Part shown: positions 1-56,160 of the stretch, piece by piece
Numbering within the stretch: the stretch's first letter is position 1
How the letters are laid out: the number at the start of each line of letters is the position of its first letter
From: a virus
Lineage: Duplodnaviria; Caudoviricetes
Reading direction: 5' to 3' (one strand)
Virus record (IMG/VR): IMGVR_UViG_3300047550_001246
Span: 1-56,160 of that record
DNA: 56,160 nt
The notes under the pieces: generated by a model
Told to the model about the DNA's origin: nothing
The model's input: the letters and a program-made list of their open reading frames with translations, nothing else
Database searches by the model: none
Translations under genes and position numbers: made by a program

Positions 1-1443
1 ACGCCGAGTGCGTGGGATACGACGGTATTTAGAACTTTTCAACTTGGCACTGGCGCTGGATCAGGGGCATTGTCAGGTCGGACAGACGGTGCAAACAATG
101 TTGCTTTGACTGTAAACGCATACTATGGAACCGGCGCATATCGTTATGTCGGAACCGGAACCGCAACGCTTTATAACCAGCAAAACGGTGTTCATTCTTG
201 GCAAACAGCAGCCTCCGGCACCGCAGGCAACGCGATCACGTTCACGCAGGCGATGACGCTGGATGCGTCGGGTCGCCTACAACTCGGCACGACAACCGCA
301 GCAGGAATGCTTACGGTTTCTGCTCCTGCAAGTACAACTTACGGAACATTTAACGCTGTATCTAACGGGTTTGGTTATCTCACGCTGCGGAATAACGGCA
401 CAGACTGCGGATACATAGGGCCTGGTGCGCTTGGTAGTGGAAATCAACTTAGCCTCGCTTCCGCAGGCTCAACCCCGATTCTTTTTGGCACTAACGGCTC
501 CGAACGCGCCCGCATCACGGCGGCAGGAGAATTTGTTGTAGGTTCCACAACCAGCGCCTATACGTCTTCAGGTCGTGGTGTTATTGAAGTAAACGGAAGC
601 AGTCAATCGCTTTATGGCTTCCGAACAGGTGGCACAGCGCGTGGCTATTTGCTGCATGACGGCACAAACTTAACTATCAGCAACGATGTCTCAGCAGCAC
701 CGTTAATCTTCCAAACCGCAGCATCCGAACGCGCACGCATCACGAGTGGGGGGGATTTTTTAGTTGGTGAAACATCAACTCAATACTCATCAAAAATACT
801 TACAAATGGTGGCCCAATCTCCACCAGAATAGCCAACGTAGATGCTAATTACGGAGATGTTTTTGTTGCGGGATATACAGCAAATACGTCGGAAAGAAAC
901 ATTATAAGAAGTGCAGTATCTTCTGTAGCGGGAAGTTCTGGCTTCCAATTTATGATTTCTGACGGTGCTGGCTCGGCTACCGTAACTGAGTCATTCCGCA
1001 TTAATCGCACAAGTTGCACCGTCGTTGGGTCACTGTCCAAAGGCTCAGGTTCGTTCAAGATTGACCATCCATTAAAGCCTGATACGCACCACCTCGTACA
1101 TTCGTTCATTGAAGGCCCGCAGGCTGACTTGATTTACCGTGGTAAGGCTACGCTTATAAATGGCAAGGTCACGGTAAACGTAGATGCCGCTGCTGGAATG
1201 ACGGAGGGTACGTTTGCGGTGCTGTGCCGTGAGGTGCAGTGCTTTACAAGTAACGAGTCAGACTGGGATGCTGTTCGCGGAGTCGTTGCAGGAAACATCT
1301 TGACGATTGAATGTCAAAACCCAAACTCATCAGCCACTGTTTCTTGGATGGTAATCGGTGAGCGTAAAGATAAGCATATGTACGACACAGAGTGGACTGA
1401 CGAAAACGGAAAAGTCATTGTAGAACCGTTAAAAGGAGTTTGA
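1..1443 (+). CDS. Tail fibre protein, 5'-truncated C-terminal part
   Basis: Frame 1 is open from base 1 (TPSAWDTT...). G/S/T-rich, with repeated ERARIT..G and MTLDASG.L.LGT fibre junction motifs and a C-terminal GSFKIDHP...HSFIEGP...YRG domain. Confidence 0.85.
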   Translation, partial: TPSAWDTTVFRTFQLGTGAGSGALSGRTDGANNVALTVNAYYGTGAYRYVGTGTATLYNQQNGVHSWQTAASGTAGNAITFTQAMTLDASGRLQLGTTTAAGMLTVSAPASTTYGTFNAVSNGFGYLTLRNNGTDCGYIGPGALGSGNQLSLASAGSTPILFGTNGSERARITAAGEFVVGSTTSAYTSSGRGVIEVNGSSQSLYGFRTGGTARGYLLHDGTNLTISNDVSAAPLIFQTAASERARITSGGDFLVGETSTQYSSKILTNGGPISTRIANVDANYGDVFVAGYTANTSERNIIRSAVSSVAGSSGFQFMISDGAGSATVTESFRINRTSCTVVGSLSKGSGSFKIDHPLKPDTHHLVHSFIEGPQADLIYRGKATLINGKVTVNVDAAAGMTEGTFAVLCREVQCFTSNESDWDAVRGVVAGNILTIECQNPNSSATVSWMVIGERKDKHMYDTEWTDENGKVIVEPLKGV

Positions 1444-1445
1444 CT

Positions 1446-1604
1446 GTGGAAGCAAAGTTAGAAATGACGCTTGAAGAAGCCGTCGCCATCGTGAATCTGC
1501 TGGGTAGCCTCCCGACGAGTCAAGGCGGGTTCCCGCTCTGGCAGAAACTGAAGGCGCAGGTGGAGGCGCAGTTGCCGAAGCCGGAAGAGGTGGTCAAGCA
1601 ATGA
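1446..1604 (+). CDS. Small hypothetical protein (52 aa), possibly fibre-associated
   Basis: Not in the ORF track. GTG start after an AAGGAG RBS; MEAKLEMTLEEAVAIVNLLGSLP...; stop overlaps the next ATG (ATGA). Confidence 0.7.
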   Translation: MEAKLEMTLEEAVAIVNLLGSLPTSQGGFPLWQKLKAQVEAQLPKPEEVVKQ

Positions 1605-1885
1605 CCATCAACGTCGCGTTTCTCCTAATCTTCCTAGCCCTCCAAGTGTTGGACATCTGGACAACGCTCAAGGCTTTGAAGTTAGGAGGACGCGAGGTGA
1701 ACCCGGTCTTGGCGAAGTTGTTTGAGCGGTTTGACCCCTTAGCCACGATGGTGGCGGTCAAGTTACTCGGAGTCTGGGCCTTGTGGTACTTGGATAATTA
1801 CTGGATCACGGGGCTAATGTGTGCGCTGTACCTCTACGTCGTGGATCGGAACCTCGGCGTGATTGAGACGTTGAAGAAGCGATGA
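1601..1885 (+). CDS. Small multi-TM membrane protein (DUF5658-like)
   Basis: Hydrophobic helices and an LDIWTT...GGREVNPVL motif; lies in the lysis region. Confidence 0.6.
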   Translation: MTINVAFLLIFLALQVLDIWTTLKALKLGGREVNPVLAKLFERFDPLATMVAVKLLGVWALWYLDNYWITGLMCALYLYVVDRNLGVIETLKKR

Positions 1886-2061
1886 CGGTCGAAGCCAAAG
1901 ACCTGAAGTTGCTAAAGAGTGACTACACCCACCGGATCAAGTCGGTCGGGGACAGGGTAAGGGGTTTGGAGCGTAGGCTCGACTGGGTTGAAAAGTTGTT
2001 GTGGTTATCGGCGGGAGCCGTGATTAGTTGGTTGGTGTCGATAGTCTTGAGGAATGTGTGA
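1882..2061 (+). CDS. Small coiled-coil + C-terminal TM protein (XhlA-like architecture)
   Basis: Not in the ORF track. MTVEAKDLKLL...RVRGLERRLDWVEKLLWLSAGAVISWLVSIVLRNV; ATGA/TGATG coupled on both sides. Confidence 0.65.
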   Translation: MTVEAKDLKLLKSDYTHRIKSVGDRVRGLERRLDWVEKLLWLSAGAVISWLVSIVLRNV

Positions 2062-2288
2062 TGGAAGACGGGCAGATTTTATTCAACATCATTATCGGGA
2101 TCGCTGGCGTATTTGGCGGCTGGATTTTGAATAACATCTCCCGTTCTATTGAGCGTCTGGACAAGGACGTTCGGGCGATGCCGTTGACCTACGTGACCCG
2201 TGCGGATTACCGCGCAGACATTGAAGAAATCAAAGCGATGCTGATGCGGATCAACGACAAGTTAGATGCCAAGGCGGATAAGGAGTAA
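2061..2288 (+). CDS. Holin/antiholin-like protein (N-terminal TM + coiled coil)
   Basis: ATG at 2061 overlaps the upstream stop; TM ILFNIIIGIAGVFGGWIL is followed by a heptad region. Confidence 0.6.
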   Translation: MEDGQILFNIIIGIAGVFGGWILNNISRSIERLDKDVRAMPLTYVTRADYRADIEEIKAMLMRINDKLDAKADKE

Positions 2289-2291
2289 CCG

Positions 2292-2837
2292 ATGCCCCTC
2301 CCTGCTGCACTCCTGCCTTTGATAAAGCCGCTCCTTTCGAACGGTTTAAATCTCGTGGCGAACGCCGTTTCCGCGAAGGGCAAGCAATGGGTTGAGAATA
2401 AACTCGGCGTTGAGTTAAAGCCGGATATGTCCTCTGAAGACTTGGCCAAGGTTCAAATGGCCCAGATGGAGCATGAAGAAGAACTGCTTCGGCTACGCAT
2501 TGAAGAGGACAAGTTGGATTTGGCCAAGACGGAACTTTTCCTCAAGGACGTAGACTCGGCGCGGGATCGTGAAGCAGCAATTGCCACCTCGGACAAAGCA
2601 CCGCTGCTCAACAAGATTGTCACGCCTGTCCTTGCCCTTTCCATCCTGCTGCTGACTTTCAGCCTTTTTGGTGTTGTGATGTTCGACAACACTCCGGTTG
2701 AGTCCAGCCGCAAAGATATTCTGATCTACATTCTCGGGGTCTTGTCTGCGATCTCTACACAGATCGTGTCGTACTACTTCGGCTCCTCGCAGGGTAGTAA
2801 GGACAAGGCAGATCAGCTCAAGGAGGCGCTTAAATGA
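2292..2837 (+). CDS. Holin-like protein
   Basis: Two C-terminal TMs ending in SYYFGSS, typical of 3TM/GTA-type holins; directly upstream of the endolysin. Confidence 0.65.
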   Translation: MPLPAALLPLIKPLLSNGLNLVANAVSAKGKQWVENKLGVELKPDMSSEDLAKVQMAQMEHEEELLRLRIEEDKLDLAKTELFLKDVDSARDREAAIATSDKAPLLNKIVTPVLALSILLLTFSLFGVVMFDNTPVESSRKDILIYILGVLSAISTQIVSYYFGSSQGSKDKADQLKEALK

Positions 2838-3199
2838 GTAACGTCTCCGAACAGGCTGGATTCTTGCTTGACATGTGTAAGCTGATTGAAAAGGCGACGG
2901 AACTTGGCTTCGTGGTGACGGGTGGCGAGTTGTACCGTACCCCCGAGCAGCAACAGATTCATGTTCGTGCCGGTCGTAGCAAGACAATGAACAGCCTGCA
3001 CTTGAGCCGCCGAGCCGTGGACCTAAACTTTTTTAAGGACGGTAAGTTGTGCTACGACAAGGCTGAGCTTGCCCCGCTTGGCGCTTATTGGGAAAGTTTG
3101 CACCCGCTTAATTCGTGGGGTGGGAATGGAGTTCGCTTGGTCGATACTCCCCACTTCAGCCGGGGTATTGGTAAGCCGGAATGGCGGCGCGTTACTTAA
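2834..3199 (+). CDS. Endolysin, M15 family peptidase
   Basis: R..EQQ, SLHLSRRAVD (SxHxxxxAxD) and WGG...DTPH zinc-peptidase motifs. Confidence 0.85.
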   Translation: MSNVSEQAGFLLDMCKLIEKATELGFVVTGGELYRTPEQQQIHVRAGRSKTMNSLHLSRRAVDLNFFKDGKLCYDKAELAPLGAYWESLHPLNSWGGNGVRLVDTPHFSRGIGKPEWRRVT

Positions 3200-3211
3200 T
3201 TGGAGATTTAA

Positions 3212-3859
3212 ATGCCAGCCGCAATGACCTTTACCAGTTTGCAGTCGGACATCCGCAACTACCTTGAGCGTGGCGGAGCGACGGATCCAATTGTCTTTGA
3301 GCAGATTCCGCGTCTCATTACGCTGGCTGAGCGTCGGATTGCGCGTGAGCTGAAGATCCAAGGTTTTCAGAATGTGGTCACGATGACCATGCAGTCTGAC
3401 GTTGCCGTGTATGCAAAGCCGGATCGGTGGCGCGATACCATCAGCATTAACTACGGCACCGGCACAGGCAACAACACGCGGGTTCAGGTCTATCCAAGAT
3501 CGTATGAATATGTGCGTGAGTATTGGCCAAACGAAACCGAAACCGACCCGCCAAAGTTTTACGCTGACTACAATTACAACTACTGGATCTTTGCTCCAAC
3601 GCCCGATGCGGCGTACCCGGTAGAGATTCTGTATTACGAACTGCCGCCGCTGTTGGATGATACGAATCAGACCAACTGGTTGTCGGAGTACGCGCCCAAC
3701 TTGTTGCTGTATGGGTCGCTTGTGGAGGCGACGCCGTTTGTGAAGGACGACCAGCGCGTACAGTTGTGGCAGTCCTACTACGACCGCGCTTTGGCGGCGT
3801 TGAATGGTGAAGACTTACAGAAGATCGTTGATCGGTCTACGAATCGTCGGGAGGCTTAA
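3212..3859 (+). CDS. Head-tail adaptor / tail tubular protein A-like
   Basis: Helical N-terminus (IPRLITLAERRI), FAPTPD..Y and NWL...PNLLLYGSL pattern; first gene of the tail module. Confidence 0.7.
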   Translation: MPAAMTFTSLQSDIRNYLERGGATDPIVFEQIPRLITLAERRIARELKIQGFQNVVTMTMQSDVAVYAKPDRWRDTISINYGTGTGNNTRVQVYPRSYEYVREYWPNETETDPPKFYADYNYNYWIFAPTPDAAYPVEILYYELPPLLDDTNQTNWLSEYAPNLLLYGSLVEATPFVKDDQRVQLWQSYYDRALAALNGEDLQKIVDRSTNRREA

Positions 3860-3861
3860 CA

Positions 3862-5058
3862 GTGCCTAGCTTTACTCAAACTTTCGGCGGAACGAACATC
3901 TATCCAAGTGATGTCTCGTACCGTTATGTGTCCCTGACGATTGATCAGGTGCTGGACTGGCCGCTAGAGACTGCGCCGTCAAATGATGTCGTGGCATCCA
4001 TTATGGATGTTAATGCGACGACGACCAGCCTTGTCATTACGATGCCGGATGCGCGGGATGCAAGTACCGGCGAAACGGTGTTATTTAATAACGTCGGTTC
4101 TAACACCTTTACGGTCAAGACCAGCACGGGCGTGCAAATTTGCGCACCCACTTCGGGCAGCACGTTTCAGATTTACCTGACGGACAACAGCACGGAGTCT
4201 GGAGCTTGGCGTTCGTTCCAATATGGTGCATCGGCTTCGGCTGCGAACGCGGCGGCACTTGCGGGTCTTGGGCTGAAGGCGATTGCGACGACGCTGAATC
4301 AGTCGGTTCCGGTCAGTACTTTTAGCACCACCTACACCGCTGCCACGAGTGACCGTGCTAAGGCATTGGTATGGACGGGAGGCGCAGGGACTCTTGCGTT
4401 TGATACTGCCCCTACTCTGGGCAACGACTGGTTTGTCAATGTTCGCAATAGCGGCACAGGCGATCTGACGCTAAACCCGAGCAGTTCAGAGACGATCAAC
4501 GGTGAACTGACTCTTGTGTTGTCTCCGGGTGACAGCGCAATCGTAGTTACAAACGGCGTACAGTTTTGGACGATTGGCTTTGGTCAGTCTGCTGTATACG
4601 CTTTTAGCTTGCTTCAGATTGATGTATCGGGCAGTGGAAATTACACGCTGTCAATTGCGGAACTGAACAAGACGGCTTATGTGTTTACTGGCACGCTGAC
4701 GGGTAATCGGGACATCATTGTTCCGACCACGGTGCAGCAATACTGGGTCAGCAATCAAACCTCTGGGTCTTATACGCTTGGAATGCGTACATCTGGTCAA
4801 GCCAGCCCCGGTGTCACGGTAGCAGCCGGTGCCCGAGCCATTTTGTACTGCGACGGAACAGATGTGGTGGATGCCGACACGGCAACGATTGCCATTCCGG
4901 TTACCGTGGCTCAAGGCGGAACTGGCGCAACAACGGCTTCTGGAGCAAGAACCAACTTGGGCGCAACGTCGATTGGTAACGCGGTCTTTACGGCTGCGAG
5001 TACTTCTGCGGCGCAGATTGCGCTGGGTCTTGACCCGATTGAAGGCGGTAGTTACTGA
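3862..5058 (+). CDS. Virion tail structural protein
   Basis: T/S/G-rich beta protein with a VAQGGTGATTASGARTNLG fibre motif; GTG start. Confidence 0.65.
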   Translation: MPSFTQTFGGTNIYPSDVSYRYVSLTIDQVLDWPLETAPSNDVVASIMDVNATTTSLVITMPDARDASTGETVLFNNVGSNTFTVKTSTGVQICAPTSGSTFQIYLTDNSTESGAWRSFQYGASASAANAAALAGLGLKAIATTLNQSVPVSTFSTTYTAATSDRAKALVWTGGAGTLAFDTAPTLGNDWFVNVRNSGTGDLTLNPSSSETINGELTLVLSPGDSAIVVTNGVQFWTIGFGQSAVYAFSLLQIDVSGSGNYTLSIAELNKTAYVFTGTLTGNRDIIVPTTVQQYWVSNQTSGSYTLGMRTSGQASPGVTVAAGARAILYCDGTDVVDADTATIAIPVTVAQGGTGATTASGARTNLGATSIGNAVFTAASTSAAQIALGLDPIEGGSY

Positions 5059-6668
5059 TGCCACTTCAGCCGGTCATCGTTCGCTCCGAACCCGGAATTA
5101 AGCGGGACGGAACGAAGTTTGAAGGTAACTTTTATGTTGACGGGCAATGGGTCCGTTTTCAACGTGGGTTGCCGCGTAAGATCGGTGGGTATCGCGCACT
5201 CCAGGATCGACTGGATGGCATCGCCCGTGGCATGCACATTCACAATCATAATGGTTATACCTATGTCCACATAGGTACGGCAGCGGGCGTGTTTCGTTTT
5301 CGTCTCAGCCAGAACGGACAATCCAGCATTGTTACCGATCGCACGTACAGCGGATACGTCGCCAACTCCGATAACCTTTGGCAGTTTGATGTGGCGTTTA
5401 ACACCACAAACAGTCAGAACGAAATTTTGGCTCATGCAGCGCCAAACATCGAAGACATCTCTTCAGATGCTGCGGGTCAGCTTTATCAAGGTTTTGATAA
5501 CGGAACGAGCGAGTTGGTCCCGGTTTCTGGCATTACCGTCTCTGGCGGTATCGTTGCCCTTGCTCCGTATGTGTTTGCGTATGGATCAGATGGCTTTATT
5601 CAATGGAGCCGCGCAGGGTACACGGATGACTGGTCCGGCGGCGATGCTGGTGAGGCGCGTGTTACGAGTCAAAAAATCGTTAAAGGATTGCCTCTACGAT
5701 CCGGTGCAGGTAACGCGCCGTCTGGACTCTTCTGGTCATTGGATTCAGTCATTCGTGCGACCTACGTTGGCGGTGCCCCGGTTTTCCAGTTTGACACCAT
5801 TACCTCGCAGTCAAGCATTCTCTCTTCGCAGAGCGTGATTGAGTACGACGGTATTTACTTCTGGTGCGGTGTTGACCGTTTCTTGATGTTTAACGGTGTC
5901 GTGCGTGAAGTGCCGAACTCGCTGAACCTGAACTGGTTCTTTGATAACCTAAACTACTCTCAGCGCCAGAAAGTATTTGCTTTTAAGGTTCCGCGCTGGG
6001 GCGAAATCTGGTGGTGTTACCCGAGGGGTAATGCAACTGAGTGTACGCATGCCGTCATTTACAACGTGCGTGAGAACACATGGTACGACACGGAACTCCC
6101 GAACGGCGGACGCTCTGCGGGTCAATATGCGCAGGTGTTTAGTTCACCCCTCGTAGTAGGTGTGATTGATACCGAAACGGTTCAATTCCGCGGAACGCAA
6201 GATACAGAGCGTCGCGTAACAGAAGACGATCAACCGCGAATCATTAATGACCCAAAAGGTTATGTGGTTTGGCAGCATGAATACGGAACGGATGAAATTA
6301 ATGGCGACAGGATTCGCCCCATACAGTCTTACTTTGAAACGGCGGATATGTCTTTGGTTGCGGCACCTGAGCCACAAAACATGGCTGTTCGTGTTGAGTA
6401 CATGGAGCCAGATTTTGTTCAGTCTGGAAACATGACCGTACAAGTTACGGGTAGAGCAAATGCTAAAGCAGGCGAAGTAACAAGCGATCCTCAAACAATT
6501 TATGCAACGCTAACGGATCGTCAGCAGCAGCTTGTCTACTTCCGCGAGATTCGTCGAGAAATGCGCTTTCGATTTGAGAGCAACACGGTTGGCGGGAACT
6601 ACCAGATGGGGCAGATCATTGCCCATATCGAACCGGCTACGGGTACGGTCCTTGGAGAGAATCCATGA
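5058..6668 (+). CDS. Tail nozzle / stabilisation protein (P22 gp10 / tubular protein B-like)
   Basis: 536 aa beta-rich protein with PGIKRDGT, VRF..G.P.KIGG and EIWWCYP motifs; sits before the ejection proteins. Confidence 0.7.
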   Translation: MPLQPVIVRSEPGIKRDGTKFEGNFYVDGQWVRFQRGLPRKIGGYRALQDRLDGIARGMHIHNHNGYTYVHIGTAAGVFRFRLSQNGQSSIVTDRTYSGYVANSDNLWQFDVAFNTTNSQNEILAHAAPNIEDISSDAAGQLYQGFDNGTSELVPVSGITVSGGIVALAPYVFAYGSDGFIQWSRAGYTDDWSGGDAGEARVTSQKIVKGLPLRSGAGNAPSGLFWSLDSVIRATYVGGAPVFQFDTITSQSSILSSQSVIEYDGIYFWCGVDRFLMFNGVVREVPNSLNLNWFFDNLNYSQRQKVFAFKVPRWGEIWWCYPRGNATECTHAVIYNVRENTWYDTELPNGGRSAGQYAQVFSSPLVVGVIDTETVQFRGTQDTERRVTEDDQPRIINDPKGYVVWQHEYGTDEINGDRIRPIQSYFETADMSLVAAPEPQNMAVRVEYMEPDFVQSGNMTVQVTGRANAKAGEVTSDPQTIYATLTDRQQQLVYFREIRREMRFRFESNTVGGNYQMGQIIAHIEPATGTVLGENP

Positions 6669-6904
6669 GAACGCATCGCATCGTAGACCCGCGTGGAATG
6701 GACATTCAGTATTGGGCGGATACACTCTGCTTGGATCTGGACGAGTATGCGGTCATTCCGCAACTTTACGATAAGAACCGATGGCAAGATTGGGCGGCGG
6801 GTTTAGTAAGTATTAATGGCATCTCGCAGTTGAATCCGCCGTCGCCTTATCAGTTTGACGACTGGCGTGAGTGGGCGCTTCGCTTTTATCAAGTTTTGGA
6901 CTAG
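6665..6904 (+). CDS. Hypothetical virion-associated protein
   Basis: Coupled ORF, Trp-rich (WQDWA...FDDWREWA). Confidence 0.6.
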   Translation: MRTHRIVDPRGMDIQYWADTLCLDLDEYAVIPQLYDKNRWQDWAAGLVSINGISQLNPPSPYQFDDWREWALRFYQVLD

Positions 6905-6911
6905 GTGAACT

Positions 6912-9900
6912 ATGAGTCGTTTTTACACCTATGGTGACATCCCTGACGTAAGAGGGGTGTTTTACGAAGAAGGACCCAGTGGTCTTGGTTTTTTTTCTGA
7001 ACCATCGTTTGACTACTCACCTGTATTTTCGCAGCCTTTAGAAGATGCTCCTTTAAGTTACTTTCAAGATGATCGACAACTAGAGTTGGATCGTCAGGCT
7101 GAAGAGAGACGCCAGTTTGAACTTTTTGAAGCACAGCGCAGACAGGCTGAGCAAGAATATGCTCGTCGCCTTGAACAAGAGCGTGCAATTGAACTTGCTC
7201 GGCAACAACAGATTGCGCGTGAGCAAGAGGCTGCGCGACAAGCAGAGGCTGCGCGTGTTGCTGAAATGGTCCGTCAGCAGGAGATGGCTCGACAAGAAGC
7301 ATTAAGACAGCAAGAGATGGCTCGTCAAGAGGCATTAAGACAACAAGAGATTGCTAGACAGCAGGAAATGGCTCGCCAAGAGGCTGCGCGTAGAGCAGAA
7401 GAAGCCCGTATGGCAGAAGAGGCCCGTAGGGCAGAGGAAGCGCGTCAAGCAGAACAACAGAGACAGGCTGAACTAAGAATAATTCAAGAGCAAGAAAATG
7501 CTCGACGCGCTGAAGAGACTCGTCGCGCCGAGGATTTAAGGCGCGCCGAACAGCAGCGTATTGCTGAGGAAACTCGTCGTGCAGAGCAGGCCCGTCTTGC
7601 TCGTGAAGCACAACTAGCGCGAGAAGCCGAGGTTGCTCGTAGAGCAGAAGAGGAAGCAACCAGTCGTCGTCAAGCCGAGGCTGCAAGAAGGGAGCAGGAG
7701 CGGGTTGCTACTGAGCAAGCGCGTCTTGAGCAAGAACGGGTTGCTGAAGCGCAACGTCAAGCTGAGGTTCAGCGTCAAGCCGAATTGCAACGTCAAGAAG
7801 CAGAGCGTCAGGAAACGGCTCGTCGTCAAGCTGAAATGGCAGAGATGCAACGTCGTCAAGCGGAGCAAGAAAACTCTATGCGTGTTGAGCAAGAGCGTCA
7901 AGCACAACTTCAGCGTCAGCAAGAGCTGGCTGATTTGCAGCGTCGTGAAGAGGCTCGTAGGGCAGAAGAGGAGCGAGCAAGAATTCCAACTCCTCAAGAA
8001 GAAGTTGCTATTTCACAACCGCCGCTTAGTCAGGTTGGAGATGAGTTAATTCCGCAAGCTCCTCCAGAAGATCCAATGCGTGGGGTTAGTGGTCCGGAAA
8101 TGTTTCGTTGGTCAGACGGCACATATCACTTTAGACCTGAAGAATCTGGTCAAAGAACTCCAATTGATCAGCTTCCTGACTATTATCGTCGCTTAACTGA
8201 AGAGGCTTTGGCTAAGTCGCCTCTGCAAGATATTCCAGACTATATGCGTCAAAATCTTGTAGGGCCGTCTCGCACTCCTCCCGAAATGCCTGAAGAATTA
8301 ATTCCCACTCCTCGCGGAGAAAATGTTCCGATTTCACCGCTTACCTCGCTGCCTAGTGGCCCAGACCCAATTAGCGACTCTTGGGGATATCGTGGTGAAA
8401 ATGTTCCGGTAGCGCCGCTTGAAAGTTTACCCGGACCGGGATTGGCTGGAGATGATGGAAGACTTCCGCGTGGGGAAGATGTTCCGGTAGCGCCGCTTTC
8501 ATCGACAGTTGATTTTATTAGAAGTCAACTTGGTGAGCAGCCTCAAGCCCCGTCTTCACCGCTTGCTGATACGGCAGCGGCTGCGCCAAGCATAAGTGAT
8601 TGGACCGCGCTTTCTGAACAAGCAACTGCTGAATTTATTAACTCGCTTTCTCCTGAAGATCGTCAAGCGTTGTTTGACGCAGACATGGCGGGAATGGCTC
8701 GTGGAAGTCCTCTTAAGGAAAGCCCGCTGGCTTTGAACTTTAGTGGCGCTGGTTTTGGCGGCACCTACTCCTTAAGTCCGCAGGCGCTCTTTACCGAAGG
8801 CACCGGAGGCGCTGACTTAGAGACGGGAAGTCTTTACGCACCGCTTAGCAGCCCGTCTATAGAGCGCGGCAAGGAATTGCAAAAGCAACGCGAAGCCTTT
8901 GTTACTTCAAAGGCCGGAGAGATGCCCGGTGCCGCTGATCTTAAGAAAGCAGCGGAAGCAATGCAGGCTGAGGCTAAGAGAGAAATTTCTGCTGAAGAAG
9001 AAAAGTATCTTGCCACGCTTCCGCAGCGCCGAGAGTTGTCTAGCCTCCTTAAGCAAGGAAAGTTTGCTGAAGCATTTAAATATGCTGCTGACAACGGCGT
9101 AACGGAACTCATTACAAACCCGGCTGAGCTTAAGAATCTTCGCGGTGCGTTTTCAAAGGATGAGTTAGGTAAATTCTTCTCTTCCATGCCAGAGGATTTG
9201 AAACCTATCTTCGCACCGTCCGGTCTGCAAGATGAAAAGTTTAATTTCGATCCGCAGAAAGGCGTTGAGTACAGCGTAGGTCAGTGGCGCGGTGAAACAG
9301 GATTCCCGCTTGTCAGTTCTGCCTTTATGGCAAAGAAAGACAAGACGGTTGAGAATCTTGCCAAAGTTGCTGGTCTTGCGATGCTGACCGCTGGTTTTGC
9401 ACCGGGGTTACTTGGCGGAGCGCCTGCGGGTGGTGCTGCTGGAGCTGGCGGCGCTGGAGCAGGGGCTGGTGCAGCGGGAGCGGGTGCTGCTGGGGCTGGT
9501 GGCGCGCTAAGCGCTGCTGAACTTGCTAGCATTCTTCCTGAAATAGTAATTACGTCTAGCAAAGTAAGCCCTTTGTTAACTGCTGCTGGAGCTGCTGGCG
9601 CTGGTCTTGCTGCCTCTCAACTTGGCGGCGGGGCTGCGGCTGCGCCTACGGCATCGACTGCTCCAACCACGCCTGTTGATCCACTTCAAGAAATTCTTGT
9701 CACCGGATCAAAAGTTCCCCCCGCTAGTTTAAGCGCAATCGGCCCCGGCACTTTGGCATCTTTAAACTTGATGCGCGGTGTCAGTGATATTCCGGTAGAC
9801 ATTTACGGAAGACCTGTTGAACCGCCTCCGGCAGAAGCTCCGCCTGAAACGCCGCCAGAAGAGCCGCTTAAGGAAATCCTTGTTACCGCACCTAAACCTA

Positions 9901-10829
9901 TTTCTGCCTTAGATATTGCAGCGGGTGCTACGGTGCCTGCGCTTTCTAAAACAATTGCAGACATGGGGTACAGAGCGCCTGCTTTTGAAGGAACTCCGAT
10001 TGAGAATATCCCTGAAGTTGTTGTTCAAGGAACCGCTCCAAAGCCGATTGACTTAACTTCGGTTGTTGGTCCCTTGACTGCTGCTCAACTAACGCAGGGC
10101 TTTACACAGCCTCAAGTTGATCCAACAACGGGTGAACTTAAAGAGCCGCCTAAGACGCAGCAGGAGTTGGATGCTATTGAAGAAGCCTTGAAGACCGGCA
10201 AACCAATACCGGGAACTGCAAGCGTTGTTGATAAAATTAAGGACGCTTACGATACTTACAAAAAAATTAGGCAAATTTCGAGTTTACTTGGCGGTCTTGG
10301 TGCAGCCGCTGCTGGGTATAAAAAGCCAGTTACTACAGTAACAACCCCCACAGGCCCTAGTGGTGCGCTGCCCAAGTATGAATTAAAGCGCACGCAGCTC
10401 CAGCCTCAGATTGACTACTATCGCTATGGCCTTGGTCCTGAAGCAAGGTTTTTTTCGGACGTTCTTAATCCGCCTCCGCCGCCAGAGCCGCCGCAACTTC
10501 CGCCCTCTAAGCCACCGGGTGATGAGCCGGTCTTTGCCGCTGGTGGTCTGACGGGTTATGCCAGGGGCGGTAGCAAGAAATCCCGTTACGTTGCTGGTCC
10601 CGGCTCTGGGCGGGATGACAAGATCCCGGCGCTGCTAAGCGATGGGGAATACGTGATTGATGCTGAAACGCTGGCTCTTTTAGGGGACGGCTCGACCAAA
10701 GAGGGTGCTCGGCGCATGGATAAGTTCCGTGCTAAGATCCGTAAGCACAAGGGTCGTGCCCTATCGCGTGGCCGGATTAGTCCAAACGCAAAGTCGCCCG
10801 ATAAGTATATGGGCGGAGGGTTGACCTGA
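6912..10829 (+). CDS. Large putative ejection (DNA-injection) protein
   Basis: 1305 aa: ~300 aa E/R/Q helix, Pro-rich linkers, hydrophobic G/A segment, four E[IV][VL][VI][TQ] motifs and a C-terminal GPGSGRDDKIPALLSDGEYV domain seen in phage internal/tape-measure-like proteins. Confidence 0.7.
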   Translation: MSRFYTYGDIPDVRGVFYEEGPSGLGFFSEPSFDYSPVFSQPLEDAPLSYFQDDRQLELDRQAEERRQFELFEAQRRQAEQEYARRLEQERAIELARQQQIAREQEAARQAEAARVAEMVRQQEMARQEALRQQEMARQEALRQQEIARQQEMARQEAARRAEEARMAEEARRAEEARQAEQQRQAELRIIQEQENARRAEETRRAEDLRRAEQQRIAEETRRAEQARLAREAQLAREAEVARRAEEEATSRRQAEAARREQERVATEQARLEQERVAEAQRQAEVQRQAELQRQEAERQETARRQAEMAEMQRRQAEQENSMRVEQERQAQLQRQQELADLQRREEARRAEEERARIPTPQEEVAISQPPLSQVGDELIPQAPPEDPMRGVSGPEMFRWSDGTYHFRPEESGQRTPIDQLPDYYRRLTEEALAKSPLQDIPDYMRQNLVGPSRTPPEMPEELIPTPRGENVPISPLTSLPSGPDPISDSWGYRGENVPVAPLESLPGPGLAGDDGRLPRGEDVPVAPLSSTVDFIRSQLGEQPQAPSSPLADTAAAAPSISDWTALSEQATAEFINSLSPEDRQALFDADMAGMARGSPLKESPLALNFSGAGFGGTYSLSPQALFTEGTGGADLETGSLYAPLSSPSIERGKELQKQREAFVTSKAGEMPGAADLKKAAEAMQAEAKREISAEEEKYLATLPQRRELSSLLKQGKFAEAFKYAADNGVTELITNPAELKNLRGAFSKDELGKFFSSMPEDLKPIFAPSGLQDEKFNFDPQKGVEYSVGQWRGETGFPLVSSAFMAKKDKTVENLAKVAGLAMLTAGFAPGLLGGAPAGGAAGAGGAGAGAGAAGAGAAGAGGALSAAELASILPEIVITSSKVSPLLTAAGAAGAGLAASQLGGGAAAAPTASTAPTTPVDPLQEILVTGSKVPPASLSAIGPGTLASLNLMRGVSDIPVDIYGRPVEPPPAEAPPETPPEEPLKEILVTAPKPISALDIAAGATVPALSKTIADMGYRAPAFEGTPIENIPEVVVQGTAPKPIDLTSVVGPLTAAQLTQGFTQPQVDPTTGELKEPPKTQQELDAIEEALKTGKPIPGTASVVDKIKDAYDTYKKIRQISSLLGGLGAAAAGYKKPVTTVTTPTGPSGALPKYELKRTQLQPQIDYYRYGLGPEARFFSDVLNPPPPPEPPQLPPSKPPGDEPVFAAGGLTGYARGGSKKSRYVAGPGSGRDDKIPALLSDGEYVIDAETLALLGDGSTKEGARRMDKFRAKIRKHKGRALSRGRISPNAKSPDKYMGGGLT
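7272..7385 (+). repeat. 33-nt tandem repeats encoding RQQEMARQEAL
   Basis: RQQEMARQEAL occurs twice, followed by RQQEIARQQEMARQEA; DNA copies are nearly identical. Confidence 0.85.
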
Positions 10830-12223
10830 TGAGCGTCGTAGACTTTCTTTTTGAGGGCAAGGCCCCGGCTCCGGTCACGCTGACCGGGACATCAGCTGTT
10901 CAGCTTCCCGAGTGGTATACCCAATACACCACCGACATGCTGGGCCGCGCTCAGGCCGTTGCAAATCTGCCTTATGCTGCGTATCCGGGGCCGCGTATTG
11001 CGCCATTTACCCCGACCGAGCAAACCGGCTTTGAGGCCACCAAAGCCGCTGCGGGGGCGTATCAGCCCTTTCTCCAGCAAGCCGGTTCAACTTTAGGACA
11101 GGCAGGAGCGATAAGCGGCCTGGGCGCGGCTGAGCCTCTCTTTACACAAGCCGCCGGAATGATGGGTGCGCCTGCCGCTGCGCCGTTCTTGACGCAGGCT
11201 GGCGGGATGTCCGCCGCCGCCGCAGCGCAGCCCTTTCTTGCGCAGGGCATTTCACCGATTAGCCGAGCAGGCGAGGCTTCTGCTGTATCAGCAGCGCAAC
11301 CGTTTTTAAGTCGCGCTGGCCGTGCGTTCCCGCAGGCTGTTCAGGAGTACATGAGTCCGTACATTCAAAACGTAGTTGAGCAGATCGGTGATATTGGTGT
11401 ACGTCAACTGCAAGAAAAGTATTTGCCGGAAATTGGTCAAGAGTTTATTCAAGCCGGTCAATTTGGTCCGGGTCCCGGCAGCAGTCGCATGGGTGAGTTT
11501 GGTGCTCGCGCTTTACGCGATGTGCAGCAGTCTATATTGGCTGAGCAAGCCAAGGCGCTACAAGCTGGGTACGGGCAGGCTGCGGATATTTTCGGAAGAG
11601 ATGTCGATCGCTTGACGCAACTTGCTGGAACGGTTGGTCAATTGAGTACTGCCGACTACAACAGAATGCTCGAAAGCGGAGCGCGCATTGCAGATGTTGG
11701 TGCAAAAATTGGCCAGCTTACGGCAGAAGATGCTCAGCGTCTTACCGAGATTGGCAAGGCAACTGGCGCGCTTACTCAGCAAGATGCCGCCAATCTTGCA
11801 AGAATTGCGGAATCTCGAGGACAGCTGTCGCAGCAAGATGCCGCTAATCTTCAGTCGCTTGCTTCGAAGTATTTGGGAATGGGCGAAGCTGCGCAATCCA
11901 TGGGGATTACCGGAGCAGAAGCCATTACCGGAGTTGGCGCAAAAGAACGCGCCATGCAGCAAGCCAATTTGGATCTTGCTTATCAAGACTTCTTGCGTCA
12001 GGAAGGATATCCAGAAGAAAGAATCAAGTTTCTTTCCAATGTGCTTAGCGGGGTTCAGATTCCAAAGACCGAGATTACAACTCAACAAACTATTCCGAAG
12101 GAAAGCGAACTTACGACGGGTCTTTCTGAAGCTGCGAATACCTACAAGGTTCTTGATGAAATTCTCAAGGGATCGACAGGTAAAGACATTGGTGATCTTT
12201 TAAGAAGATTATTTGGTGGGTAA
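10829..12223 (+). CDS. Putative ejection / DNA transfer protein
   Basis: A/Q/G-rich, with YMSPY, GQFG..SR and Q..LD..YQ.F....YP motifs typical of podovirus internal proteins. Confidence 0.7.
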   Translation: MSVVDFLFEGKAPAPVTLTGTSAVQLPEWYTQYTTDMLGRAQAVANLPYAAYPGPRIAPFTPTEQTGFEATKAAAGAYQPFLQQAGSTLGQAGAISGLGAAEPLFTQAAGMMGAPAAAPFLTQAGGMSAAAAAQPFLAQGISPISRAGEASAVSAAQPFLSRAGRAFPQAVQEYMSPYIQNVVEQIGDIGVRQLQEKYLPEIGQEFIQAGQFGPGPGSSRMGEFGARALRDVQQSILAEQAKALQAGYGQAADIFGRDVDRLTQLAGTVGQLSTADYNRMLESGARIADVGAKIGQLTAEDAQRLTEIGKATGALTQQDAANLARIAESRGQLSQQDAANLQSLASKYLGMGEAAQSMGITGAEAITGVGAKERAMQQANLDLAYQDFLRQEGYPEERIKFLSNVLSGVQIPKTEITTQQTIPKESELTTGLSEAANTYKVLDEILKGSTGKDIGDLLRRLFGG

Positions 12224-12229
12224 TAAGCT

Positions 12230-13168
12230 ATGGCACTTCCAATGAGCAGCATGCTTTCCGCAACAGGTCTTTCTGATCCGCGCCAAAAGATGCGCGAGGA
12301 TTTGATGCGCATGTACGGCGATTACATTCTCTCTGGCCCCAAAGCAACGGTACCTGCTGTTAAGCCAGCATCTGCTTCTGCCAGCACGGAGCCAGGGTGG
12401 GGCGATATCACTGCCGCTGAAGATGAAGAGGAAGAGATCAGCGAAGACAAAGGACAGATCGTAGAGGTTGACGAGGATGAAGAAGAAGCGACTGCTCCAG
12501 CGCAGCCGTTGGACGCTGCTGACGAAGAATTGGAAGCAGCCGCAGAAGAGGCAACAGAAGAGCCAGTTTCAAGCGCTGACACTTACGAAAGTGAGATATT
12601 AAAGCTTCTTGAAGAGGCTAAAGGAAAACTTCTCCAACCAAAAAAGCTTAGCATTGCAGACATTCTTGGCGCGGGAACGATGCGTCGATCTGCTCAGTTG
12701 ATTGGTGAAACTGAGAAGTTAAACGAAGAGCGACAGATGAAAGCGCAGGAACTTGCGCTTGATATCTTAATGCGCAAGTCGAAGATTGAAAAGGAACGCG
12801 AGGCTGCGCAGGCACTGGCTAAGTATCGACAAGGATTGATTGATGTTCGCCGAGCGGCTGCGGAAAAAGGTTCGCAAGATCCGACGCAAGTACGTGCTGA
12901 TCGAATTGCTGCAAAGGCCATGTTTCCAGATCTTCCTGAAGATCAGGCTTATGCAAAGTATCTTCGAGACGTTAAGTATCGACAGCGACCGGCTTCAGCT
13001 CAGCGACCCACTGAGTCTCAGATGCTTGCCTCTTTAAGAGCGAAGAAAGCTCGCGGTCAACCAATGACTGTAGAGGATGAGCAGCTTCTCAAGGTTCTTG
13101 AAGACAAAATAAAAAGAGAAAGCGCGCTTGAAGAGGCAATGAGAAGAAGCCTTGGGTTAGATAAATAA
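12230..13168 (+). CDS. Putative internal virion protein
   Basis: Acidic stretch plus helical region; lies between ejection-type genes. Confidence 0.55.
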   Translation: MALPMSSMLSATGLSDPRQKMREDLMRMYGDYILSGPKATVPAVKPASASASTEPGWGDITAAEDEEEEISEDKGQIVEVDEDEEEATAPAQPLDAADEELEAAAEEATEEPVSSADTYESEILKLLEEAKGKLLQPKKLSIADILGAGTMRRSAQLIGETEKLNEERQMKAQELALDILMRKSKIEKEREAAQALAKYRQGLIDVRRAAAEKGSQDPTQVRADRIAAKAMFPDLPEDQAYAKYLRDVKYRQRPASAQRPTESQMLASLRAKKARGQPMTVEDEQLLKVLEDKIKRESALEEAMRRSLGLDK

Positions 13169-13179
13169 CGAGGGCTACG

Positions 13180-16100
13180 ATGCCTAACTTTACGGTCATC
13201 GGTCCGGACGGAAAGAAGTGGAATGTTCCTGCACCTGAGGGGTCAACCCAAGAGGATGCAGACGAATACGTTCTGAAGTCCAAGTACGGCATCAGCAAGG
13301 CAGAGGCAAAGTCTGCTCCTGCTCCTGCGCGTGTAGATTTTATGCAACAAGGTCGGGCTGATGCGCGGCCTTCTCTTGCTCCGCCTCCAACGCCGCGACC
13401 GGCACCGGAGCCGGAGCGCCCTGCTGCTACGCGCCGTGGACCTGCTCCGCTCAGTCTGACTTCGCTGATTACTGAACCTGCGATGACAATGGTGTCTGGC
13501 ATCGCAAGTTTGCTGCCGTCGTATGCGCGCGGCCTGTACGGGCTTGCTAGAGGAGAGTCTGATCCCGAAGCGGCTGCGGCAATTCGCGAAACGCAGCGGA
13601 AACTAACATACGAACCGCGTACAGATATCGGCAGACTTGGGTTGGAGACGATTCGTCCGGTTGCGGAAGTGCTATCTGTTCCGTCTCAATTGATTGGTCG
13701 CGGCACCGAAGCAGTCACCGGCTCCAAGGTTGCTGGCACAATTGCGGAAGATGTGCTTGGCCCAGAGGTTTTGATCCCTGGTGCGGTGGGTGTGCGCGCT
13801 TTGGTTAAAGGTCGTCGCGCTCCGGAAGTGCCGTCAACGGCAATCGTTCCCGAAGAACCCGCTCCGCCCTTAACGTCCCCAGCGCCAGAGGTTCCAGCGG
13901 TCAAGCCTAAAAAAGGTAAGAAGCCAAAGGCATCGACGTTGCCGGTGGTTAAATCTCCGGATCAAGTCAACACGCAGATTACGAAATCTGAGATTGAACT
14001 GTCACCAGACCCAGAACTGGAGGCTGCGCGTATTGCTGCGCGCGATCTGCCGGAGAACGTACTACCTGGCGTGAAAGCCGGGGAACGTATCGCGCCTACC
14101 GTCGCAGCGCAGCGCAACATTACGAACGCTGCAAAGGAACTTCTCGAGACGGGAGAAGTCAAGATCGATCCTAGTATCCCGCCGTTCTTGCAAGTTGCAA
14201 ACCTGCTTCAGTCAGGTCGTTTGCGACCGGATGTGTATGTAGACATTCTAAAGCGCAACAATCTGACTCCGGAAGAGTTTGCGCAATCTTACGTGCAAGA
14301 AGTTTCTCAGGCTGGTCGCACGTTGCAAATCCTGAGCGACTTTAGAAAGTTTACCCGAGAAGCAGAAGATGCAGTCGAGGGCATCAACACGCAGGCTGCT
14401 GGTGGAATTGTTGACGATCGCGGCATCTTCCGTCGCATTGATGACATACGACGAGGATTGATGGTTTCGCAGCTTTCAACTGCGGTTCGTAACGGAACCG
14501 TTGGTGTTGGGCGATCTATTCTGGATACTGGCACAAAGTTGATTGACTTTGGCATTCAAAAAGCTACTGGCCGAATAAATCCAGATATGCCGCTTACTAC
14601 GGCAGGAGATGCCTTCGGTCAGATTCTTAATCTTTTAAACCCGAAACAGTCGTACGATCTTACAAAACGCATCTTAGAAGTTCGCCCGAAAGAATACGAT
14701 GAAATGTTCCGTCAGTACAACGCTGGCGTTTCACTAGGCGGCAAGTCTGGTGGCATTCTTGGCGCAGCGGAAAAGGGTGTGTATGCGCTAAACGTCTTTA
14801 ACCGATTCCAAGACAGCGTAATGCGTAGCGCAGTTTTTGCGGACTCGGTTGAGCGCGGCATGAAAGCGCGTGGACTTGACTTCCATGAAACGATGAAGTC
14901 TGGTCGCATGGGTGATATCCCGGAAGACATCGTACAACGTGGCGTTCAAGACGCCATGGAGTTCACGTTTTCAAATAAGCCAAAGACTAGAACAGAGCAA
15001 GCAGTTGTCACTGCGATTGATAACATTCCACCGCTTGCAATTGCTATTCCTTTCCCGCGCTTCCTGATCAACTCAATGCGCTTTATGACGGAGTACAGTC
15101 CTGCGGGTCCGCTGCATTTGCTGAGCAAGAACGAGCGGGCTGCGCTCAAGTCCGGTGATACACGGCTCCTTGCAAAGTCTCTGGCTGGATCGGGTTTGTT
15201 GTATGGCGCATACGCGCTTCGTGACTCTGAGTATGCTGGCGAGAAGTGGTACGAGCTCAAGGGCGAAGATGGCAAGACCATCGACATGCGCCCGTATGCT
15301 CCGTTCTCTGCATACCTTTTTGTCGGAGACTTAATCAAGCGCAATATCGACGGCACGCTTTACAGTCTCAAAGGGACTGATATTACGGAGGCGCTTGTTG
15401 GCATTGGTTCTGACAAGACGGGCTTGCAGTTGGTTGATGGGGTGCTTGGCGAGATGCGGGAAGACCCGGAGTATGGCGCGAAGAAGGCAAGCGATTACTT
15501 TGCAAAGCTTGGCGGCGAGTACGCTGGTACGTTCTTCATTCCGTTCCAGCAGATCCGCGATGTCATGGCGGAGTTTGAACCAGAAGAAGCCAAGATTCGC
15601 AGAGTTACAGAGGAGCCGCTGACTGCTCCGATTACATCCAAACTTCCTGGCGCGGGTCGTGAATTGCCCGAGTCGTTCTCGTACACCAACCCGCAGCCTC
15701 GGGTGCGTGAGTCTCCGGCGCTTCGCCAGGTTACGGGTGTCACCCAGATTTCGCCCAAGAACGAAGCTGAAAAAGAAATGGACCGGCTTCAGATCAAAGA
15801 GTTTGAAATCTTCAAGCGAACGGGCAACCCGAATGCGGATCGACTTATTGCGTCGATGACCTCTCGCCTCGTTGATGACCTAGTCTCAAAGATGGTTCAA
15901 AGCGAGAACTACACAAGGCTTTCCAATGATCAGAAGAGAGTTGTATTAAAAAAATTACTTTCCGAGGCTAATACTTTTTCTAGGAATCAAGCTATCAATC
16001 AAATGCCTGAAGCTTTTATTGAGGAAAAGATTAAAAGCTCTTTGAGTAAAGACGAGCTGCGCATGCTTGAAGAAGCGGGGATGAAGTTTCCAGAAAAGAA

Positions 16101-16449
16101 GGCTAAAGGTGGTCTTATAACTTCCGGAAACATTGATGTATCAAAACTTCCTGCCGTGCGTAACCCGGATGGCTCTTACAGCACCGTGCGGTCTATGGGT
16201 ATTGAGATGGATGGAAAGCATTATCTAATACCCAAGGTCGTCAACGGTCGTGTGGTGTCAGATGATGAAGCCTTCAATCACTTTATAAAGACCGGCAAAC
16301 ATCTCGGTATTTTTAGTAGCCGAGCTGATTCTGATGCTTACGCAAAACAACTTTCTGAAGCGGAAGCTAAAAGAATTGGTAAAGCTAAAGGTGGTGCTGC
16401 GTACACACCACAAGAAGAACTCTTGCTAAGAAGATACGCAAGCAGGTAG
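13180..16449 (+). CDS. Large internal virion / ejection protein
   Basis: 1089 aa helical protein with an N-terminal V.GPDGK...V.APEG module and a C-terminal domain flanked by KAKGG; last large gene of the tail module. Confidence 0.7.
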   Translation: MPNFTVIGPDGKKWNVPAPEGSTQEDADEYVLKSKYGISKAEAKSAPAPARVDFMQQGRADARPSLAPPPTPRPAPEPERPAATRRGPAPLSLTSLITEPAMTMVSGIASLLPSYARGLYGLARGESDPEAAAAIRETQRKLTYEPRTDIGRLGLETIRPVAEVLSVPSQLIGRGTEAVTGSKVAGTIAEDVLGPEVLIPGAVGVRALVKGRRAPEVPSTAIVPEEPAPPLTSPAPEVPAVKPKKGKKPKASTLPVVKSPDQVNTQITKSEIELSPDPELEAARIAARDLPENVLPGVKAGERIAPTVAAQRNITNAAKELLETGEVKIDPSIPPFLQVANLLQSGRLRPDVYVDILKRNNLTPEEFAQSYVQEVSQAGRTLQILSDFRKFTREAEDAVEGINTQAAGGIVDDRGIFRRIDDIRRGLMVSQLSTAVRNGTVGVGRSILDTGTKLIDFGIQKATGRINPDMPLTTAGDAFGQILNLLNPKQSYDLTKRILEVRPKEYDEMFRQYNAGVSLGGKSGGILGAAEKGVYALNVFNRFQDSVMRSAVFADSVERGMKARGLDFHETMKSGRMGDIPEDIVQRGVQDAMEFTFSNKPKTRTEQAVVTAIDNIPPLAIAIPFPRFLINSMRFMTEYSPAGPLHLLSKNERAALKSGDTRLLAKSLAGSGLLYGAYALRDSEYAGEKWYELKGEDGKTIDMRPYAPFSAYLFVGDLIKRNIDGTLYSLKGTDITEALVGIGSDKTGLQLVDGVLGEMREDPEYGAKKASDYFAKLGGEYAGTFFIPFQQIRDVMAEFEPEEAKIRRVTEEPLTAPITSKLPGAGRELPESFSYTNPQPRVRESPALRQVTGVTQISPKNEAEKEMDRLQIKEFEIFKRTGNPNADRLIASMTSRLVDDLVSKMVQSENYTRLSNDQKRVVLKKLLSEANTFSRNQAINQMPEAFIEEKIKSSLSKDELRMLEEAGMKFPEKKAKGGLITSGNIDVSKLPAVRNPDGSYSTVRSMGIEMDGKHYLIPKVVNGRVVSDDEAFNHFIKTGKHLGIFSSRADSDAYAKQLSEAEAKRIGKAKGGAAYTPQEELLLRRYASR

Positions 16450-16459
16450 AGTCAACCCC

Positions 16460-16675
16460 ATGAAAAAGCGGGAGAAGTACATCCCTGTCCAGATTGAGGA
16501 TGGGAAGTGGTACCGCATGAAGGGTTACACGCACACGGAGTGCTGTGACTGTGCACTTGTACACAAGGAAGAGTTCCGAGTTGTAGATGGCCATATTGAA
16601 TGGCGGGCTGTTAGGGATGACAAGGCTACGGAAAAACGCCGCAAGGAACTCGGCATCAAAATCACCAAGAAGTAA
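16460..16675 (+). CDS. Small Cys/His (zinc-binding-like) protein
   Basis: ECCDCALVH motif. Confidence 0.6.
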   Translation: MKKREKYIPVQIEDGKWYRMKGYTHTECCDCALVHKEEFRVVDGHIEWRAVRDDKATEKRRKELGIKITKK

Positions 16676-16677
16676 TC

Positions 16678-17676
16678 ATGCCAAAATACACAGACGATTC
16701 CGAGTTTATAGATGCTTGGAAACGGTTTAATAAAGCGAGCTTAATTGCTAAACATTTCAAGATGAATGTGAGATCCGTCTACGACAGGCGACGGATAGTA
16801 GAGCAAAAGTACGGCATTTCTCTTGTAAGCAATCAAAAGAGCACGCCATCCAGTAGCGTCAAAAACAAGATTGGCGACAGGCTTAACGAACTGGCTAAGG
16901 CTCGACAAGAAAAGTACGAATTAGAAATGTCCGACACGCTCAAGGATGGCGTGTTGATGATCGCCTCCGATGCCCACTATTGGCCCGGTATTGTCACCGC
17001 TGCCCACAAAGCCTTCTGCAACTTAGCCAAGCAGCTTAGTCCGAAAATGGTGATCCTGAACGGGGACATCTTGGACGGCGCTCGCATTAGCCGTCATGCG
17101 CGGATCATGTGGGAAAAGCAACCGCTGATGAAGGACGAAATCGCTGCCGTTCAAGACCGATGCGCAGAGATTGAGCGGGCTGCGGGAAAGGCCAAGTTGA
17201 TCCGCACCATTGGCAATCACGATGCCCGGTTTGAGAACTATCTCTCTAGCCGCGTGAGCGAGTTTGAAGAGATGACGGGCATGACCCTGCTCGACTATCT
17301 ACCGCGCTGGCGCGCGGGGTGGGCGGTACATCTCAACAGGGAAACCGAAGGCTGGTTAACCATCCGGCATCGACCTGTATCCGGTGGGATACACGCCTCT
17401 TACAACAGCACTCTACGGGCTGGTGTGTCGTATGTGCACGGGCACCTTCACAAGCTTCAGGTTACGCCTTGGGCGGACTATCGCGGTCGCAGATACGGCG
17501 TAGATACCGGGACTCTTGCAGAGCCATACGGACCGCAGTTCAACTACTGCGAAGCCGGACCTGTTAACTGGGCATCGGGGTTTGCCGTTATTACTTTTGT
17601 GGGCGGTAAGATGCTTCAGCCGGAACTGTGCGTTGTCGAACATGGCAAAGCCTGGTTCCGTGGAAAAGAGGTCTAG
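16678..17676 (+). CDS. Calcineurin-like metallophosphoesterase with N-terminal HTH-like region
   Basis: SDAH, NGDILD, GNHD, IRH and HGHLH motifs. Confidence 0.85.
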   Translation: MPKYTDDSEFIDAWKRFNKASLIAKHFKMNVRSVYDRRRIVEQKYGISLVSNQKSTPSSSVKNKIGDRLNELAKARQEKYELEMSDTLKDGVLMIASDAHYWPGIVTAAHKAFCNLAKQLSPKMVILNGDILDGARISRHARIMWEKQPLMKDEIAAVQDRCAEIERAAGKAKLIRTIGNHDARFENYLSSRVSEFEEMTGMTLLDYLPRWRAGWAVHLNRETEGWLTIRHRPVSGGIHASYNSTLRAGVSYVHGHLHKLQVTPWADYRGRRYGVDTGTLAEPYGPQFNYCEAGPVNWASGFAVITFVGGKMLQPELCVVEHGKAWFRGKEV

Positions 17677-17876
17677 GGGAATCTTACCCCATCAGTCTCG
17701 ACTTTTTGGTTTTGTAAAGACTCAACGTAAGCGGTAACGATCGCTTCGATGAACTCGTCAAACTTGTCTGGGGTGAACTCCAGAAAGTTATAGATTCCGT
17801 TTGCCTCGATGAAGTAACCCGCCGCCGCTGCGGCTTCGTTAATCGCGACCTGTTCGTTTGGTGACTTGTCGATCAT
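17673..17876 (-). CDS. Hypothetical protein (DUF6511-like)
   Basis: MIDKSPNEQ.AI...AG.FIE; coupled to the helicase stop. Confidence 0.6.
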   Translation of the reverse strand: MIDKSPNEQVAINEAAAAAGYFIEANGIYNFLEFTPDKFDEFIEAIVTAYVESLQNQKVETDGVRFP

Positions 17877-19546
17877 GTATTTCTCTTGAGTTCACCCAGT
17901 ACCATCTTGAGCCGCTCCATTCTCCTGGACCCCTCGGTATAGACGGGATTGCTTGTCGTTTCTGGCATGAACCGAAACTCAACGATCTCCGTGTACTGAC
18001 CGTTCTTTTGGACCTTGATCTCAGCGGGCTTGAGCAAGCCATCGGCCTTAGCAATGGCATCGACCGTGGACTCTGGAATCAACCCCGGCTTGGACATCCG
18101 CTTGCGCCACCACTTTATAGCCTTGTCCTTGGGGTAACCCTTGTGATCGAAGCACACCCATTCCCGATAGGTTTGGAACCCGGAGCGATACTCAACCCGC
18201 ATGGAGTCCGGCTTGCCCGCCTTCTGATGCTTGCGGTAGAACACGGCATTCACCTTCTTCCACTCCGCCGGAGCATCGATGCTCATTACCGGCAGCGTCG
18301 TCGCAGTACGCTGGATCTCAGGCTCTTTGGGAGGCCAGATATATCCACAGTCGGGGCACTCTGAGAGGCCCGCAAAAACGATGCTATCGCACTCTGGGCA
18401 GGTCTTAGTCGGAGCCTCTCCGCCCTCCTCGCTCTTGCGGGGCTTCTTGGGATTGACGCGATCGACCGGCCCGTGGCGGGCGACGTTGCCTGCGAAGTCC
18501 AGCACCAAGCAGTCCTGCTTGCCAGGAGAGTTGCGCATTCCGCGACCCATGATCTGTATATACAAGCCGGTTGAGCAGGTAGGTCTGAGCACCGCAAGCA
18601 GATCTACAGCCGGAGCGTTGAATCCGGTGGTAAGTACACCCATGGATGCGATCGCTCGGAGTTTGCCTGCCTTGAAGTCCGCAATGATTTCATCGCGCTC
18701 CGCGCGCGGGGTGTCCCCAAAGATCGTGGCGCAATCGATGCCGTGCTTTTCAACGAGCGAGGCGATGTGTGTGGCGTGACTCACACCAGAGCAGAAGATC
18801 AACCACGACCGGCGGTCCTTGCCGTACTCCAGAATCTCTTTCACTACGGCTGCGTTGATATCGTCCTTGTTCACCGCTCGCTCAAGATCGCCGGAGATAA
18901 ACTCTCCGCCTCGAGTCGCAACCCCGCTCACGCTAAGTTGTGTCTTCGGCTGTTTGGATATCAGTTTGGTTAAGTATCCATCCCGCACCATATCCGCAAG
19001 CGGAGCGTCATAAGACACGCCATCAAAAAGCGAATCCTTACCGTCGTACAGCAAGCCAGAATCCAAGCGATATGGTGTAGCAGTTAACCCAATCACCCGC
19101 ATGTCGGGGTTCATCACCTTCAAGTTCTTGAGGAACTTTTGGTACATAGTGTTGGTCTTACGCGGAATGAGGTGTGCCTCATCGATCAATACGATGTCCA
19201 CCTTCACAAACTTCGATGCCTTCCCGTGCACCGATTGAATCCCGCAAAACACAATCGACGGATCGTAGTCGCGCTTGTTGAGTCCGGCTGAGTTGATCCC
19301 TGCCGGAGCCTCTGGCCAGAGCGATTTGAGTTCTTCGTAGTTCTGGCGAATCAATTCGCGAACGTGCGTCACGACCAAGATCTTGGTGTCCGACCACTGC
19401 GTCAGCACCTGACGGCAGAACTCTGCAATCACAATGCTCTTGCCAGTTCCGGTCGGAAGCACGATGACAGGATTGCCATCGTACTCGCGCAGGTAATTCA
19501 TCGTGGCGTCGATAGCTTCGGTTTGATACGGACGGAGTTCAATCAC
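17873..19546 (-). CDS. SF2 DNA helicase (RadD/YejH-like) with C-terminal zinc ribbon
   Basis: LRPYQ, PTGTGKS, DEAH, GLTATP, TTGFN, QIMGRGMR and CPEC...CPDC motifs. Confidence 0.92.
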   Translation of the reverse strand: MIELRPYQTEAIDATMNYLREYDGNPVIVLPTGTGKSIVIAEFCRQVLTQWSDTKILVVTHVRELIRQNYEELKSLWPEAPAGINSAGLNKRDYDPSIVFCGIQSVHGKASKFVKVDIVLIDEAHLIPRKTNTMYQKFLKNLKVMNPDMRVIGLTATPYRLDSGLLYDGKDSLFDGVSYDAPLADMVRDGYLTKLISKQPKTQLSVSGVATRGGEFISGDLERAVNKDDINAAVVKEILEYGKDRRSWLIFCSGVSHATHIASLVEKHGIDCATIFGDTPRAERDEIIADFKAGKLRAIASMGVLTTGFNAPAVDLLAVLRPTCSTGLYIQIMGRGMRNSPGKQDCLVLDFAGNVARHGPVDRVNPKKPRKSEEGGEAPTKTCPECDSIVFAGLSECPDCGYIWPPKEPEIQRTATTLPVMSIDAPAEWKKVNAVFYRKHQKAGKPDSMRVEYRSGFQTYREWVCFDHKGYPKDKAIKWWRKRMSKPGLIPESTVDAIAKADGLLKPAEIKVQKNGQYTEIVEFRFMPETTSNPVYTEGSRRMERLKMVLGELKRNT

Positions 19547-19761
19547 GAGTCGAGTTCCTTTTTCGGCATGATTTTCAAAATTATTTCCGCAACTTCTTTC
19601 ACACGTTCAAATTCAGATTGAGCTTGCGCCATGATTAAACTGTAGGCGTAGACATCCAATGCTTTCATAACAATGAACAGATCATCGCCCGTGATTAGCA
19701 TCGTGGCTTCGATGTCTTCCTCGTCAACGTCCTCTTCGTTCAAGCCGCTGTATCTGTCCAT
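19543..19761 (-). CDS. Hypothetical protein
   Basis: Coupled ORF in the replication operon. Confidence 0.55.
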   Translation of the reverse strand: MDRYSGLNEEDVDEEDIEATMLITGDDLFIVMKALDVYAYSLIMAQAQSEFERVKEVAEIILKIMPKKELDS

Positions 19762-20690
19762 ATTGATCCGTCCTTCATCAGATACTCAACCCAGTTAGGG
19801 CCAGAGTTTATCTGTTCTCCGGGGATCAAGTCTGGAACAAATAGGTGATGATCGCAGCCTCGCTTTTGAACCTCGATGTCAAGGTTCTTGTTGTGCCATT
19901 CGCACTTCCACTCTCCAGTCGGAAGCGGAGTGCTGTGCAAGCAAGTCCGGCATGACTTTTGCCGTGGCATGTCGGTGCCGTGGCACATGTTGTGAAAGTT
20001 GCAGTACTTGCATTCGTGCCACGCCGGATCGTTTGACAGTTTGCTCGGCGGTCTGTTTGCAAAGATGACGCGCTTGGCTTTCTCGAGATAAGTGTTCACT
20101 TCCTCTGCGTTGTACTCGGTGCACACGCTCGTCAGATCGCGAACGCCAGGAGAGGCTGCGGTCAAGTAATGCTTCTTTGTTCCAAAGAAGTGCATGTAGA
20201 TTTGGGCCTGCACATAGTAGATGTAGTCCCAGTTCTTGAGCGCAGTAGACTCATCCACCAAGCGCAGCTTCTGCAATTTCTTAAACTTGTTTTCGTTAAC
20301 GACCTTGCATTCCCAAACGTATAGCGTCTCGGGGTCTTGCAATAGCCCACGGATTAATCCGTCGCAGTTACCACGGAAGTGTCCTCCGATTGACTCGAAG
20401 GAGTGCTGAACACCGGGTTCCTTCTCCGTGGAAAGATCGATTCCGGGCACAGCCCGCAACAGCGCTGCAACTACCTGTTCGCCCCGGTGTCCATCATTGA
20501 TTCGTCGAAGCCCTCCGGCTTCAATAAAGCCGCGCTTCACCCATCTGAAGTTGTACCACAGCTTGCGTTCGCATGGATCACCGATGGCTGATGCACCAAG
20601 GTATCCGCGCGGATTGTTCTCTTGTAACGACTCCATCGCTGCGTCGATCGCGCGAAGAGTCAAGTCTTCTGTATCGGGTAATCTGACCAT
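19740..20690 (-). CDS. PD-(D/E)xK exonuclease (Cas4/lambda-exo-like, Cys-rich)
   Basis: YLGAS.IG..C, GNCDG, WECK and Q.Q.YM motifs, C-terminal CKYC/CRTC; likely start MVRLPD at 20690. Confidence 0.85.
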   Translation of the reverse strand: MVRLPDTEDLTLRAIDAAMESLQENNPRGYLGASAIGDPCERKLWYNFRWVKRGFIEAGGLRRINDGHRGEQVVAALLRAVPGIDLSTEKEPGVQHSFESIGGHFRGNCDGLIRGLLQDPETLYVWECKVVNENKFKKLQKLRLVDESTALKNWDYIYYVQAQIYMHFFGTKKHYLTAASPGVRDLTSVCTEYNAEEVNTYLEKAKRVIFANRPPSKLSNDPAWHECKYCNFHNMCHGTDMPRQKSCRTCLHSTPLPTGEWKCEWHNKNLDIEVQKRGCDHHLFVPDLIPGEQINSGPNWVEYLMKDGSIWTDTAA

Positions 20691-20769
20691 AAAGCCCTCA
20701 AAGAGGAGGCGCGACATCCAGCAAGTGGGGGATAGCAAATAAATGCTAGCCAGATGCCGCGCCCCTTTG

Positions 20770-21255
20770 TTACTTCTTATGACGCTCCCACGGCTTCGGC
20801 CCACCAGCCGATGCAGCAGGGGCTGCGGTCGCTGCCGGAGCGGCGGCTACCGGGGCTGCACCACTCGCGCTCGAGAACGCAGCGCGCGCTTCGAGCGTGC
20901 CCATCTTGTTCTCCTTGTGAGTGATGTTGACCTTGAGCGGCTTGAAGTGAAGTTGCTCAGTATCCTGCAACTCGCTGACCCCAACGGCTGCGCAGATATT
21001 GCCAAGCGCCTTCTTCGCGATCTTGACCGTGGTGTCGTTCTTGTTAAAGAGGTTAAGCCTCTCCCAGTAACGACGTCCCGTGAAGCGAGGACCAAGCACC
21101 TCGAACTCAAGCTCAAGATACTGACCGTCGCCCGCCTTCGTGTCGCGAAGTTCAGACTTCACGATCTGCATCGTGTAGTCACCGACAGGAAGAATCTCGC
21201 GCGGGCCAGAACCAAGATCGCCTGCCTCTGCGATGTTGAAATTAATTTTTGCCAT
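20770..21255 (-). CDS. Single-stranded DNA-binding protein (DUF669-like)
   Basis: LPVGDY, G.YLELEFEV, WERLNL and a C-terminal KPW tail. Confidence 0.8.
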   Translation of the reverse strand: MAKINFNIAEAGDLGSGPREILPVGDYTMQIVKSELRDTKAGDGQYLELEFEVLGPRFTGRRYWERLNLFNKNDTTVKIAKKALGNICAAVGVSELQDTEQLHFKPLKVNITHKENKMGTLEARAAFSSASGAAPVAAAPAATAAPAASAGGPKPWERHKK

Positions 21256-21260
21256 GTGAA

Positions 21261-22025
21261 TTAACCTCCAGTTACATTGTTCATAGCGGTGCCAAGCGCA
21301 TCCGCAAACTTGTTGTAGTCAAGCGGCAGGGTGTCGGGTAACGCCCAGCGAGACTTCGCCTGCCAGCCCGGACGCTCTTGTGTGTAGAGCACACGGTTAC
21401 CGCTGCCCACCGCGCGAGTAATCTTCTGATTGAATCCAACGTCACTCTTGACCGTCGAGTACTGCTGGTTTGCGAACATCAGAATGTCGCACCACTCCGC
21501 AATCAAACTCGCGCTGCCGTGATGCAGATCAAGTTGATAGCGATCGTATGGGTCAGCGAGCGGATCATCGAATCGCTTGACCTGTGAGTGAGCAAGCATG
21601 ATCACCTGCATGCCACGCTCGTTACGCAAGTAATCGAGCGCGTCTAGGATCTGTCGCCAGTAATCGGCTGCGGCTTTGTAACCACGACCGTACCCGATGG
21701 CATCGATCGTCGCGACGTTGTTATCGCTCGCGACTTTCTTGTGCACGAGTTGCTCCGCCCAGTCCGCGCTATCGACTACCACGGTTCCGAAGTCGTGCTC
21801 CTCGCTTGCTAATGAACCGATGCAATCCATGATGTCTTCAAACTTCTGACATCGCGGGAAGGCATCGACATTGATGGCATCCAAACCCTCTTCGGTCTGG
21901 ATGAACACCGGCTTCGGAGCCTGCGATGCGAACGTGCTCTTACCGATTCCGTGCACACCGTACAACACGATGCGCGGCGGTCGGGCGGTGCCGGTCTTTT
22001 TTAAACTGCTAAGTGATATAGCCAT
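21261..22025 (-). CDS. Sak4-like AAA_24 ATPase / ssDNA-annealing protein
   Basis: YGVHGIGKST Walker A, VVDS, GYGRGY, LAH and AKSR motifs; start MAISLS at 22025. Confidence 0.88.
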   Translation of the reverse strand: MAISLSSLKKTGTARPPRIVLYGVHGIGKSTFASQAPKPVFIQTEEGLDAINVDAFPRCQKFEDIMDCIGSLASEEHDFGTVVVDSADWAEQLVHKKVASDNNVATIDAIGYGRGYKAAADYWRQILDALDYLRNERGMQVIMLAHSQVKRFDDPLADPYDRYQLDLHHGSASLIAEWCDILMFANQQYSTVKSDVGFNQKITRAVGSGNRVLYTQERPGWQAKSRWALPDTLPLDYNKFADALGTAMNNVTGG

Positions 22026-22029
22026 TTCG

Positions 22030-22413
22030 TTAAACTCCTTGAACGATAGTGACTGAGGTTTTTGCTGGCTTGACGGTGAGCGCAGCCGATAGCAGTTTGT
22101 AGAACTGCGGCTCGTTGTTAGCGAGGTACTTGACTCCGGTGTCGTCAAGCTCTCGCTTCACCTTCACAGGGTGCAAAGTCTCCGGGATCTTCGATGCAAC
22201 CTTTGCATCAAAGACATCCCAGTCGATCTTGCGATTGAGCTTGCCGGTGATCGTGATCTTGTACACGCCGACATGATGCGTCTCTGCGCCTTCTTCTTTG
22301 GAGCCAAGCAGACTAATCAATTCTTCTTCGAGTGCTACGCGCTTATCGGTAGCCCTCTTCTCTTCTAACTTGGCTGCGAACAGGTCATCTGCGATTTCAG
22401 TTTCGGTTCTCAT
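22030..22413 (-). CDS. Hypothetical recombination-module protein
   Basis: Start MRTETE at 22413 with an AAGGA RBS; N-terminal coiled coil and a C-terminal LTVKPAKTSVTI. Confidence 0.65.
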   Translation of the reverse strand: MRTETEIADDLFAAKLEEKRATDKRVALEEELISLLGSKEEGAETHHVGVYKITITGKLNRKIDWDVFDAKVASKIPETLHPVKVKRELDDTGVKYLANNEPQFYKLLSAALTVKPAKTSVTIVQGV

Positions 22414-22453
22414 TTCTAGGTTCCTTGGTTTGTCGTAAATGCCGACGAAATGA

Positions 22454-22495
22454 ATCCTATACCCCCTTGTGACGGAATGCAAGGGGTGGCATGAT
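22454..22495. promoter_or_regulatory. Overlapping divergent sigma70-like promoters with an inverted repeat
   Basis: Rightward TTGTGA-17-CATGAT (22467-22495); leftward TTGCAT-17-TAGGAT (22482-22454); inverted repeat CCCCTTG/CAAGGGG. Confidence 0.6.
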
Positions 22496-22525
22496 GTCAC
22501 TATTCCCGGTATACGGAGACGCTGA

Positions 22526-22888
22526 ATGAACCGGCTTCTGGCATTTTTAAAAGACAATCGCTTGACTCATCAAGAGTTCGCTGCTATGTGCGGGGTCGAA
22601 CGGTCCACCGTTACCAAGTGGATCAAGGGCACCAGGAATCCCTCCCCGAAAGCAATGAAGATCATCGGTCGCAAGACCCGTGGCTCCGTTGCCGTTGCGG
22701 AAGATGACCCGTCCCTTCCGTACAGCAAGAGGCTTGAACTCGCACTGTATAGGAATGGGCTGACGGTGCTCGAGTCATCCAAGAAACTGCGCATGAGTCG
22801 CAACGCAATCTCTCGCTACGTAAAGGGTGAAACCGTACCCAGCGAGAAGGCTCGCGCTCGTCTTTACAAATTATTGGGGGTCCAATGA
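22526..22888 (+). CDS. Tandem XRE-family HTH transcription regulator
   Basis: Two HTH units: LTHQEFAAMCGVERSTVTKWIKG..NPS and LTVLESSKKLRMSRNAISRYVKG..VPS. Confidence 0.85.
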   Translation: MNRLLAFLKDNRLTHQEFAAMCGVERSTVTKWIKGTRNPSPKAMKIIGRKTRGSVAVAEDDPSLPYSKRLELALYRNGLTVLESSKKLRMSRNAISRYVKGETVPSEKARARLYKLLGVQ

Positions 22889-23262
22889 TTGACATGGTGA
22901 TCTATGGCAAGCCTGTCGCGAAAGCGCGACCGCGCTTCGGACGGAGCAAGTCGGGTAAGCCCGTGACGTATACATCTTCTGAGACACGCAAGTACGAGCA
23001 AGAAGTCAAGACCCTTGCTCAAGTTGCGATGTTCGGGAAGGAAATGTTAGAAGGTCCAGTACGGGTCACGATCACGGCATTCTTTAATCACAAAACGAAG
23101 ACCGGATACCACACATCACGACCCGATCTAGACAACGTCATCAAGGCAATCCTTGACGGATTGAACGGAGTCATCTTTGCGGACGATGCAGCCGTTGCTG
23201 AAATCGTCGCGTCAAAGAAGTACGGAGAAGAACGAGTAGAGGTTCAGATCGAAAATGTCTGA
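22885..23262 (+). CDS. rusA: RusA-like Holliday junction resolvase
   Basis: GKP..K.RPR and RPDLDNVIKAILDGLNG..F.DD motifs. Confidence 0.9.
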   Translation: MIDMVIYGKPVAKARPRFGRSKSGKPVTYTSSETRKYEQEVKTLAQVAMFGKEMLEGPVRVTITAFFNHKTKTGYHTSRPDLDNVIKAILDGLNGVIFADDAAVAEIVASKKYGEERVEVQIENV

Positions 23263-25492
23263 CAACTTCATGCAGCAGTTTGGCGCGAAGCTCAAAGACG
23301 GTGGCTATCGCGTCATCCCCATCATGCCGGGAACCAAACGTCCGGGTAGATGGGATGGTAAACAATGGGGTGAGCTCGCGCGATGGAACGAAATCGACGC
23401 GCAGCAAACTCATATCGACATCTGGTCCGGCTGGCCCGGATGCGGCATCGGCATTCTCACCGGAGAAGTCGTTGCGATCGACATCGATATCCTTGAGCCA
23501 GAGATTGCCGTCGAGATTGGTAGCGTTTTCAAAACGCATCTTGGTGAAGCGGATCTTGTTCGGATCGGTAAAGCACCGAAGGCACTCTACCTTTACAGAA
23601 CGAACGAGCCGTTCAACAAGATCTCGATGCACCCCATCGAGGTGCTCGGACTCGGTCAGCAGTTCGTATCCTATGCGATACACCCGGAAACCTGCGAACC
23701 GTATCGCTGGCCTTTCGGTGCACCGCACGAGGTTCCCGTCAGCGCGCTACCGCTCGTAACCAAAGAGCAAGTGCTGCGCGCGTGTGAGGCTGCGTACCAG
23801 ATACTGCCGCCCAATCTTCGCAAGAAGGTACTGCGCACCACGGTCCCAGATAAAGAAGCAAAGGTTTCAAACGACGGCCTCGTAGGTACGCTCGCTGCCG
23901 TTGAAGATGCTCTGCGCTACGTTCCGAATCCAGACCTCACATGGGATGACTGGAACCGTATCGGCATGGCGATTTACTGCGCGACCGAAGCAAAGGGTTA
24001 CACAGTCTTCGACCAATGGTCGCAAGCTTCCGGCAAGTACAATCAACTCGAGACGCGGCAGAGGTGGGATCACTACAGCAAGTCGCCACCCACCAAGATT
24101 GGTGCGGGAACGCTCTACTTTCTTGCGCAGCAGAACGGTTGGGTTCCGCCTCCGCACATTGATCTCAATCCCATCAAGCCCGTAAAGATTGATCTGACCG
24201 GACTCGACAAGATGGTGAAGAAGACTGTGCGCAGTACGCGCGAGAACTTCCCAAGCGAATGGTTCGACAGCCCATCTCTTGTCGGTCGCGTTACCCGTTG
24301 GATCAACGCTACCGCACAACAACCGCAGCCCACCTTCGCACTAATGAACACGCTCTGCATGTTCGGTGCAATCTTCGGGCGGCGGTATGCGATGGCTCAC
24401 CTCAACACCCGGTGCAACCTGTTCGCGATCGCAGTCGCAAAGCCTGGCGCGGGTAAGGACCACAGTCGGCAGCGCATCAAGGAACTGATGACCGCATCCG
24501 GTCTGTCTCAACTTATCTGCGGCGATCGCTTTAGTTCCGGTGTTGCAATCCTTCGCACCCTTCACGACTACCCGTCACGCATCTCGCATCTCGATGAGAT
24601 GGGGCTGTACTTGCAGAGCTTGACCGCACGTAACGCAGCCTCTCATCAGCGCGACATTATCAAGACCCTGCTCGAGGTGTACTCCTCCAGCAGCGGCGTG
24701 TATCACGGTCAAGAGTATGCGGACTCGCGCGATCGTCAGCGTCTCGATATCAACCAACCCAACTTCAACTTCTTCGGAACCACGACTCCACGCACTCTGA
24801 TCCCCGCGCTCAATCACGACATGGTGGATAACGGAACCATGAGTCGTATCCTGCTTGTGCCTCCGTTCGATGATTACCCTGTTCCGCAGATACCAGAACA
24901 ACTGAGCGCGCCTGATGACATCGTGGAAGATATCCAGAACTCCGCGCAGATCATCCCCTCCGGTGTCGGTAACATGGCGAACGTGCAGTCGATCCCGAAT
25001 GCAGCGGTCGTGCCCATCATCGTGGAGTGGGAAGACTCAGCCTTCGCGGAGTACAGCAAAGTACGCGAGTGGCAGTTAAACCAAGCGCGCAACGATGACG
25101 CACTCTGGGTTCGCTTCACCGAAATCACCGTCAAGATCGCCATGATCGAAGCCATCGCTCGCGATCCCGTCGCTCCCATCTTGACGTTTGAAATCTTCAA
25201 GATGGCAAATGATCTTGCTCGCTGGTCGTTCAACTACACCTCTGACCTCATCGTCAAAGAGATCGCAGAGAACGAGATCGAAGCTTCGCACAAGAAGATT
25301 CTCAACATCATCCGCAAGTCTGGCGATGAAGGCATGAGCACCACCCAGATCGCAAAGGTCTGCCAAGGTATGAAGGCTCGCGACCGTAACGAAATCTTGC
25401 AGACCCTCGTCGAGTCCGGTGATCTCATGGAAGAGATAGTGAAAGGATCTATCGGTCGCGACCGTCGCGTCTACCGCGCAAGGGTCAGATAA
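23255..25492 (+). CDS. Bifunctional primase-polymerase / PriCT-2 / DUF3987-type helicase fusion
   Basis: GIGILTG...IDID Prim-Pol motif, W..IGMA...FDQWS PriCT-2 motif, PGAGKD P-loop, LDEMG and a C-terminal winged helix. Confidence 0.88.
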   Translation: MSDNFMQQFGAKLKDGGYRVIPIMPGTKRPGRWDGKQWGELARWNEIDAQQTHIDIWSGWPGCGIGILTGEVVAIDIDILEPEIAVEIGSVFKTHLGEADLVRIGKAPKALYLYRTNEPFNKISMHPIEVLGLGQQFVSYAIHPETCEPYRWPFGAPHEVPVSALPLVTKEQVLRACEAAYQILPPNLRKKVLRTTVPDKEAKVSNDGLVGTLAAVEDALRYVPNPDLTWDDWNRIGMAIYCATEAKGYTVFDQWSQASGKYNQLETRQRWDHYSKSPPTKIGAGTLYFLAQQNGWVPPPHIDLNPIKPVKIDLTGLDKMVKKTVRSTRENFPSEWFDSPSLVGRVTRWINATAQQPQPTFALMNTLCMFGAIFGRRYAMAHLNTRCNLFAIAVAKPGAGKDHSRQRIKELMTASGLSQLICGDRFSSGVAILRTLHDYPSRISHLDEMGLYLQSLTARNAASHQRDIIKTLLEVYSSSSGVYHGQEYADSRDRQRLDINQPNFNFFGTTTPRTLIPALNHDMVDNGTMSRILLVPPFDDYPVPQIPEQLSAPDDIVEDIQNSAQIIPSGVGNMANVQSIPNAAVVPIIVEWEDSAFAEYSKVREWQLNQARNDDALWVRFTEITVKIAMIEAIARDPVAPILTFEIFKMANDLARWSFNYTSDLIVKEIAENEIEASHKKILNIIRKSGDEGMSTTQIAKVCQGMKARDRNEILQTLVESGDLMEEIVKGSIGRDRRVYRARVR

Positions 25493-25517
25493 AAAAGCCC
25501 CGGCGCAAGGCCGGGGC
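25491..25517 (-). terminator. Intrinsic terminator of the leftward early operon
   Basis: GCCCCGGC-CTTGC-GCCGGGGC followed by T6 on the minus strand. Confidence 0.85.
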
Positions 25518-25558
25518 AAGTCCTAACAGGAGAAAAACGAGATAGCACAGGCCAGAGG

Positions 25559-25774
25559 TTATCCCCTTGGGTCTTGCTTTGCAAGCCAAGAGACATACCA
25601 CAGGGTCTTTCTAGCATCCTGTTCCACGGCATCCTTGTGCCCAAGCCGCCAGAGGTACGCCACTGACGTACCCTTTAGAAATCCACGCCACTCATCCTCG
25701 GTCAGCATCGATCGAATGGCATCGATGCATTCAATCTCACCCTTCTTGTAGTGGCTTGGGTTTACTGGATCCAT
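25559..25774 (-). CDS. DUF3310 / SaV-like protein
   Basis: MDPVNPSHY...IECIDAI...F.KG...YLWR...K...QD..K..WY. Confidence 0.85.
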   Translation of the reverse strand: MDPVNPSHYKKGEIECIDAIRSMLTEDEWRGFLKGTSVAYLWRLGHKDAVEQDARKTLWYVSWLAKQDPRG

Positions 25775-25937
25775 CTGCGGCTTCCTTCTTTTTTCGCTTT
25801 CGTCGAACATGGCTGAGTTTGGCCATGCGTTGGTAGTGCGCCTTAGATCGTCGTTTCTTATCCCCTGTAGCAGCGCTTCCACCTCTGCTTCCGATAGCAG
25901 CGAGGTACTTTCTGATGGCATCATTATCTCCTTCCAT
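25737..25937 (-). CDS. Small basic hypothetical protein
   Basis: YLAAIGSRGG..TG..KRR motif; overlaps its neighbours. Confidence 0.5.
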   Translation of the reverse strand: MEGDNDAIRKYLAAIGSRGGSAATGDKKRRSKAHYQRMAKLSHVRRKRKKKEAADGSSKPKPLQEG

Positions 25938-26130
25938 TTCTAAGTAACTCCAACTCAGCTTTCAAAGTAACAATCTCTTGCTCGAGTACCGCAGCCTCGT
26001 TCCACATGCCATGCGAACGAACTTCAGCCAGAGCAAACTGAACCTTCTTGTCCTGCGACTGACCGTAACCCCACGGCGCAGCCTTCATCTCATTCTTCCA
26101 CGCCCCCGGAGGGCTTTGATTGTCGATCAT
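25924..26130 (-). CDS. Hypothetical protein
   Basis: ORF with an upstream GGAG RBS inside the operon. Confidence 0.55.
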   Translation of the reverse strand: MIDNQSPPGAWKNEMKAAPWGYGQSQDKKVQFALAEVRSHGMWNEAAVLEQEIVTLKAELELLRNGRR

Positions 26131-27499
26131 TGATCATTACTCCCACTTCTTGCGTGACCTTTTCAACCACGCTATCCCACGGAGCGATCATGTTTTTCCT
26201 TGGAAAAATCCTTACGCTCGGGTACCAGGCACTACGATCGCCCCTTACGTTGCCCCAGTACCAAAGCTTGTTTGCATCCATCAACAACACCGGAACACCT
26301 AACGCACCTGCTAGGTGCACCGTCGAACTACTAATGGCTACGATCACATCACACAATTTGCAAAGCGCAGCCAAGCCTTCAAAGTCATTACTTAGATTTA
26401 CCGAAGAGGTCTGGATGTTTACTCCATTCTTCTGATTAAAATAATCAACTGCCTTCTTGTCGCTGCCGTATTGCAGGTTGATTAGATTCACATCTAACTG
26501 CATGACAGATAACAACCGCTCGAGATCAATACTCTTGTGTGGCCCGATCTTCGGGGCTGCACTAACCCACGACAGACCTACCGTCAGTTTGTTCAGATCA
26601 AGGTCAAGTTCCTTGCGGTACTTCTCCACCAGCTCCGGGTCAGCCTTCAAATACTTCCGGGCAGCGTAGTACTCAATGTCATCCAAGCTCTTGATAAACG
26701 ATCTGCCAATGCTTGCAAACGGAATCTGCGAGGTATGCAAATCAGATTTAACTTGATCAATGCTCGACATGAAGTTCACATCCGGCATCGAGCGACTGAA
26801 TAGCGAGATCAGTCTCGGGTCAACCATCGCCGTCACATAATCTGCTCGCTTGCGAATCGACGGGATCAACGATCCGTAAATAATCATGTCACCGATGCCC
26901 TGCTCGCCCCACACAAGCACGGACTTGTGCTCGCTATCGAGCGACCATTGCGGCTTCTGCGTTACAAGACGACGGCTCTTGAATCGATTGCTGTTCCATC
27001 TCTTTTCATACAAAGGCCAGCCCGTCTCGAAGTCGTTTAATTGCAGAGCAAGCAATCCCAAAATCCAATTTGAATTCGCATCGTCTGGTGAAAGTTCGTT
27101 GGCCTTCAAGAAGTCTTGCTTCGCCAGATCCCACCGTCGCATCTCCCAATTCGCAGCCCCTCGCTGCACATAAGCCAGCGTGTAGTCGGGCTTCATCTGC
27201 GTGACTTTAGTAAAGTCTTCGATGGCCTCGTCGTACTTTTGCTGCTCTGATTTGACAACACCACGATTGACGATGTCTTCAAACGTCAGCGCGCCACGAC
27301 GCTCAGCGGCATCATAATACTGCTCCGCTTCTGCAAATTTTCGCTCAATCTGAAGCAACCGCGCCTTGGCACGATACGCAACAATGTCTTTTGGATTAAG
27401 CGAGATCGCATAGTTGCAAAGGTCCATGGCTTCAGCGTATTTGCCCGCCTGAAACTTAGCTTCGATTTGCTGAATTGCACGTTGATGTTTGGTAATCAT
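26090..27499 (-). CDS. TPR-repeat protein fused to a GT-B (GT9/heptosyltransferase-like) domain
   Basis: N-terminal TPRs; GW..YE.RW, EQGIGD.I, VGLSW, NLQYG and D..V.ISSSTVHLAGALG.P motifs. Confidence 0.85.
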   Translation of the reverse strand: MITKHQRAIQQIEAKFQAGKYAEAMDLCNYAISLNPKDIVAYRAKARLLQIERKFAEAEQYYDAAERRGALTFEDIVNRGVVKSEQQKYDEAIEDFTKVTQMKPDYTLAYVQRGAANWEMRRWDLAKQDFLKANELSPDDANSNWILGLLALQLNDFETGWPLYEKRWNSNRFKSRRLVTQKPQWSLDSEHKSVLVWGEQGIGDMIIYGSLIPSIRKRADYVTAMVDPRLISLFSRSMPDVNFMSSIDQVKSDLHTSQIPFASIGRSFIKSLDDIEYYAARKYLKADPELVEKYRKELDLDLNKLTVGLSWVSAAPKIGPHKSIDLERLLSVMQLDVNLINLQYGSDKKAVDYFNQKNGVNIQTSSVNLSNDFEGLAALCKLCDVIVAISSSTVHLAGALGVPVLLMDANKLWYWGNVRGDRSAWYPSVRIFPRKNMIAPWDSVVEKVTQEVGVMINDRQSKPSGGVEE

Positions 27500-28167
27500 A
27501 TTGTTGATGCCACCGCCATCCATTCACGACCGTAGTCCACATCGCACCAGTCCTTAAACCAAGGACCTCCGCGTGTGAAATGCACGGCGATGGGATCTGG
27601 CTCGTCCTTGCGGGTGTACCACCCTTCCAGATAGTTGTATGCGATCGGAAGCTCACCGATCACATCGTCCGTTAACCACTCAAACCTATGAAGATACATC
27701 CCCGTCGCGACGTTGACCACCTCTGGCGTAAGTTTCTTAACTTGTTCATGCTCACAGTTGATGAACATGAAACTCGACCAGTTCTTACGGGGATATTGAT
27801 GCTGCGCGCGATGATCCATTTTAGTCGTTTCGGTAGGCCGGTAGTCGTGCTTTACAAGCATGCACGCCTTTGCCCGGTCGGCGTAGCCAAGCAGTCCCGC
27901 GATGTCCCGCCGGAAAAGAAAATCGCAGTCGCAAAACACGGCCCAGCCGGTATACCCCGCGAGGTATGGAGTCAGAAACCGCGTGAAGCTGAACTCCGTA
28001 GACGAGAGCGGGTCGATGCCACGCCAATAAATACCCTGCTCACGCAGATCGCTTTGCTTTATCGGAACGATGTCGAGCGGGATTGAACTCGTCAACTCGA
28101 GCGATCGCTTGCATACTTGGTACGCCACATCTTCGCGACTGTCGTAGCCGATAAATACTTTAAGCAT
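27496..28167 (-). CDS. GT-A glycosyltransferase (GT8-related)
   Basis: VFIGYD.RE, STEFSFTRF, DCD (DxD), YPRKNWSS and HFTRGGPW motifs; start MLKVF at 28167. Confidence 0.85.
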   Translation of the reverse strand: MLKVFIGYDSREDVAYQVCKRSLELTSSIPLDIVPIKQSDLREQGIYWRGIDPLSSTEFSFTRFLTPYLAGYTGWAVFCDCDFLFRRDIAGLLGYADRAKACMLVKHDYRPTETTKMDHRAQHQYPRKNWSSFMFINCEHEQVKKLTPEVVNVATGMYLHRFEWLTDDVIGELPIAYNYLEGWYTRKDEPDPIAVHFTRGGPWFKDWCDVDYGREWMAVASTI

Positions 28168-28831
28168 TGAGGAAAGCCTCTTTGCGGGCTGGACCCTTGT
28201 AGTGGAGTATTCGGGGAACATCTCCGTCAACAACACGGTCTGGGAGACAGGCATATTCTTTCTCCTCCATCTCGCCCACTAGTTCGGGGTAGAGCATGTG
28301 CGAGTACACCTTGAGGGCTTCTTGATCGCCATACCATTTGCGAAGCGGCTCTTCCATGAACCCCATTAGAATCGCCATCCCCTTCCACGCATGGTAGTTC
28401 TTCGTAATCGTCATGCACCCAAGGTACGGGTACAACGTACCCAGCGGAATGCCGTGGTACTTCTTGAAGATCCCGTCCCGTTGCAGTCCGTTGAATCCAG
28501 CGTCGCGATCGAACGATCGACGGCAGAACACGACCTCTCGCTCGCCCAGAATCGCAGCCGGATCTACGGGTAAAACAAACAGCATGTCCGTGTCAATGTA
28601 GGCAGAGGGCTGCGTGATCCGCGCTTGCGCGAATGCTTTCGTTCGCCAGTACATCAACTCTTCGTAGTTACCCTGCGAGTACTTGTACTGATCCACGCCA
28701 GGTATTTCGGGTGTCGCATCATCCGTGCACATGGTGACATGCGCGTCGGGCATCACCGCTTTGAGCGATGCCACCATCTTCGTCGGGAACGATACGTCAG
28801 CCCCAACGTGAAAGAATACAAATCGACTCAC
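28160..28831 (-). CDS. GT-A glycosyltransferase-like protein
   Basis: YIDTDM (DxD), WYGDQEAL and ILHYKG..K motifs. Confidence 0.75.
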   Translation of the reverse strand: MSRFVFFHVGADVSFPTKMVASLKAVMPDAHVTMCTDDATPEIPGVDQYKYSQGNYEELMYWRTKAFAQARITQPSAYIDTDMLFVLPVDPAAILGEREVVFCRRSFDRDAGFNGLQRDGIFKKYHGIPLGTLYPYLGCMTITKNYHAWKGMAILMGFMEEPLRKWYGDQEALKVYSHMLYPELVGEMEEKEYACLPDRVVDGDVPRILHYKGPARKEAFLNA

Positions 28832-29013
28832 TCTTCCGTCCTCACTTGAATCATGGCGTCGGCAACCTTGTACGCATCGCGTGCAAGTTGCCAGACGTTC
28901 GGGTGCGATCCCTCTACGCTGCCGGAAAGCATGCCCTGCATGGCTGCGGTTGCGAAGTAATCACGCAACTCCATGCCGTATGCTGCCCTGTCTTCTTCTC
29001 TCTTAGCCATCAT
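28828..29013 (-). CDS. Conserved small phage protein
   Basis: GM.LRDYFA..AMQG...AY..ADAM motif. Confidence 0.75.
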   Translation of the reverse strand: MMAKREEDRAAYGMELRDYFATAAMQGMLSGSVEGSHPNVWQLARDAYKVADAMIQVRTEE

Positions 29014-29339
29014 TCCTCCAGAGGATCTTTAAGCATGACCGTCGTTGCCGTTGCAGGTGCGACGGAATATTTGTTAAGCACATCGACGCATCTGTTAATC
29101 GTCTGTTCGCGGATCAGCACCGCTAGTTTGCAGATGATCTGCGCGTTGTTCTTTTTTGCGATCGGTCCGGCGGCATCAAACTCACGCGCCGTCTTCTCAA
29201 CAAACGCCCAATCAAAGTAGTCCAGCTTTCCCTCTGGACCGATCTTGCACCACGTTTCTTCACCTGTCTTGGTCGTAGTCGGATTCTCAAGGTAATCAAA
29301 CTCTTTTTCCTGCTTTGATTCCTCATTCGTGTCGCTCAT
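29010..29339 (-). CDS. Hypothetical protein
   Basis: Coupled ORF. Confidence 0.6.
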   Translation of the reverse strand: MSDTNEESKQEKEFDYLENPTTTKTGEETWCKIGPEGKLDYFDWAFVEKTAREFDAAGPIAKKNNAQIICKLAVLIREQTINRCVDVLNKYSVAPATATTVMLKDPLEE

Positions 29340-30112
29340 AACTTCACCATCACTCCTTGTCCGGTTGGTAACTCTAAAATCTTCTCTGGCTTGTCTTGCA
29401 AAAACTTCTGGTGCGAAAGCCCAGACTCTTGATATCGAGCAAACCCATAGTCATCGAACACCATGATCGCACCCTTCGACATGCGCTCGTACACCTCTGG
29501 CATGACATGCGCTTCGGCTTCGTGTCCGTTCAAGTCTAGGTGCGCGAAACAAATTTCATCGGGTAACTTGTGCGGAATGGTTTCAAATACGCTGCCCTCG
29601 CAGATCACGGGGCAGTACTTACGCATGCGTCGCTCGACTTTTTTCGCAAGGTCGGGTCCGTGCAGGTTCTTCTTGTGATCACCATCCGGGGCATCGAAGT
29701 AATCGTACAAGTACAGGTTCTTCCCCCAGATCAGCGGCTCGTTGTAGTTGCAGAAGACCGCCGTGCTCTTCGCCTCGTAGCATCCAATGTCAACGATGTC
29801 GCCATCGATGTGCGCTGCCTGTGAGAGTGCCCAGCACAAGTTATGTATGCGCCAGGATCGAGCGCGCAGTAGGACATCCTCCTCGAACTCACGCATCGCT
29901 TCGACGAACTTCGGATCGCGCATCCAGAATAGGCTGCGGAACCAGATGAAGATGTCATCGTGGATCGTGAACGGAATGTCGCCTTTGTGCATGAGCTCTG
30001 CCATCTTCGAGATGGCAGCGATGAATTCAGATCGATCGCTTTCGGTCTGAAACATCTGCGCGTAGTCTTTGTTCGCAAACATCAGCACAGGTTGAACGTA
30101 GGAGTTCGTCAC
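29336..30112 (-). CDS. TylF/MycF/NovP-like O-methyltransferase
   Basis: GDIVDIGC, YLYD.F, G...ETIP, FAHLDL and GAIMVFDDYG motifs. Confidence 0.85.
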   Translation of the reverse strand: MTNSYVQPVLMFANKDYAQMFQTESDRSEFIAAISKMAELMHKGDIPFTIHDDIFIWFRSLFWMRDPKFVEAMREFEEDVLLRARSWRIHNLCWALSQAAHIDGDIVDIGCYEAKSTAVFCNYNEPLIWGKNLYLYDYFDAPDGDHKKNLHGPDLAKKVERRMRKYCPVICEGSVFETIPHKLPDEICFAHLDLNGHEAEAHVMPEVYERMSKGAIMVFDDYGFARYQESGLSHQKFLQDKPEKILELPTGQGVMVKL

Positions 30113-30321
30113 AATTTAACTCCGTAATACCGACCTACTAATTTGAATGCCTCGATATGCTTTTTGAGTTCAGCCAAGTCCTCGTCTTTCTTGAGACTAA
30201 AAATGGCGATGCCTTTGCCAGCCTTTCGCGCTTTGTAGTCCGCCTCCAAGAGTTCCAACGTGCGCTTCAATTCCGCAGCAGCGATCTCTTCCAGAAGATC
30301 AGAACTAATTTCAATTTTCAC
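30109..30321 (-). CDS. Hypothetical protein
   Basis: Likely GTG start (VKIEIS) overlapping the methyltransferase stop. Confidence 0.5.
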   Translation of the reverse strand: MKIEISSDLLEEIAAAELKRTLELLEADYKARKAGKGIAIFSLKKDEDLAELKKHIEAFKLVGRYYGVKL

Positions 30322-30896
30322 TCCAATGCTCCCCATTGATCTGCCATTGCGGCTGCGATCCCTGCGTAAGTTTCGCTCCGCTTCTTCCATCGGTCGGGTG
30401 ACGGGGCCATCTTGTGAATGCGCGCCTCACGGCCCTCAACAATCTGCGTCGGCTTCAAGAGCGGCAGGTTCTTCAACCAGAGGCACGTTGCTTTTGTCTC
30501 GCCATGCCCAAACTGCCACGGCTGAATGATCTGGTCGGGCTTTCGGATGCGCGATGAAATGATACTGACGGGATTCTCCAGAGCGATGCGCGGGATCGAG
30601 CTATCAAGCAGGAACCGCACGAACTCGAGGGCTTCGGCTTGCTCTGCTTGCTTTTCCTTGAACCACCTCGCCCCGCTCACGGCAAGGTGGGTGCAGGGCG
30701 GGTGTGCAATCATCAAGTCCCAGAGCGGGATCGCCCACGGTTTGTCCCGTCCAAGCACGTTTCGCACATCTTCTTGGTAGTGGTGCTCGCTGCCATCATC
30801 GGCGGGGAGTAGATCGCATGACCACGCATCATGCCCGCGCTCACGAAATGCCCTACGCACCACGCCAGAGTACTCGCATGCAACTAAAACGCGCAT
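30318..30896 (-). CDS. Short C5 cytosine DNA methyltransferase-like protein
   Basis: VLVACEYSG (motif I variant), SCD, IAHPPCT (catalytic PC), ENP and C-terminal RS.T..GIA.AMA.QW. Confidence 0.8.
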   Translation of the reverse strand: MRVLVACEYSGVVRRAFRERGHDAWSCDLLPADDGSEHHYQEDVRNVLGRDKPWAIPLWDLMIAHPPCTHLAVSGARWFKEKQAEQAEALEFVRFLLDSSIPRIALENPVSIISSRIRKPDQIIQPWQFGHGETKATCLWLKNLPLLKPTQIVEGREARIHKMAPSPDRWKKRSETYAGIAAAMADQWGALE

Positions 30897-31556
30897 CAGA
30901 TAAACGCGCCCACGAACACGCCCGTTACGAACGCAACGATGCAGAGCAGAATCTCCGCAATCATCGTGGCGGATCGCTGCCTGTTGTACTCTTGATCGAG
31001 GTATTCGATCTGATCACGCAGTTGTCTAATCTCTGCGCGCAATCGGTCTTGCGAATACTCCATCACCAGTAATCCCCATACTTGCAGTCGGTCTGCTTGC
31101 CACGCGAGCATCGGTAGTTGGGCGGCGGAACCCATGCCCAATCAAGGTGCGCGTTGTACTTCCACAGTTTGATCAATCTTTTTAACCAGTTCATCGGGGT
31201 CAGTCCTCGCGAGTTCGATTTCGAGTAAGCGTATCTCTCTCTGCTTTTCGCAGATTCGCTGCCATATAAGTTCGACTTTCTTGAGGGGGCGATCGCCACC
31301 TCCCAACCGTCCATCTTCCGGTACGTCTGCCTTCTTCGACTGCATCTTTTAATTCCTCAATCAATCGTCGCGCATGCAAGAGGCGCATTCGTTCGCGCTT
31401 GCGCTCCATCCACTTTATGATTTCATCAGGATGCGCCTTCCTGTGGGTACGCATCTTCATAAAGTTGCACTTGCCCTTGTGCTCCGTGTGACAGGTCGGA
31501 CAGATGGAGACTTTCTTCCTTGATAGTCCCCACCGCTCCCGAAAATCATGCGTCAT
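30896..31556 (-). CDS. Cluster of small hypothetical ORFs (30896-31063 coiled coil + TM; 31063-31194; 31142-31345; 31200-31556 CPTCH)
   Basis: Short coupled ORFs; the correct frames and starts are ambiguous. Confidence 0.4.
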
Positions 31557-31906
31557 TCGTAAGACAACTCCCATTGACGCGCGAGTTCGTCCTCGTGCGC
31601 GTTCATGTCACGCACATACTGAATGGCATCTTCAACGTGAATCAGCGCGTCAATCGACTTGCCACCCACGTTCCAGTATTGAACTTGATCGAGCGGAATG
31701 TCCGCGCATTTCCAGTCGTACACCGTCGCCACAACATCGCGCTCCGGTCCATCAAACAAGATGACCCATTCCGCGCGCGTCTTGCCGTCCGCTGATGCCT
31801 GTAGCGGATTCCCAAACGCCTGTCGCAGCTCGTCGTACGATGCCTTCAGCACCCCAACGAAACATGTCCCATTCGCTACGCGAAAGTTATCCATCACTTG
31901 ATACAT
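31553..31906 (-). CDS. Hypothetical early protein
   Basis: Start MYQVMD after AGGAGAGAGCAC; FG.P...DGKT..EW and TVYDWK motifs. Confidence 0.7.
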   Translation of the reverse strand: MYQVMDNFRVANGTCFVGVLKASYDELRQAFGNPLQASADGKTRAEWVILFDGPERDVVATVYDWKCADIPLDQVQYWNVGGKSIDALIHVEDAIQYVRDMNAHEDELARQWELSYE

Positions 31907-31940
31907 GTGCTCTCTCCTATGTAAGTGAGCAGACCCATTC

Positions 31941-31968
31941 ATCATACCCAATCGGCTTGTACACTCAA
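31941..31968 (-). promoter_or_regulatory. Putative early promoter
   Basis: TTGAGT-16-TATGAT on the minus strand; the spacer CCCAATCGGCTTG resembles CCCAACCCGGTTG at 35316. Confidence 0.5.
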
Positions 31969-32015
31969 CACAATTTTGTTGCGCTGCCTTGGTTGTCCAC
32001 CCTGCGGTCAGCGCG

Positions 32016-32642
32016 TTACTGCGCCGTCAACATCAGTATCGACTGCGGAACCATGAGCGCGGTCTTTCCGTTCGGTCTTGGGTAAACCAGGAAGTGCGTG
32101 TTCCCCATCGCAGCCATCAAGAGGGATGCGTTCGCGACCCCCTTCTCAACGCCTTCGAAGTCATCCAGGACGATCAGCGGAGCGGTGCTCAAGCGCATCA
32201 TCAACTCGACGTCGGGCTGCGTAATCCGCCCGTCGATGTAGAACAGATCGACCTTGACCTTTTGATTCGCCAGCTCTTGAAACATCGCGGTCGATGTGGT
32301 CTTCGGGAATTGCTTGATCTCAACCCCGTATGTATTCCCAATGTCGATGTCGTTCGATGCATCGCAGGTGTATATCTTCCCCTTCCGCATGCCCGTCGCT
32401 AATGCTCTGGTAGAGCGTCCGATGTACGTCCCCACCTCCGCAATGACAGAGGGTGCAAAGTACTCCGCAATCGTTCGTAGTTCCGCAGCATCCTGCGGGC
32501 TGATCGATCCGGTCTGGTAGTCGGCTTGCTTGAGGAGCGGACCCTCATCCATCACGTTGTAATGTTCGCGCAGCCCGTTCGGAGCAATCGCCTCCCACAC
32601 CGCGCGCGAGAACACCATCCGGTTAATCTTGAGCGGGTTCAT
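32016..32642 (-). CDS. Class I SAM-dependent methyltransferase (Methyltransf_24-like)
   Basis: IAEVGTYIGRST, IYTCD, DLFYIDG and IVLDD motifs. Confidence 0.82.
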   Translation of the reverse strand: MNPLKINRMVFSRAVWEAIAPNGLREHYNVMDEGPLLKQADYQTGSISPQDAAELRTIAEYFAPSVIAEVGTYIGRSTRALATGMRKGKIYTCDASNDIDIGNTYGVEIKQFPKTTSTAMFQELANQKVKVDLFYIDGRITQPDVELMMRLSTAPLIVLDDFEGVEKGVANASLLMAAMGNTHFLVYPRPNGKTALMVPQSILMLTAQ

Positions 32643-32809
32643 GCGACCTCCCGCACGTTGATGGTTTCCTCGTCGTACCTCTCGCGCTCGTCGGTGCAGG
32701 TGACATCAAAGTCACCGTGCGCTTCGACGATAGCCTCCTGCTCGTCTTGTGCCTCGACTCTGATGGTCTTGATGACCGTGGCACGAATCGTAATGTCGTA
32801 GGTTTTCAT
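32639..32809 (-). CDS. Small acidic protein (56 aa)
   Basis: Not in the ORF track. MKTYDITIRATVIKTIRVEAQDEQEAI...EVA; GGAGG RBS and ATGA coupling. Confidence 0.7.
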   Translation of the reverse strand: MKTYDITIRATVIKTIRVEAQDEQEAIVEAHGDFDVTCTDERERYDEETINVREVA

Positions 32810-32982
32810 GCGATTGCGACCTCCACTTCCTTGACTTTGGCTAGGGCTGCACGTTGGTTGCTTGCATCGAGTCCTGCGGCTTCAAGGATTTCGGCGGCTT
32901 CCCACAAGGATTCCTCCAACTTACAGATGCAAACCTGCAACTCCAATACATACCCTCGCTTTATCACGATCATGTCGTTCAT
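32806..32982 (-). CDS. Small hypothetical protein (58 aa)
   Basis: Not in the ORF track. MNDMIVIKRGY...; ATGA coupled at both ends. Confidence 0.6.
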   Translation of the reverse strand: MNDMIVIKRGYVLELQVCICKLEESLWEAAEILEAAGLDASNQRAALAKVKEVEVAIA

Positions 32983-33125
32983 GCTGCCTCCTGCTCTTTG
33001 AAATCAAACGGCGTTACGTCTTTGTCACGTACGCAGTCTGCTAGGTACTCCAATAATTTGTAGTACGCATCTTCGTCATCTTCGGCTTCAATTAAAAAAT
33101 CGCAATTCACGTTGTAGGTTTTCAT
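32979..33125 (-). CDS. Small acidic protein (48 aa)
   Basis: Not in the ORF track. MKTYNVNCDFLIEAEDDEDAY...; resembles 32639-32809. Confidence 0.6.
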   Translation of the reverse strand: MKTYNVNCDFLIEAEDDEDAYYKLLEYLADCVRDKDVTPFDFKEQEAA

Positions 33126-33592
33126 GCAACCTCCCGAAAAATCCGCACGGCCTCGTCAATCGGCAGCGCATTGAGCACCGTCCGTCCCTCGCGCAGCCTG
33201 TGAGCGATGTAGTCCGCTCGCGTGTCCGCGCTCTTGATCGCGGTCGTCTGCCAGAGTTTGCCGTCCTTCAAGTACACCACCTTGTTACGCATGATCCGCT
33301 GCAATTGCTTGCGCGAGAGATGCTCGCTTAAGATTTCCTGCACCAGCGACTCTGCGCTCTGCGAGAACTCGTGCGTCTTGCCGTCCCACTCGTAGGTGCT
33401 AGGCGGCAGGGTCTTCGCGTAAGCATTCAGTTCATCCTCTGCTGAGTGATCGGAGAATCGATCCGCACCACCGTAGCCCTCGTTGCTCACCGTCCCACGC
33501 GCTTTGCCGTTGATGTAGAGCGAAGCCTCGAAACATTGTGTCTCTTGAGACGCGAATGCGGCATGCTTGATGTTCTTCAGTTCAATCTTCAT
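33122..33592 (-). CDS. Conserved hypothetical early protein
   Basis: MKIELKNIK..FASQET.CFEA.LY..G....V.N.G.GG motif. Confidence 0.75.
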   Translation of the reverse strand: MKIELKNIKHAAFASQETQCFEASLYINGKARGTVSNEGYGGADRFSDHSAEDELNAYAKTLPPSTYEWDGKTHEFSQSAESLVQEILSEHLSRKQLQRIMRNKVVYLKDGKLWQTTAIKSADTRADYIAHRLREGRTVLNALPIDEAVRIFREVA

Positions 33593-33792
33593 GTGTCTTG
33601 CTCCTCGTCTTCGGTTTCTTCAGTTTTCTCAATGTGCATGCTTCCGCATGCTGGACAGATATCGTCCTCGAACAGGGTGACCCATCGCCTCCCAATTCCG
33701 TAATCGATCATCTCGCGCTCGACAACACGCTCTGGTTCATCGAACTCGTGCGCGCAGGATTTGCATCGATAGTCGTACGTCAGATCACGCAT
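33589..33792 (-). CDS. Zinc-ribbon protein (FmdB-like)
   Basis: YDYRCKSCAHEF...CPACGS. Confidence 0.7.
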   Translation of the reverse strand: MRDLTYDYRCKSCAHEFDEPERVVEREMIDYGIGRRWVTLFEDDICPACGSMHIEKTEETEDEEQDT

Positions 33793-33973
33793 ACTGGCTC
33801 TCCTCTGTGAGGTTGTGCGTTGCCCAGCTTACGAATCGCCCCATCGATTCCCCGTATTCCATGCCATGCAAACTCGCGGCCTGTTTAAATGCGGATACCG
33901 GCTCCAGATCGGGGCTGCGATCCATCATCGTCAGCGCGTCTTCGTAAATCACAAAATAAAGTTGCTCGTTCAT
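33785..33973 (-). CDS. Hypothetical protein
   Basis: Coupled ORF. Confidence 0.55.
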   Translation of the reverse strand: MNEQLYFVIYEDALTMMDRSPDLEPVSAFKQAASLHGMEYGESMGRFVSWATHNLTEESQYA

Positions 33974-34158
33974 AGCATCACCTTCTGCGCGCGCTTGCGC
34001 GCGTTGTTTTTCGCTGCCCGAATGTCATCCGCATGCATGCCCTCCGCGAGTTCCATCGCGAGATTTATCGCGCGTTCGGACTGCTCTTCAGTCGGTGCGG
34101 TGATCGCGAGAAAGAGCGCAAGGGTGAGTGCCTCGCGCGGGGTTTGGGGTGCTCTCAT
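33970..34158 (-). CDS. Hypothetical protein
   Basis: EAL.LAL.LAITAP motif; coupled ORF. Confidence 0.6.
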   Translation of the reverse strand: MRAPQTPREALTLALFLAITAPTEEQSERAINLAMELAEGMHADDIRAAKNNARKRAQKVML

Positions 34159-34451
34159 GTTACGTCTCCCGTGGCCTTTGCGATGGCGGCTTCGGCTAAC
34201 TCTCGAACCGCTGACACAACGTCTAACAATTCATCTCGCGGCAGTCCTGCGATGTCGTGCGTTACCTCATGCAAAATATCCGACAGGGCTTCGAGCATCT
34301 GCGGTGCGCTCGAAATGAGTCGAGCGTCTGCTTTGCGAGGAGCGTAAATACTCGCAACGGGTACACCGCTTTCACCGACAATCCTGTACGGTCGATCCGC
34401 CCGGTCGGATTCAATCAGCATCCATGGACCTTGTGTGTGTGATGCGCTCAT
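34155..34451 (-). CDS. HTPGPW-family early phage protein, copy 2
   Basis: HTQGPW...ADARLISSAPQMLEAL...AAIAKA. Confidence 0.75.
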   Translation of the reverse strand: MSASHTQGPWMLIESDRADRPYRIVGESGVPVASIYAPRKADARLISSAPQMLEALSDILHEVTHDIAGLPRDELLDVVSAVRELAEAAIAKATGDVT

Positions 34452-34732
34452 GTCGCATCTCCCGCTGCCTTTGCGATGGCTGCGCGAGCGATGTTGTCGT
34501 ATGTCTGCCATGCGACAGGCATCGCGTCGAAGTGCCTCTGGTAAGCATCGACAATGTCTTGCAACGCAGCCAGTAGGTCGGGTGCGGAACTAATGAGACG
34601 GGCATTCGCTGCCGTCTCTGCGTCATTGTGATCGTCTTCGACAGATGCAACGAAAGGTTTTATGAAATCACCGTTGCCGTAGATGCAGCGACCGTTTGTA
34701 ATGACCCAAGGTGCGGGTGTGTGCTTGCTCAT
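34448..34732 (-). CDS. HTPGPW-family early phage protein, copy 1
   Basis: HTPAPW...ANARLISSAPDLLAAL...ARAAIAKA. Confidence 0.75.
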   Translation of the reverse strand: MSKHTPAPWVITNGRCIYGNGDFIKPFVASVEDDHNDAETAANARLISSAPDLLAALQDIVDAYQRHFDAMPVAWQTYDNIARAAIAKAAGDAT

Positions 34733-34884
34733 CGCACGATGCTCCCTACGAGTGCTCCGATGGCGGCTGATCCCGCCATGAGCGTGAACAAATAAAACCA
34801 GTAGCCAGCGGGCATCAAAATCATCAGCGACGTTGCGATCAGCGACATGCCCACAATCGCGATCAGAAATTCCCAAGCGTTCAT
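34729..34884 (-). CDS. Small two-TM membrane protein (51 aa)
   Basis: Not in the ORF track. MNAWEFLIAIVGMSLIATSLMILMPAGYWFYLFTLMAGSAAIGALVGSIVR; ATGA coupled. Confidence 0.65.
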   Translation of the reverse strand: MNAWEFLIAIVGMSLIATSLMILMPAGYWFYLFTLMAGSAAIGALVGSIVR

Positions 34885-35261
34885 GCGACCTCCGACAGGG
34901 TGAGGTTGTAGATGGAATTGACGTACTTGACCGTGCGCGCGTAGGCATCGGGGGTGCGGTACTCGCGCGGCATCTCATCGATGAATGCGAGAATCGGGAG
35001 CAGGGCCTCGCAATCCTCTTCCCACCACGCGGGTTTCGGGCAGTAACGCTCGTTCGCGACGGCCTGTAACGCCCACGGGGATTGCTCTCGCAATTGCGCT
35101 TGACGGGCAGGGGATAACCAGATGCCACCGTGACGAAAGGTGTAGACCCGCACGATTCCCTCCGCGAGGTGCTCGATTTGATCGATGGTGTCCCATGGTG
35201 AGGGCTGACCCACGCGCGGGGTGTGGGTGTAGGTCGGGACTGTTTCTCGAATGTGGTTCAT
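34881..35261 (-). CDS. DUF7007-like early protein
   Basis: SPW..I.....AEGI..V.T..HGGIWLS..R and WWEEDCE motifs. Confidence 0.7.
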   Translation of the reverse strand: MNHIRETVPTYTHTPRVGQPSPWDTIDQIEHLAEGIVRVYTFRHGGIWLSPARQAQLREQSPWALQAVANERYCPKPAWWEEDCEALLPILAFIDEMPREYRTPDAYARTVKYVNSIYNLTLSEVA

Positions 35262-35380
35262 GTGCTAGTTCCTCGTTTGGTTAGGTTCAAATTCACTCGA
35301 CGGGTACATGATAAGCCCAACCCGGTTGAGCATTGCAAGGGGTTCGATTGCAAAGTTTTGTTAAGATTTTGTAATGTGAT

Positions 35381-35790
35381 TGTGCATAACCTGTGGATAA
35401 GTGAGGGGGCGGGGGAATTAATGCATACCCAGCTTGTCCGCCAGGTGGTCGTGAAAACGACCGCCAGGTGGTCATTTCCGTAGCCGGGTAATTAATGCAT
35501 AACTTAATGCTTAATTAATGCATGACCCGAAAGTGTCGATTTTCCTTTGTAAATCAGTCACTTGGGAATTAATGCATTTAATTCTATTTTTACTTAAGAG
35601 AAACGGAGGGAGAGGGGGTGAGAGGGTGTGTCAAGAAAACAACACACCGTTGCAGGAAAACAACACAAGTATAGATAGATATATAATAATAATAATAAAT
35701 AATAATATATATAATACCCTATCTTTCGTAGAATCAATGACTTACGCGCGATTGTTTAATGCTTACCTTAAAAGCAAAAATATGCATTAA
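35381..35790. promoter_or_regulatory. Origin-like region: two DnaA boxes, iterated AATTAATGCAT, AT-rich tract
   Basis: TGTGCATAA (35381) and TGTGGATAA (35392) match TTATNCACA; AATTAATGCAT x4; CCGCCAGGTGGTC x2; pure A/T run at about 35679-35716. Confidence 0.6.
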
Positions 35791-35868
35791 GTTTTTGGCG
35801 GGTTGCGTGAGCGCAAGCGGGTGATATAAATTGCAGAGGATGCGCGCTAACTTGGAGGCTGCGTAATT

Positions 35869-36408
35869 GTGAACGATAAGACGTTACAGGCGGATAAGGG
35901 CGTTACCCTTGGGGAGGGTAGCGGGGTGAAGTCGAGCGGCTATAATGGCTCGACCGCGCGTTCTGGGGGTGTTGTAGTGCAGCAGAGCACTAGAGCCGTA
36001 TCCCCAATAAACGATAACCGAAAGCATCCCGATGCGAATCTAGCGGCGACCATTGCGACCATGTCGTTTTCGGGATTCACCATGTCGCAAGTGTGCAGCG
36101 CGCTCCGATTGTCGGAGGAAACCGTTCGCAAGCATTACGACTATGAGTTCAAAAACGGTCAATCGAATATGGTGAACGACATCGCGCAATCTCTCGCGCA
36201 ACGCGCTAAAGCTGGGTCCGATACCGCTGCAATTTTCCTATTGAAAACGCGCGGATCGGGAAAGTTTACGGAGCGCAACGGTATCGAATTGACCGGGAAG
36301 GATGGCGGACCGATTGAGGTGCAGCAGCGCACAGAGATTCTCTCGAACGTGAACGGGCTGCTACGGAAAGGGGTTACGATTGACGGAGAGGTTGAACCGC
36401 TCGACTAA
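35869..36408 (+). CDS. terS: Terminase small subunit
   Basis: HTH (..LSEETVRKHY..E), L...A..G...AAIFLLKTR and IELTGKDGGPI motifs. Confidence 0.8.
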   Translation: MNDKTLQADKGVTLGEGSGVKSSGYNGSTARSGGVVVQQSTRAVSPINDNRKHPDANLAATIATMSFSGFTMSQVCSALRLSEETVRKHYDYEFKNGQSNMVNDIAQSLAQRAKAGSDTAAIFLLKTRGSGKFTERNGIELTGKDGGPIEVQQRTEILSNVNGLLRKGVTIDGEVEPLD

Positions 36409-36434
36409 AAAAAGGGGCGGGAATGACCCGCCCC
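36407..36434 (-). terminator. Intrinsic terminator of the GP88-like cassette
   Basis: GGGGCGGG-TCATT-CCCGCCCC followed by T7 on the minus strand. Confidence 0.8.
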
Positions 36435-36458
36435 AAACTAGCACCTAGCGAATAGTTT

Positions 36459-37229
36459 TTAGGCTGGCACGGCGAAGTTCGAGAGGCTACGACGCGCGCG
36501 ACCCTTTGCGCGCAATGCCACCACGATACCCGGATTATCCAAAAATCTTAGGTCCGTAGAATCGCCATTCTCGACCGTACGACCTAAAAACGTCGCCGGG
36601 AATGTGCCTTTAAAAACGGCGGCGAAATTGACGCGCGACCCGTAATGACGCAAAGCGCGCACCACGATAGGCGCGAATGCTTTCGCATGCGAATAACTAA
36701 ACGTGAGCGCATAGTTCGCGATATCCGCAATGCGACGGTTCGGGAGTTTGGTGTAATCGTAGAATTGTAGTTCCGGGAATGCGGCGAAAATGTGCGGATA
36801 TTCGCGACCGTCGCGCGCGCATGGCACGGTTTCCCATCGGATGTCCGATGTCCCATTCAGTCTAATGACAAGTTTTTTGCGCTTGCGTCGCGCGTACTTT
36901 TTCGCGCTTTCAATTTCGGTCACCAATTGCGCCATAAATCCGACACGGTCCGAAAGGTAAAAATGCGTTCGACGCAATCGCGCTTTCTGAATTGCGTTAT
37001 CTGGCATGTCGTGACCGTGTGAGTCGAAACTAGTGTTTCCCGGTGACATGCCACCCCGGCCCGCATAGTTCAGACAATCGACCACGCATTCCGCAATTCG
37101 CTCTAATCCACATACGTTAGTTCCCGAACTATCGGAAGGTGCAAGGTATAAAACCCCGGTAACGTACCCGCGCTTTTGACCCTTTACGGTTTTCGGATTC
37201 GCATCGATGTTAAGCAATTTCGTTTTCAT
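36459..37229 (-). CDS. GP88-like (Cys-containing, radical-SAM-related) protein
   Basis: N.KT.K, L.LAP, C......C...CL...GRG, IRLNGTSDI.W, QFYDYTK, NY.LTFS and GD..DLRFLD motifs. Confidence 0.75.
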   Translation of the reverse strand: MKTKLLNIDANPKTVKGQKRGYVTGVLYLAPSDSSGTNVCGLERIAECVVDCLNYAGRGGMSPGNTSFDSHGHDMPDNAIQKARLRRTHFYLSDRVGFMAQLVTEIESAKKYARRKRKKLVIRLNGTSDIRWETVPCARDGREYPHIFAAFPELQFYDYTKLPNRRIADIANYALTFSYSHAKAFAPIVVRALRHYGSRVNFAAVFKGTFPATFLGRTVENGDSTDLRFLDNPGIVVALRAKGRARRSLSNFAVPA

Positions 37230-37246
37230 GTGTGCTAGTTCCTAGT

Positions 37247-37396
37247 TCAGATTTTGAAACCATTGGTTTTTAAGAATTCGACGTCGGATTTACTTGCCAT
37301 GCACACCGCCATCATGTGGCGCGCAATGTAAGTTTGCAGTCTCGCGCGATTTTTTTCGGTCGGATTCGCGCGGAAGTTTTCGATTAATTTCGTCAT
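37247..37396 (-). CDS. Small hypothetical early protein (49 aa)
   Basis: Not in the ORF track. MTKLIENFRANPTEKNRARLQTYIARHMMAVCM...; has the AGGAACTAGCAC leader. Confidence 0.65.
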   Translation of the reverse strand: MTKLIENFRANPTEKNRARLQTYIARHMMAVCMASKSDVEFLKTNGFKI

Positions 37397-37434
37397 GTGC
37401 TAGTTCCTGTTAGTGGTTATCGAACGTGTGACAA

Positions 37435-37462
37435 ATTGCACCAATCGAGAATCAATCGTCAA
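37435..37462 (-). promoter_or_regulatory. Putative sigma70-like early promoter
   Basis: TTGACG-16-TGCAAT on the minus strand. Confidence 0.5.
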
Positions 37463-37524
37463 GCCCATCAATGCACACGACCACCACGCGGACAGTCTCG
37501 CGCGCGCTAGTAGTAAACCGCGCG

Positions 37525-37619
37525 ACATGCGCGTACACGCGCGCGCACCTGGCGCGCACATGCACGCACACGCACACGCGCGCACGCATGCGCGCCTGGA
37601 GCGCGCACGCGCACGCGCG
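37525..37619. repeat. Alternating purine-pyrimidine (CG/CA) tract
   Basis: Perfect RY alternation at 37525-37548, 37552-37595 and 37601-37619. Confidence 0.85.
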
Positions 37620-37938
37620 GTTTATGCGCGCAATACCCTCGGGACCCCTATCGACGCGCGATCGCCCAATGCGCGATGCGATGCGGTACGGGGCACGGTT
37701 TTCGACGGGTGGGGTGCTGGGTCCCATCGCGTATATCACCTCCCGACTCCACCGCCATTTTTCAGATGCACTATCCCCTTGCGCACAAAAGTGTTAGGGT
37801 CCCATCCGGGTATCTGGCACGGTGCGCGTGCAGCGACTAGACCGGCAGCGGGGCTAGCACACAGGCTCCACGGTTGTTGGAGATCGCTGCTTTCCGGCAG
37901 GATAATCCTGCATACCCCAACGGCAACGAAGGACCTCA

Positions 37939-38499
37939 ATGCTTTACACAGGCGCAGCCCCGTTACCCCGGCATACGTATGCGTATGTGGAGCCGAATGC
38001 GTTAGGGACCCACAACTGGCTGCGAGTTGCGTGGTTTGGGTTGGTATCTCATCCGGGGAGAACGTGGGGATGTCATGTGATGCTGGAGTGCGGGGCGGTG
38101 TATCGGAACGTACCGTTACACAAACTTGCACACAAACCCACAGGGACCCCTTGGGACCCCGCTTCTGCACAGACTTGGGATTGCTACGGGATTCACTTTA
38201 GCGTACTGGAGTATCCGTTTCTTGAAGGGACCCGGATCAGAACCCGGCTACGGTCTAAGGAGGAGCACACGGGCAATTACTTGTTTACCGCGATCCCGAT
38301 GTTGGATGGGTTTAGTTTAGAGCCGGAGCAGAGCAAGGAGTTTTACTTCATCAAACTGGACAACGGGCGCTTTACAGCGCAACCTACGAATCATTTGTTG
38401 GTTCAGGACAAGTCGTTCATTACTGACTCAAACTGGCCCAAGTTAAAGCGTCAAACTGATGTATGGAGTGTTGACCATGGCAACGAAGTCGAAAGTTAA
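37939..38499 (+). CDS. Conserved hypothetical phage protein
   Basis: LECGAVY.NVPLH, WDC.G, G.YLFT and L.NG...AQP.N pattern; AAGGA RBS. Confidence 0.7.
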   Translation: MLYTGAAPLPRHTYAYVEPNALGTHNWLRVAWFGLVSHPGRTWGCHVMLECGAVYRNVPLHKLAHKPTGTPWDPASAQTWDCYGIHFSVLEYPFLEGTRIRTRLRSKEEHTGNYLFTAIPMLDGFSLEPEQSKEFYFIKLDNGRFTAQPTNHLLVQDKSFITDSNWPKLKRQTDVWSVDHGNEVES

Positions 38500-38659
38500 C
38501 GCAGCGGGCAATTACACGAAGCCCGAGATGCGTAAGAAGTTGTTCAATCAGATCAAAGCCTCTGCAACGCAGGGCACCGCAGCGGGGCAGTGGTCAGCCC
38601 GTAAAAGTCAGTTGTTAGCCAAGAAATATAAAGAAAAAGGCGGCGGCTACCGTGACTAA
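38477..38659 (+). CDS. Small basic protein (DUF5872-like, N-terminal half)
   Basis: NYTKP..RK..F..IKA...G...GQWSARK.Q.LA..Y...GGGY; GGAG RBS. Confidence 0.75.
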   Translation: MATKSKVNAAGNYTKPEMRKKLFNQIKASATQGTAAGQWSARKSQLLAKKYKEKGGGYRD

Positions 38660-39122
38660 AGTTTGCACAATGTGCGGGGAAGAAAAGCCTTTTTCCGCAT
38701 TTCGTTCTCGTGGTGGAGACATGAAGCATTTGCTTAAAAGCCGATGCAATACTTGTCTTTACAAAGAACATCGCAAATGGACCGTTGAGAATCCTGATCG
38801 TGTTCGGGAGTACCGAACTAAAGACAGTTGGACGCTTGCAAAAAGATGCGCCCGTCGTGGAATTACGCCTGAGCAACTTGTTACTGCATACGAACGTCAA
38901 GAAGAATGCTGTGCAATTTGCAAAACCGAAATTGAGTTAATTGACAGCGCAATTGACCACAATCATCAGACCGGCGAATTTAGGGGCGTGTTGTGCAAGC
39001 AATGCAATCGTGCTTTAGGAATGTTTAAAGACAGTCCGTTTGTTTTAAAGAACGCCTTGGAATATCTAGAAGCATTTGGGAGTTATGGTGATGCCTCTGA
39101 AACCGTCACAAAGATCGCTTAA
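38652..39122 (+). CDS. Endonuclease VII-family (His-Me) homing endonuclease
   Basis: N-terminal CTMC...CNTC; Q...CAIC...IDHNH.TG.FRGVLCKQCNRALG motif; AT-richer than its neighbours. Confidence 0.88.
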   Translation: MTKVCTMCGEEKPFSAFRSRGGDMKHLLKSRCNTCLYKEHRKWTVENPDRVREYRTKDSWTLAKRCARRGITPEQLVTAYERQEECCAICKTEIELIDSAIDHNHQTGEFRGVLCKQCNRALGMFKDSPFVLKNALEYLEAFGSYGDASETVTKIA

Positions 39123-39330
39123 AGACTGGACCGCGCAGGAATGGCGCACCAAGTCGGGCAAGCCGTCGAGTAAAACTGGCGAGCGATATCTACCGGCTGC
39201 TGCGATCAAGGCACTTTCTCCGCAGGAATACGCGGCAACGACGCGAGCGAAGCGCGAGGGCAAAGCGAAGGGCAAGCAGTTTGTAGCGCAGCCGAAAGCG
39301 ATAGCAAAGAAGACCTCGCGTTATCGATGA
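39091..39330 (+). CDS. Small basic protein (DUF5872-like, C-terminal half)
   Basis: Q.SL..WT.Q.W.TKSG......GERYLP..A...LS..EYAAT..AK......KQFV.QP. Confidence 0.75.
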   Translation: MPLKPSQRSLKDWTAQEWRTKSGKPSSKTGERYLPAAAIKALSPQEYAATTRAKREGKAKGKQFVAQPKAIAKKTSRYR

Positions 39331-40829
39331 ACCAGCCTGCTAAAGGGACCCCAGCGGGGACCCCTCCCCCGCTGGACATGAATGATCCGTTGATCAAGGA
39401 GCTGAACAAGCTTCCAACGGACGATTTGATTGCGTATGAGAACCGGCTCAAGTGGGCGAATCAGAGACACAAGCACCAGAAGCCACCGAAGGGCGAGTGG
39501 ACAGTGTGGTTGATGCTGGCCGGAAGAGGCGCGGGTAAGACGAGAGCCGCAGCCGAGTGGGTGTGGTGGCAGGCGTACAAAACGCCGGAGACGCGCTGGT
39601 TGGTGTGTGCACCCACAGCAGCGGACATTCGCGATACGTGTTTTGAGGGAGATTCCGGGCTGATTTCTGTGATGCCCGAGCGTGTTGTTCAAGAGTACAA
39701 CAGGTCGCTGTCAGAGATTATTCTCAAGAATGGCTCGTTGATTAAGGGCATTTCAGCGGAAACCCCCGACCGGCTGCGTGGTGGTCAATGGCATGGTGCG
39801 TGGTGCGATGAGTTAGCAGCCTGGCAGTACGATCAAGAAGCGTGGGACATGATCATGTTCGCGCTACGTTTGGGTAAGCATCCAAGGATCGTAGCAACGA
39901 CGACACCGAAGCCGAAGGCGCTGATCAGAGACTTGATCGGGCGTGATGGGTCGGATGTACACGTTACACGGGCATCGACTTACGAGAACATTGCGAATCT
40001 GGCTCCGACTTTTCAGCAGCAATTGCTGAAGTTTGAAGGTACGACGCTGGGTCGTCAGGAGATCCATGCGGAAGTTTTGAACCCTGAAGAGCAGGGCATT
40101 ATCAAGCGCAACTGGATCCAGCTCTGGCCAGCGAAGAAGCCATTACCTGCGCTTGAGCACATTGTGATGAGCTTGGATACCGCTTTCACGGAGCAGACTC
40201 GGGACAAGAAGACTTCGGATTCGGACCCGAGTGCGTGTGTGGTGCTCGGGCTTTTTTACGAGAATGAGAAGCCGAACATCATTTTGCTTGATTGTTGGGA
40301 AGACCGGCTCGGGATGCCGGAGCTCATCAAGAAGGTCAAGCGCGAGATGGAGGTGTACTACGGGGATGATGAGCAGAAGCCCATGATCAAGCCCAAGTTT
40401 GGTCCATCTCGGATGATTAATACGGGCAGAAAGCCGGACACGATCGTGATCGAAGACAAGGGCAGCGGGATTTCGCTCCGTCAGATGCTGGCTCGGGAGG
40501 GCATCGTTGCGCATGCATATAACCCCGGAAAGGCATCGAAGCTGACCCGGTTGCACATGGTGAGTCATTTATTCGCGGGTGGGATGGTGTGGATGGTGGA
40601 GAGCGAGAAGCGTGCGAAGCAGGTGCGCTCTTGGGCGGAGCCGCTCGTGTACCAGCTCTGTTCGTTCTCGGGTGAGGGGACGATCAAGCACGATGACTTG
40701 ATGGATGCCTGCACCCAAGGTTTACGTTTCCTTGCTGATAAAGATATGATAAGCGTGAGTAAGCCTAAGCCGTTGCAGCCGAGGCTCATTGTGAACTCGC
40801 GCCCGAGGGGAAATCCGTATGGCATCTGA
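39327..40829 (+). CDS. terL: Terminase large subunit
   Basis: HQ adenine motif, AGRGAGKT Walker A, WCDE Walker B, TTTP, SLDTA and HDDLMDA nuclease motifs. Confidence 0.95.
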   Translation: MNQPAKGTPAGTPPPLDMNDPLIKELNKLPTDDLIAYENRLKWANQRHKHQKPPKGEWTVWLMLAGRGAGKTRAAAEWVWWQAYKTPETRWLVCAPTAADIRDTCFEGDSGLISVMPERVVQEYNRSLSEIILKNGSLIKGISAETPDRLRGGQWHGAWCDELAAWQYDQEAWDMIMFALRLGKHPRIVATTTPKPKALIRDLIGRDGSDVHVTRASTYENIANLAPTFQQQLLKFEGTTLGRQEIHAEVLNPEEQGIIKRNWIQLWPAKKPLPALEHIVMSLDTAFTEQTRDKKTSDSDPSACVVLGLFYENEKPNIILLDCWEDRLGMPELIKKVKREMEVYYGDDEQKPMIKPKFGPSRMINTGRKPDTIVIEDKGSGISLRQMLAREGIVAHAYNPGKASKLTRLHMVSHLFAGGMVWMVESEKRAKQVRSWAEPLVYQLCSFSGEGTIKHDDLMDACTQGLRFLADKDMISVSKPKPLQPRLIVNSRPRGNPYGI

Positions 40830-43338
40830 GCCGAACGACATGGACGAAGCCAAGGAAGATCTTGGCGAGATGTTTGAACTTCCCGAGGAGATCTCGGAAG
40901 TAGAGGACACCGAGGACGGTGGAGCGATCGTTCGCTTTGGGGAAGAAGAAGACGAAGAGGAAGTAGAGCTAGAGTTTTACACAAACCTTGCTGAGACGCT
41001 TCCCGAAGGGGACATGGATGCGCTGGCCCAAGAGTTCTTGGGTTTGATTGCAAAGGACAAGGAAGCGCGGAAGAAGCGCGATGAGCAGTACGAAGAAGGA
41101 ATCCGACGCACGGGATTGGGCGATGATGCACCAGGCGGCGCTCAGTTTCAGGGCGCAAGTCGGGTCGTGCACCCCATGCTCACTGAAGTCTGCGTGGACT
41201 TCTCTGCCCGAGCTATTAAAGAGCTTTTCCCCGCCGAAGGCCCCGTCAAAGACCACATTGTCGGAGACATAACGGCGCAGAAGGTGGCGAAAGCCGAGCG
41301 CAAGAGCCAGTACATGAACTGGCAGTTGACGCAGCAGATGCCGGAATTCCGTGCGGAACTTGAGCAATTGCTCACGCAGGTTCCGCTCGGTGGTGCGCAA
41401 TATCTCAAACTAAGCTGGGACTCGGGCAAGCGCCGTCCGGTTCCGCTTTTCATCGGCATCGATGACATCTACCTGCCCTACGCGGCAACGAACTTTTATT
41501 CTTCTGAGCGTAAGACGCACGTTCAGTACGTGACGGAGATTGAGTATCTCCAGCGCGTGCGCTCGGGAATGTACCGGGATGTGGATCTAGCGCCGACAAC
41601 GGCGGACCCGGATGTTTCAAAGGCTGAGAAGGCCAACAACAAGATCGAAGGCCGCGATGACGGCGCGTATGACACGGATGGTCTGCGCACGATCTTTGAG
41701 ATCTACGCGATTACGGACATTGAAGAGAAGTACGGTTTAGCGCCGTACATCATTTCGGTCGATAAGACGACGGGTAAGGTGCTCTCGATCTACCGCAACT
41801 GGCAAGAGCAAGACGAAACGCTCGAAGAGATGCAGTGGATCATTGAGTTCCCGTTTGTTCCGTGGCGTGGTGCGTATCCGATTGGCATCCCGCAGATGAT
41901 TGGCGGTATTTCAGCGGCTGCGACTGGCGCGCTACGCGCGCTTCTTGACTCTGCGCACATTGCGAACTTCCCCGGAATGCTCAAGCTCAAGGGCGGACGC
42001 GAAGGCGGGCAGTCAGAGCGCATCGATCCGACCGAGGTGAAGGAGATCGAGGGCGGTGCGTTTAGCGATGACATCCGCAAGATTGCGATGCCGCTGCCGT
42101 TTAACCAGCCGTCCGAAACGCTCTTCCGCTTGCTCGGGTTTTTGGTTGAAGCGGGCAAGGGCGTCGTTCGCACGACGATGGAGAACATCTCCGACACGAA
42201 TACAAACATGCCGGTCGGTACGCAGCTGGCTCGAATTGAGCAGGGCATGATGGTCTTCAGTGCGATCCATGCGCGTCTGCACGACGCGATGGGTCGCACG
42301 TTGAAGGTGCTGCATCGCTTGAACTCCATGTACCTCGAGGATGAAGAGGTCAAGGAGGAGTTGGGCGAATTGGTGGTGCGTCGATCTGACTTTGAAGGTC
42401 CGATGGATGTTATCCCGGTATCTGACCCCAACATCTTTAGCGAAGCCCAGCGTTATGCGCAGGTTCAAGCGATTGCGCAGCGTGCAATTGCGCTTCCGCA
42501 GATCTATGACCTGCGTAAAGTTGAAGAGCGCATTCTGCATCAGTTGAAGATTCCGAATGCAAAGGATCTACTACTTCCTGCTCCGAAACCGAAGGAGATG
42601 AATGCCGTCAATGAAAACATTGCTGCAACGCTTGGGCGTCCAATATCGGCGTTCCCGGAACAGGATCATCTTGCGCACATCCAGGTCCACTTGGACTATC
42701 TCACTAGCCCCGTACTGGGTAGCAGTGTCCTCATGTCGGGGACATACGTTCCTGTCATTCTTAACCATCTCAAGGAACATATCGCTCTTTGGTATGCAAA
42801 TCATGTCTTTGAAGTCGCGTCTACTGCGGCGGGTCGGGATATCTCCGAGATACAGAAGTTCAACAGCACGGAAGTGAAGCAAAGCTTTGATCAGATGCTG
42901 GCTGCTGCATCGCAGCGTGTGGTGCCTGACGCTACACGCGCTTTTGGTGCGATTCCGCAAATCGTGCAGCAAGCGATGCAGGTCATGCAGCAGATGCAGG
43001 GCATGGGTCCGCAAGACCCGCGAGTGGCTGCGCTCATGGCGGAGACGCAGCGCAAAGCCGCTGCCGATCAGGGCAATCTTCAGATCAAGCAGGCCGAGCT
43101 TCAACTCGAAGCGCAGAAGACGCAGGTGGGCTCGCAAGAGCAGGCTGCGAAGATGCAGCAGGCTGCGCAACGCGAGGTGCTCAAGCAAGATCGCTTGGAT
43201 CAGCGTCAAGCCGCAGAGCTTCAGGTCAAGATGGTTACAAACCGCGAGGACAACGAAACCGCCAAAGAAATTGCAGCGGCAGAAGTTCTTACGGGCGAGA
43301 AGGTGGGTGTATCTACAGGAACGGGGATCAACCCGTAG
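40819..43338 (+). CDS. Portal protein
   Basis: 839 aa gene directly after terL; GAS.VVHPML, GAY.IG and PVGT motifs, Q-rich C-terminal barrel. Confidence 0.88.
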   Translation: MASEPNDMDEAKEDLGEMFELPEEISEVEDTEDGGAIVRFGEEEDEEEVELEFYTNLAETLPEGDMDALAQEFLGLIAKDKEARKKRDEQYEEGIRRTGLGDDAPGGAQFQGASRVVHPMLTEVCVDFSARAIKELFPAEGPVKDHIVGDITAQKVAKAERKSQYMNWQLTQQMPEFRAELEQLLTQVPLGGAQYLKLSWDSGKRRPVPLFIGIDDIYLPYAATNFYSSERKTHVQYVTEIEYLQRVRSGMYRDVDLAPTTADPDVSKAEKANNKIEGRDDGAYDTDGLRTIFEIYAITDIEEKYGLAPYIISVDKTTGKVLSIYRNWQEQDETLEEMQWIIEFPFVPWRGAYPIGIPQMIGGISAAATGALRALLDSAHIANFPGMLKLKGGREGGQSERIDPTEVKEIEGGAFSDDIRKIAMPLPFNQPSETLFRLLGFLVEAGKGVVRTTMENISDTNTNMPVGTQLARIEQGMMVFSAIHARLHDAMGRTLKVLHRLNSMYLEDEEVKEELGELVVRRSDFEGPMDVIPVSDPNIFSEAQRYAQVQAIAQRAIALPQIYDLRKVEERILHQLKIPNAKDLLLPAPKPKEMNAVNENIAATLGRPISAFPEQDHLAHIQVHLDYLTSPVLGSSVLMSGTYVPVILNHLKEHIALWYANHVFEVASTAAGRDISEIQKFNSTEVKQSFDQMLAAASQRVVPDATRAFGAIPQIVQQAMQVMQQMQGMGPQDPRVAALMAETQRKAAADQGNLQIKQAELQLEAQKTQVGSQEQAAKMQQAAQREVLKQDRLDQRQAAELQVKMVTNREDNETAKEIAAAEVLTGEKVGVSTGTGINP

Positions 43339-43347
43339 AGGTGATTT

Positions 43348-43521
43348 ATGGCAAACGATTACATGAACCAGCACAAGATGATGGCCATGGGCATGGCTGT
43401 CAGCGGTCAGAAAATGGTCAACGGTGGCCCGAAGAAGGGCATGGTTGACCAGTCAAAGGGTGTCAAGGGCGACCCGAAAGCAACGCCCGCAATTATTAGC
43501 AAAGGTAAACAAAACGCATGA
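43348..43521 (+). CDS. Small hypothetical protein (57 aa)
   Basis: Not in the ORF track. GAGGTG RBS; MANDYMNQHKMMAMG...; ATGA coupled to the next gene. Confidence 0.65.
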   Translation: MANDYMNQHKMMAMGMAVSGQKMVNGGPKKGMVDQSKGVKGDPKATPAIISKGKQNA

Positions 43522-43715
43522 TTGAACGCATCATTGACGAATTGGAGTTGGCCAAGGCTCGCGTTGCACACGACGCGATGAAGCGGCAACTGGAAGGTAA
43601 GGATGCTTCGTTTGAATATGGCAAGGCAGTGGGCACTTACGCCGGGTTGCAGGCCGCATTGAGTTACATTGATCGTCTTCTAAAACAGAATGAAGACGAA
43701 GAAGAGGAGTTCTAA
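43518..43715 (+). CDS. Hypothetical head-module protein
   Basis: FEYG..VG.Y.GL motif; located between portal and GroES. Confidence 0.7.
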   Translation: MIERIIDELELAKARVAHDAMKRQLEGKDASFEYGKAVGTYAGLQAALSYIDRLLKQNEDEEEEF

Positions 43716-44114
43716 ATGTCAGCATTGGATGAGGCTTTTCCTAGTGTAGAGCCGGGTTTGGTTCCGTTTGGATCGCGAGTGCTAGTACAGATTCGCTCGG
43801 CAAAGAAGACTTCTGCGGGTGGCATTATTCTGCATACCGAAACTCGTGAGACAGAGATCTGGAATACCCAGATCGCGAAGGTGGTCACCCTTGGACCGTT
43901 GGCGTTCAAGAACCGCAATACGATGGAATCATGGCCGGAAGGTAATTGGTGCAAACCGGGCGATTTTGTCCGAGTACCAAAGTACGGCGGAGATCGTTGG
44001 AAGGTGCCGTATGGCAATGACGGGGAAGAAGAAGCCCTGTTTGTAATCTTCAACGATTTGGACATCGTCGGTGGCGTAGTGGGCGATCCGCTAGCCATCA
44101 AAGCGTTTATCTGA
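43716..44114 (+). CDS. groES: GroES/Cpn10-like co-chaperonin
   Basis: PFGSRVLVQ, KTSAGGIIL mobile loop, AKVV.LGP, KPGDFV..PKYGG and FND.DI.G. Confidence 0.85.
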   Translation: MSALDEAFPSVEPGLVPFGSRVLVQIRSAKKTSAGGIILHTETRETEIWNTQIAKVVTLGPLAFKNRNTMESWPEGNWCKPGDFVRVPKYGGDRWKVPYGNDGEEEALFVIFNDLDIVGGVVGDPLAIKAFI

Positions 44115-44122
44115 GGTGACCT

Positions 44123-45157
44123 ATGGCAGAGAAAAACATCCTGTCGGAAGACGACAACCAAGAGGCTGAAGAATATGTGGCAGTTGAAACCCCTCTTACA
44201 GAAGGCGAAGACCAAGCTGGAGAGTCTGCTGAAGAGGCTGCGGAAGGCTCCGATGATGGAGACGATGGAATATCCGCCAGCGCAGACTCCGAAGAAGATG
44301 CGCGTCTCTCGGAAGAAGACAGCGACGAAGAGTCGTCGCAAAAGTCAAAAAAGCAATTAACTCCTGAAGAAAAGCGCGCTCAGCGACAGAACCGAAAGTT
44401 CCGCCGCCGTGCTGCGATCGAGCACAAAGAGCGCGAGTTGGCGTTCCTGCGTGCTGAGAACGAGGAGTTTAAGCGTCGCTTGTCGATGGTTGAGCAGCAG
44501 ACGAGCAAGTTCAATGTTAGCGCAGTAGATCAGAAGCTGAACGAAGCATTGAACGAGGCTCAACTTGCTGAGCGCATCATGGCAAAGGCGATTGAGCAGG
44601 GTCAGGGCGAAGATGCTACGAAGGCGCTTCAAATCCGTGATCAGGCGCTCGATCGCGCGCGTCAACTACGGGCTGCGAAGGAAGAGGCTGAAAAGCCGGT
44701 TCCGCAATCAAAGCCTGGTAAAGATCCCCGCGTGGCGGCGTATGCAAAGGAGTGGATCGAAGCCAACAATTGGTACGACCCATCCGGTCGGGATGAAGAC
44801 TCTGCAATCGTAAAGATTATTGACCAGCGCCTGGCTGCGGAAGGTTATAACCCCGCATCTGAGGACTACTGGATTGAACTAGATAACAGAGTATCGCGCC
44901 GTCTGCCCCATCGTTATCAAGAGGATGCCAGCATGGCAGAAGTTGAAAGGCCAGCCGCTAAGGCTGCGCCGACCCGTAAGGGTCCCCCGGTGGGAGGAAA
45001 GCGCGAATATGCGCCGCCGTCCACTCGAAAAGAGGTGTATATCAGCCCCGAACGCAAACAAGCACTTGTTGATGCAGGAGTCTGGGACAACCCAGAGTTG
45101 CGTCAGAAGTACATTAAGCGTTATGCTGAATACGATCGTAATTCTTCTTCTCGCTAA
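44123..45157 (+). CDS. Capsid scaffolding protein
   Basis: Acidic N-terminus, coiled coil, W...N.W motif; upstream of the capsid genes. Confidence 0.7.
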   Translation: MAEKNILSEDDNQEAEEYVAVETPLTEGEDQAGESAEEAAEGSDDGDDGISASADSEEDARLSEEDSDEESSQKSKKQLTPEEKRAQRQNRKFRRRAAIEHKERELAFLRAENEEFKRRLSMVEQQTSKFNVSAVDQKLNEALNEAQLAERIMAKAIEQGQGEDATKALQIRDQALDRARQLRAAKEEAEKPVPQSKPGKDPRVAAYAKEWIEANNWYDPSGRDEDSAIVKIIDQRLAAEGYNPASEDYWIELDNRVSRRLPHRYQEDASMAEVERPAAKAAPTRKGPPVGGKREYAPPSTRKEVYISPERKQALVDAGVWDNPELRQKYIKRYAEYDRNSSSR

Positions 45158-45175
45158 ACAAGGGAGCGAGTTACT

Positions 45176-45712
45176 ATGAGCGACGAAAGACTGAAGAAAG
45201 TACTTAACGAAGGGCGTGAGAATCGGCTTGCGTATGATCGCGCAGCAACTGAGAGCCGTGAGCTGTCAGACGATGCCCGTGTTGAGATGTTTCGGCAGCA
45301 GTTTATTCAGGCCGCGTTGCCTGATTTGCCAAAAATTCCGGGTTACCACACTTGCTGGTTGACCACCACGAACCCTAGAGATTCGATCCAGTCTCGCATT
45401 CGGCTAGGTTATGAGCCGATTAAACCCGAAGAGGTTCCCGGTTGGGAATACGTCTCGATTAAGACTGGCGAATGGGCAGGTTTCGTTGGAGTCAACGAGA
45501 TGCTGGCGTTTAAGCTTCCCATGTCGCTGTACAAAAAGTACATGCAGGCGGTGCACTACGATGCCCCCAATGAGGAAGAAGCGCGGCTGATTGGTGCGAA
45601 TGAGCGCATGCGAGAGCAGGCTGAACGCGCCGGTTCAAGTTTGGTCGAGGGTGATGGCATGTCGGCAATTCGGGAATCCGCTAAGGTACGCGCACCAAAT
45701 GAGTGGGCGTAA
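45176..45712 (+). CDS. Conserved head-module protein
   Basis: LP..P..PGYH.CW and R.RLGYEP motifs. Confidence 0.65.
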   Translation: MSDERLKKVLNEGRENRLAYDRAATESRELSDDARVEMFRQQFIQAALPDLPKIPGYHTCWLTTTNPRDSIQSRIRLGYEPIKPEEVPGWEYVSIKTGEWAGFVGVNEMLAFKLPMSLYKKYMQAVHYDAPNEEEARLIGANERMREQAERAGSSLVEGDGMSAIRESAKVRAPNEWA

Positions 45713-45742
45713 TTAGCAATTACGTTTTGTGAGGATTTAATT

Positions 45743-46303
45743 ATGCCTTCGACCAGTGCAGCTTTTGGCCTGCGTCCGGCTTTTCATCCGAGCGGGGTTG
45801 TTCGCCCTGTCGCGATGACTATTGAGTCGGGCTACAACGCCAATATTCTCCAGTTCCAGCCAGTCCTGATTAGTGCCACGGGCAACATTCAGGCTGCTGG
45901 TGCCAGTACTCCCTTCGTGGGTTCGTTCATGGGTGTCGAGTTCACCGATACCGATGGTCGCCGCCGCGTGAGCAACAAGTGGACCGCCGGAACTTCGGCT
46001 ACGGACATTGTTGCTTATGTGACGACCGATCCGGCTATCGTGTACGAGATCCAATCGGACGCGACCTTGACGCTTGCGGATATTGGTTCTCAGATGGACT
46101 TTGACAGTGTTACCGCTGGTAGCACGACGACTGGCCTCTCTGCGGCCATGTTGGACGTTGCTTCCAAGACCACCTCGGGCAACGCTCTTTGCCGTGTTGT
46201 TAACCTCCAGCCGGATGTCAACAACGCTTGGGGCGACGCTTTCGTCGTTGTTCAAGTCCAGATCAGCGAGCACCAGTTTGTCGCTGACCGTGCAGCCATT
46301 TAA
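45743..46303 (+). CDS. Capsid decoration / cement protein
   Basis: AFGLRP, G.F.G.EFTD and DP.IVYEIQ motifs; immediately before the major capsid gene. Confidence 0.65.
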   Translation: MPSTSAAFGLRPAFHPSGVVRPVAMTIESGYNANILQFQPVLISATGNIQAAGASTPFVGSFMGVEFTDTDGRRRVSNKWTAGTSATDIVAYVTTDPAIVYEIQSDATLTLADIGSQMDFDSVTAGSTTTGLSAAMLDVASKTTSGNALCRVVNLQPDVNNAWGDAFVVVQVQISEHQFVADRAAI

Positions 46304-46316
46304 GGAGGACTAGAAC

Positions 46317-47231
46317 ATGGCAGTCCCAATGCGTAGTACTGACTTTCGTTCCATCGTTGAGCCTATTCTTAACGAGGCTTTCGATGGCATTTATGACCAG
46401 CGTGCTGACGAGTGGAAGCAAGTATTCGTCCAGCAGCAGGGCATTCCCCGCAACTACCACGAAGAGCCGGTTCTGTACGGATTCGGCGCTGCTCCGGAAC
46501 TTCCGGACGGCACCCCGGTCACGTATGACGCTGGCGGCGTGCTCTTCTTGCAGCGTTACGTCTACAAGGTCTACGGCCTTGCATTCGCGCTCACGAAGGT
46601 ACTCGTGGAAGACGGTGACCACATCCGTATCGGCCAGACCTACGCCAAGCACTTGGCGCAGTCGCTGATCGAAACGAAGGAAACCCTCGGCGCTAACATC
46701 CTTAACCGCGCTTTCACCTCCGGCTACAACGGCGGTGACGGTGTGACGCTTGTTGCGACGAACCACCCGATTGCTACGGGTACGTTCAGCAACCAGCTCA
46801 CGACCCCGGCGAACCTGTCCCAGACCTCGCTTGAGCAGATCCTCATTCAGATCCGCAACGCTGTTGACAACAACGGCAAGCGCATCCGTTTGAACCCGGA
46901 GAAGCTCGTTGTGTCGCCGTCGAACGTGTTCCAAGCGGAAGTGCTCCTCAAGAGCGTTCTCCGTACTGGCACGGCTGACAACGACATCAACCCGGTGAAG
47001 TCGATGGGCCTTCTCGCTGGCGGTCAGGCCAACCTGTCGCGTTTGACCTCGACCACCGCTTGGTGGGTGAAGACGGACGCGCCGGAAGGTCTGAAGCTGA
47101 TGATGCGTCGTGGCCTTGAGAAGAGCATGGAAGGTGACTTCGAAACCGACTCCACGCGCTTCAAGAGCACGGAGCGTTATGCGTTCGGATGGACCGATCC
47201 ACGCACCGTGTTCGGCACACCTGGCGTGTGA
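46317..47231 (+). CDS. Major capsid protein (HK97 fold, Mu gpT-like)
   Basis: 304 aa, strong AAGGAGG RBS and codon bias; GFG.A...DG, GGDG..L...HP and EGDFET....K..ERY.FGW.DPR motifs; followed by a terminator. Confidence 0.9.
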   Translation: MAVPMRSTDFRSIVEPILNEAFDGIYDQRADEWKQVFVQQQGIPRNYHEEPVLYGFGAAPELPDGTPVTYDAGGVLFLQRYVYKVYGLAFALTKVLVEDGDHIRIGQTYAKHLAQSLIETKETLGANILNRAFTSGYNGGDGVTLVATNHPIATGTFSNQLTTPANLSQTSLEQILIQIRNAVDNNGKRIRLNPEKLVVSPSNVFQAEVLLKSVLRTGTADNDINPVKSMGLLAGGQANLSRLTSTTAWWVKTDAPEGLKLMMRRGLEKSMEGDFETDSTRFKSTERYAFGWTDPRTVFGTPGV

Positions 47232-47263
47232 CCCGCTTACGCGGAACAGTCCAAAAGACTGGA

Positions 47264-47292
47264 GAGAGGGGGCTTCGGCCCCCTTTCTTTTT
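47264..47292 (+). terminator. Intrinsic terminator after the major capsid gene
   Basis: GAGAGGGGGC-TTCG-GCCCCCTTTC followed by T5. Confidence 0.85.
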
Positions 47293-47294
47293 GC

Positions 47295-47322
47295 TTGACG
47301 GCGCTATAGAAAAGCCTAAACT
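47295..47322 (+). promoter_or_regulatory. Putative promoter
   Basis: TTGACG-16-TAAACT. Confidence 0.5.
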
Positions 47323-47333
47323 AGAAAATAGGA

Positions 47334-47403
47334 CTAGGTGTAACCAGCCCATCTGACCGGCCTAGCGGACGATGCACAGACAGGTGGGCGACTCGTGCAT
47401 GAG
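47334..47403 (+). ncRNA. Candidate structured cis-regulatory leader RNA (double pseudoknot)
   Basis: Three crossing helices: 47334-39/47360-65, 47347-55/47381-89 and 47372-77/47395-400. Confidence 0.5.
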
Positions 47404-47411
47404 GTGATGCA

Positions 47412-47648
47412 ATGGCTAATACAACTTTTACCGGCCCGGTTAATTCGCTTAACGGATTTTCGGGCACTATTCTCACCGTTGCTTCGGCCACGGTAACCAA
47501 TCTTGTTTGCACTTCGCTGACGATTGGCTCGACCAAGCTGACCACGGGTTCAGTTTCGGGCACGATTGCTGATCAAGCGGGTCGCATCCCGGTGTTGATA
47601 GGAAGCACCACACGTTACATCGCTCTGTACAGCAGCCTGACTCCGTAA
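47412..47648 (+). CDS. Small virion protein (head fibre/decoration-like)
   Basis: MANTTFTGPV.S.NGF N-terminus, T/S-rich, C-terminal YIALY. Confidence 0.7.
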   Translation: MANTTFTGPVNSLNGFSGTILTVASATVTNLVCTSLTIGSTKLTTGSVSGTIADQAGRIPVLIGSTTRYIALYSSLTP

Positions 47649-47657
47649 ATTCGCTGG

Positions 47658-47680
47658 GGGGGCTTCGGCCCCCTTTGCTT
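47658..47680 (+). terminator. Weaker intrinsic terminator
   Basis: GGGGGC-TTCG-GCCCCC followed by TTTGCTT. Confidence 0.65.
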
Positions 47681-47702
47681 GTGATTGTGAGGGAAAGCAA
47701 CC

Positions 47703-48332
47703 ATGCGTCCTATTAGTTTTACAAGATCACAGCCTACAGCGAACATTGCGAGCATCGTCACGGCTCAATCTTTGAGTGTGTCGGGTGCAATTACGCTGGA
47801 TGGTGCGTTGGTATCTAACGGTGTGGCTACGCTAACGGTGCCTGCGGTGCTGATTGCGTACAGCCAAGCCTCTTCCACAATTAACTTTGTGGTGACGGGT
47901 ACGGGTCCTGCGGGCCAGTCTCAAGTTGAGACGCTTGCGGTAACGGCGTCGGGCAACCTTACGGGTTCGTTGTCGTTTGCGACAGTGACCAGCATTGTTT
48001 CTGATTCCGCCGCAGCTTCGACCATTAGCATCGGAAACGGTGTGCCAGGTTACACAGCTTGGATTCCGCTCGACATCTACACGCCGAATCAGGTCACGAA
48101 CATTTCCGCAAAGAAGAGCGGAACCGTGAACTACTCGGTTGAGTACACGAACGAAGATCCGTTTAACACGAGCATCCAGCAACTGGCGGTGCCGCATCCA
48201 AACGCGAGTCTGACAAACTCAACGTCTGATGAGACGCAGTTCACGACCACGTTGATGCGTGCGGTGCGACTGAAGATCAACTCAGGCGACGGGTCTGTGC
48301 GATTTACGATCGTGCAGCAGTCCACGAAGTAA
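47703..48332 (+). CDS. Virion structural protein
   Basis: T/S-rich beta protein in the structural operon. Confidence 0.6.
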   Translation: MRPISFTRSQPTANIASIVTAQSLSVSGAITLDGALVSNGVATLTVPAVLIAYSQASSTINFVVTGTGPAGQSQVETLAVTASGNLTGSLSFATVTSIVSDSAAASTISIGNGVPGYTAWIPLDIYTPNQVTNISAKKSGTVNYSVEYTNEDPFNTSIQQLAVPHPNASLTNSTSDETQFTTTLMRAVRLKINSGDGSVRFTIVQQSTK

Positions 48333-48335
48333 GTC

Positions 48336-49031
48336 ATGGCTAACGTCAAGATTACGGACCTTACAGCGGCGACAGCTCTGGGTGGTACGGAGCTGTTTGA
48401 GTGCGTGCAGGCGGCGACTTCGGTCAAAGCCTCTGCGACTCAGATTAAAACGTATGTGGGCAATTCGCTCAACATTACGGGCGGGGTCTTGGGGTCGGTC
48501 ACGATCAGCAACGGCGTAGGTAACTTTAGCTCGCTTGCAATTACGGCGGGTGCAATCCCGTTTAATGCAATTACTAACATTTCTGTTGGCCAATTTGAAT
48601 CTCACATTGATCAAACGGCTGCGTCGGCTAACGTCGCTACCATTGTTCAAATGAATAATGCAGCGGGATTTAACTCTGGAATCACGATCGCTTCCAGTAC
48701 AAACATCACGGTAGCTGCGACAGGAATTTACTCCATCAACGCCAGTCTTCAGTTTGCAAACTCTGATACTACCAACCATACCTCTACTTTCTGGTTTAGA
48801 AAGGACGGGACGAACATTCCAAATTCTGCATCTATTATTTCTGTTCCAAAAGTAGCAGATGGCGGCAAAACATTGGGTCAAGTGACTATTTTTGACTCAA
48901 TAACTGTTAGCAGTTACATACAGTTGGTTTGGTCTGTAAGTAACACAGCTATTACTTTGGATTATTCGTCTGCAACTGCAACTGCGCCGGAAGTTCCCTC
49001 TGTGATCTTTAACATACAGAGAATTAAGTGA
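48336..49031 (+). CDS. Virion fibre/spike-like protein with a C-terminal beta-sandwich
   Basis: VKITDL.AA N-terminal docking motif; ITV..TGIY.I..SLQF...FWFRK.G..I..SA (C1q/BclA-like). Confidence 0.6.
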   Translation: MANVKITDLTAATALGGTELFECVQAATSVKASATQIKTYVGNSLNITGGVLGSVTISNGVGNFSSLAITAGAIPFNAITNISVGQFESHIDQTAASANVATIVQMNNAAGFNSGITIASSTNITVAATGIYSINASLQFANSDTTNHTSTFWFRKDGTNIPNSASIISVPKVADGGKTLGQVTIFDSITVSSYIQLVWSVSNTAITLDYSSATATAPEVPSVIFNIQRIK

Positions 49032-49345
49032 TGAACTGCAAAGGCGACTGGTCAGAGTGGAAGCAGTTTGCCAAAGGCGGTGGGGCGTTTAAGAGTCCCG
49101 CTTGGCAGCGTAAGGCTGGGAAAAATCCGGAAGGCGGGCTAAACGAAGCGGGGCGACGTAGCGCAAAGCGCGAGGGGATGAACTTGAAGCCGCCTGTGAG
49201 TGCGAGCCAAGCGAAGAAGTCCCCGAAGGCAGCGGCACGGCGTCGATCGTTCTGCGCAAGAATGTCTGGGATGCCTGGTCCGATGAAAGATGAAAAAGGC
49301 AGGCCAACGCGGAAGGCACTTTCGTTGAGAAAGTGGGATTGTTAA
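49028..49345 (+). CDS. Small basic protein (DUF6321-like)
   Basis: SPAWQRK.GKNP.GGLN..GR...RR.SFCARM.G...R...SLRKW.C. Confidence 0.75.
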   Translation: MMNCKGDWSEWKQFAKGGGAFKSPAWQRKAGKNPEGGLNEAGRRSAKREGMNLKPPVSASQAKKSPKAAARRRSFCARMSGMPGPMKDEKGRPTRKALSLRKWDC

Positions 49346-49510
49346 ATGGGTGATTACAAGCGTCAGCATCAAATGCCTGCAAGGTATTTTGAGAGTTGGG
49401 CTAGAGATGATCAGTACGTGGAGCGCGGGCAGCGGTTCAAACCGAAGAAGCGCAAGGCAAAGGAATTAGACGATCGCCGTTATCGGCGGGAGCAAGAAAA
49501 TGGGCGTTAA
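49346..49510 (+). CDS. Small basic hypothetical protein (54 aa)
   Basis: Not in the ORF track. [18 protein letters not shown]...; fills the gap between flanking genes. Confidence 0.45.
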
Positions 49511-51116
49511 ATACCTTAAAGATTTTGATTTCCCGGCTTCTGGCGGCTTCCACAGCAAAGCCATGCCGAGTCGTGCAAACGCTTCCGCAAAAGGAGTTCC
49601 TGCTCGTGCCAAGCCAAACGCTCCGGCTCATGGTGCTCCGAGGATGGAGTCGAAGCCGAGCGTAGGCAAGCGCCAGGGGTATGCTGAAGGTGGCCGCGTT
49701 CCGGGTTACGACATGGATCGACTCCCGGCCAAGAAGCCGCCGGGGCGCACGATGGATTTGGCTCCCTCGAAGCCGGAAAGGGGCGAGTATCAGGGCTACG
49801 ATAGAGGTGGGGAAGTTGAACCACCCAAACCATCTCGGCGTGAGGGTCTTAAACCTTCTAAGCCAATCTATCAAGAACCCTCTGTTTCTCGTTCTTATAA
49901 AAAAGACGATTATAAAAAAATGAAACCGTCTTACGAGATTGAGGTTCATGGTGAGCCAATAAAATACACTCGAAAAGATGAAGAAAAATATTCTGCTTTT
50001 AAAAATGGCGGTAAGATTGCCAAGGTGATGCGCGAGTACAAAGAAGGTAAATTGCATTCGGGCTCCAAGAAGGGCCCGAAGGTAAAGAACCGCGAGCAGG
50101 CAATTGCGATTGCGCTGTCTGAGGCTCGTAAGGCCGGTGCCAAGATCCCGAAGAAGGCTGAGGGTGGCATTTTTGACGAGCAAGAAGAAATTCGCAGCCT
50201 TGGACGTCCGAAAAGTTATGCCGAATCCGGCAGCGCGGGCGGTAGCAACATCAGTTTTAAGGATGCTTTTAGAAAAGCGCGCGAACAGGGACTAAAGGAA
50301 TTTAATTGGCGCGGTGATAAGTACAGCACCAAAGTTAAGGAAGAAGTTAAAAGCGAGCGCAAGGTCGAAGAGAAGCCAGCTAAGAAAGCAGAAACCAAGA
50401 AGGAGATGTCTGCTTCTGAGCGTCAACGCGAGTTCTACCTCAAGAACCCGGAGCCGGGGCTTAAGTCGGTTGCACCGGAAGAGGTGCTCTTTGGACCGAA
50501 GGCTAAGGCCGCGCTTGCTGGAGCGGGTGCAGCCGCTGCGGGCTATGGATTTAAGAAGTTGCGCGACATGCTGATGCGCCGTGGCGAAAGCGCGCGCAAG
50601 GTAGCCAAAGATGTCAGCAAGGGTGATCTTGCGATGGCGCGTAGCGCAGCCGCTCGAGAGTCTGAAGCAAAGGCAATGGAAGGCTTCAAGAAACAGATGC
50701 AAGCTCGTCAGGGGATGGGCGCTCGATACGCCAAGGGCGGCGAGGTGTTTAGCACGGAGTACTTGGCATACGGCGACAAGAAGGGTCCGTATCGCGGTAG
50801 TCCGAAGAAGGCCAAGATGCTGGGCCGTCGAGATCGCCTTGCCCGCGAAGCCATGGAGCGCGCGGAAAAGTATGCTCCTGGCATGAGCCTTGATATGAAG
50901 GCCAAGGGCGGAAAGGTTTCTCACGCCGAATGGGAACACAGCAAGCGAGATCTTGCTGAAGACCGCAAGCTTGCCAAGAAATACGGCATGTCTTTGAAGG
51001 CTTGGGAAGAGTCAGCGATGGACAAGAAGCATGACCGGCAGCAGTCGATGAGAGGACTGAAGCATGGTGGTATGTCTTATCGTCGCAAACCAATGTACGG
51101 CGGCGGTAAGTGCTAA
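49500..51116 (+). CDS. Lys/Arg-rich modular protein punctuated by xxxGG linkers (includes a DUF6496-like module)
   Basis: Seven [YFKL][AKD]xGG motifs; [14 protein letters not shown]...V....[11 protein letters not shown] module. Confidence 0.8.
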
Positions 51117-51181
51117 AATAACTTTCGTGTAGTCATAGGGGTCTGCTCGGTGCAGCGGGCCACGGCGCAAGAGGGACCCTA

Positions 51182-52177
51182 ATGGCGACTTCCGGTACGG
51201 TTTCGACAACTCAGTTTACGACTAGGCAGGTCATCGACCATGCCTACAGGCGTTGTCGTTTGGGTGCGCAACAGATCACCTCTGAGATGATCGACATTGC
51301 GAACGACCAGCTTTACCTAATTCTTTCCAATCTTGCTAACCGTGGCGTTCAGCTCTGGTGTATTGAGCGTTTGATATTGCCGCTTTACGAGGGGCAGGGT
51401 GCGGTCACGTTACCGATCGGAACGGTGGATGTGCTCAATACCAACCTGCGAACGCTGCTGGAATCGACCGGAACTACGGCTACGACATCCACGACCTTTC
51501 AGGTTTATAACGTCGATGGTTTGACGGTAACGACGGTTGGCATCAAGTGGTCCGCAACTTCGCAGCCGTATGTGGTTGAGATGTCCAATGACGGCATCAC
51601 TTGGACTGCCGTTGATACGATGGAGTACACCAACGATCCGGATGAGGTCGCTGGCGAGTGGAGCTGGGTCGATACTGAAGTCCCAGAGTCTGCGGATTAT
51701 TTTCGCGTTCGTGTAACGAGCGGAACCCTTTCGGCCTCGGAAGTTTACTTTGGGAACACGCCCAACGAGATCCCTATTGCGCGATTGAATCGCGATGACT
51801 ATACGGCGCTGCCCAACAAATCTTTCCTTGGCCGTCCTTTGCAGTTTTGGTTTGACCGTCAGATCAACCAGCCGATTATGCGTCTTTGGCCAGTTCCGAA
51901 CGCGGCAGCGGAAACGCAGCAGATCATCGCGTGGCGGCATCGTTACATTCAGGATGTTGGCACGATGACGCAAGAGCTGGACATTCCGCAGCGTTGGTTT
52001 GATGCGATTGTGGCGATGTTGGCGTCAAAGCTTGCAGAAGAGACTCCGGAAGTCGATGCAAATCTGATGCCGATCTTGGAGGCAAAAGCGGAGAAGGCGC
52101 TGGCTCAAGCAGAGAACGAAGAGCGCGATAACTCTCCAATTTACTGGACTCCGAATCTCAGTATGTATACGAGGTAA
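51182..52177 (+). CDS. Head-tail adaptor-like protein with an inserted beta domain
   Basis: MATSGT, I..AY.RC, L...ANRG..LW, R..Y...PNK...GRP.QFW.DR, LWPVP and P.RW motifs. Confidence 0.7.
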   Translation: MATSGTVSTTQFTTRQVIDHAYRRCRLGAQQITSEMIDIANDQLYLILSNLANRGVQLWCIERLILPLYEGQGAVTLPIGTVDVLNTNLRTLLESTGTTATTSTTFQVYNVDGLTVTTVGIKWSATSQPYVVEMSNDGITWTAVDTMEYTNDPDEVAGEWSWVDTEVPESADYFRVRVTSGTLSASEVYFGNTPNEIPIARLNRDDYTALPNKSFLGRPLQFWFDRQINQPIMRLWPVPNAAAETQQIIAWRHRYIQDVGTMTQELDIPQRWFDAIVAMLASKLAEETPEVDANLMPILEAKAEKALAQAENEERDNSPIYWTPNLSMYTR

Positions 52178-52179
52178 TC

Positions 52180-52494
52180 ATGGGACTTTTCCTTGATACT
52201 CGTGGACAGCCGTATGCAGCGATTGGAATTTGCGATCGTTGTTCGCGCAAGTTTCCTTTAGCAGAGCTAATGCCTGACCGTAACTCTCCGGGACTTCGGG
52301 TGTGCAAAGTAGATTGGGACGAACTTGATCCGTATCGTTTGCCTGCTCGTCAGACCGAAAGAATTTCGCTTCCTTTTGTGAGGCCCGACGTTCCGCTGTC
52401 TTCGCAGCCGTATGGCGTAATTAGTGAAGACGGCAATACTTTCCTTGTGAACGAAGCAGATGATGATTACCTTGAGCCGGAGCAGCCGCTGTAA
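52180..52494 (+). CDS. Conserved small Cys-containing tail-associated protein
   Basis: A.GICDRC..KF....L......GLRVC....D..DP...RPD. Confidence 0.7.
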   Translation: MGLFLDTRGQPYAAIGICDRCSRKFPLAELMPDRNSPGLRVCKVDWDELDPYRLPARQTERISLPFVRPDVPLSSQPYGVISEDGNTFLVNEADDDYLEPEQPL

Positions 52495-55151
52495 TGGCTA
52501 ATGTACCTAGCAATCTTATTCCTGCGCGAATCAGCCAGCTACCAGAGGCTCCGGTTGCGGACCCGGCTGGCTATTTTCCAATTGTTATTTCTGGTACGAC
52601 CTATAAGGTTCAGTTTAGTCAGATCAATCAAAATCTGACGGTCCCACCGAGCAGAGCAATTAATGCGGGCACGGGGCTGACGGGGGGCGGAACGCTATCG
52701 CACGATATTACGATTGCGGTTGCAAACGGAGGTATTGGCGATTCGCAGCTTGATACGACTGGTGTAAGCGCGGGAACGTATGGTGATGGTGCAAATGTCC
52801 CTGTTGTCACGGTAAACACTAAAGGTCGTGTAACTTCATTGAGCACGACGCCGCTGGTTGTTAGCGGTTACGTTCCAGATTCGCGCCAAGTGATTGCGGG
52901 ATCAGGATTGACTGGAGGGGGTACTCTCGCAGCTGATCGCACGCTGGCCATCAATTTCTCAAGCGCGACCCCTCAACCCCTTGGCTCACCTACGGCGGGT
53001 ACTGGGACCAATGCAGCACGGGACGATCACGTTCACCCGGCAGTAGATCTTTCTGACGGCACTGAAACATCTGGCGTTTTGCCGATGGGTCGAGGTGGTA
53101 CTGGCGCAAACATGTCGCCGGTTGCTGGCGCGATTGTTTTTAGTAATGGATCAAATTTTGATTTGACGACGGTTGGCTCAACGGGGCAAGTGCTGTTGGC
53201 GGCGGGCGCGTCGGCTCCGGTTTGGGGCGATGCCGCATCGTTTACGGTAGATGCCGCAGATCGTTTGTTGGGTGGCGCGGCCAATCGGGTCGTGTATCAG
53301 GCTGGCACTAGCGACACTAGTTTTGTCGTTGCCCCGGCTTTAGCCGACACGTTTTTGAAGTGGAACGGTTCTTCATTTGAGTGGGGCGCGGTAGCTGGTG
53401 CGGGTACGGTCACAAGCGTTCAAGGATCGGGCGGTACGACTGGACTGACTGTAAGCGGTGGTCCAATTACCACAGTCGGTACGTTGACGCTGGGTGGTAC
53501 GCTTTCTATCAGCGCAGGCGGTACGGGACTTTCTGGCACGCCAACAAATGGTCAGTTGCTTATTGGCAATGGCAGCGGATATTCACTTGCAAGCCTGACG
53601 GCTGGAACGGCAATTAGCGTTACGAATGCCACTGGCTCCATCAGCATTGCCAATACTGCGCCGGATCAGACGATTACGCTGACCGATGGCACGGCGATTG
53701 ATGTTACTGGCACCTACCCAAGTTTCACAATTACTAATACCGCTCCTGACCAGACGGTTGTTATTTCTGCAAGCACGGCAATATCGGTTAGCGGTACTTA
53801 TCCAAGCTTTACGATTACTAATACCGCTCCGGACCAGACGGTCACGATTACTGCTGGCACAAACATTAGCACCAGCGGAACGTATCCGAGTTTTACGGTT
53901 TCGTCGCCCGATACGGTTGTTGGTCCTGCGGGTGCAACGAGCGGTGCGATTTCGTTGTTTGATGGCGGTACGGGTAAGCTGCTCAAGAACTCTGTCATCA
54001 CAATCAATGCCTCTGGCGTCATCAGTAACGTCAACACGCCAAATACTGGCACCGATGCTGCGAACAAGCAGTATGTGGATGACTTGGTTAGCACCGGAAT
54101 TCACATCCACACGCCAGTTGTTCTTGCAACTTCGCCGGGGTCTTCGCGTACCGATACCTATAACAATGGCACCGCAGGAGTTAGCGCCACGCTGACTTCC
54201 GTTGCTGCGGGCACACTGGTCATTGACGGTACGGTGGCTTCTGCAACGATTCGAGTCTTGATTCAGGACTGCTCTAATCCAATTGGTAACGGTGTTTACG
54301 TTGTAACCAATCCTGGTAGCGCGGTTGCTCAGTACATTATGACGCGCTCGTCGGACGCAGATACGTCAGGACAACAGTCTACACAGTCACTTGATGATGG
54401 AAGTTATTTCTTTACGACGGGTGGCACGAGCAATAAAGGTGCCGCTTGGGTTAACACCAATAGCGGAACCATCAGTTTTGGTTCTACAGCGATCACATTT
54501 GCTCAGTTCAGCAGCTCGCAGGTCTACTCGGCTGGTAACGGGTTAAGCCTAACGGCAACCACCTTTTCTTTAGAAACTCCGGTTACCGTGCTAAATGGCG
54601 GTACGGGCCAGTCATCGGCTCCGACCAATGGCCAGTTGCTGATTGGTAATGGGGCTGGATATAACCTCAGCACGCTGACTGCCGGTTCTAACCTCTCGGT
54701 CACGAACGCTACCGGGTCAATCACGCTCGCGGTTTTAAGCGATGTCTCGTTCAACAGCGCCTCGATTACCACCCTGTCAAGCGGGTCGCTGACGGCGACT
54801 AATCTGACGGCAACCAGCGGTACGGTCACCACGTTGGCTTCGACCTCGGCGGCGATTACCAATTTGTCGGTTACGAGCCTGACGGTATCAAGCCTTTCGC
54901 TTGCCAATGCGACCTTTACGTCCGCCACGATTACGACGCTGACTTCCACCTCGGCGGAGATTACGACCCTTTCGGGAACCACGCTGTCGTATGGCAGTTC
55001 GTCCATTACGAACCTGTCCTTGGGAAGCCTTGTGATCAGCTCGACGACGCTGGTTGCGAACCTGAATGCTGATTTGCTGGATGGGCAAACGGGAAGTTAT
55101 TATTTGGATCTGGCTAATGCCACAGGAACCCTGAGCGGGGGAGCATACTAA
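52494..55151 (+). CDS. Tail fibre / spike protein
   Basis: AG.GLTGGG.L, GGTG....PTNGQLLIGNG x2, NTAPDQT...GTYPSFT x3, DAANKQYVD and NG.YV motifs, LNADLLDG near the C-terminus. Confidence 0.85.
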   Translation: MANVPSNLIPARISQLPEAPVADPAGYFPIVISGTTYKVQFSQINQNLTVPPSRAINAGTGLTGGGTLSHDITIAVANGGIGDSQLDTTGVSAGTYGDGANVPVVTVNTKGRVTSLSTTPLVVSGYVPDSRQVIAGSGLTGGGTLAADRTLAINFSSATPQPLGSPTAGTGTNAARDDHVHPAVDLSDGTETSGVLPMGRGGTGANMSPVAGAIVFSNGSNFDLTTVGSTGQVLLAAGASAPVWGDAASFTVDAADRLLGGAANRVVYQAGTSDTSFVVAPALADTFLKWNGSSFEWGAVAGAGTVTSVQGSGGTTGLTVSGGPITTVGTLTLGGTLSISAGGTGLSGTPTNGQLLIGNGSGYSLASLTAGTAISVTNATGSISIANTAPDQTITLTDGTAIDVTGTYPSFTITNTAPDQTVVISASTAISVSGTYPSFTITNTAPDQTVTITAGTNISTSGTYPSFTVSSPDTVVGPAGATSGAISLFDGGTGKLLKNSVITINASGVISNVNTPNTGTDAANKQYVDDLVSTGIHIHTPVVLATSPGSSRTDTYNNGTAGVSATLTSVAAGTLVIDGTVASATIRVLIQDCSNPIGNGVYVVTNPGSAVAQYIMTRSSDADTSGQQSTQSLDDGSYFFTTGGTSNKGAAWVNTNSGTISFGSTAITFAQFSSSQVYSAGNGLSLTATTFSLETPVTVLNGGTGQSSAPTNGQLLIGNGAGYNLSTLTAGSNLSVTNATGSITLAVLSDVSFNSASITTLSSGSLTATNLTATSGTVTTLASTSAAITNLSVTSLTVSSLSLANATFTSATITTLTSTSAEITTLSGTTLSYGSSSITNLSLGSLVISSTTLVANLNADLLDGQTGSYYLDLANATGTLSGGAY

Positions 55152-56160
55152 TGCCTACTATTCTGACGAAAAAGAGTGACACTCCGGGCGCGATCCCGGC
55201 AACGGCTAATCTGACCAACGCGGCAGGCGGTGCGGAGCTGGCGGTTAATACCGCAGATAAGCGGCTCTTTACCATCAACTCCAGCAGCGCGGTGGTGGAG
55301 CTGGGTACAAACCCGGCCAGTCTGACCTGCGCAGACGTTTCGGCTACGGTGCTTCGTGCGGGCAGTGCGACGATCACAAATCTAATTGCTACAACGGCTA
55401 CGGTGTCGGATTTTTCGGCTACGGTTGCTCGTATCAGCAGCTTGACCATCAGCAGTCTTTCGCTCAGCAATGCTACGTTCGGATCGGCAACGATTACGAA
55501 TCTGACCTCTACCTCCGCCACGATTAGCAGTGCGCTGACTCTGACGGGCGGCACCGCCAACGGCGTGCTGTATCTGAACGGCAGCAAGGTGGCGACGAGT
55601 GGGAGTGCGCTGACGTTTGATGGGACAGCAGTTGGTATTGGTCAAGCATCTGGAACATCGTCTGGATTTTCCACGGCTCCTAATCTTTTGGTATATGGCG
55701 CAACTAACGCAAATATATTAGTTGCAGGAGATAGTTCTAACGTAGGGGTTACAAGCGCAAGATATACCAACACAACCGGAGGTGGAATTTTAAGAGTTGC
55801 AAAATATCGCGGTACTTATGCGTCGCCCTCTGCTGCACAAACGGGGGACTTGGCTGGTGATGTTCGTTTTGAAGTATGGGGCGGCTCAAATCTTCGGCGT
55901 GTCGCAACTATTGGCGGTACTGTTGAAACTTTTACAAGTGATACAGACATTAGCGGGTATCTCGCGTTTAACACGACTTCTTCTGGAACCACAACGCCAA
56001 CCGAAAAGATGCGGCTTACCGCCGCCGGCAACCTCGGCATCGGGACGAGTTCGCCGTCTGGGTTCCTTGCAAACAAACTTGTTATTGCAACTGGTGGCAC
56101 CGCAAACGAAGGGATGACGATCTACAGTTCGTCAAATAACGGATCAATATGGTTTGCTGA
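55151..56160 (+). CDS. Tail fibre protein, 3'-truncated
   Basis: Not in the ORF track. ATG overlaps the upstream TAA and the frame is open to the window end; ELAVNTADKRLF N-terminal anchor, GGTANGVLYLNGSK and EKMRLT..GNLGIGT.SP motifs. Confidence 0.85.
   Translation, partial: MPTILTKKSDTPGAIPATANLTNAAGGAELAVNTADKRLFTINSSSAVVELGTNPASLTCADVSATVLRAGSATITNLIATTATVSDFSATVARISSLTISSLSLSNATFGSATITNLTSTSATISSALTLTGGTANGVLYLNGSKVATSGSALTFDGTAVGIGQASGTSSGFSTAPNLLVYGATNANILVAGDSSNVGVTSARYTNTTGGGILRVAKYRGTYASPSAAQTGDLAGDVRFEVWGGSNLRRVATIGGTVETFTSDTDISGYLAFNTTSSGTTTPTEKMRLTAAGNLGIGTSSPSGFLANKLVIATGGTANEGMTIYSSSNNGSIWFA

Follow-up and report, generated by a model that had tools for sequence, protein, structure and literature searches.

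The locus and its 1305-residue product

The stretch of viral DNA analysed here, 56,160 nucleotides long and hereafter called the window, carries on its plus strand an ORF (6912..10829) coding for a protein of 1305 residues with four short repeated motifs, putatively either an internal virion (ejection) protein or one of tape-measure-like type. Upstream on the same strand lies a block of virion genes (3212..6668) syntenic with Caulobacter phage GB2A, which encodes a PHROG 2941 protein (3212-3859), a tail-fibre-like protein (3862-5058) and a PHROG 3287 virion structural protein (5058-6668). Downstream, also on the plus strand, are three ORFs of 464, 312 and 1089 residues (10829..16449) that belong to no recognised family and are ordered as in GB2A. 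By their position only, their products are candidate co-ejected proteins; BLASTP revealed no similarity between them and proteins annotated as 'lytic tail' or 'DNA transfer'.

The 1305-residue protein matches no Pfam family, and its sole label is a weak match of residues 1216-1258 to a PHROG 'tape measure' family. Inspection of its N-terminus by eye showed no signal peptide. Residues 56-355 (7077..7976) consist of 74-88% E, Q, R and A in 50-residue blocks; we infer from this composition, the absence of proline over these ~300 residues and a net charge near zero that they form a long charged helix, either a coiled coil or a single alpha-helix. An acidic linker with 10-24% proline follows (residues 356-560; 7977..8591). 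Hydrophobicity peaks in the 19-mer LAKVAGLAMLTAGFAPGLL (residues 816-834; 9357..9413), which has a Kyte-Doolittle value of 1.55, just below the usual membrane threshold of 1.6 for such segments, and is a possible membrane-inserting helix. It precedes a G/A run (residues 835-870; 9414..9521); glycine and alanine make up 50-54% of residues 801-900, and a G/A-rich hydrophobic stretch is also present in the sequences of relatives. Finally, residues 1203-1305 (10518..10826) form a conserved basic C-terminal domain (A.GGL...GPGSGRDDKIPALLSDGEYVIDAETLALLGDGS...), with 31 invariant columns in an alignment of 19 sequences. It serves as the signature of the family, and at least this domain is common to 5370 representatives.

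Four strand motifs head a longer repeat

The translation contains all four motifs reported by the first-pass annotation, exactly as written there: LPEIVITSSK (residues 875-884; 9534..9563; E877 at nucleotide 9540), LQEILVTGSK (residues 925-934; 9684..9713; E927 at 9690), LKEILVTAPK (residues 986-995, preceded by PVEPPPAEAPPETPPEEP; 9867..9896; E988 at 9873) and IPEVVVQGT (residues 1033-1041; 10008..10034; E1035 at 10014), all on the plus strand. Composition analysis also agrees that they come after the hydrophobic segment, the G/A run and the long helix. The spacers had been described as P/A-rich, which holds around residues 901-1000, where proline reaches 14-24% per block, but not for the first motif, which is in G/A-rich rather than proline-rich sequence.

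The consensus of the window repeats is L-x-E-[IV]-[ILV]-V-[TQ]-[GAS]-x-K. The pattern E[IV][IVL][IV][TQ][SGA], present four times in the protein, never occurred more than once in 20,000 whole-protein shuffles (no copy in 19,923, one in 77) or in as many shuffles of residues 850-1060 (no copy in 19,969, one in 31), and it was not found elsewhere in open frames of at least 150 residues in the six frames of the window. The occurrence of the motifs is thus confirmed as real and non-random. The strand heads a longer repeat unit, in which it is followed by KPxPIDLxxVGxLTAAQLxQGFTQP; APKPIDLTSVVGPLTAAQLTQGFTQP, directly after the fourth strand, is the second half of this unit. The longer unit had not been described in the earlier annotation. 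Successive strands are 47-61 residues apart. The region is predicted to be non-globular, with pLDDT values of 31-65 and no packed strands, and no burial of the motifs in a fold is predicted.

Conservation and variation in relatives

A strict family motif, [DE][IVLM][IVLM][IV][TQ][GAS], has 85 sites among the 150 best representatives, spread over 55 proteins, whereas shuffles gave a mean of 1.27 (maximum 5). The motif is thus conserved and multiplied in homologues, but internal duplication inflates such counts, and fewer than 85 independent events lie behind them. When the pattern was made to alternate and to include a basic residue at +7, there were 153 sites in 62 proteins (1.67 in shuffles), and one or the other form is present in 34 of the 40 closest representatives. 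The sites are located 233-570 residues from the C-terminus, in zero to six copies per protein (six in L003/P0003). Four homologous blocks align across 31 sequences, with LxE[VI]V[VI][TQ][AG].K in relatives at the place of the first repeat. The strand is kept at these four positions although the proteins are 30-79% identical to the window segment and their linkers vary freely, a pattern that fits selection on the strand itself. The logo of the 85 sites reads L-[DE]-E-[IV]-V-V-[TQ]-[GA]-[SA]-[RK]-P, with E at position 0 in 69 and L at -2 in 35. Two flavours can be told apart, PL.E..VT in the clade of the window and [NT]TV.E in GB2A, L014 and L016-L018.

The motif is not a family-wide feature, as many proteins with the C-terminal domain are devoid of it. 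The strict form is absent from 95 of the 150 representatives, a relaxed form is present in only 7 of 24 family members binned in metagenome-assembled genomes, and the member binned with bacterial genome G001 (L022) lacks even the latter. None of 45 prophage proteins that share the short C-terminal motif of the family, from Gram-negative or Gram-positive hosts, harbours it. Different repeats occupy the same place in DSL-LC04 (five copies of GMDLSSAQGTLGGPSYA), in L005/L006 (QEVKVEAP...PPVVTSPID, five to six copies, without the T-[GA]-x-[KR] part) and in L008 (PPAATVIGG). Other strand variants in the alignment include EVVVEGTKP and EVTVETER.

The only cultured relatives of the window phage are Caulobacter phages. 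The homologues in GB2A (gp065c), RW, RLK and KcrB are annotated as 'tail length tape measure protein'. GB2A has the same gene order as the window, and its TerL is 48.9% identical. Its gp065c shares the C-terminal domain (45.6% identity over residues 1168-1303), outside which tblastn with the window protein gave no alignment, and the general layout, in which a G/A-rich stretch is followed by P/T-rich linkers with strand motifs and then by the C-terminal domain. In contrast, it has only 580 residues, lacks the long charged helix and carries two to three motifs of a T-x-V-D-E-I-V-V-T flavour that fits Caulobacter-type boxes. Passages of PMC11053796, its section 3.5 among them, contain no virion data on the Riverwalk phages.

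The earlier proposal of an ejection protein agrees with the position of the gene in a virion-structural block and with its neighbours in two distant relatives, where the homologue is flanked on one side by a 'stabilization protein' and on the other by a protein annotated as 'DNA transfer' or as having a transglycosylase SLT domain, but no homology to any characterised ejection protein was detected. Like T7 gp14/15/16, P22 gp7/16/20 and N4 gp51/52, the protein is large and encoded directly after tail genes, and with such podovirus ejection proteins, the subject of a review (PMC8954989), it also shares its placement in a run of several large ORFs and the possession of a hydrophobic segment. None of the T7, P22 and N4 proteins is detectably homologous to it. 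To our knowledge, none of them carries TonB boxes.

Comparison with the TonB boxes of transporters

TonB-dependent transporters such as BtuB and FhuA present a TonB box to TonB. Analysis of 27 plug-upstream regions of genome G001 yielded de novo the motif TEVEAIVVTAQ[KR], which in 26 of them precedes the plug by 13-29 residues; 25 of the 27 sites score 12.3-21.2 on the resulting 12-mer matrix, which may not represent the host of the window phage. On the core 9-mer, LQEILVTGSK ranked first and LKEILVTAPK fourth among 30,404 positions. The best score in the window protein was 7.8, a value reached by 939 of 20,000 shuffles, whereas three sites of at least 5.9 occurred jointly in only 38; IPEVVVQGT was weak (3.6). 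On the full 12-mer, the best site of the protein ranked only 14th in a six-frame scan, and its score of 3.1 was no better than those of shuffles (reached by 2264 of 5000). The copies in the window therefore resemble a host-type TonB-box matrix only at the core. The 12-mer performed differently on the 18.3-kb structural region of GB2A, where the two top scorers among 16,873 positions in six frames both belong to the homologue, TPVDEIVVTPSQ with 13.2 and TTVDPVVVNPPQ with 10.0; when the homologue was shuffled 20,000 times, only 7 of the shuffled sequences scored as high as 13.2. The GB2A homologue thus has an extended, host-flavoured box of the Caulobacter type.

In the reciprocal direction, a 10-mer matrix built from the 85 phage sites was used to find the single best match in each transporter frame of ~700 residues. 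In 18 of 30 frames this match lay upstream of the plug at a distance of 8-60 residues (7/7 in G001, 4/4 in G002, 3/8 in G003, 1/7 in G004 and 3/4 in G005), and three further best matches, of the LPPVTVTAP type, were found at -68 to -76. We estimate the chance level at about two to three of 30. The TonB-box likeness first noticed by eye is thus objective at the level of the family logo and of this reciprocal test, with the copies of the window itself matching only at the core.

The peptide E-x-V-V-V-T-[GA] is largely a marker of TonB boxes in bacteria. At the DNA level, its four matches in G001 are all just upstream of a plug, and 40 genomes of the same bacterial family contain 171 matches versus 38 for the reversed control. 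When one match per genome was sampled (n=30), the Pfam Plug domain began 13-19 residues downstream in 18 cases; the other 12 sites were not TonB boxes. The phage matrix is not fully specific either, as the invariant C-terminal SDGEYV[IV]xA strand scores 4-6.5 (once 10.5), including in proteins from Gram-positive hosts. A TolB-type strand was tested as an alternative, and the matrix picked the N-terminal, TolA-binding strand in none of five TolB proteins, with all scores at or below 3.3.

In summary of these likenesses, the phage strand shares with the boxes preceding the transporter plug (PF07715) a residue pattern over ~10 positions, and both are found in extended, unstructured stretches, as predicted on the phage side; the IEEVVVT[GA] of window relatives also occurs in real TonB boxes. 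In contrast with transporters, the phage proteins have neither plug nor barrel, and their boxes are four to six in tandem rather than single, lie in the C-terminal half of a protein made in the cytoplasm without a signal peptide, and are each followed by an LTAAQLxQGFTQP element that has no counterpart in transporters.

Possible functions of the repeats

We tentatively favour, at a little below an even chance, a mechanism in which the protein, once ejected, displays its tandem TonB boxes in the periplasm, much like TonB-dependent colicins and pyocins. On this view the phage would be podovirus-like, a relative of the Caulobacter 'Riverwalk' phages, and the 1305-residue protein would be one of its internal virion (ejection) proteins. 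The four presumably disordered repeats of the protein would lie between a hydrophobic, G/A-rich and possibly membrane-active segment and the C-terminal domain, and the edge-strand of each would mimic the TonB box of host TonB-dependent transporters. As the protein has no signal peptide, it could reach periplasmic TonB only after expulsion through the tail at infection. TonB would then capture the boxes by beta-strand augmentation, which would link the protein, in unfolded form, to the ExbB-ExbD-TonB motor and to the PMF that drives it, and the spacing of the boxes might allow repeated capture. That the protein is located in the virion, is ejected into the periplasm, binds TonB and takes part in any mechanical work is inferred throughout.

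Infection by T1, phi80 and H8 depends on the host Ton system, a dependence ascribed to the TonB box and energised state of the receptor and not to a phage protein; here the box would be on the phage protein itself. The portions of the T5/FhuA literature consulted likewise concern the receptor's own box. As the first-pass annotation had supposed, no virion protein described as having a TonB box of its own turned up for any phage in the literature searched. The nearest precedents are bacteriocins whose own TonB box lies in a disordered N-terminus and which are unfolded and imported by force, and ColB can take ssDNA with it, according to the relevant parts of PMC10994204 and bioRxiv 10.1101/2021.05.11.443673. 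As described there, colicin B and pyocin S2 are foreign proteins that offer TonB in the periplasm a box of their own, located in a disordered region, and PMF-linked force then unfolds the toxin and pulls it in; for the phage, this last step is a proposed analogy. An acidic/hydrophobic pair precedes the box in both cases. However, a toxin has a single box, right at its N-terminus, whereas those of the phage are internal and in tandem; the toxins enter via a transporter whose plug TonB first opened, whereas the phage route would be the tail and an ejectosome; and the phage cargo would be a virion protein, perhaps with the genome, and has no sequence homology to colicin B or pyocin S2.

It is rather unlikely, though a serious competitor, that the strands dock by beta-augmentation onto another partner, be it the phage portal, tail or core during assembly or another host periplasmic or membrane protein. 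The TonB-box likeness would then reflect only what any edge strand that is short and exposed requires. The alternating V-x-V is generic for such strands, those of relatives drift from TonB boxes (EVKVEAP and PPVVTSP in L005/L006; EVVVEGTKP; EVTVETER), the invariant C-terminal strand scores moderately even in Gram-positive hosts, and 12 of 30 sampled bacterial sites were not TonB boxes. However, the agreement extends to a hydrophobic residue at -2, acidic residues at -1/0, T at +4, G/A at +5, S/Q at +6 and R/K at +7, positions that a generic strand does not need; the 18 of 30 in the reciprocal test and the Caulobacter-specific T-x-V-D prefix of GB2A also argue against another partner.

We consider it improbable that the middle of the protein is a fast-evolving repeat spacer that has no specific partner and sets length or flexibility like tape-measure repeats, the likeness being an accident of the repeat of one lineage, subsequently duplicated. 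The unrelated tandem repeats at the same place in DSL-LC04, L005/L006 and L008, the copy number of zero to six with its inflation of site counts, and the 'tape measure' label point in that direction, but four homologous positions retain the strand while linkers vary, and independent flavours exist, one of which matches the boxes of a known host.

There is little chance that the boxes occupy or titrate TonB after entry, excluding TonB-dependent phages and bacteriocins rather than aiding delivery. All the sequence evidence for mimicry applies equally here, and a periplasmic TonB-box pentapeptide inhibits TonB-dependent processes. However, the few copies of an internal protein that a virion can carry would face hundreds of TonB molecules per cell, the gene belongs to the structural block and not to the early genes, and a simpler way to exclude competitors would be to synthesise, within the infected cell, a protein that has a signal peptide, which the 1305-residue protein lacks. 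TonB-box peptides have also been designed against TonB as a proposed antibiotic target, as parts of PMC9841981 describe, but this variant has no support of its own.

Very unlikely, finally, is a head-maturation protease site at the conserved L-x-E, with cleavage of the protein inside the capsid: T4-type proteases do cut after [LI]-x-E, the residues most frequent in the logo are L at -2 and E at 0, and internal proteins of several phages are processed, but none of the window's genes was recognised as encoding a head protease, the families behind the 'protease' PHROG matches of capsid proteins are fused ones matched in their capsid part only, L is at -2 in just 35 of 85 sites, and conservation runs eight residues past E, which P3-P1 specificity does not explain. 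An essential prohead protease cleaves proteins in head assembly of SPN3US, according to parts of PMC10052503.

If the favoured mechanism, presentation of tandem TonB boxes by an ejected protein, is correct, this phage may hijack the TonB motor of its host during infection.

Architecture of the 1305-residue protein

Window ORF 6912-10829 (+) codes for a protein of 1305 aa, in which the four motifs lie precisely where the first-pass annotation had placed them: LPEIVITSSK (repeat 1, aa 875-884), LQEILVTGSK (repeat 2, aa 925-934), LKEILVTAPK (repeat 3, aa 986-995) and IPEVVVQGT (repeat 4, aa 1033-1041), at spacings of 50, 61 and 47 residues. The pattern E[IV][IVL][IV][TQ][SGA] was thus observed four times, whereas none of 20,000 shuffles, either of the whole protein or of aa 850-1060, held more than one copy. 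It is absent from all other window open frames of at least 150 aa in the six frames.

The N-terminal region (aa 1-55), which by inspection has no signal peptide, precedes the 'long helix' (aa 56-355; 7077-7976), ~300 residues with 74-88% E/Q/R/A, no proline and a net charge near zero. From its composition, this stretch looks like a very long charged helix, of ~45 nm if fully helical. Then come an acidic, proline-rich linker (aa 356-560), a mixed region conserved in relatives (aa 560-815), the most hydrophobic segment (aa 816-834; KD 1.55), a G/A run (aa 835-870), the four repeats (aa 875-1041) and a conserved basic C-terminal domain (aa 1203-1305). Composition thus bears out the order first described, with the motifs coming after the hydrophobic segment, the G/A run and the long helix.

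The motifs had also been placed in a flexible spacer rather than in a fold, and this description holds if low model confidence is read as disorder. AlphaFold2 on aa 840-1305 (31-row alignment) gave a mean pLDDT of 50, with values of 31-65 in the repeat region, where no packed strands or domain were predicted, and the flanks of the repeats are rich in P/A/G. Taking low pLDDT as disorder, we infer that the repeat region is probably disordered and accessible. Each strand heads a longer unit, in which it is followed by KPxPIDLxxVGxLTAAQLxQGFTQP (window 10035-10115; also 3493-6489 of L003, a relative's locus). In contrast with the strand, this second element has no counterpart in the TonB boxes of transporters.

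Genomic context and putative assignment to the virion

The window comprises the entire record of an uncultivated virus (56,160 bases), with completeness rated at 100%. It encodes a large terminase (TerL, 39327-40829), the portal (40819-43338), a capsid protein resembling Mu gpT (46317-47231) and a primase, together with tail-fibre-like proteins and two PHROG families of the 'virion structural' type; no tRNA genes were found in it. The ORFs at its two ends (55151-56158 and 1-1443) run off the record and both match tail-fibre PHROGs; they are probably one gene split at linearisation of the record. ORF 49500-51116 carries DUF6496 and ORF 51182-52177 has a sub-threshold match to F5/8 type C (discoidin); both possibly code for surface or decoration proteins.

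The nearest cultured relatives of the window phage are the 'Riverwalk' phages RW, RLK, KcrB and GB2A of Caulobacter vibrioides; the window TerL shows 48.9% identity to theirs, with 97% of its length aligned. The strong genome-contig matches are phage contigs that had been assigned to MAGs from many phyla, and hence we regard MAG binning as unreliable evidence of the host. The structural gene order around ORF 6912-10829 is the same in GB2A as in the window. However, the GB2A homologue (gp065c, 580 aa) is much shorter than the 1305-aa protein and lacks the charged helix.

ORF 6912-10829 belongs to a structural module, where it is one of several large ORFs beside the tail genes. The homologue in two distant relatives has neighbours that carry the labels 'stabilization protein', 'DNA transfer protein' and 'SLT domain'. 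Gene position and these neighbours point to a putative location of the 1305-aa protein in the virion. The protein matches no ejection-protein family in Pfam or PHROG, and a sequence search for relatives of solved structure returned none at E <= 0.001, the chance-level matches having E >= 0.099. Its only tape measure match is confined to aa 1216-1258 (PHROG 6090, E = 1.1e-4), and no tail-tube or sheath family was recognised among the subset of window ORFs that was scanned. For the ORFs downstream of it, BLASTP showed no similarity to proteins labelled 'lytic tail' or 'DNA transfer'; this includes the 1089-aa ORF 13180-16449, compared with the GB2A 'lytic tail protein' and the DSL-LC04 'DNA transfer protein'. 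This 1089-aa ORF matches no family and has two terminal AKGG motifs, similar to the A.GGL before the C-terminal domain of the 1305-aa protein. In PMC11053796, section 3.5 and other passages give no virion proteomics of the Riverwalk phages.

Distribution of the strand motif among relatives

Relatives were collected by an exhaustive profile-free search with aa 800-1305, which yielded 5370 representatives at E <= 0.001. Most of them share the C-terminal domain only, whose signature IPAxLSDGEYVIDAETxALLGDGS shows no variation across a 19-row alignment. Among the best 150 of these 5370 representatives, the strict motif [DE][IVLM][IVLM][IV][TQ][GAS] occurs at 85 sites in 55 proteins, whereas shuffles averaged 1.27 and never exceeded 5, so that the repeats first noticed in one protein recur in homologues well beyond shuffled controls. 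For a looser, alternating form that requires a basic residue at +7, the same 150 give 153 sites in 62 proteins, against 1.67 in shuffles. The strict form, the looser form or both are present in 34 of the 40 closest relatives. The strict sites are confined to a zone 233-570 residues from the C-terminus; their logo reads L-[DE]-E-[IV]-V-V-[TQ]-[GA]-[SA]-[RK]-P (85 sites), and [LI].EVVVTGSK is present six times in one relative.

The strict form is missing in 95 of the 150 representatives, and a relaxed form was found in only 7 of 24 MAG-binned family members. On sequence grounds, the strand motif is a sub-clade marker, not a family-wide feature. The member that shares a bin with genome G001, a Caulobacter MAG (locus L022), has no motif, MW202545 has one doubtful copy, and DSL-LC04 carries other repeats at the equivalent place, with GMDLSSAQGTLGGPSYA present five times. 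At two further loci, L005 (3767-6367) and L006 (3757-6357), five to six tandem QEVKVEAP...PPVVTSPID units replace the TonB-box-like form.

Prophage proteins that share a short C-terminal motif were also searched. The strand motif is found in none of 45, whether the hosts are Gram-negative or Gram-positive, and the contrast between the two host groups is thus uninformative. A matrix built from the phage sites scores the invariant SDGEYV[IV]xA strand moderately well; this strand is common to long prophage proteins of Gram-negative and Gram-positive hosts (loci L034-L078, in named genomes). As it occurs in both host groups, it is a general feature of such tail or ejection proteins, unrelated to TonB.

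Resemblance to bacterial TonB boxes

Our sample of TonB-dependent transporters comprised 30 Plug-domain loci from five bacterial genomes (G001 to G005) reached via family matches, together with the rest of the plug-upstream regions in G001, a MAG that bears the label Caulobacter sp. Run on only 27 plug-upstream peptides of G001, a motif finder returned TEVEAIVVTAQ[KR], which in 26 of them lies 13-29 residues ahead of the plug, the established place of the TonB box. Over ~10 consecutive positions, the phage logo is of the same character as this motif.

The reciprocal test used a 10-mer matrix made from the 85 phage sites alone and a pre-set zone 8-60 residues upstream of the plug. The single best match fell inside this zone in 18 of the 30 transporter frames (~700 aa each), the chance level being ~2-3 of 30 by our own estimate. 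By genome, the counts were 7/7 for G001, 4/4 for G002, 3/8 for G003, 1/7 for G004 and 3/4 for G005; three further best matches, of the LPPVTVTAP type, lie outside the zone, at -68 to -76. The likeness to TonB boxes proposed in the first-pass annotation is thus supported at the level of the family, both by the agreement of the logo with a motif found de novo and by the reciprocal test.

The DNA pattern for E-x-V-V-V-T-[GA] has four matches in G001, all directly upstream of a plug. Across 40 genomes of the bacterial family of G001, it has 171 matches, compared with 38 for the reversed control. Among 30 of these, one per genome, a Pfam Plug domain started 13-19 residues downstream in 18 cases; the other 12 comprise one match in a transporter barrel, seven in other or unassigned proteins and four in short frames.

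Host flavour of the boxes

The boxes of G001 carry a T-x-V-[DE] prefix that the window repeats lack. Scored with a full 12-mer matrix of these Caulobacter-type boxes, which may not be those of the window host, the window protein reached at best 3.1, as did 2264 of 5000 shuffles, and in a six-frame scan its best site ranked 14th. With the core 9-mer matrix, however, three repeats ranked 1st, 4th and 7th among 30,404 positions. Three sites of at least 5.9 occurred in only 38 of 20,000 shuffles, whereas the single best score was reached by 939. Thus, relative to G001, a match of the repeats to bacterial boxes stands for the core and fails for the full-length box, which does no better than shuffles.

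In the GB2A homologue, TPVDEIVVTPSQ scores 13.2 and TTVDPVVVNPPQ 10.0 with the 12-mer matrix, and they are the two best matches among 16,873 six-frame positions of an 18.3-kb GB2A region. For comparison, 25 of 27 G001 sites score 12.3-21.2 (leave-one-out median 15.5), and only 7 of 20,000 shuffles of the GB2A protein reached 13.2. A GB2A box of Caulobacter flavour is what host-matched mimicry would predict, in this single phage-host pair.

G001 has a canonical exbB-exbD-tonB operon (1495-3236 of its locus L109), whose TonB has a run of 14 prolines; seven TonB_C matches were found genome-wide.

Possible roles of the repeats

We tentatively favour, with slightly less than even confidence, the idea that an ejected protein presents the repeats as TonB boxes, with putative binding to TonB. 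Because no signal peptide is apparent, a periplasmic partner would be reachable only after ejection. The protein would be expelled from the virion at infection and thereby gain periplasmic access to the C-terminal domain of TonB, which would catch the repeats by beta-strand augmentation. Co-folding of this domain of the G001 TonB (residues 140-240, 29-row alignment) with a 34-residue segment containing repeat 3, run without controls, gave ipSAE values of 0.16 and 0.12, below the mark of 0.32, and counts neither for nor against binding.

The strands might instead dock onto another partner by beta-augmentation, which is conceivable but rather unlikely. TolA/TolB was tried as such a partner and gained no support: the best match of the phage matrix fell at the N-terminal strand of TolB, the TolA-binding strand of the mature protein, in none of five frames, and all scores were 3.3 or lower. 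It is improbable that the repeats are a variable spacer without a partner; in a 31-row alignment, the strand is held at four homologous positions and it is the linkers that vary. Titration of TonB, by which the repeats would serve exclusion, seems very improbable. T4-type prohead proteases cleave at [LI]-x-E, but we give almost no weight to the repeats being head-maturation protease sites, as no such protease was recognised among the window ORFs scanned, where three ORFs between the portal and capsid genes have no assignment.

For TonB boxes on an ejected protein, the closest precedent is that of the TonB-dependent bacteriocins. As described in parts of two sources (PMC10994204; bioRxiv 10.1101/2021.05.11.443673), pyocin S2 and colicin B each have a TonB box of their own within a disordered N-terminus; a first TonB event opens the transporter, and a second TonB takes the box of the toxin. 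According to the same parts, PMF-linked force unfolds and imports the toxin, and ColB can carry ssDNA along.

A more speculative extension, which we regard as doubtful, is that the Ton motor, gripping tandem boxes in turn, would haul the protein out hand over hand, like a winch. The tail would first open a path through the outer membrane, and the unfolded ejection protein would enter the periplasm, where TonB would grip the boxes one by one, these being 47-61 residues apart and up to six in number in relatives. PMF-driven pulls would draw the protein from the capsid, taking along the other parts of the ejectosome and the front end of the genome. Phage boxes would co-evolve with the TonB-box flavour of the host.

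Implications

The first-pass annotation knew of no virion protein of this kind, and our search, in a literature with few subscription journals, likewise brought up no phage virion protein described as having a TonB box of its own. Piracy of TonB boxes is established for bacteriocins and would here be transferred from toxins to a virion protein, in tandem multiples.

By which route the large internal proteins of podoviruses, and then the DNA, cross the periplasm, and with what source of energy, is an open question. If true, the winch would explain in molecular terms how short-tailed phages meet the cost of driving unfolded internal proteins through a narrow channel. Since relatives have been cultured on Caulobacter vibrioides, a laboratory organism, the crossing of the periplasm would become an experimental question if a virion protein bore tandem TonB boxes matched to the host. 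TonB compatibility of the host would then be a new determinant of host range, and phage resistance through ton mutations independent of the receptor would be accounted for. The flavour of the boxes would be a sequence signature with which to predict the hosts of uncultivated phages.
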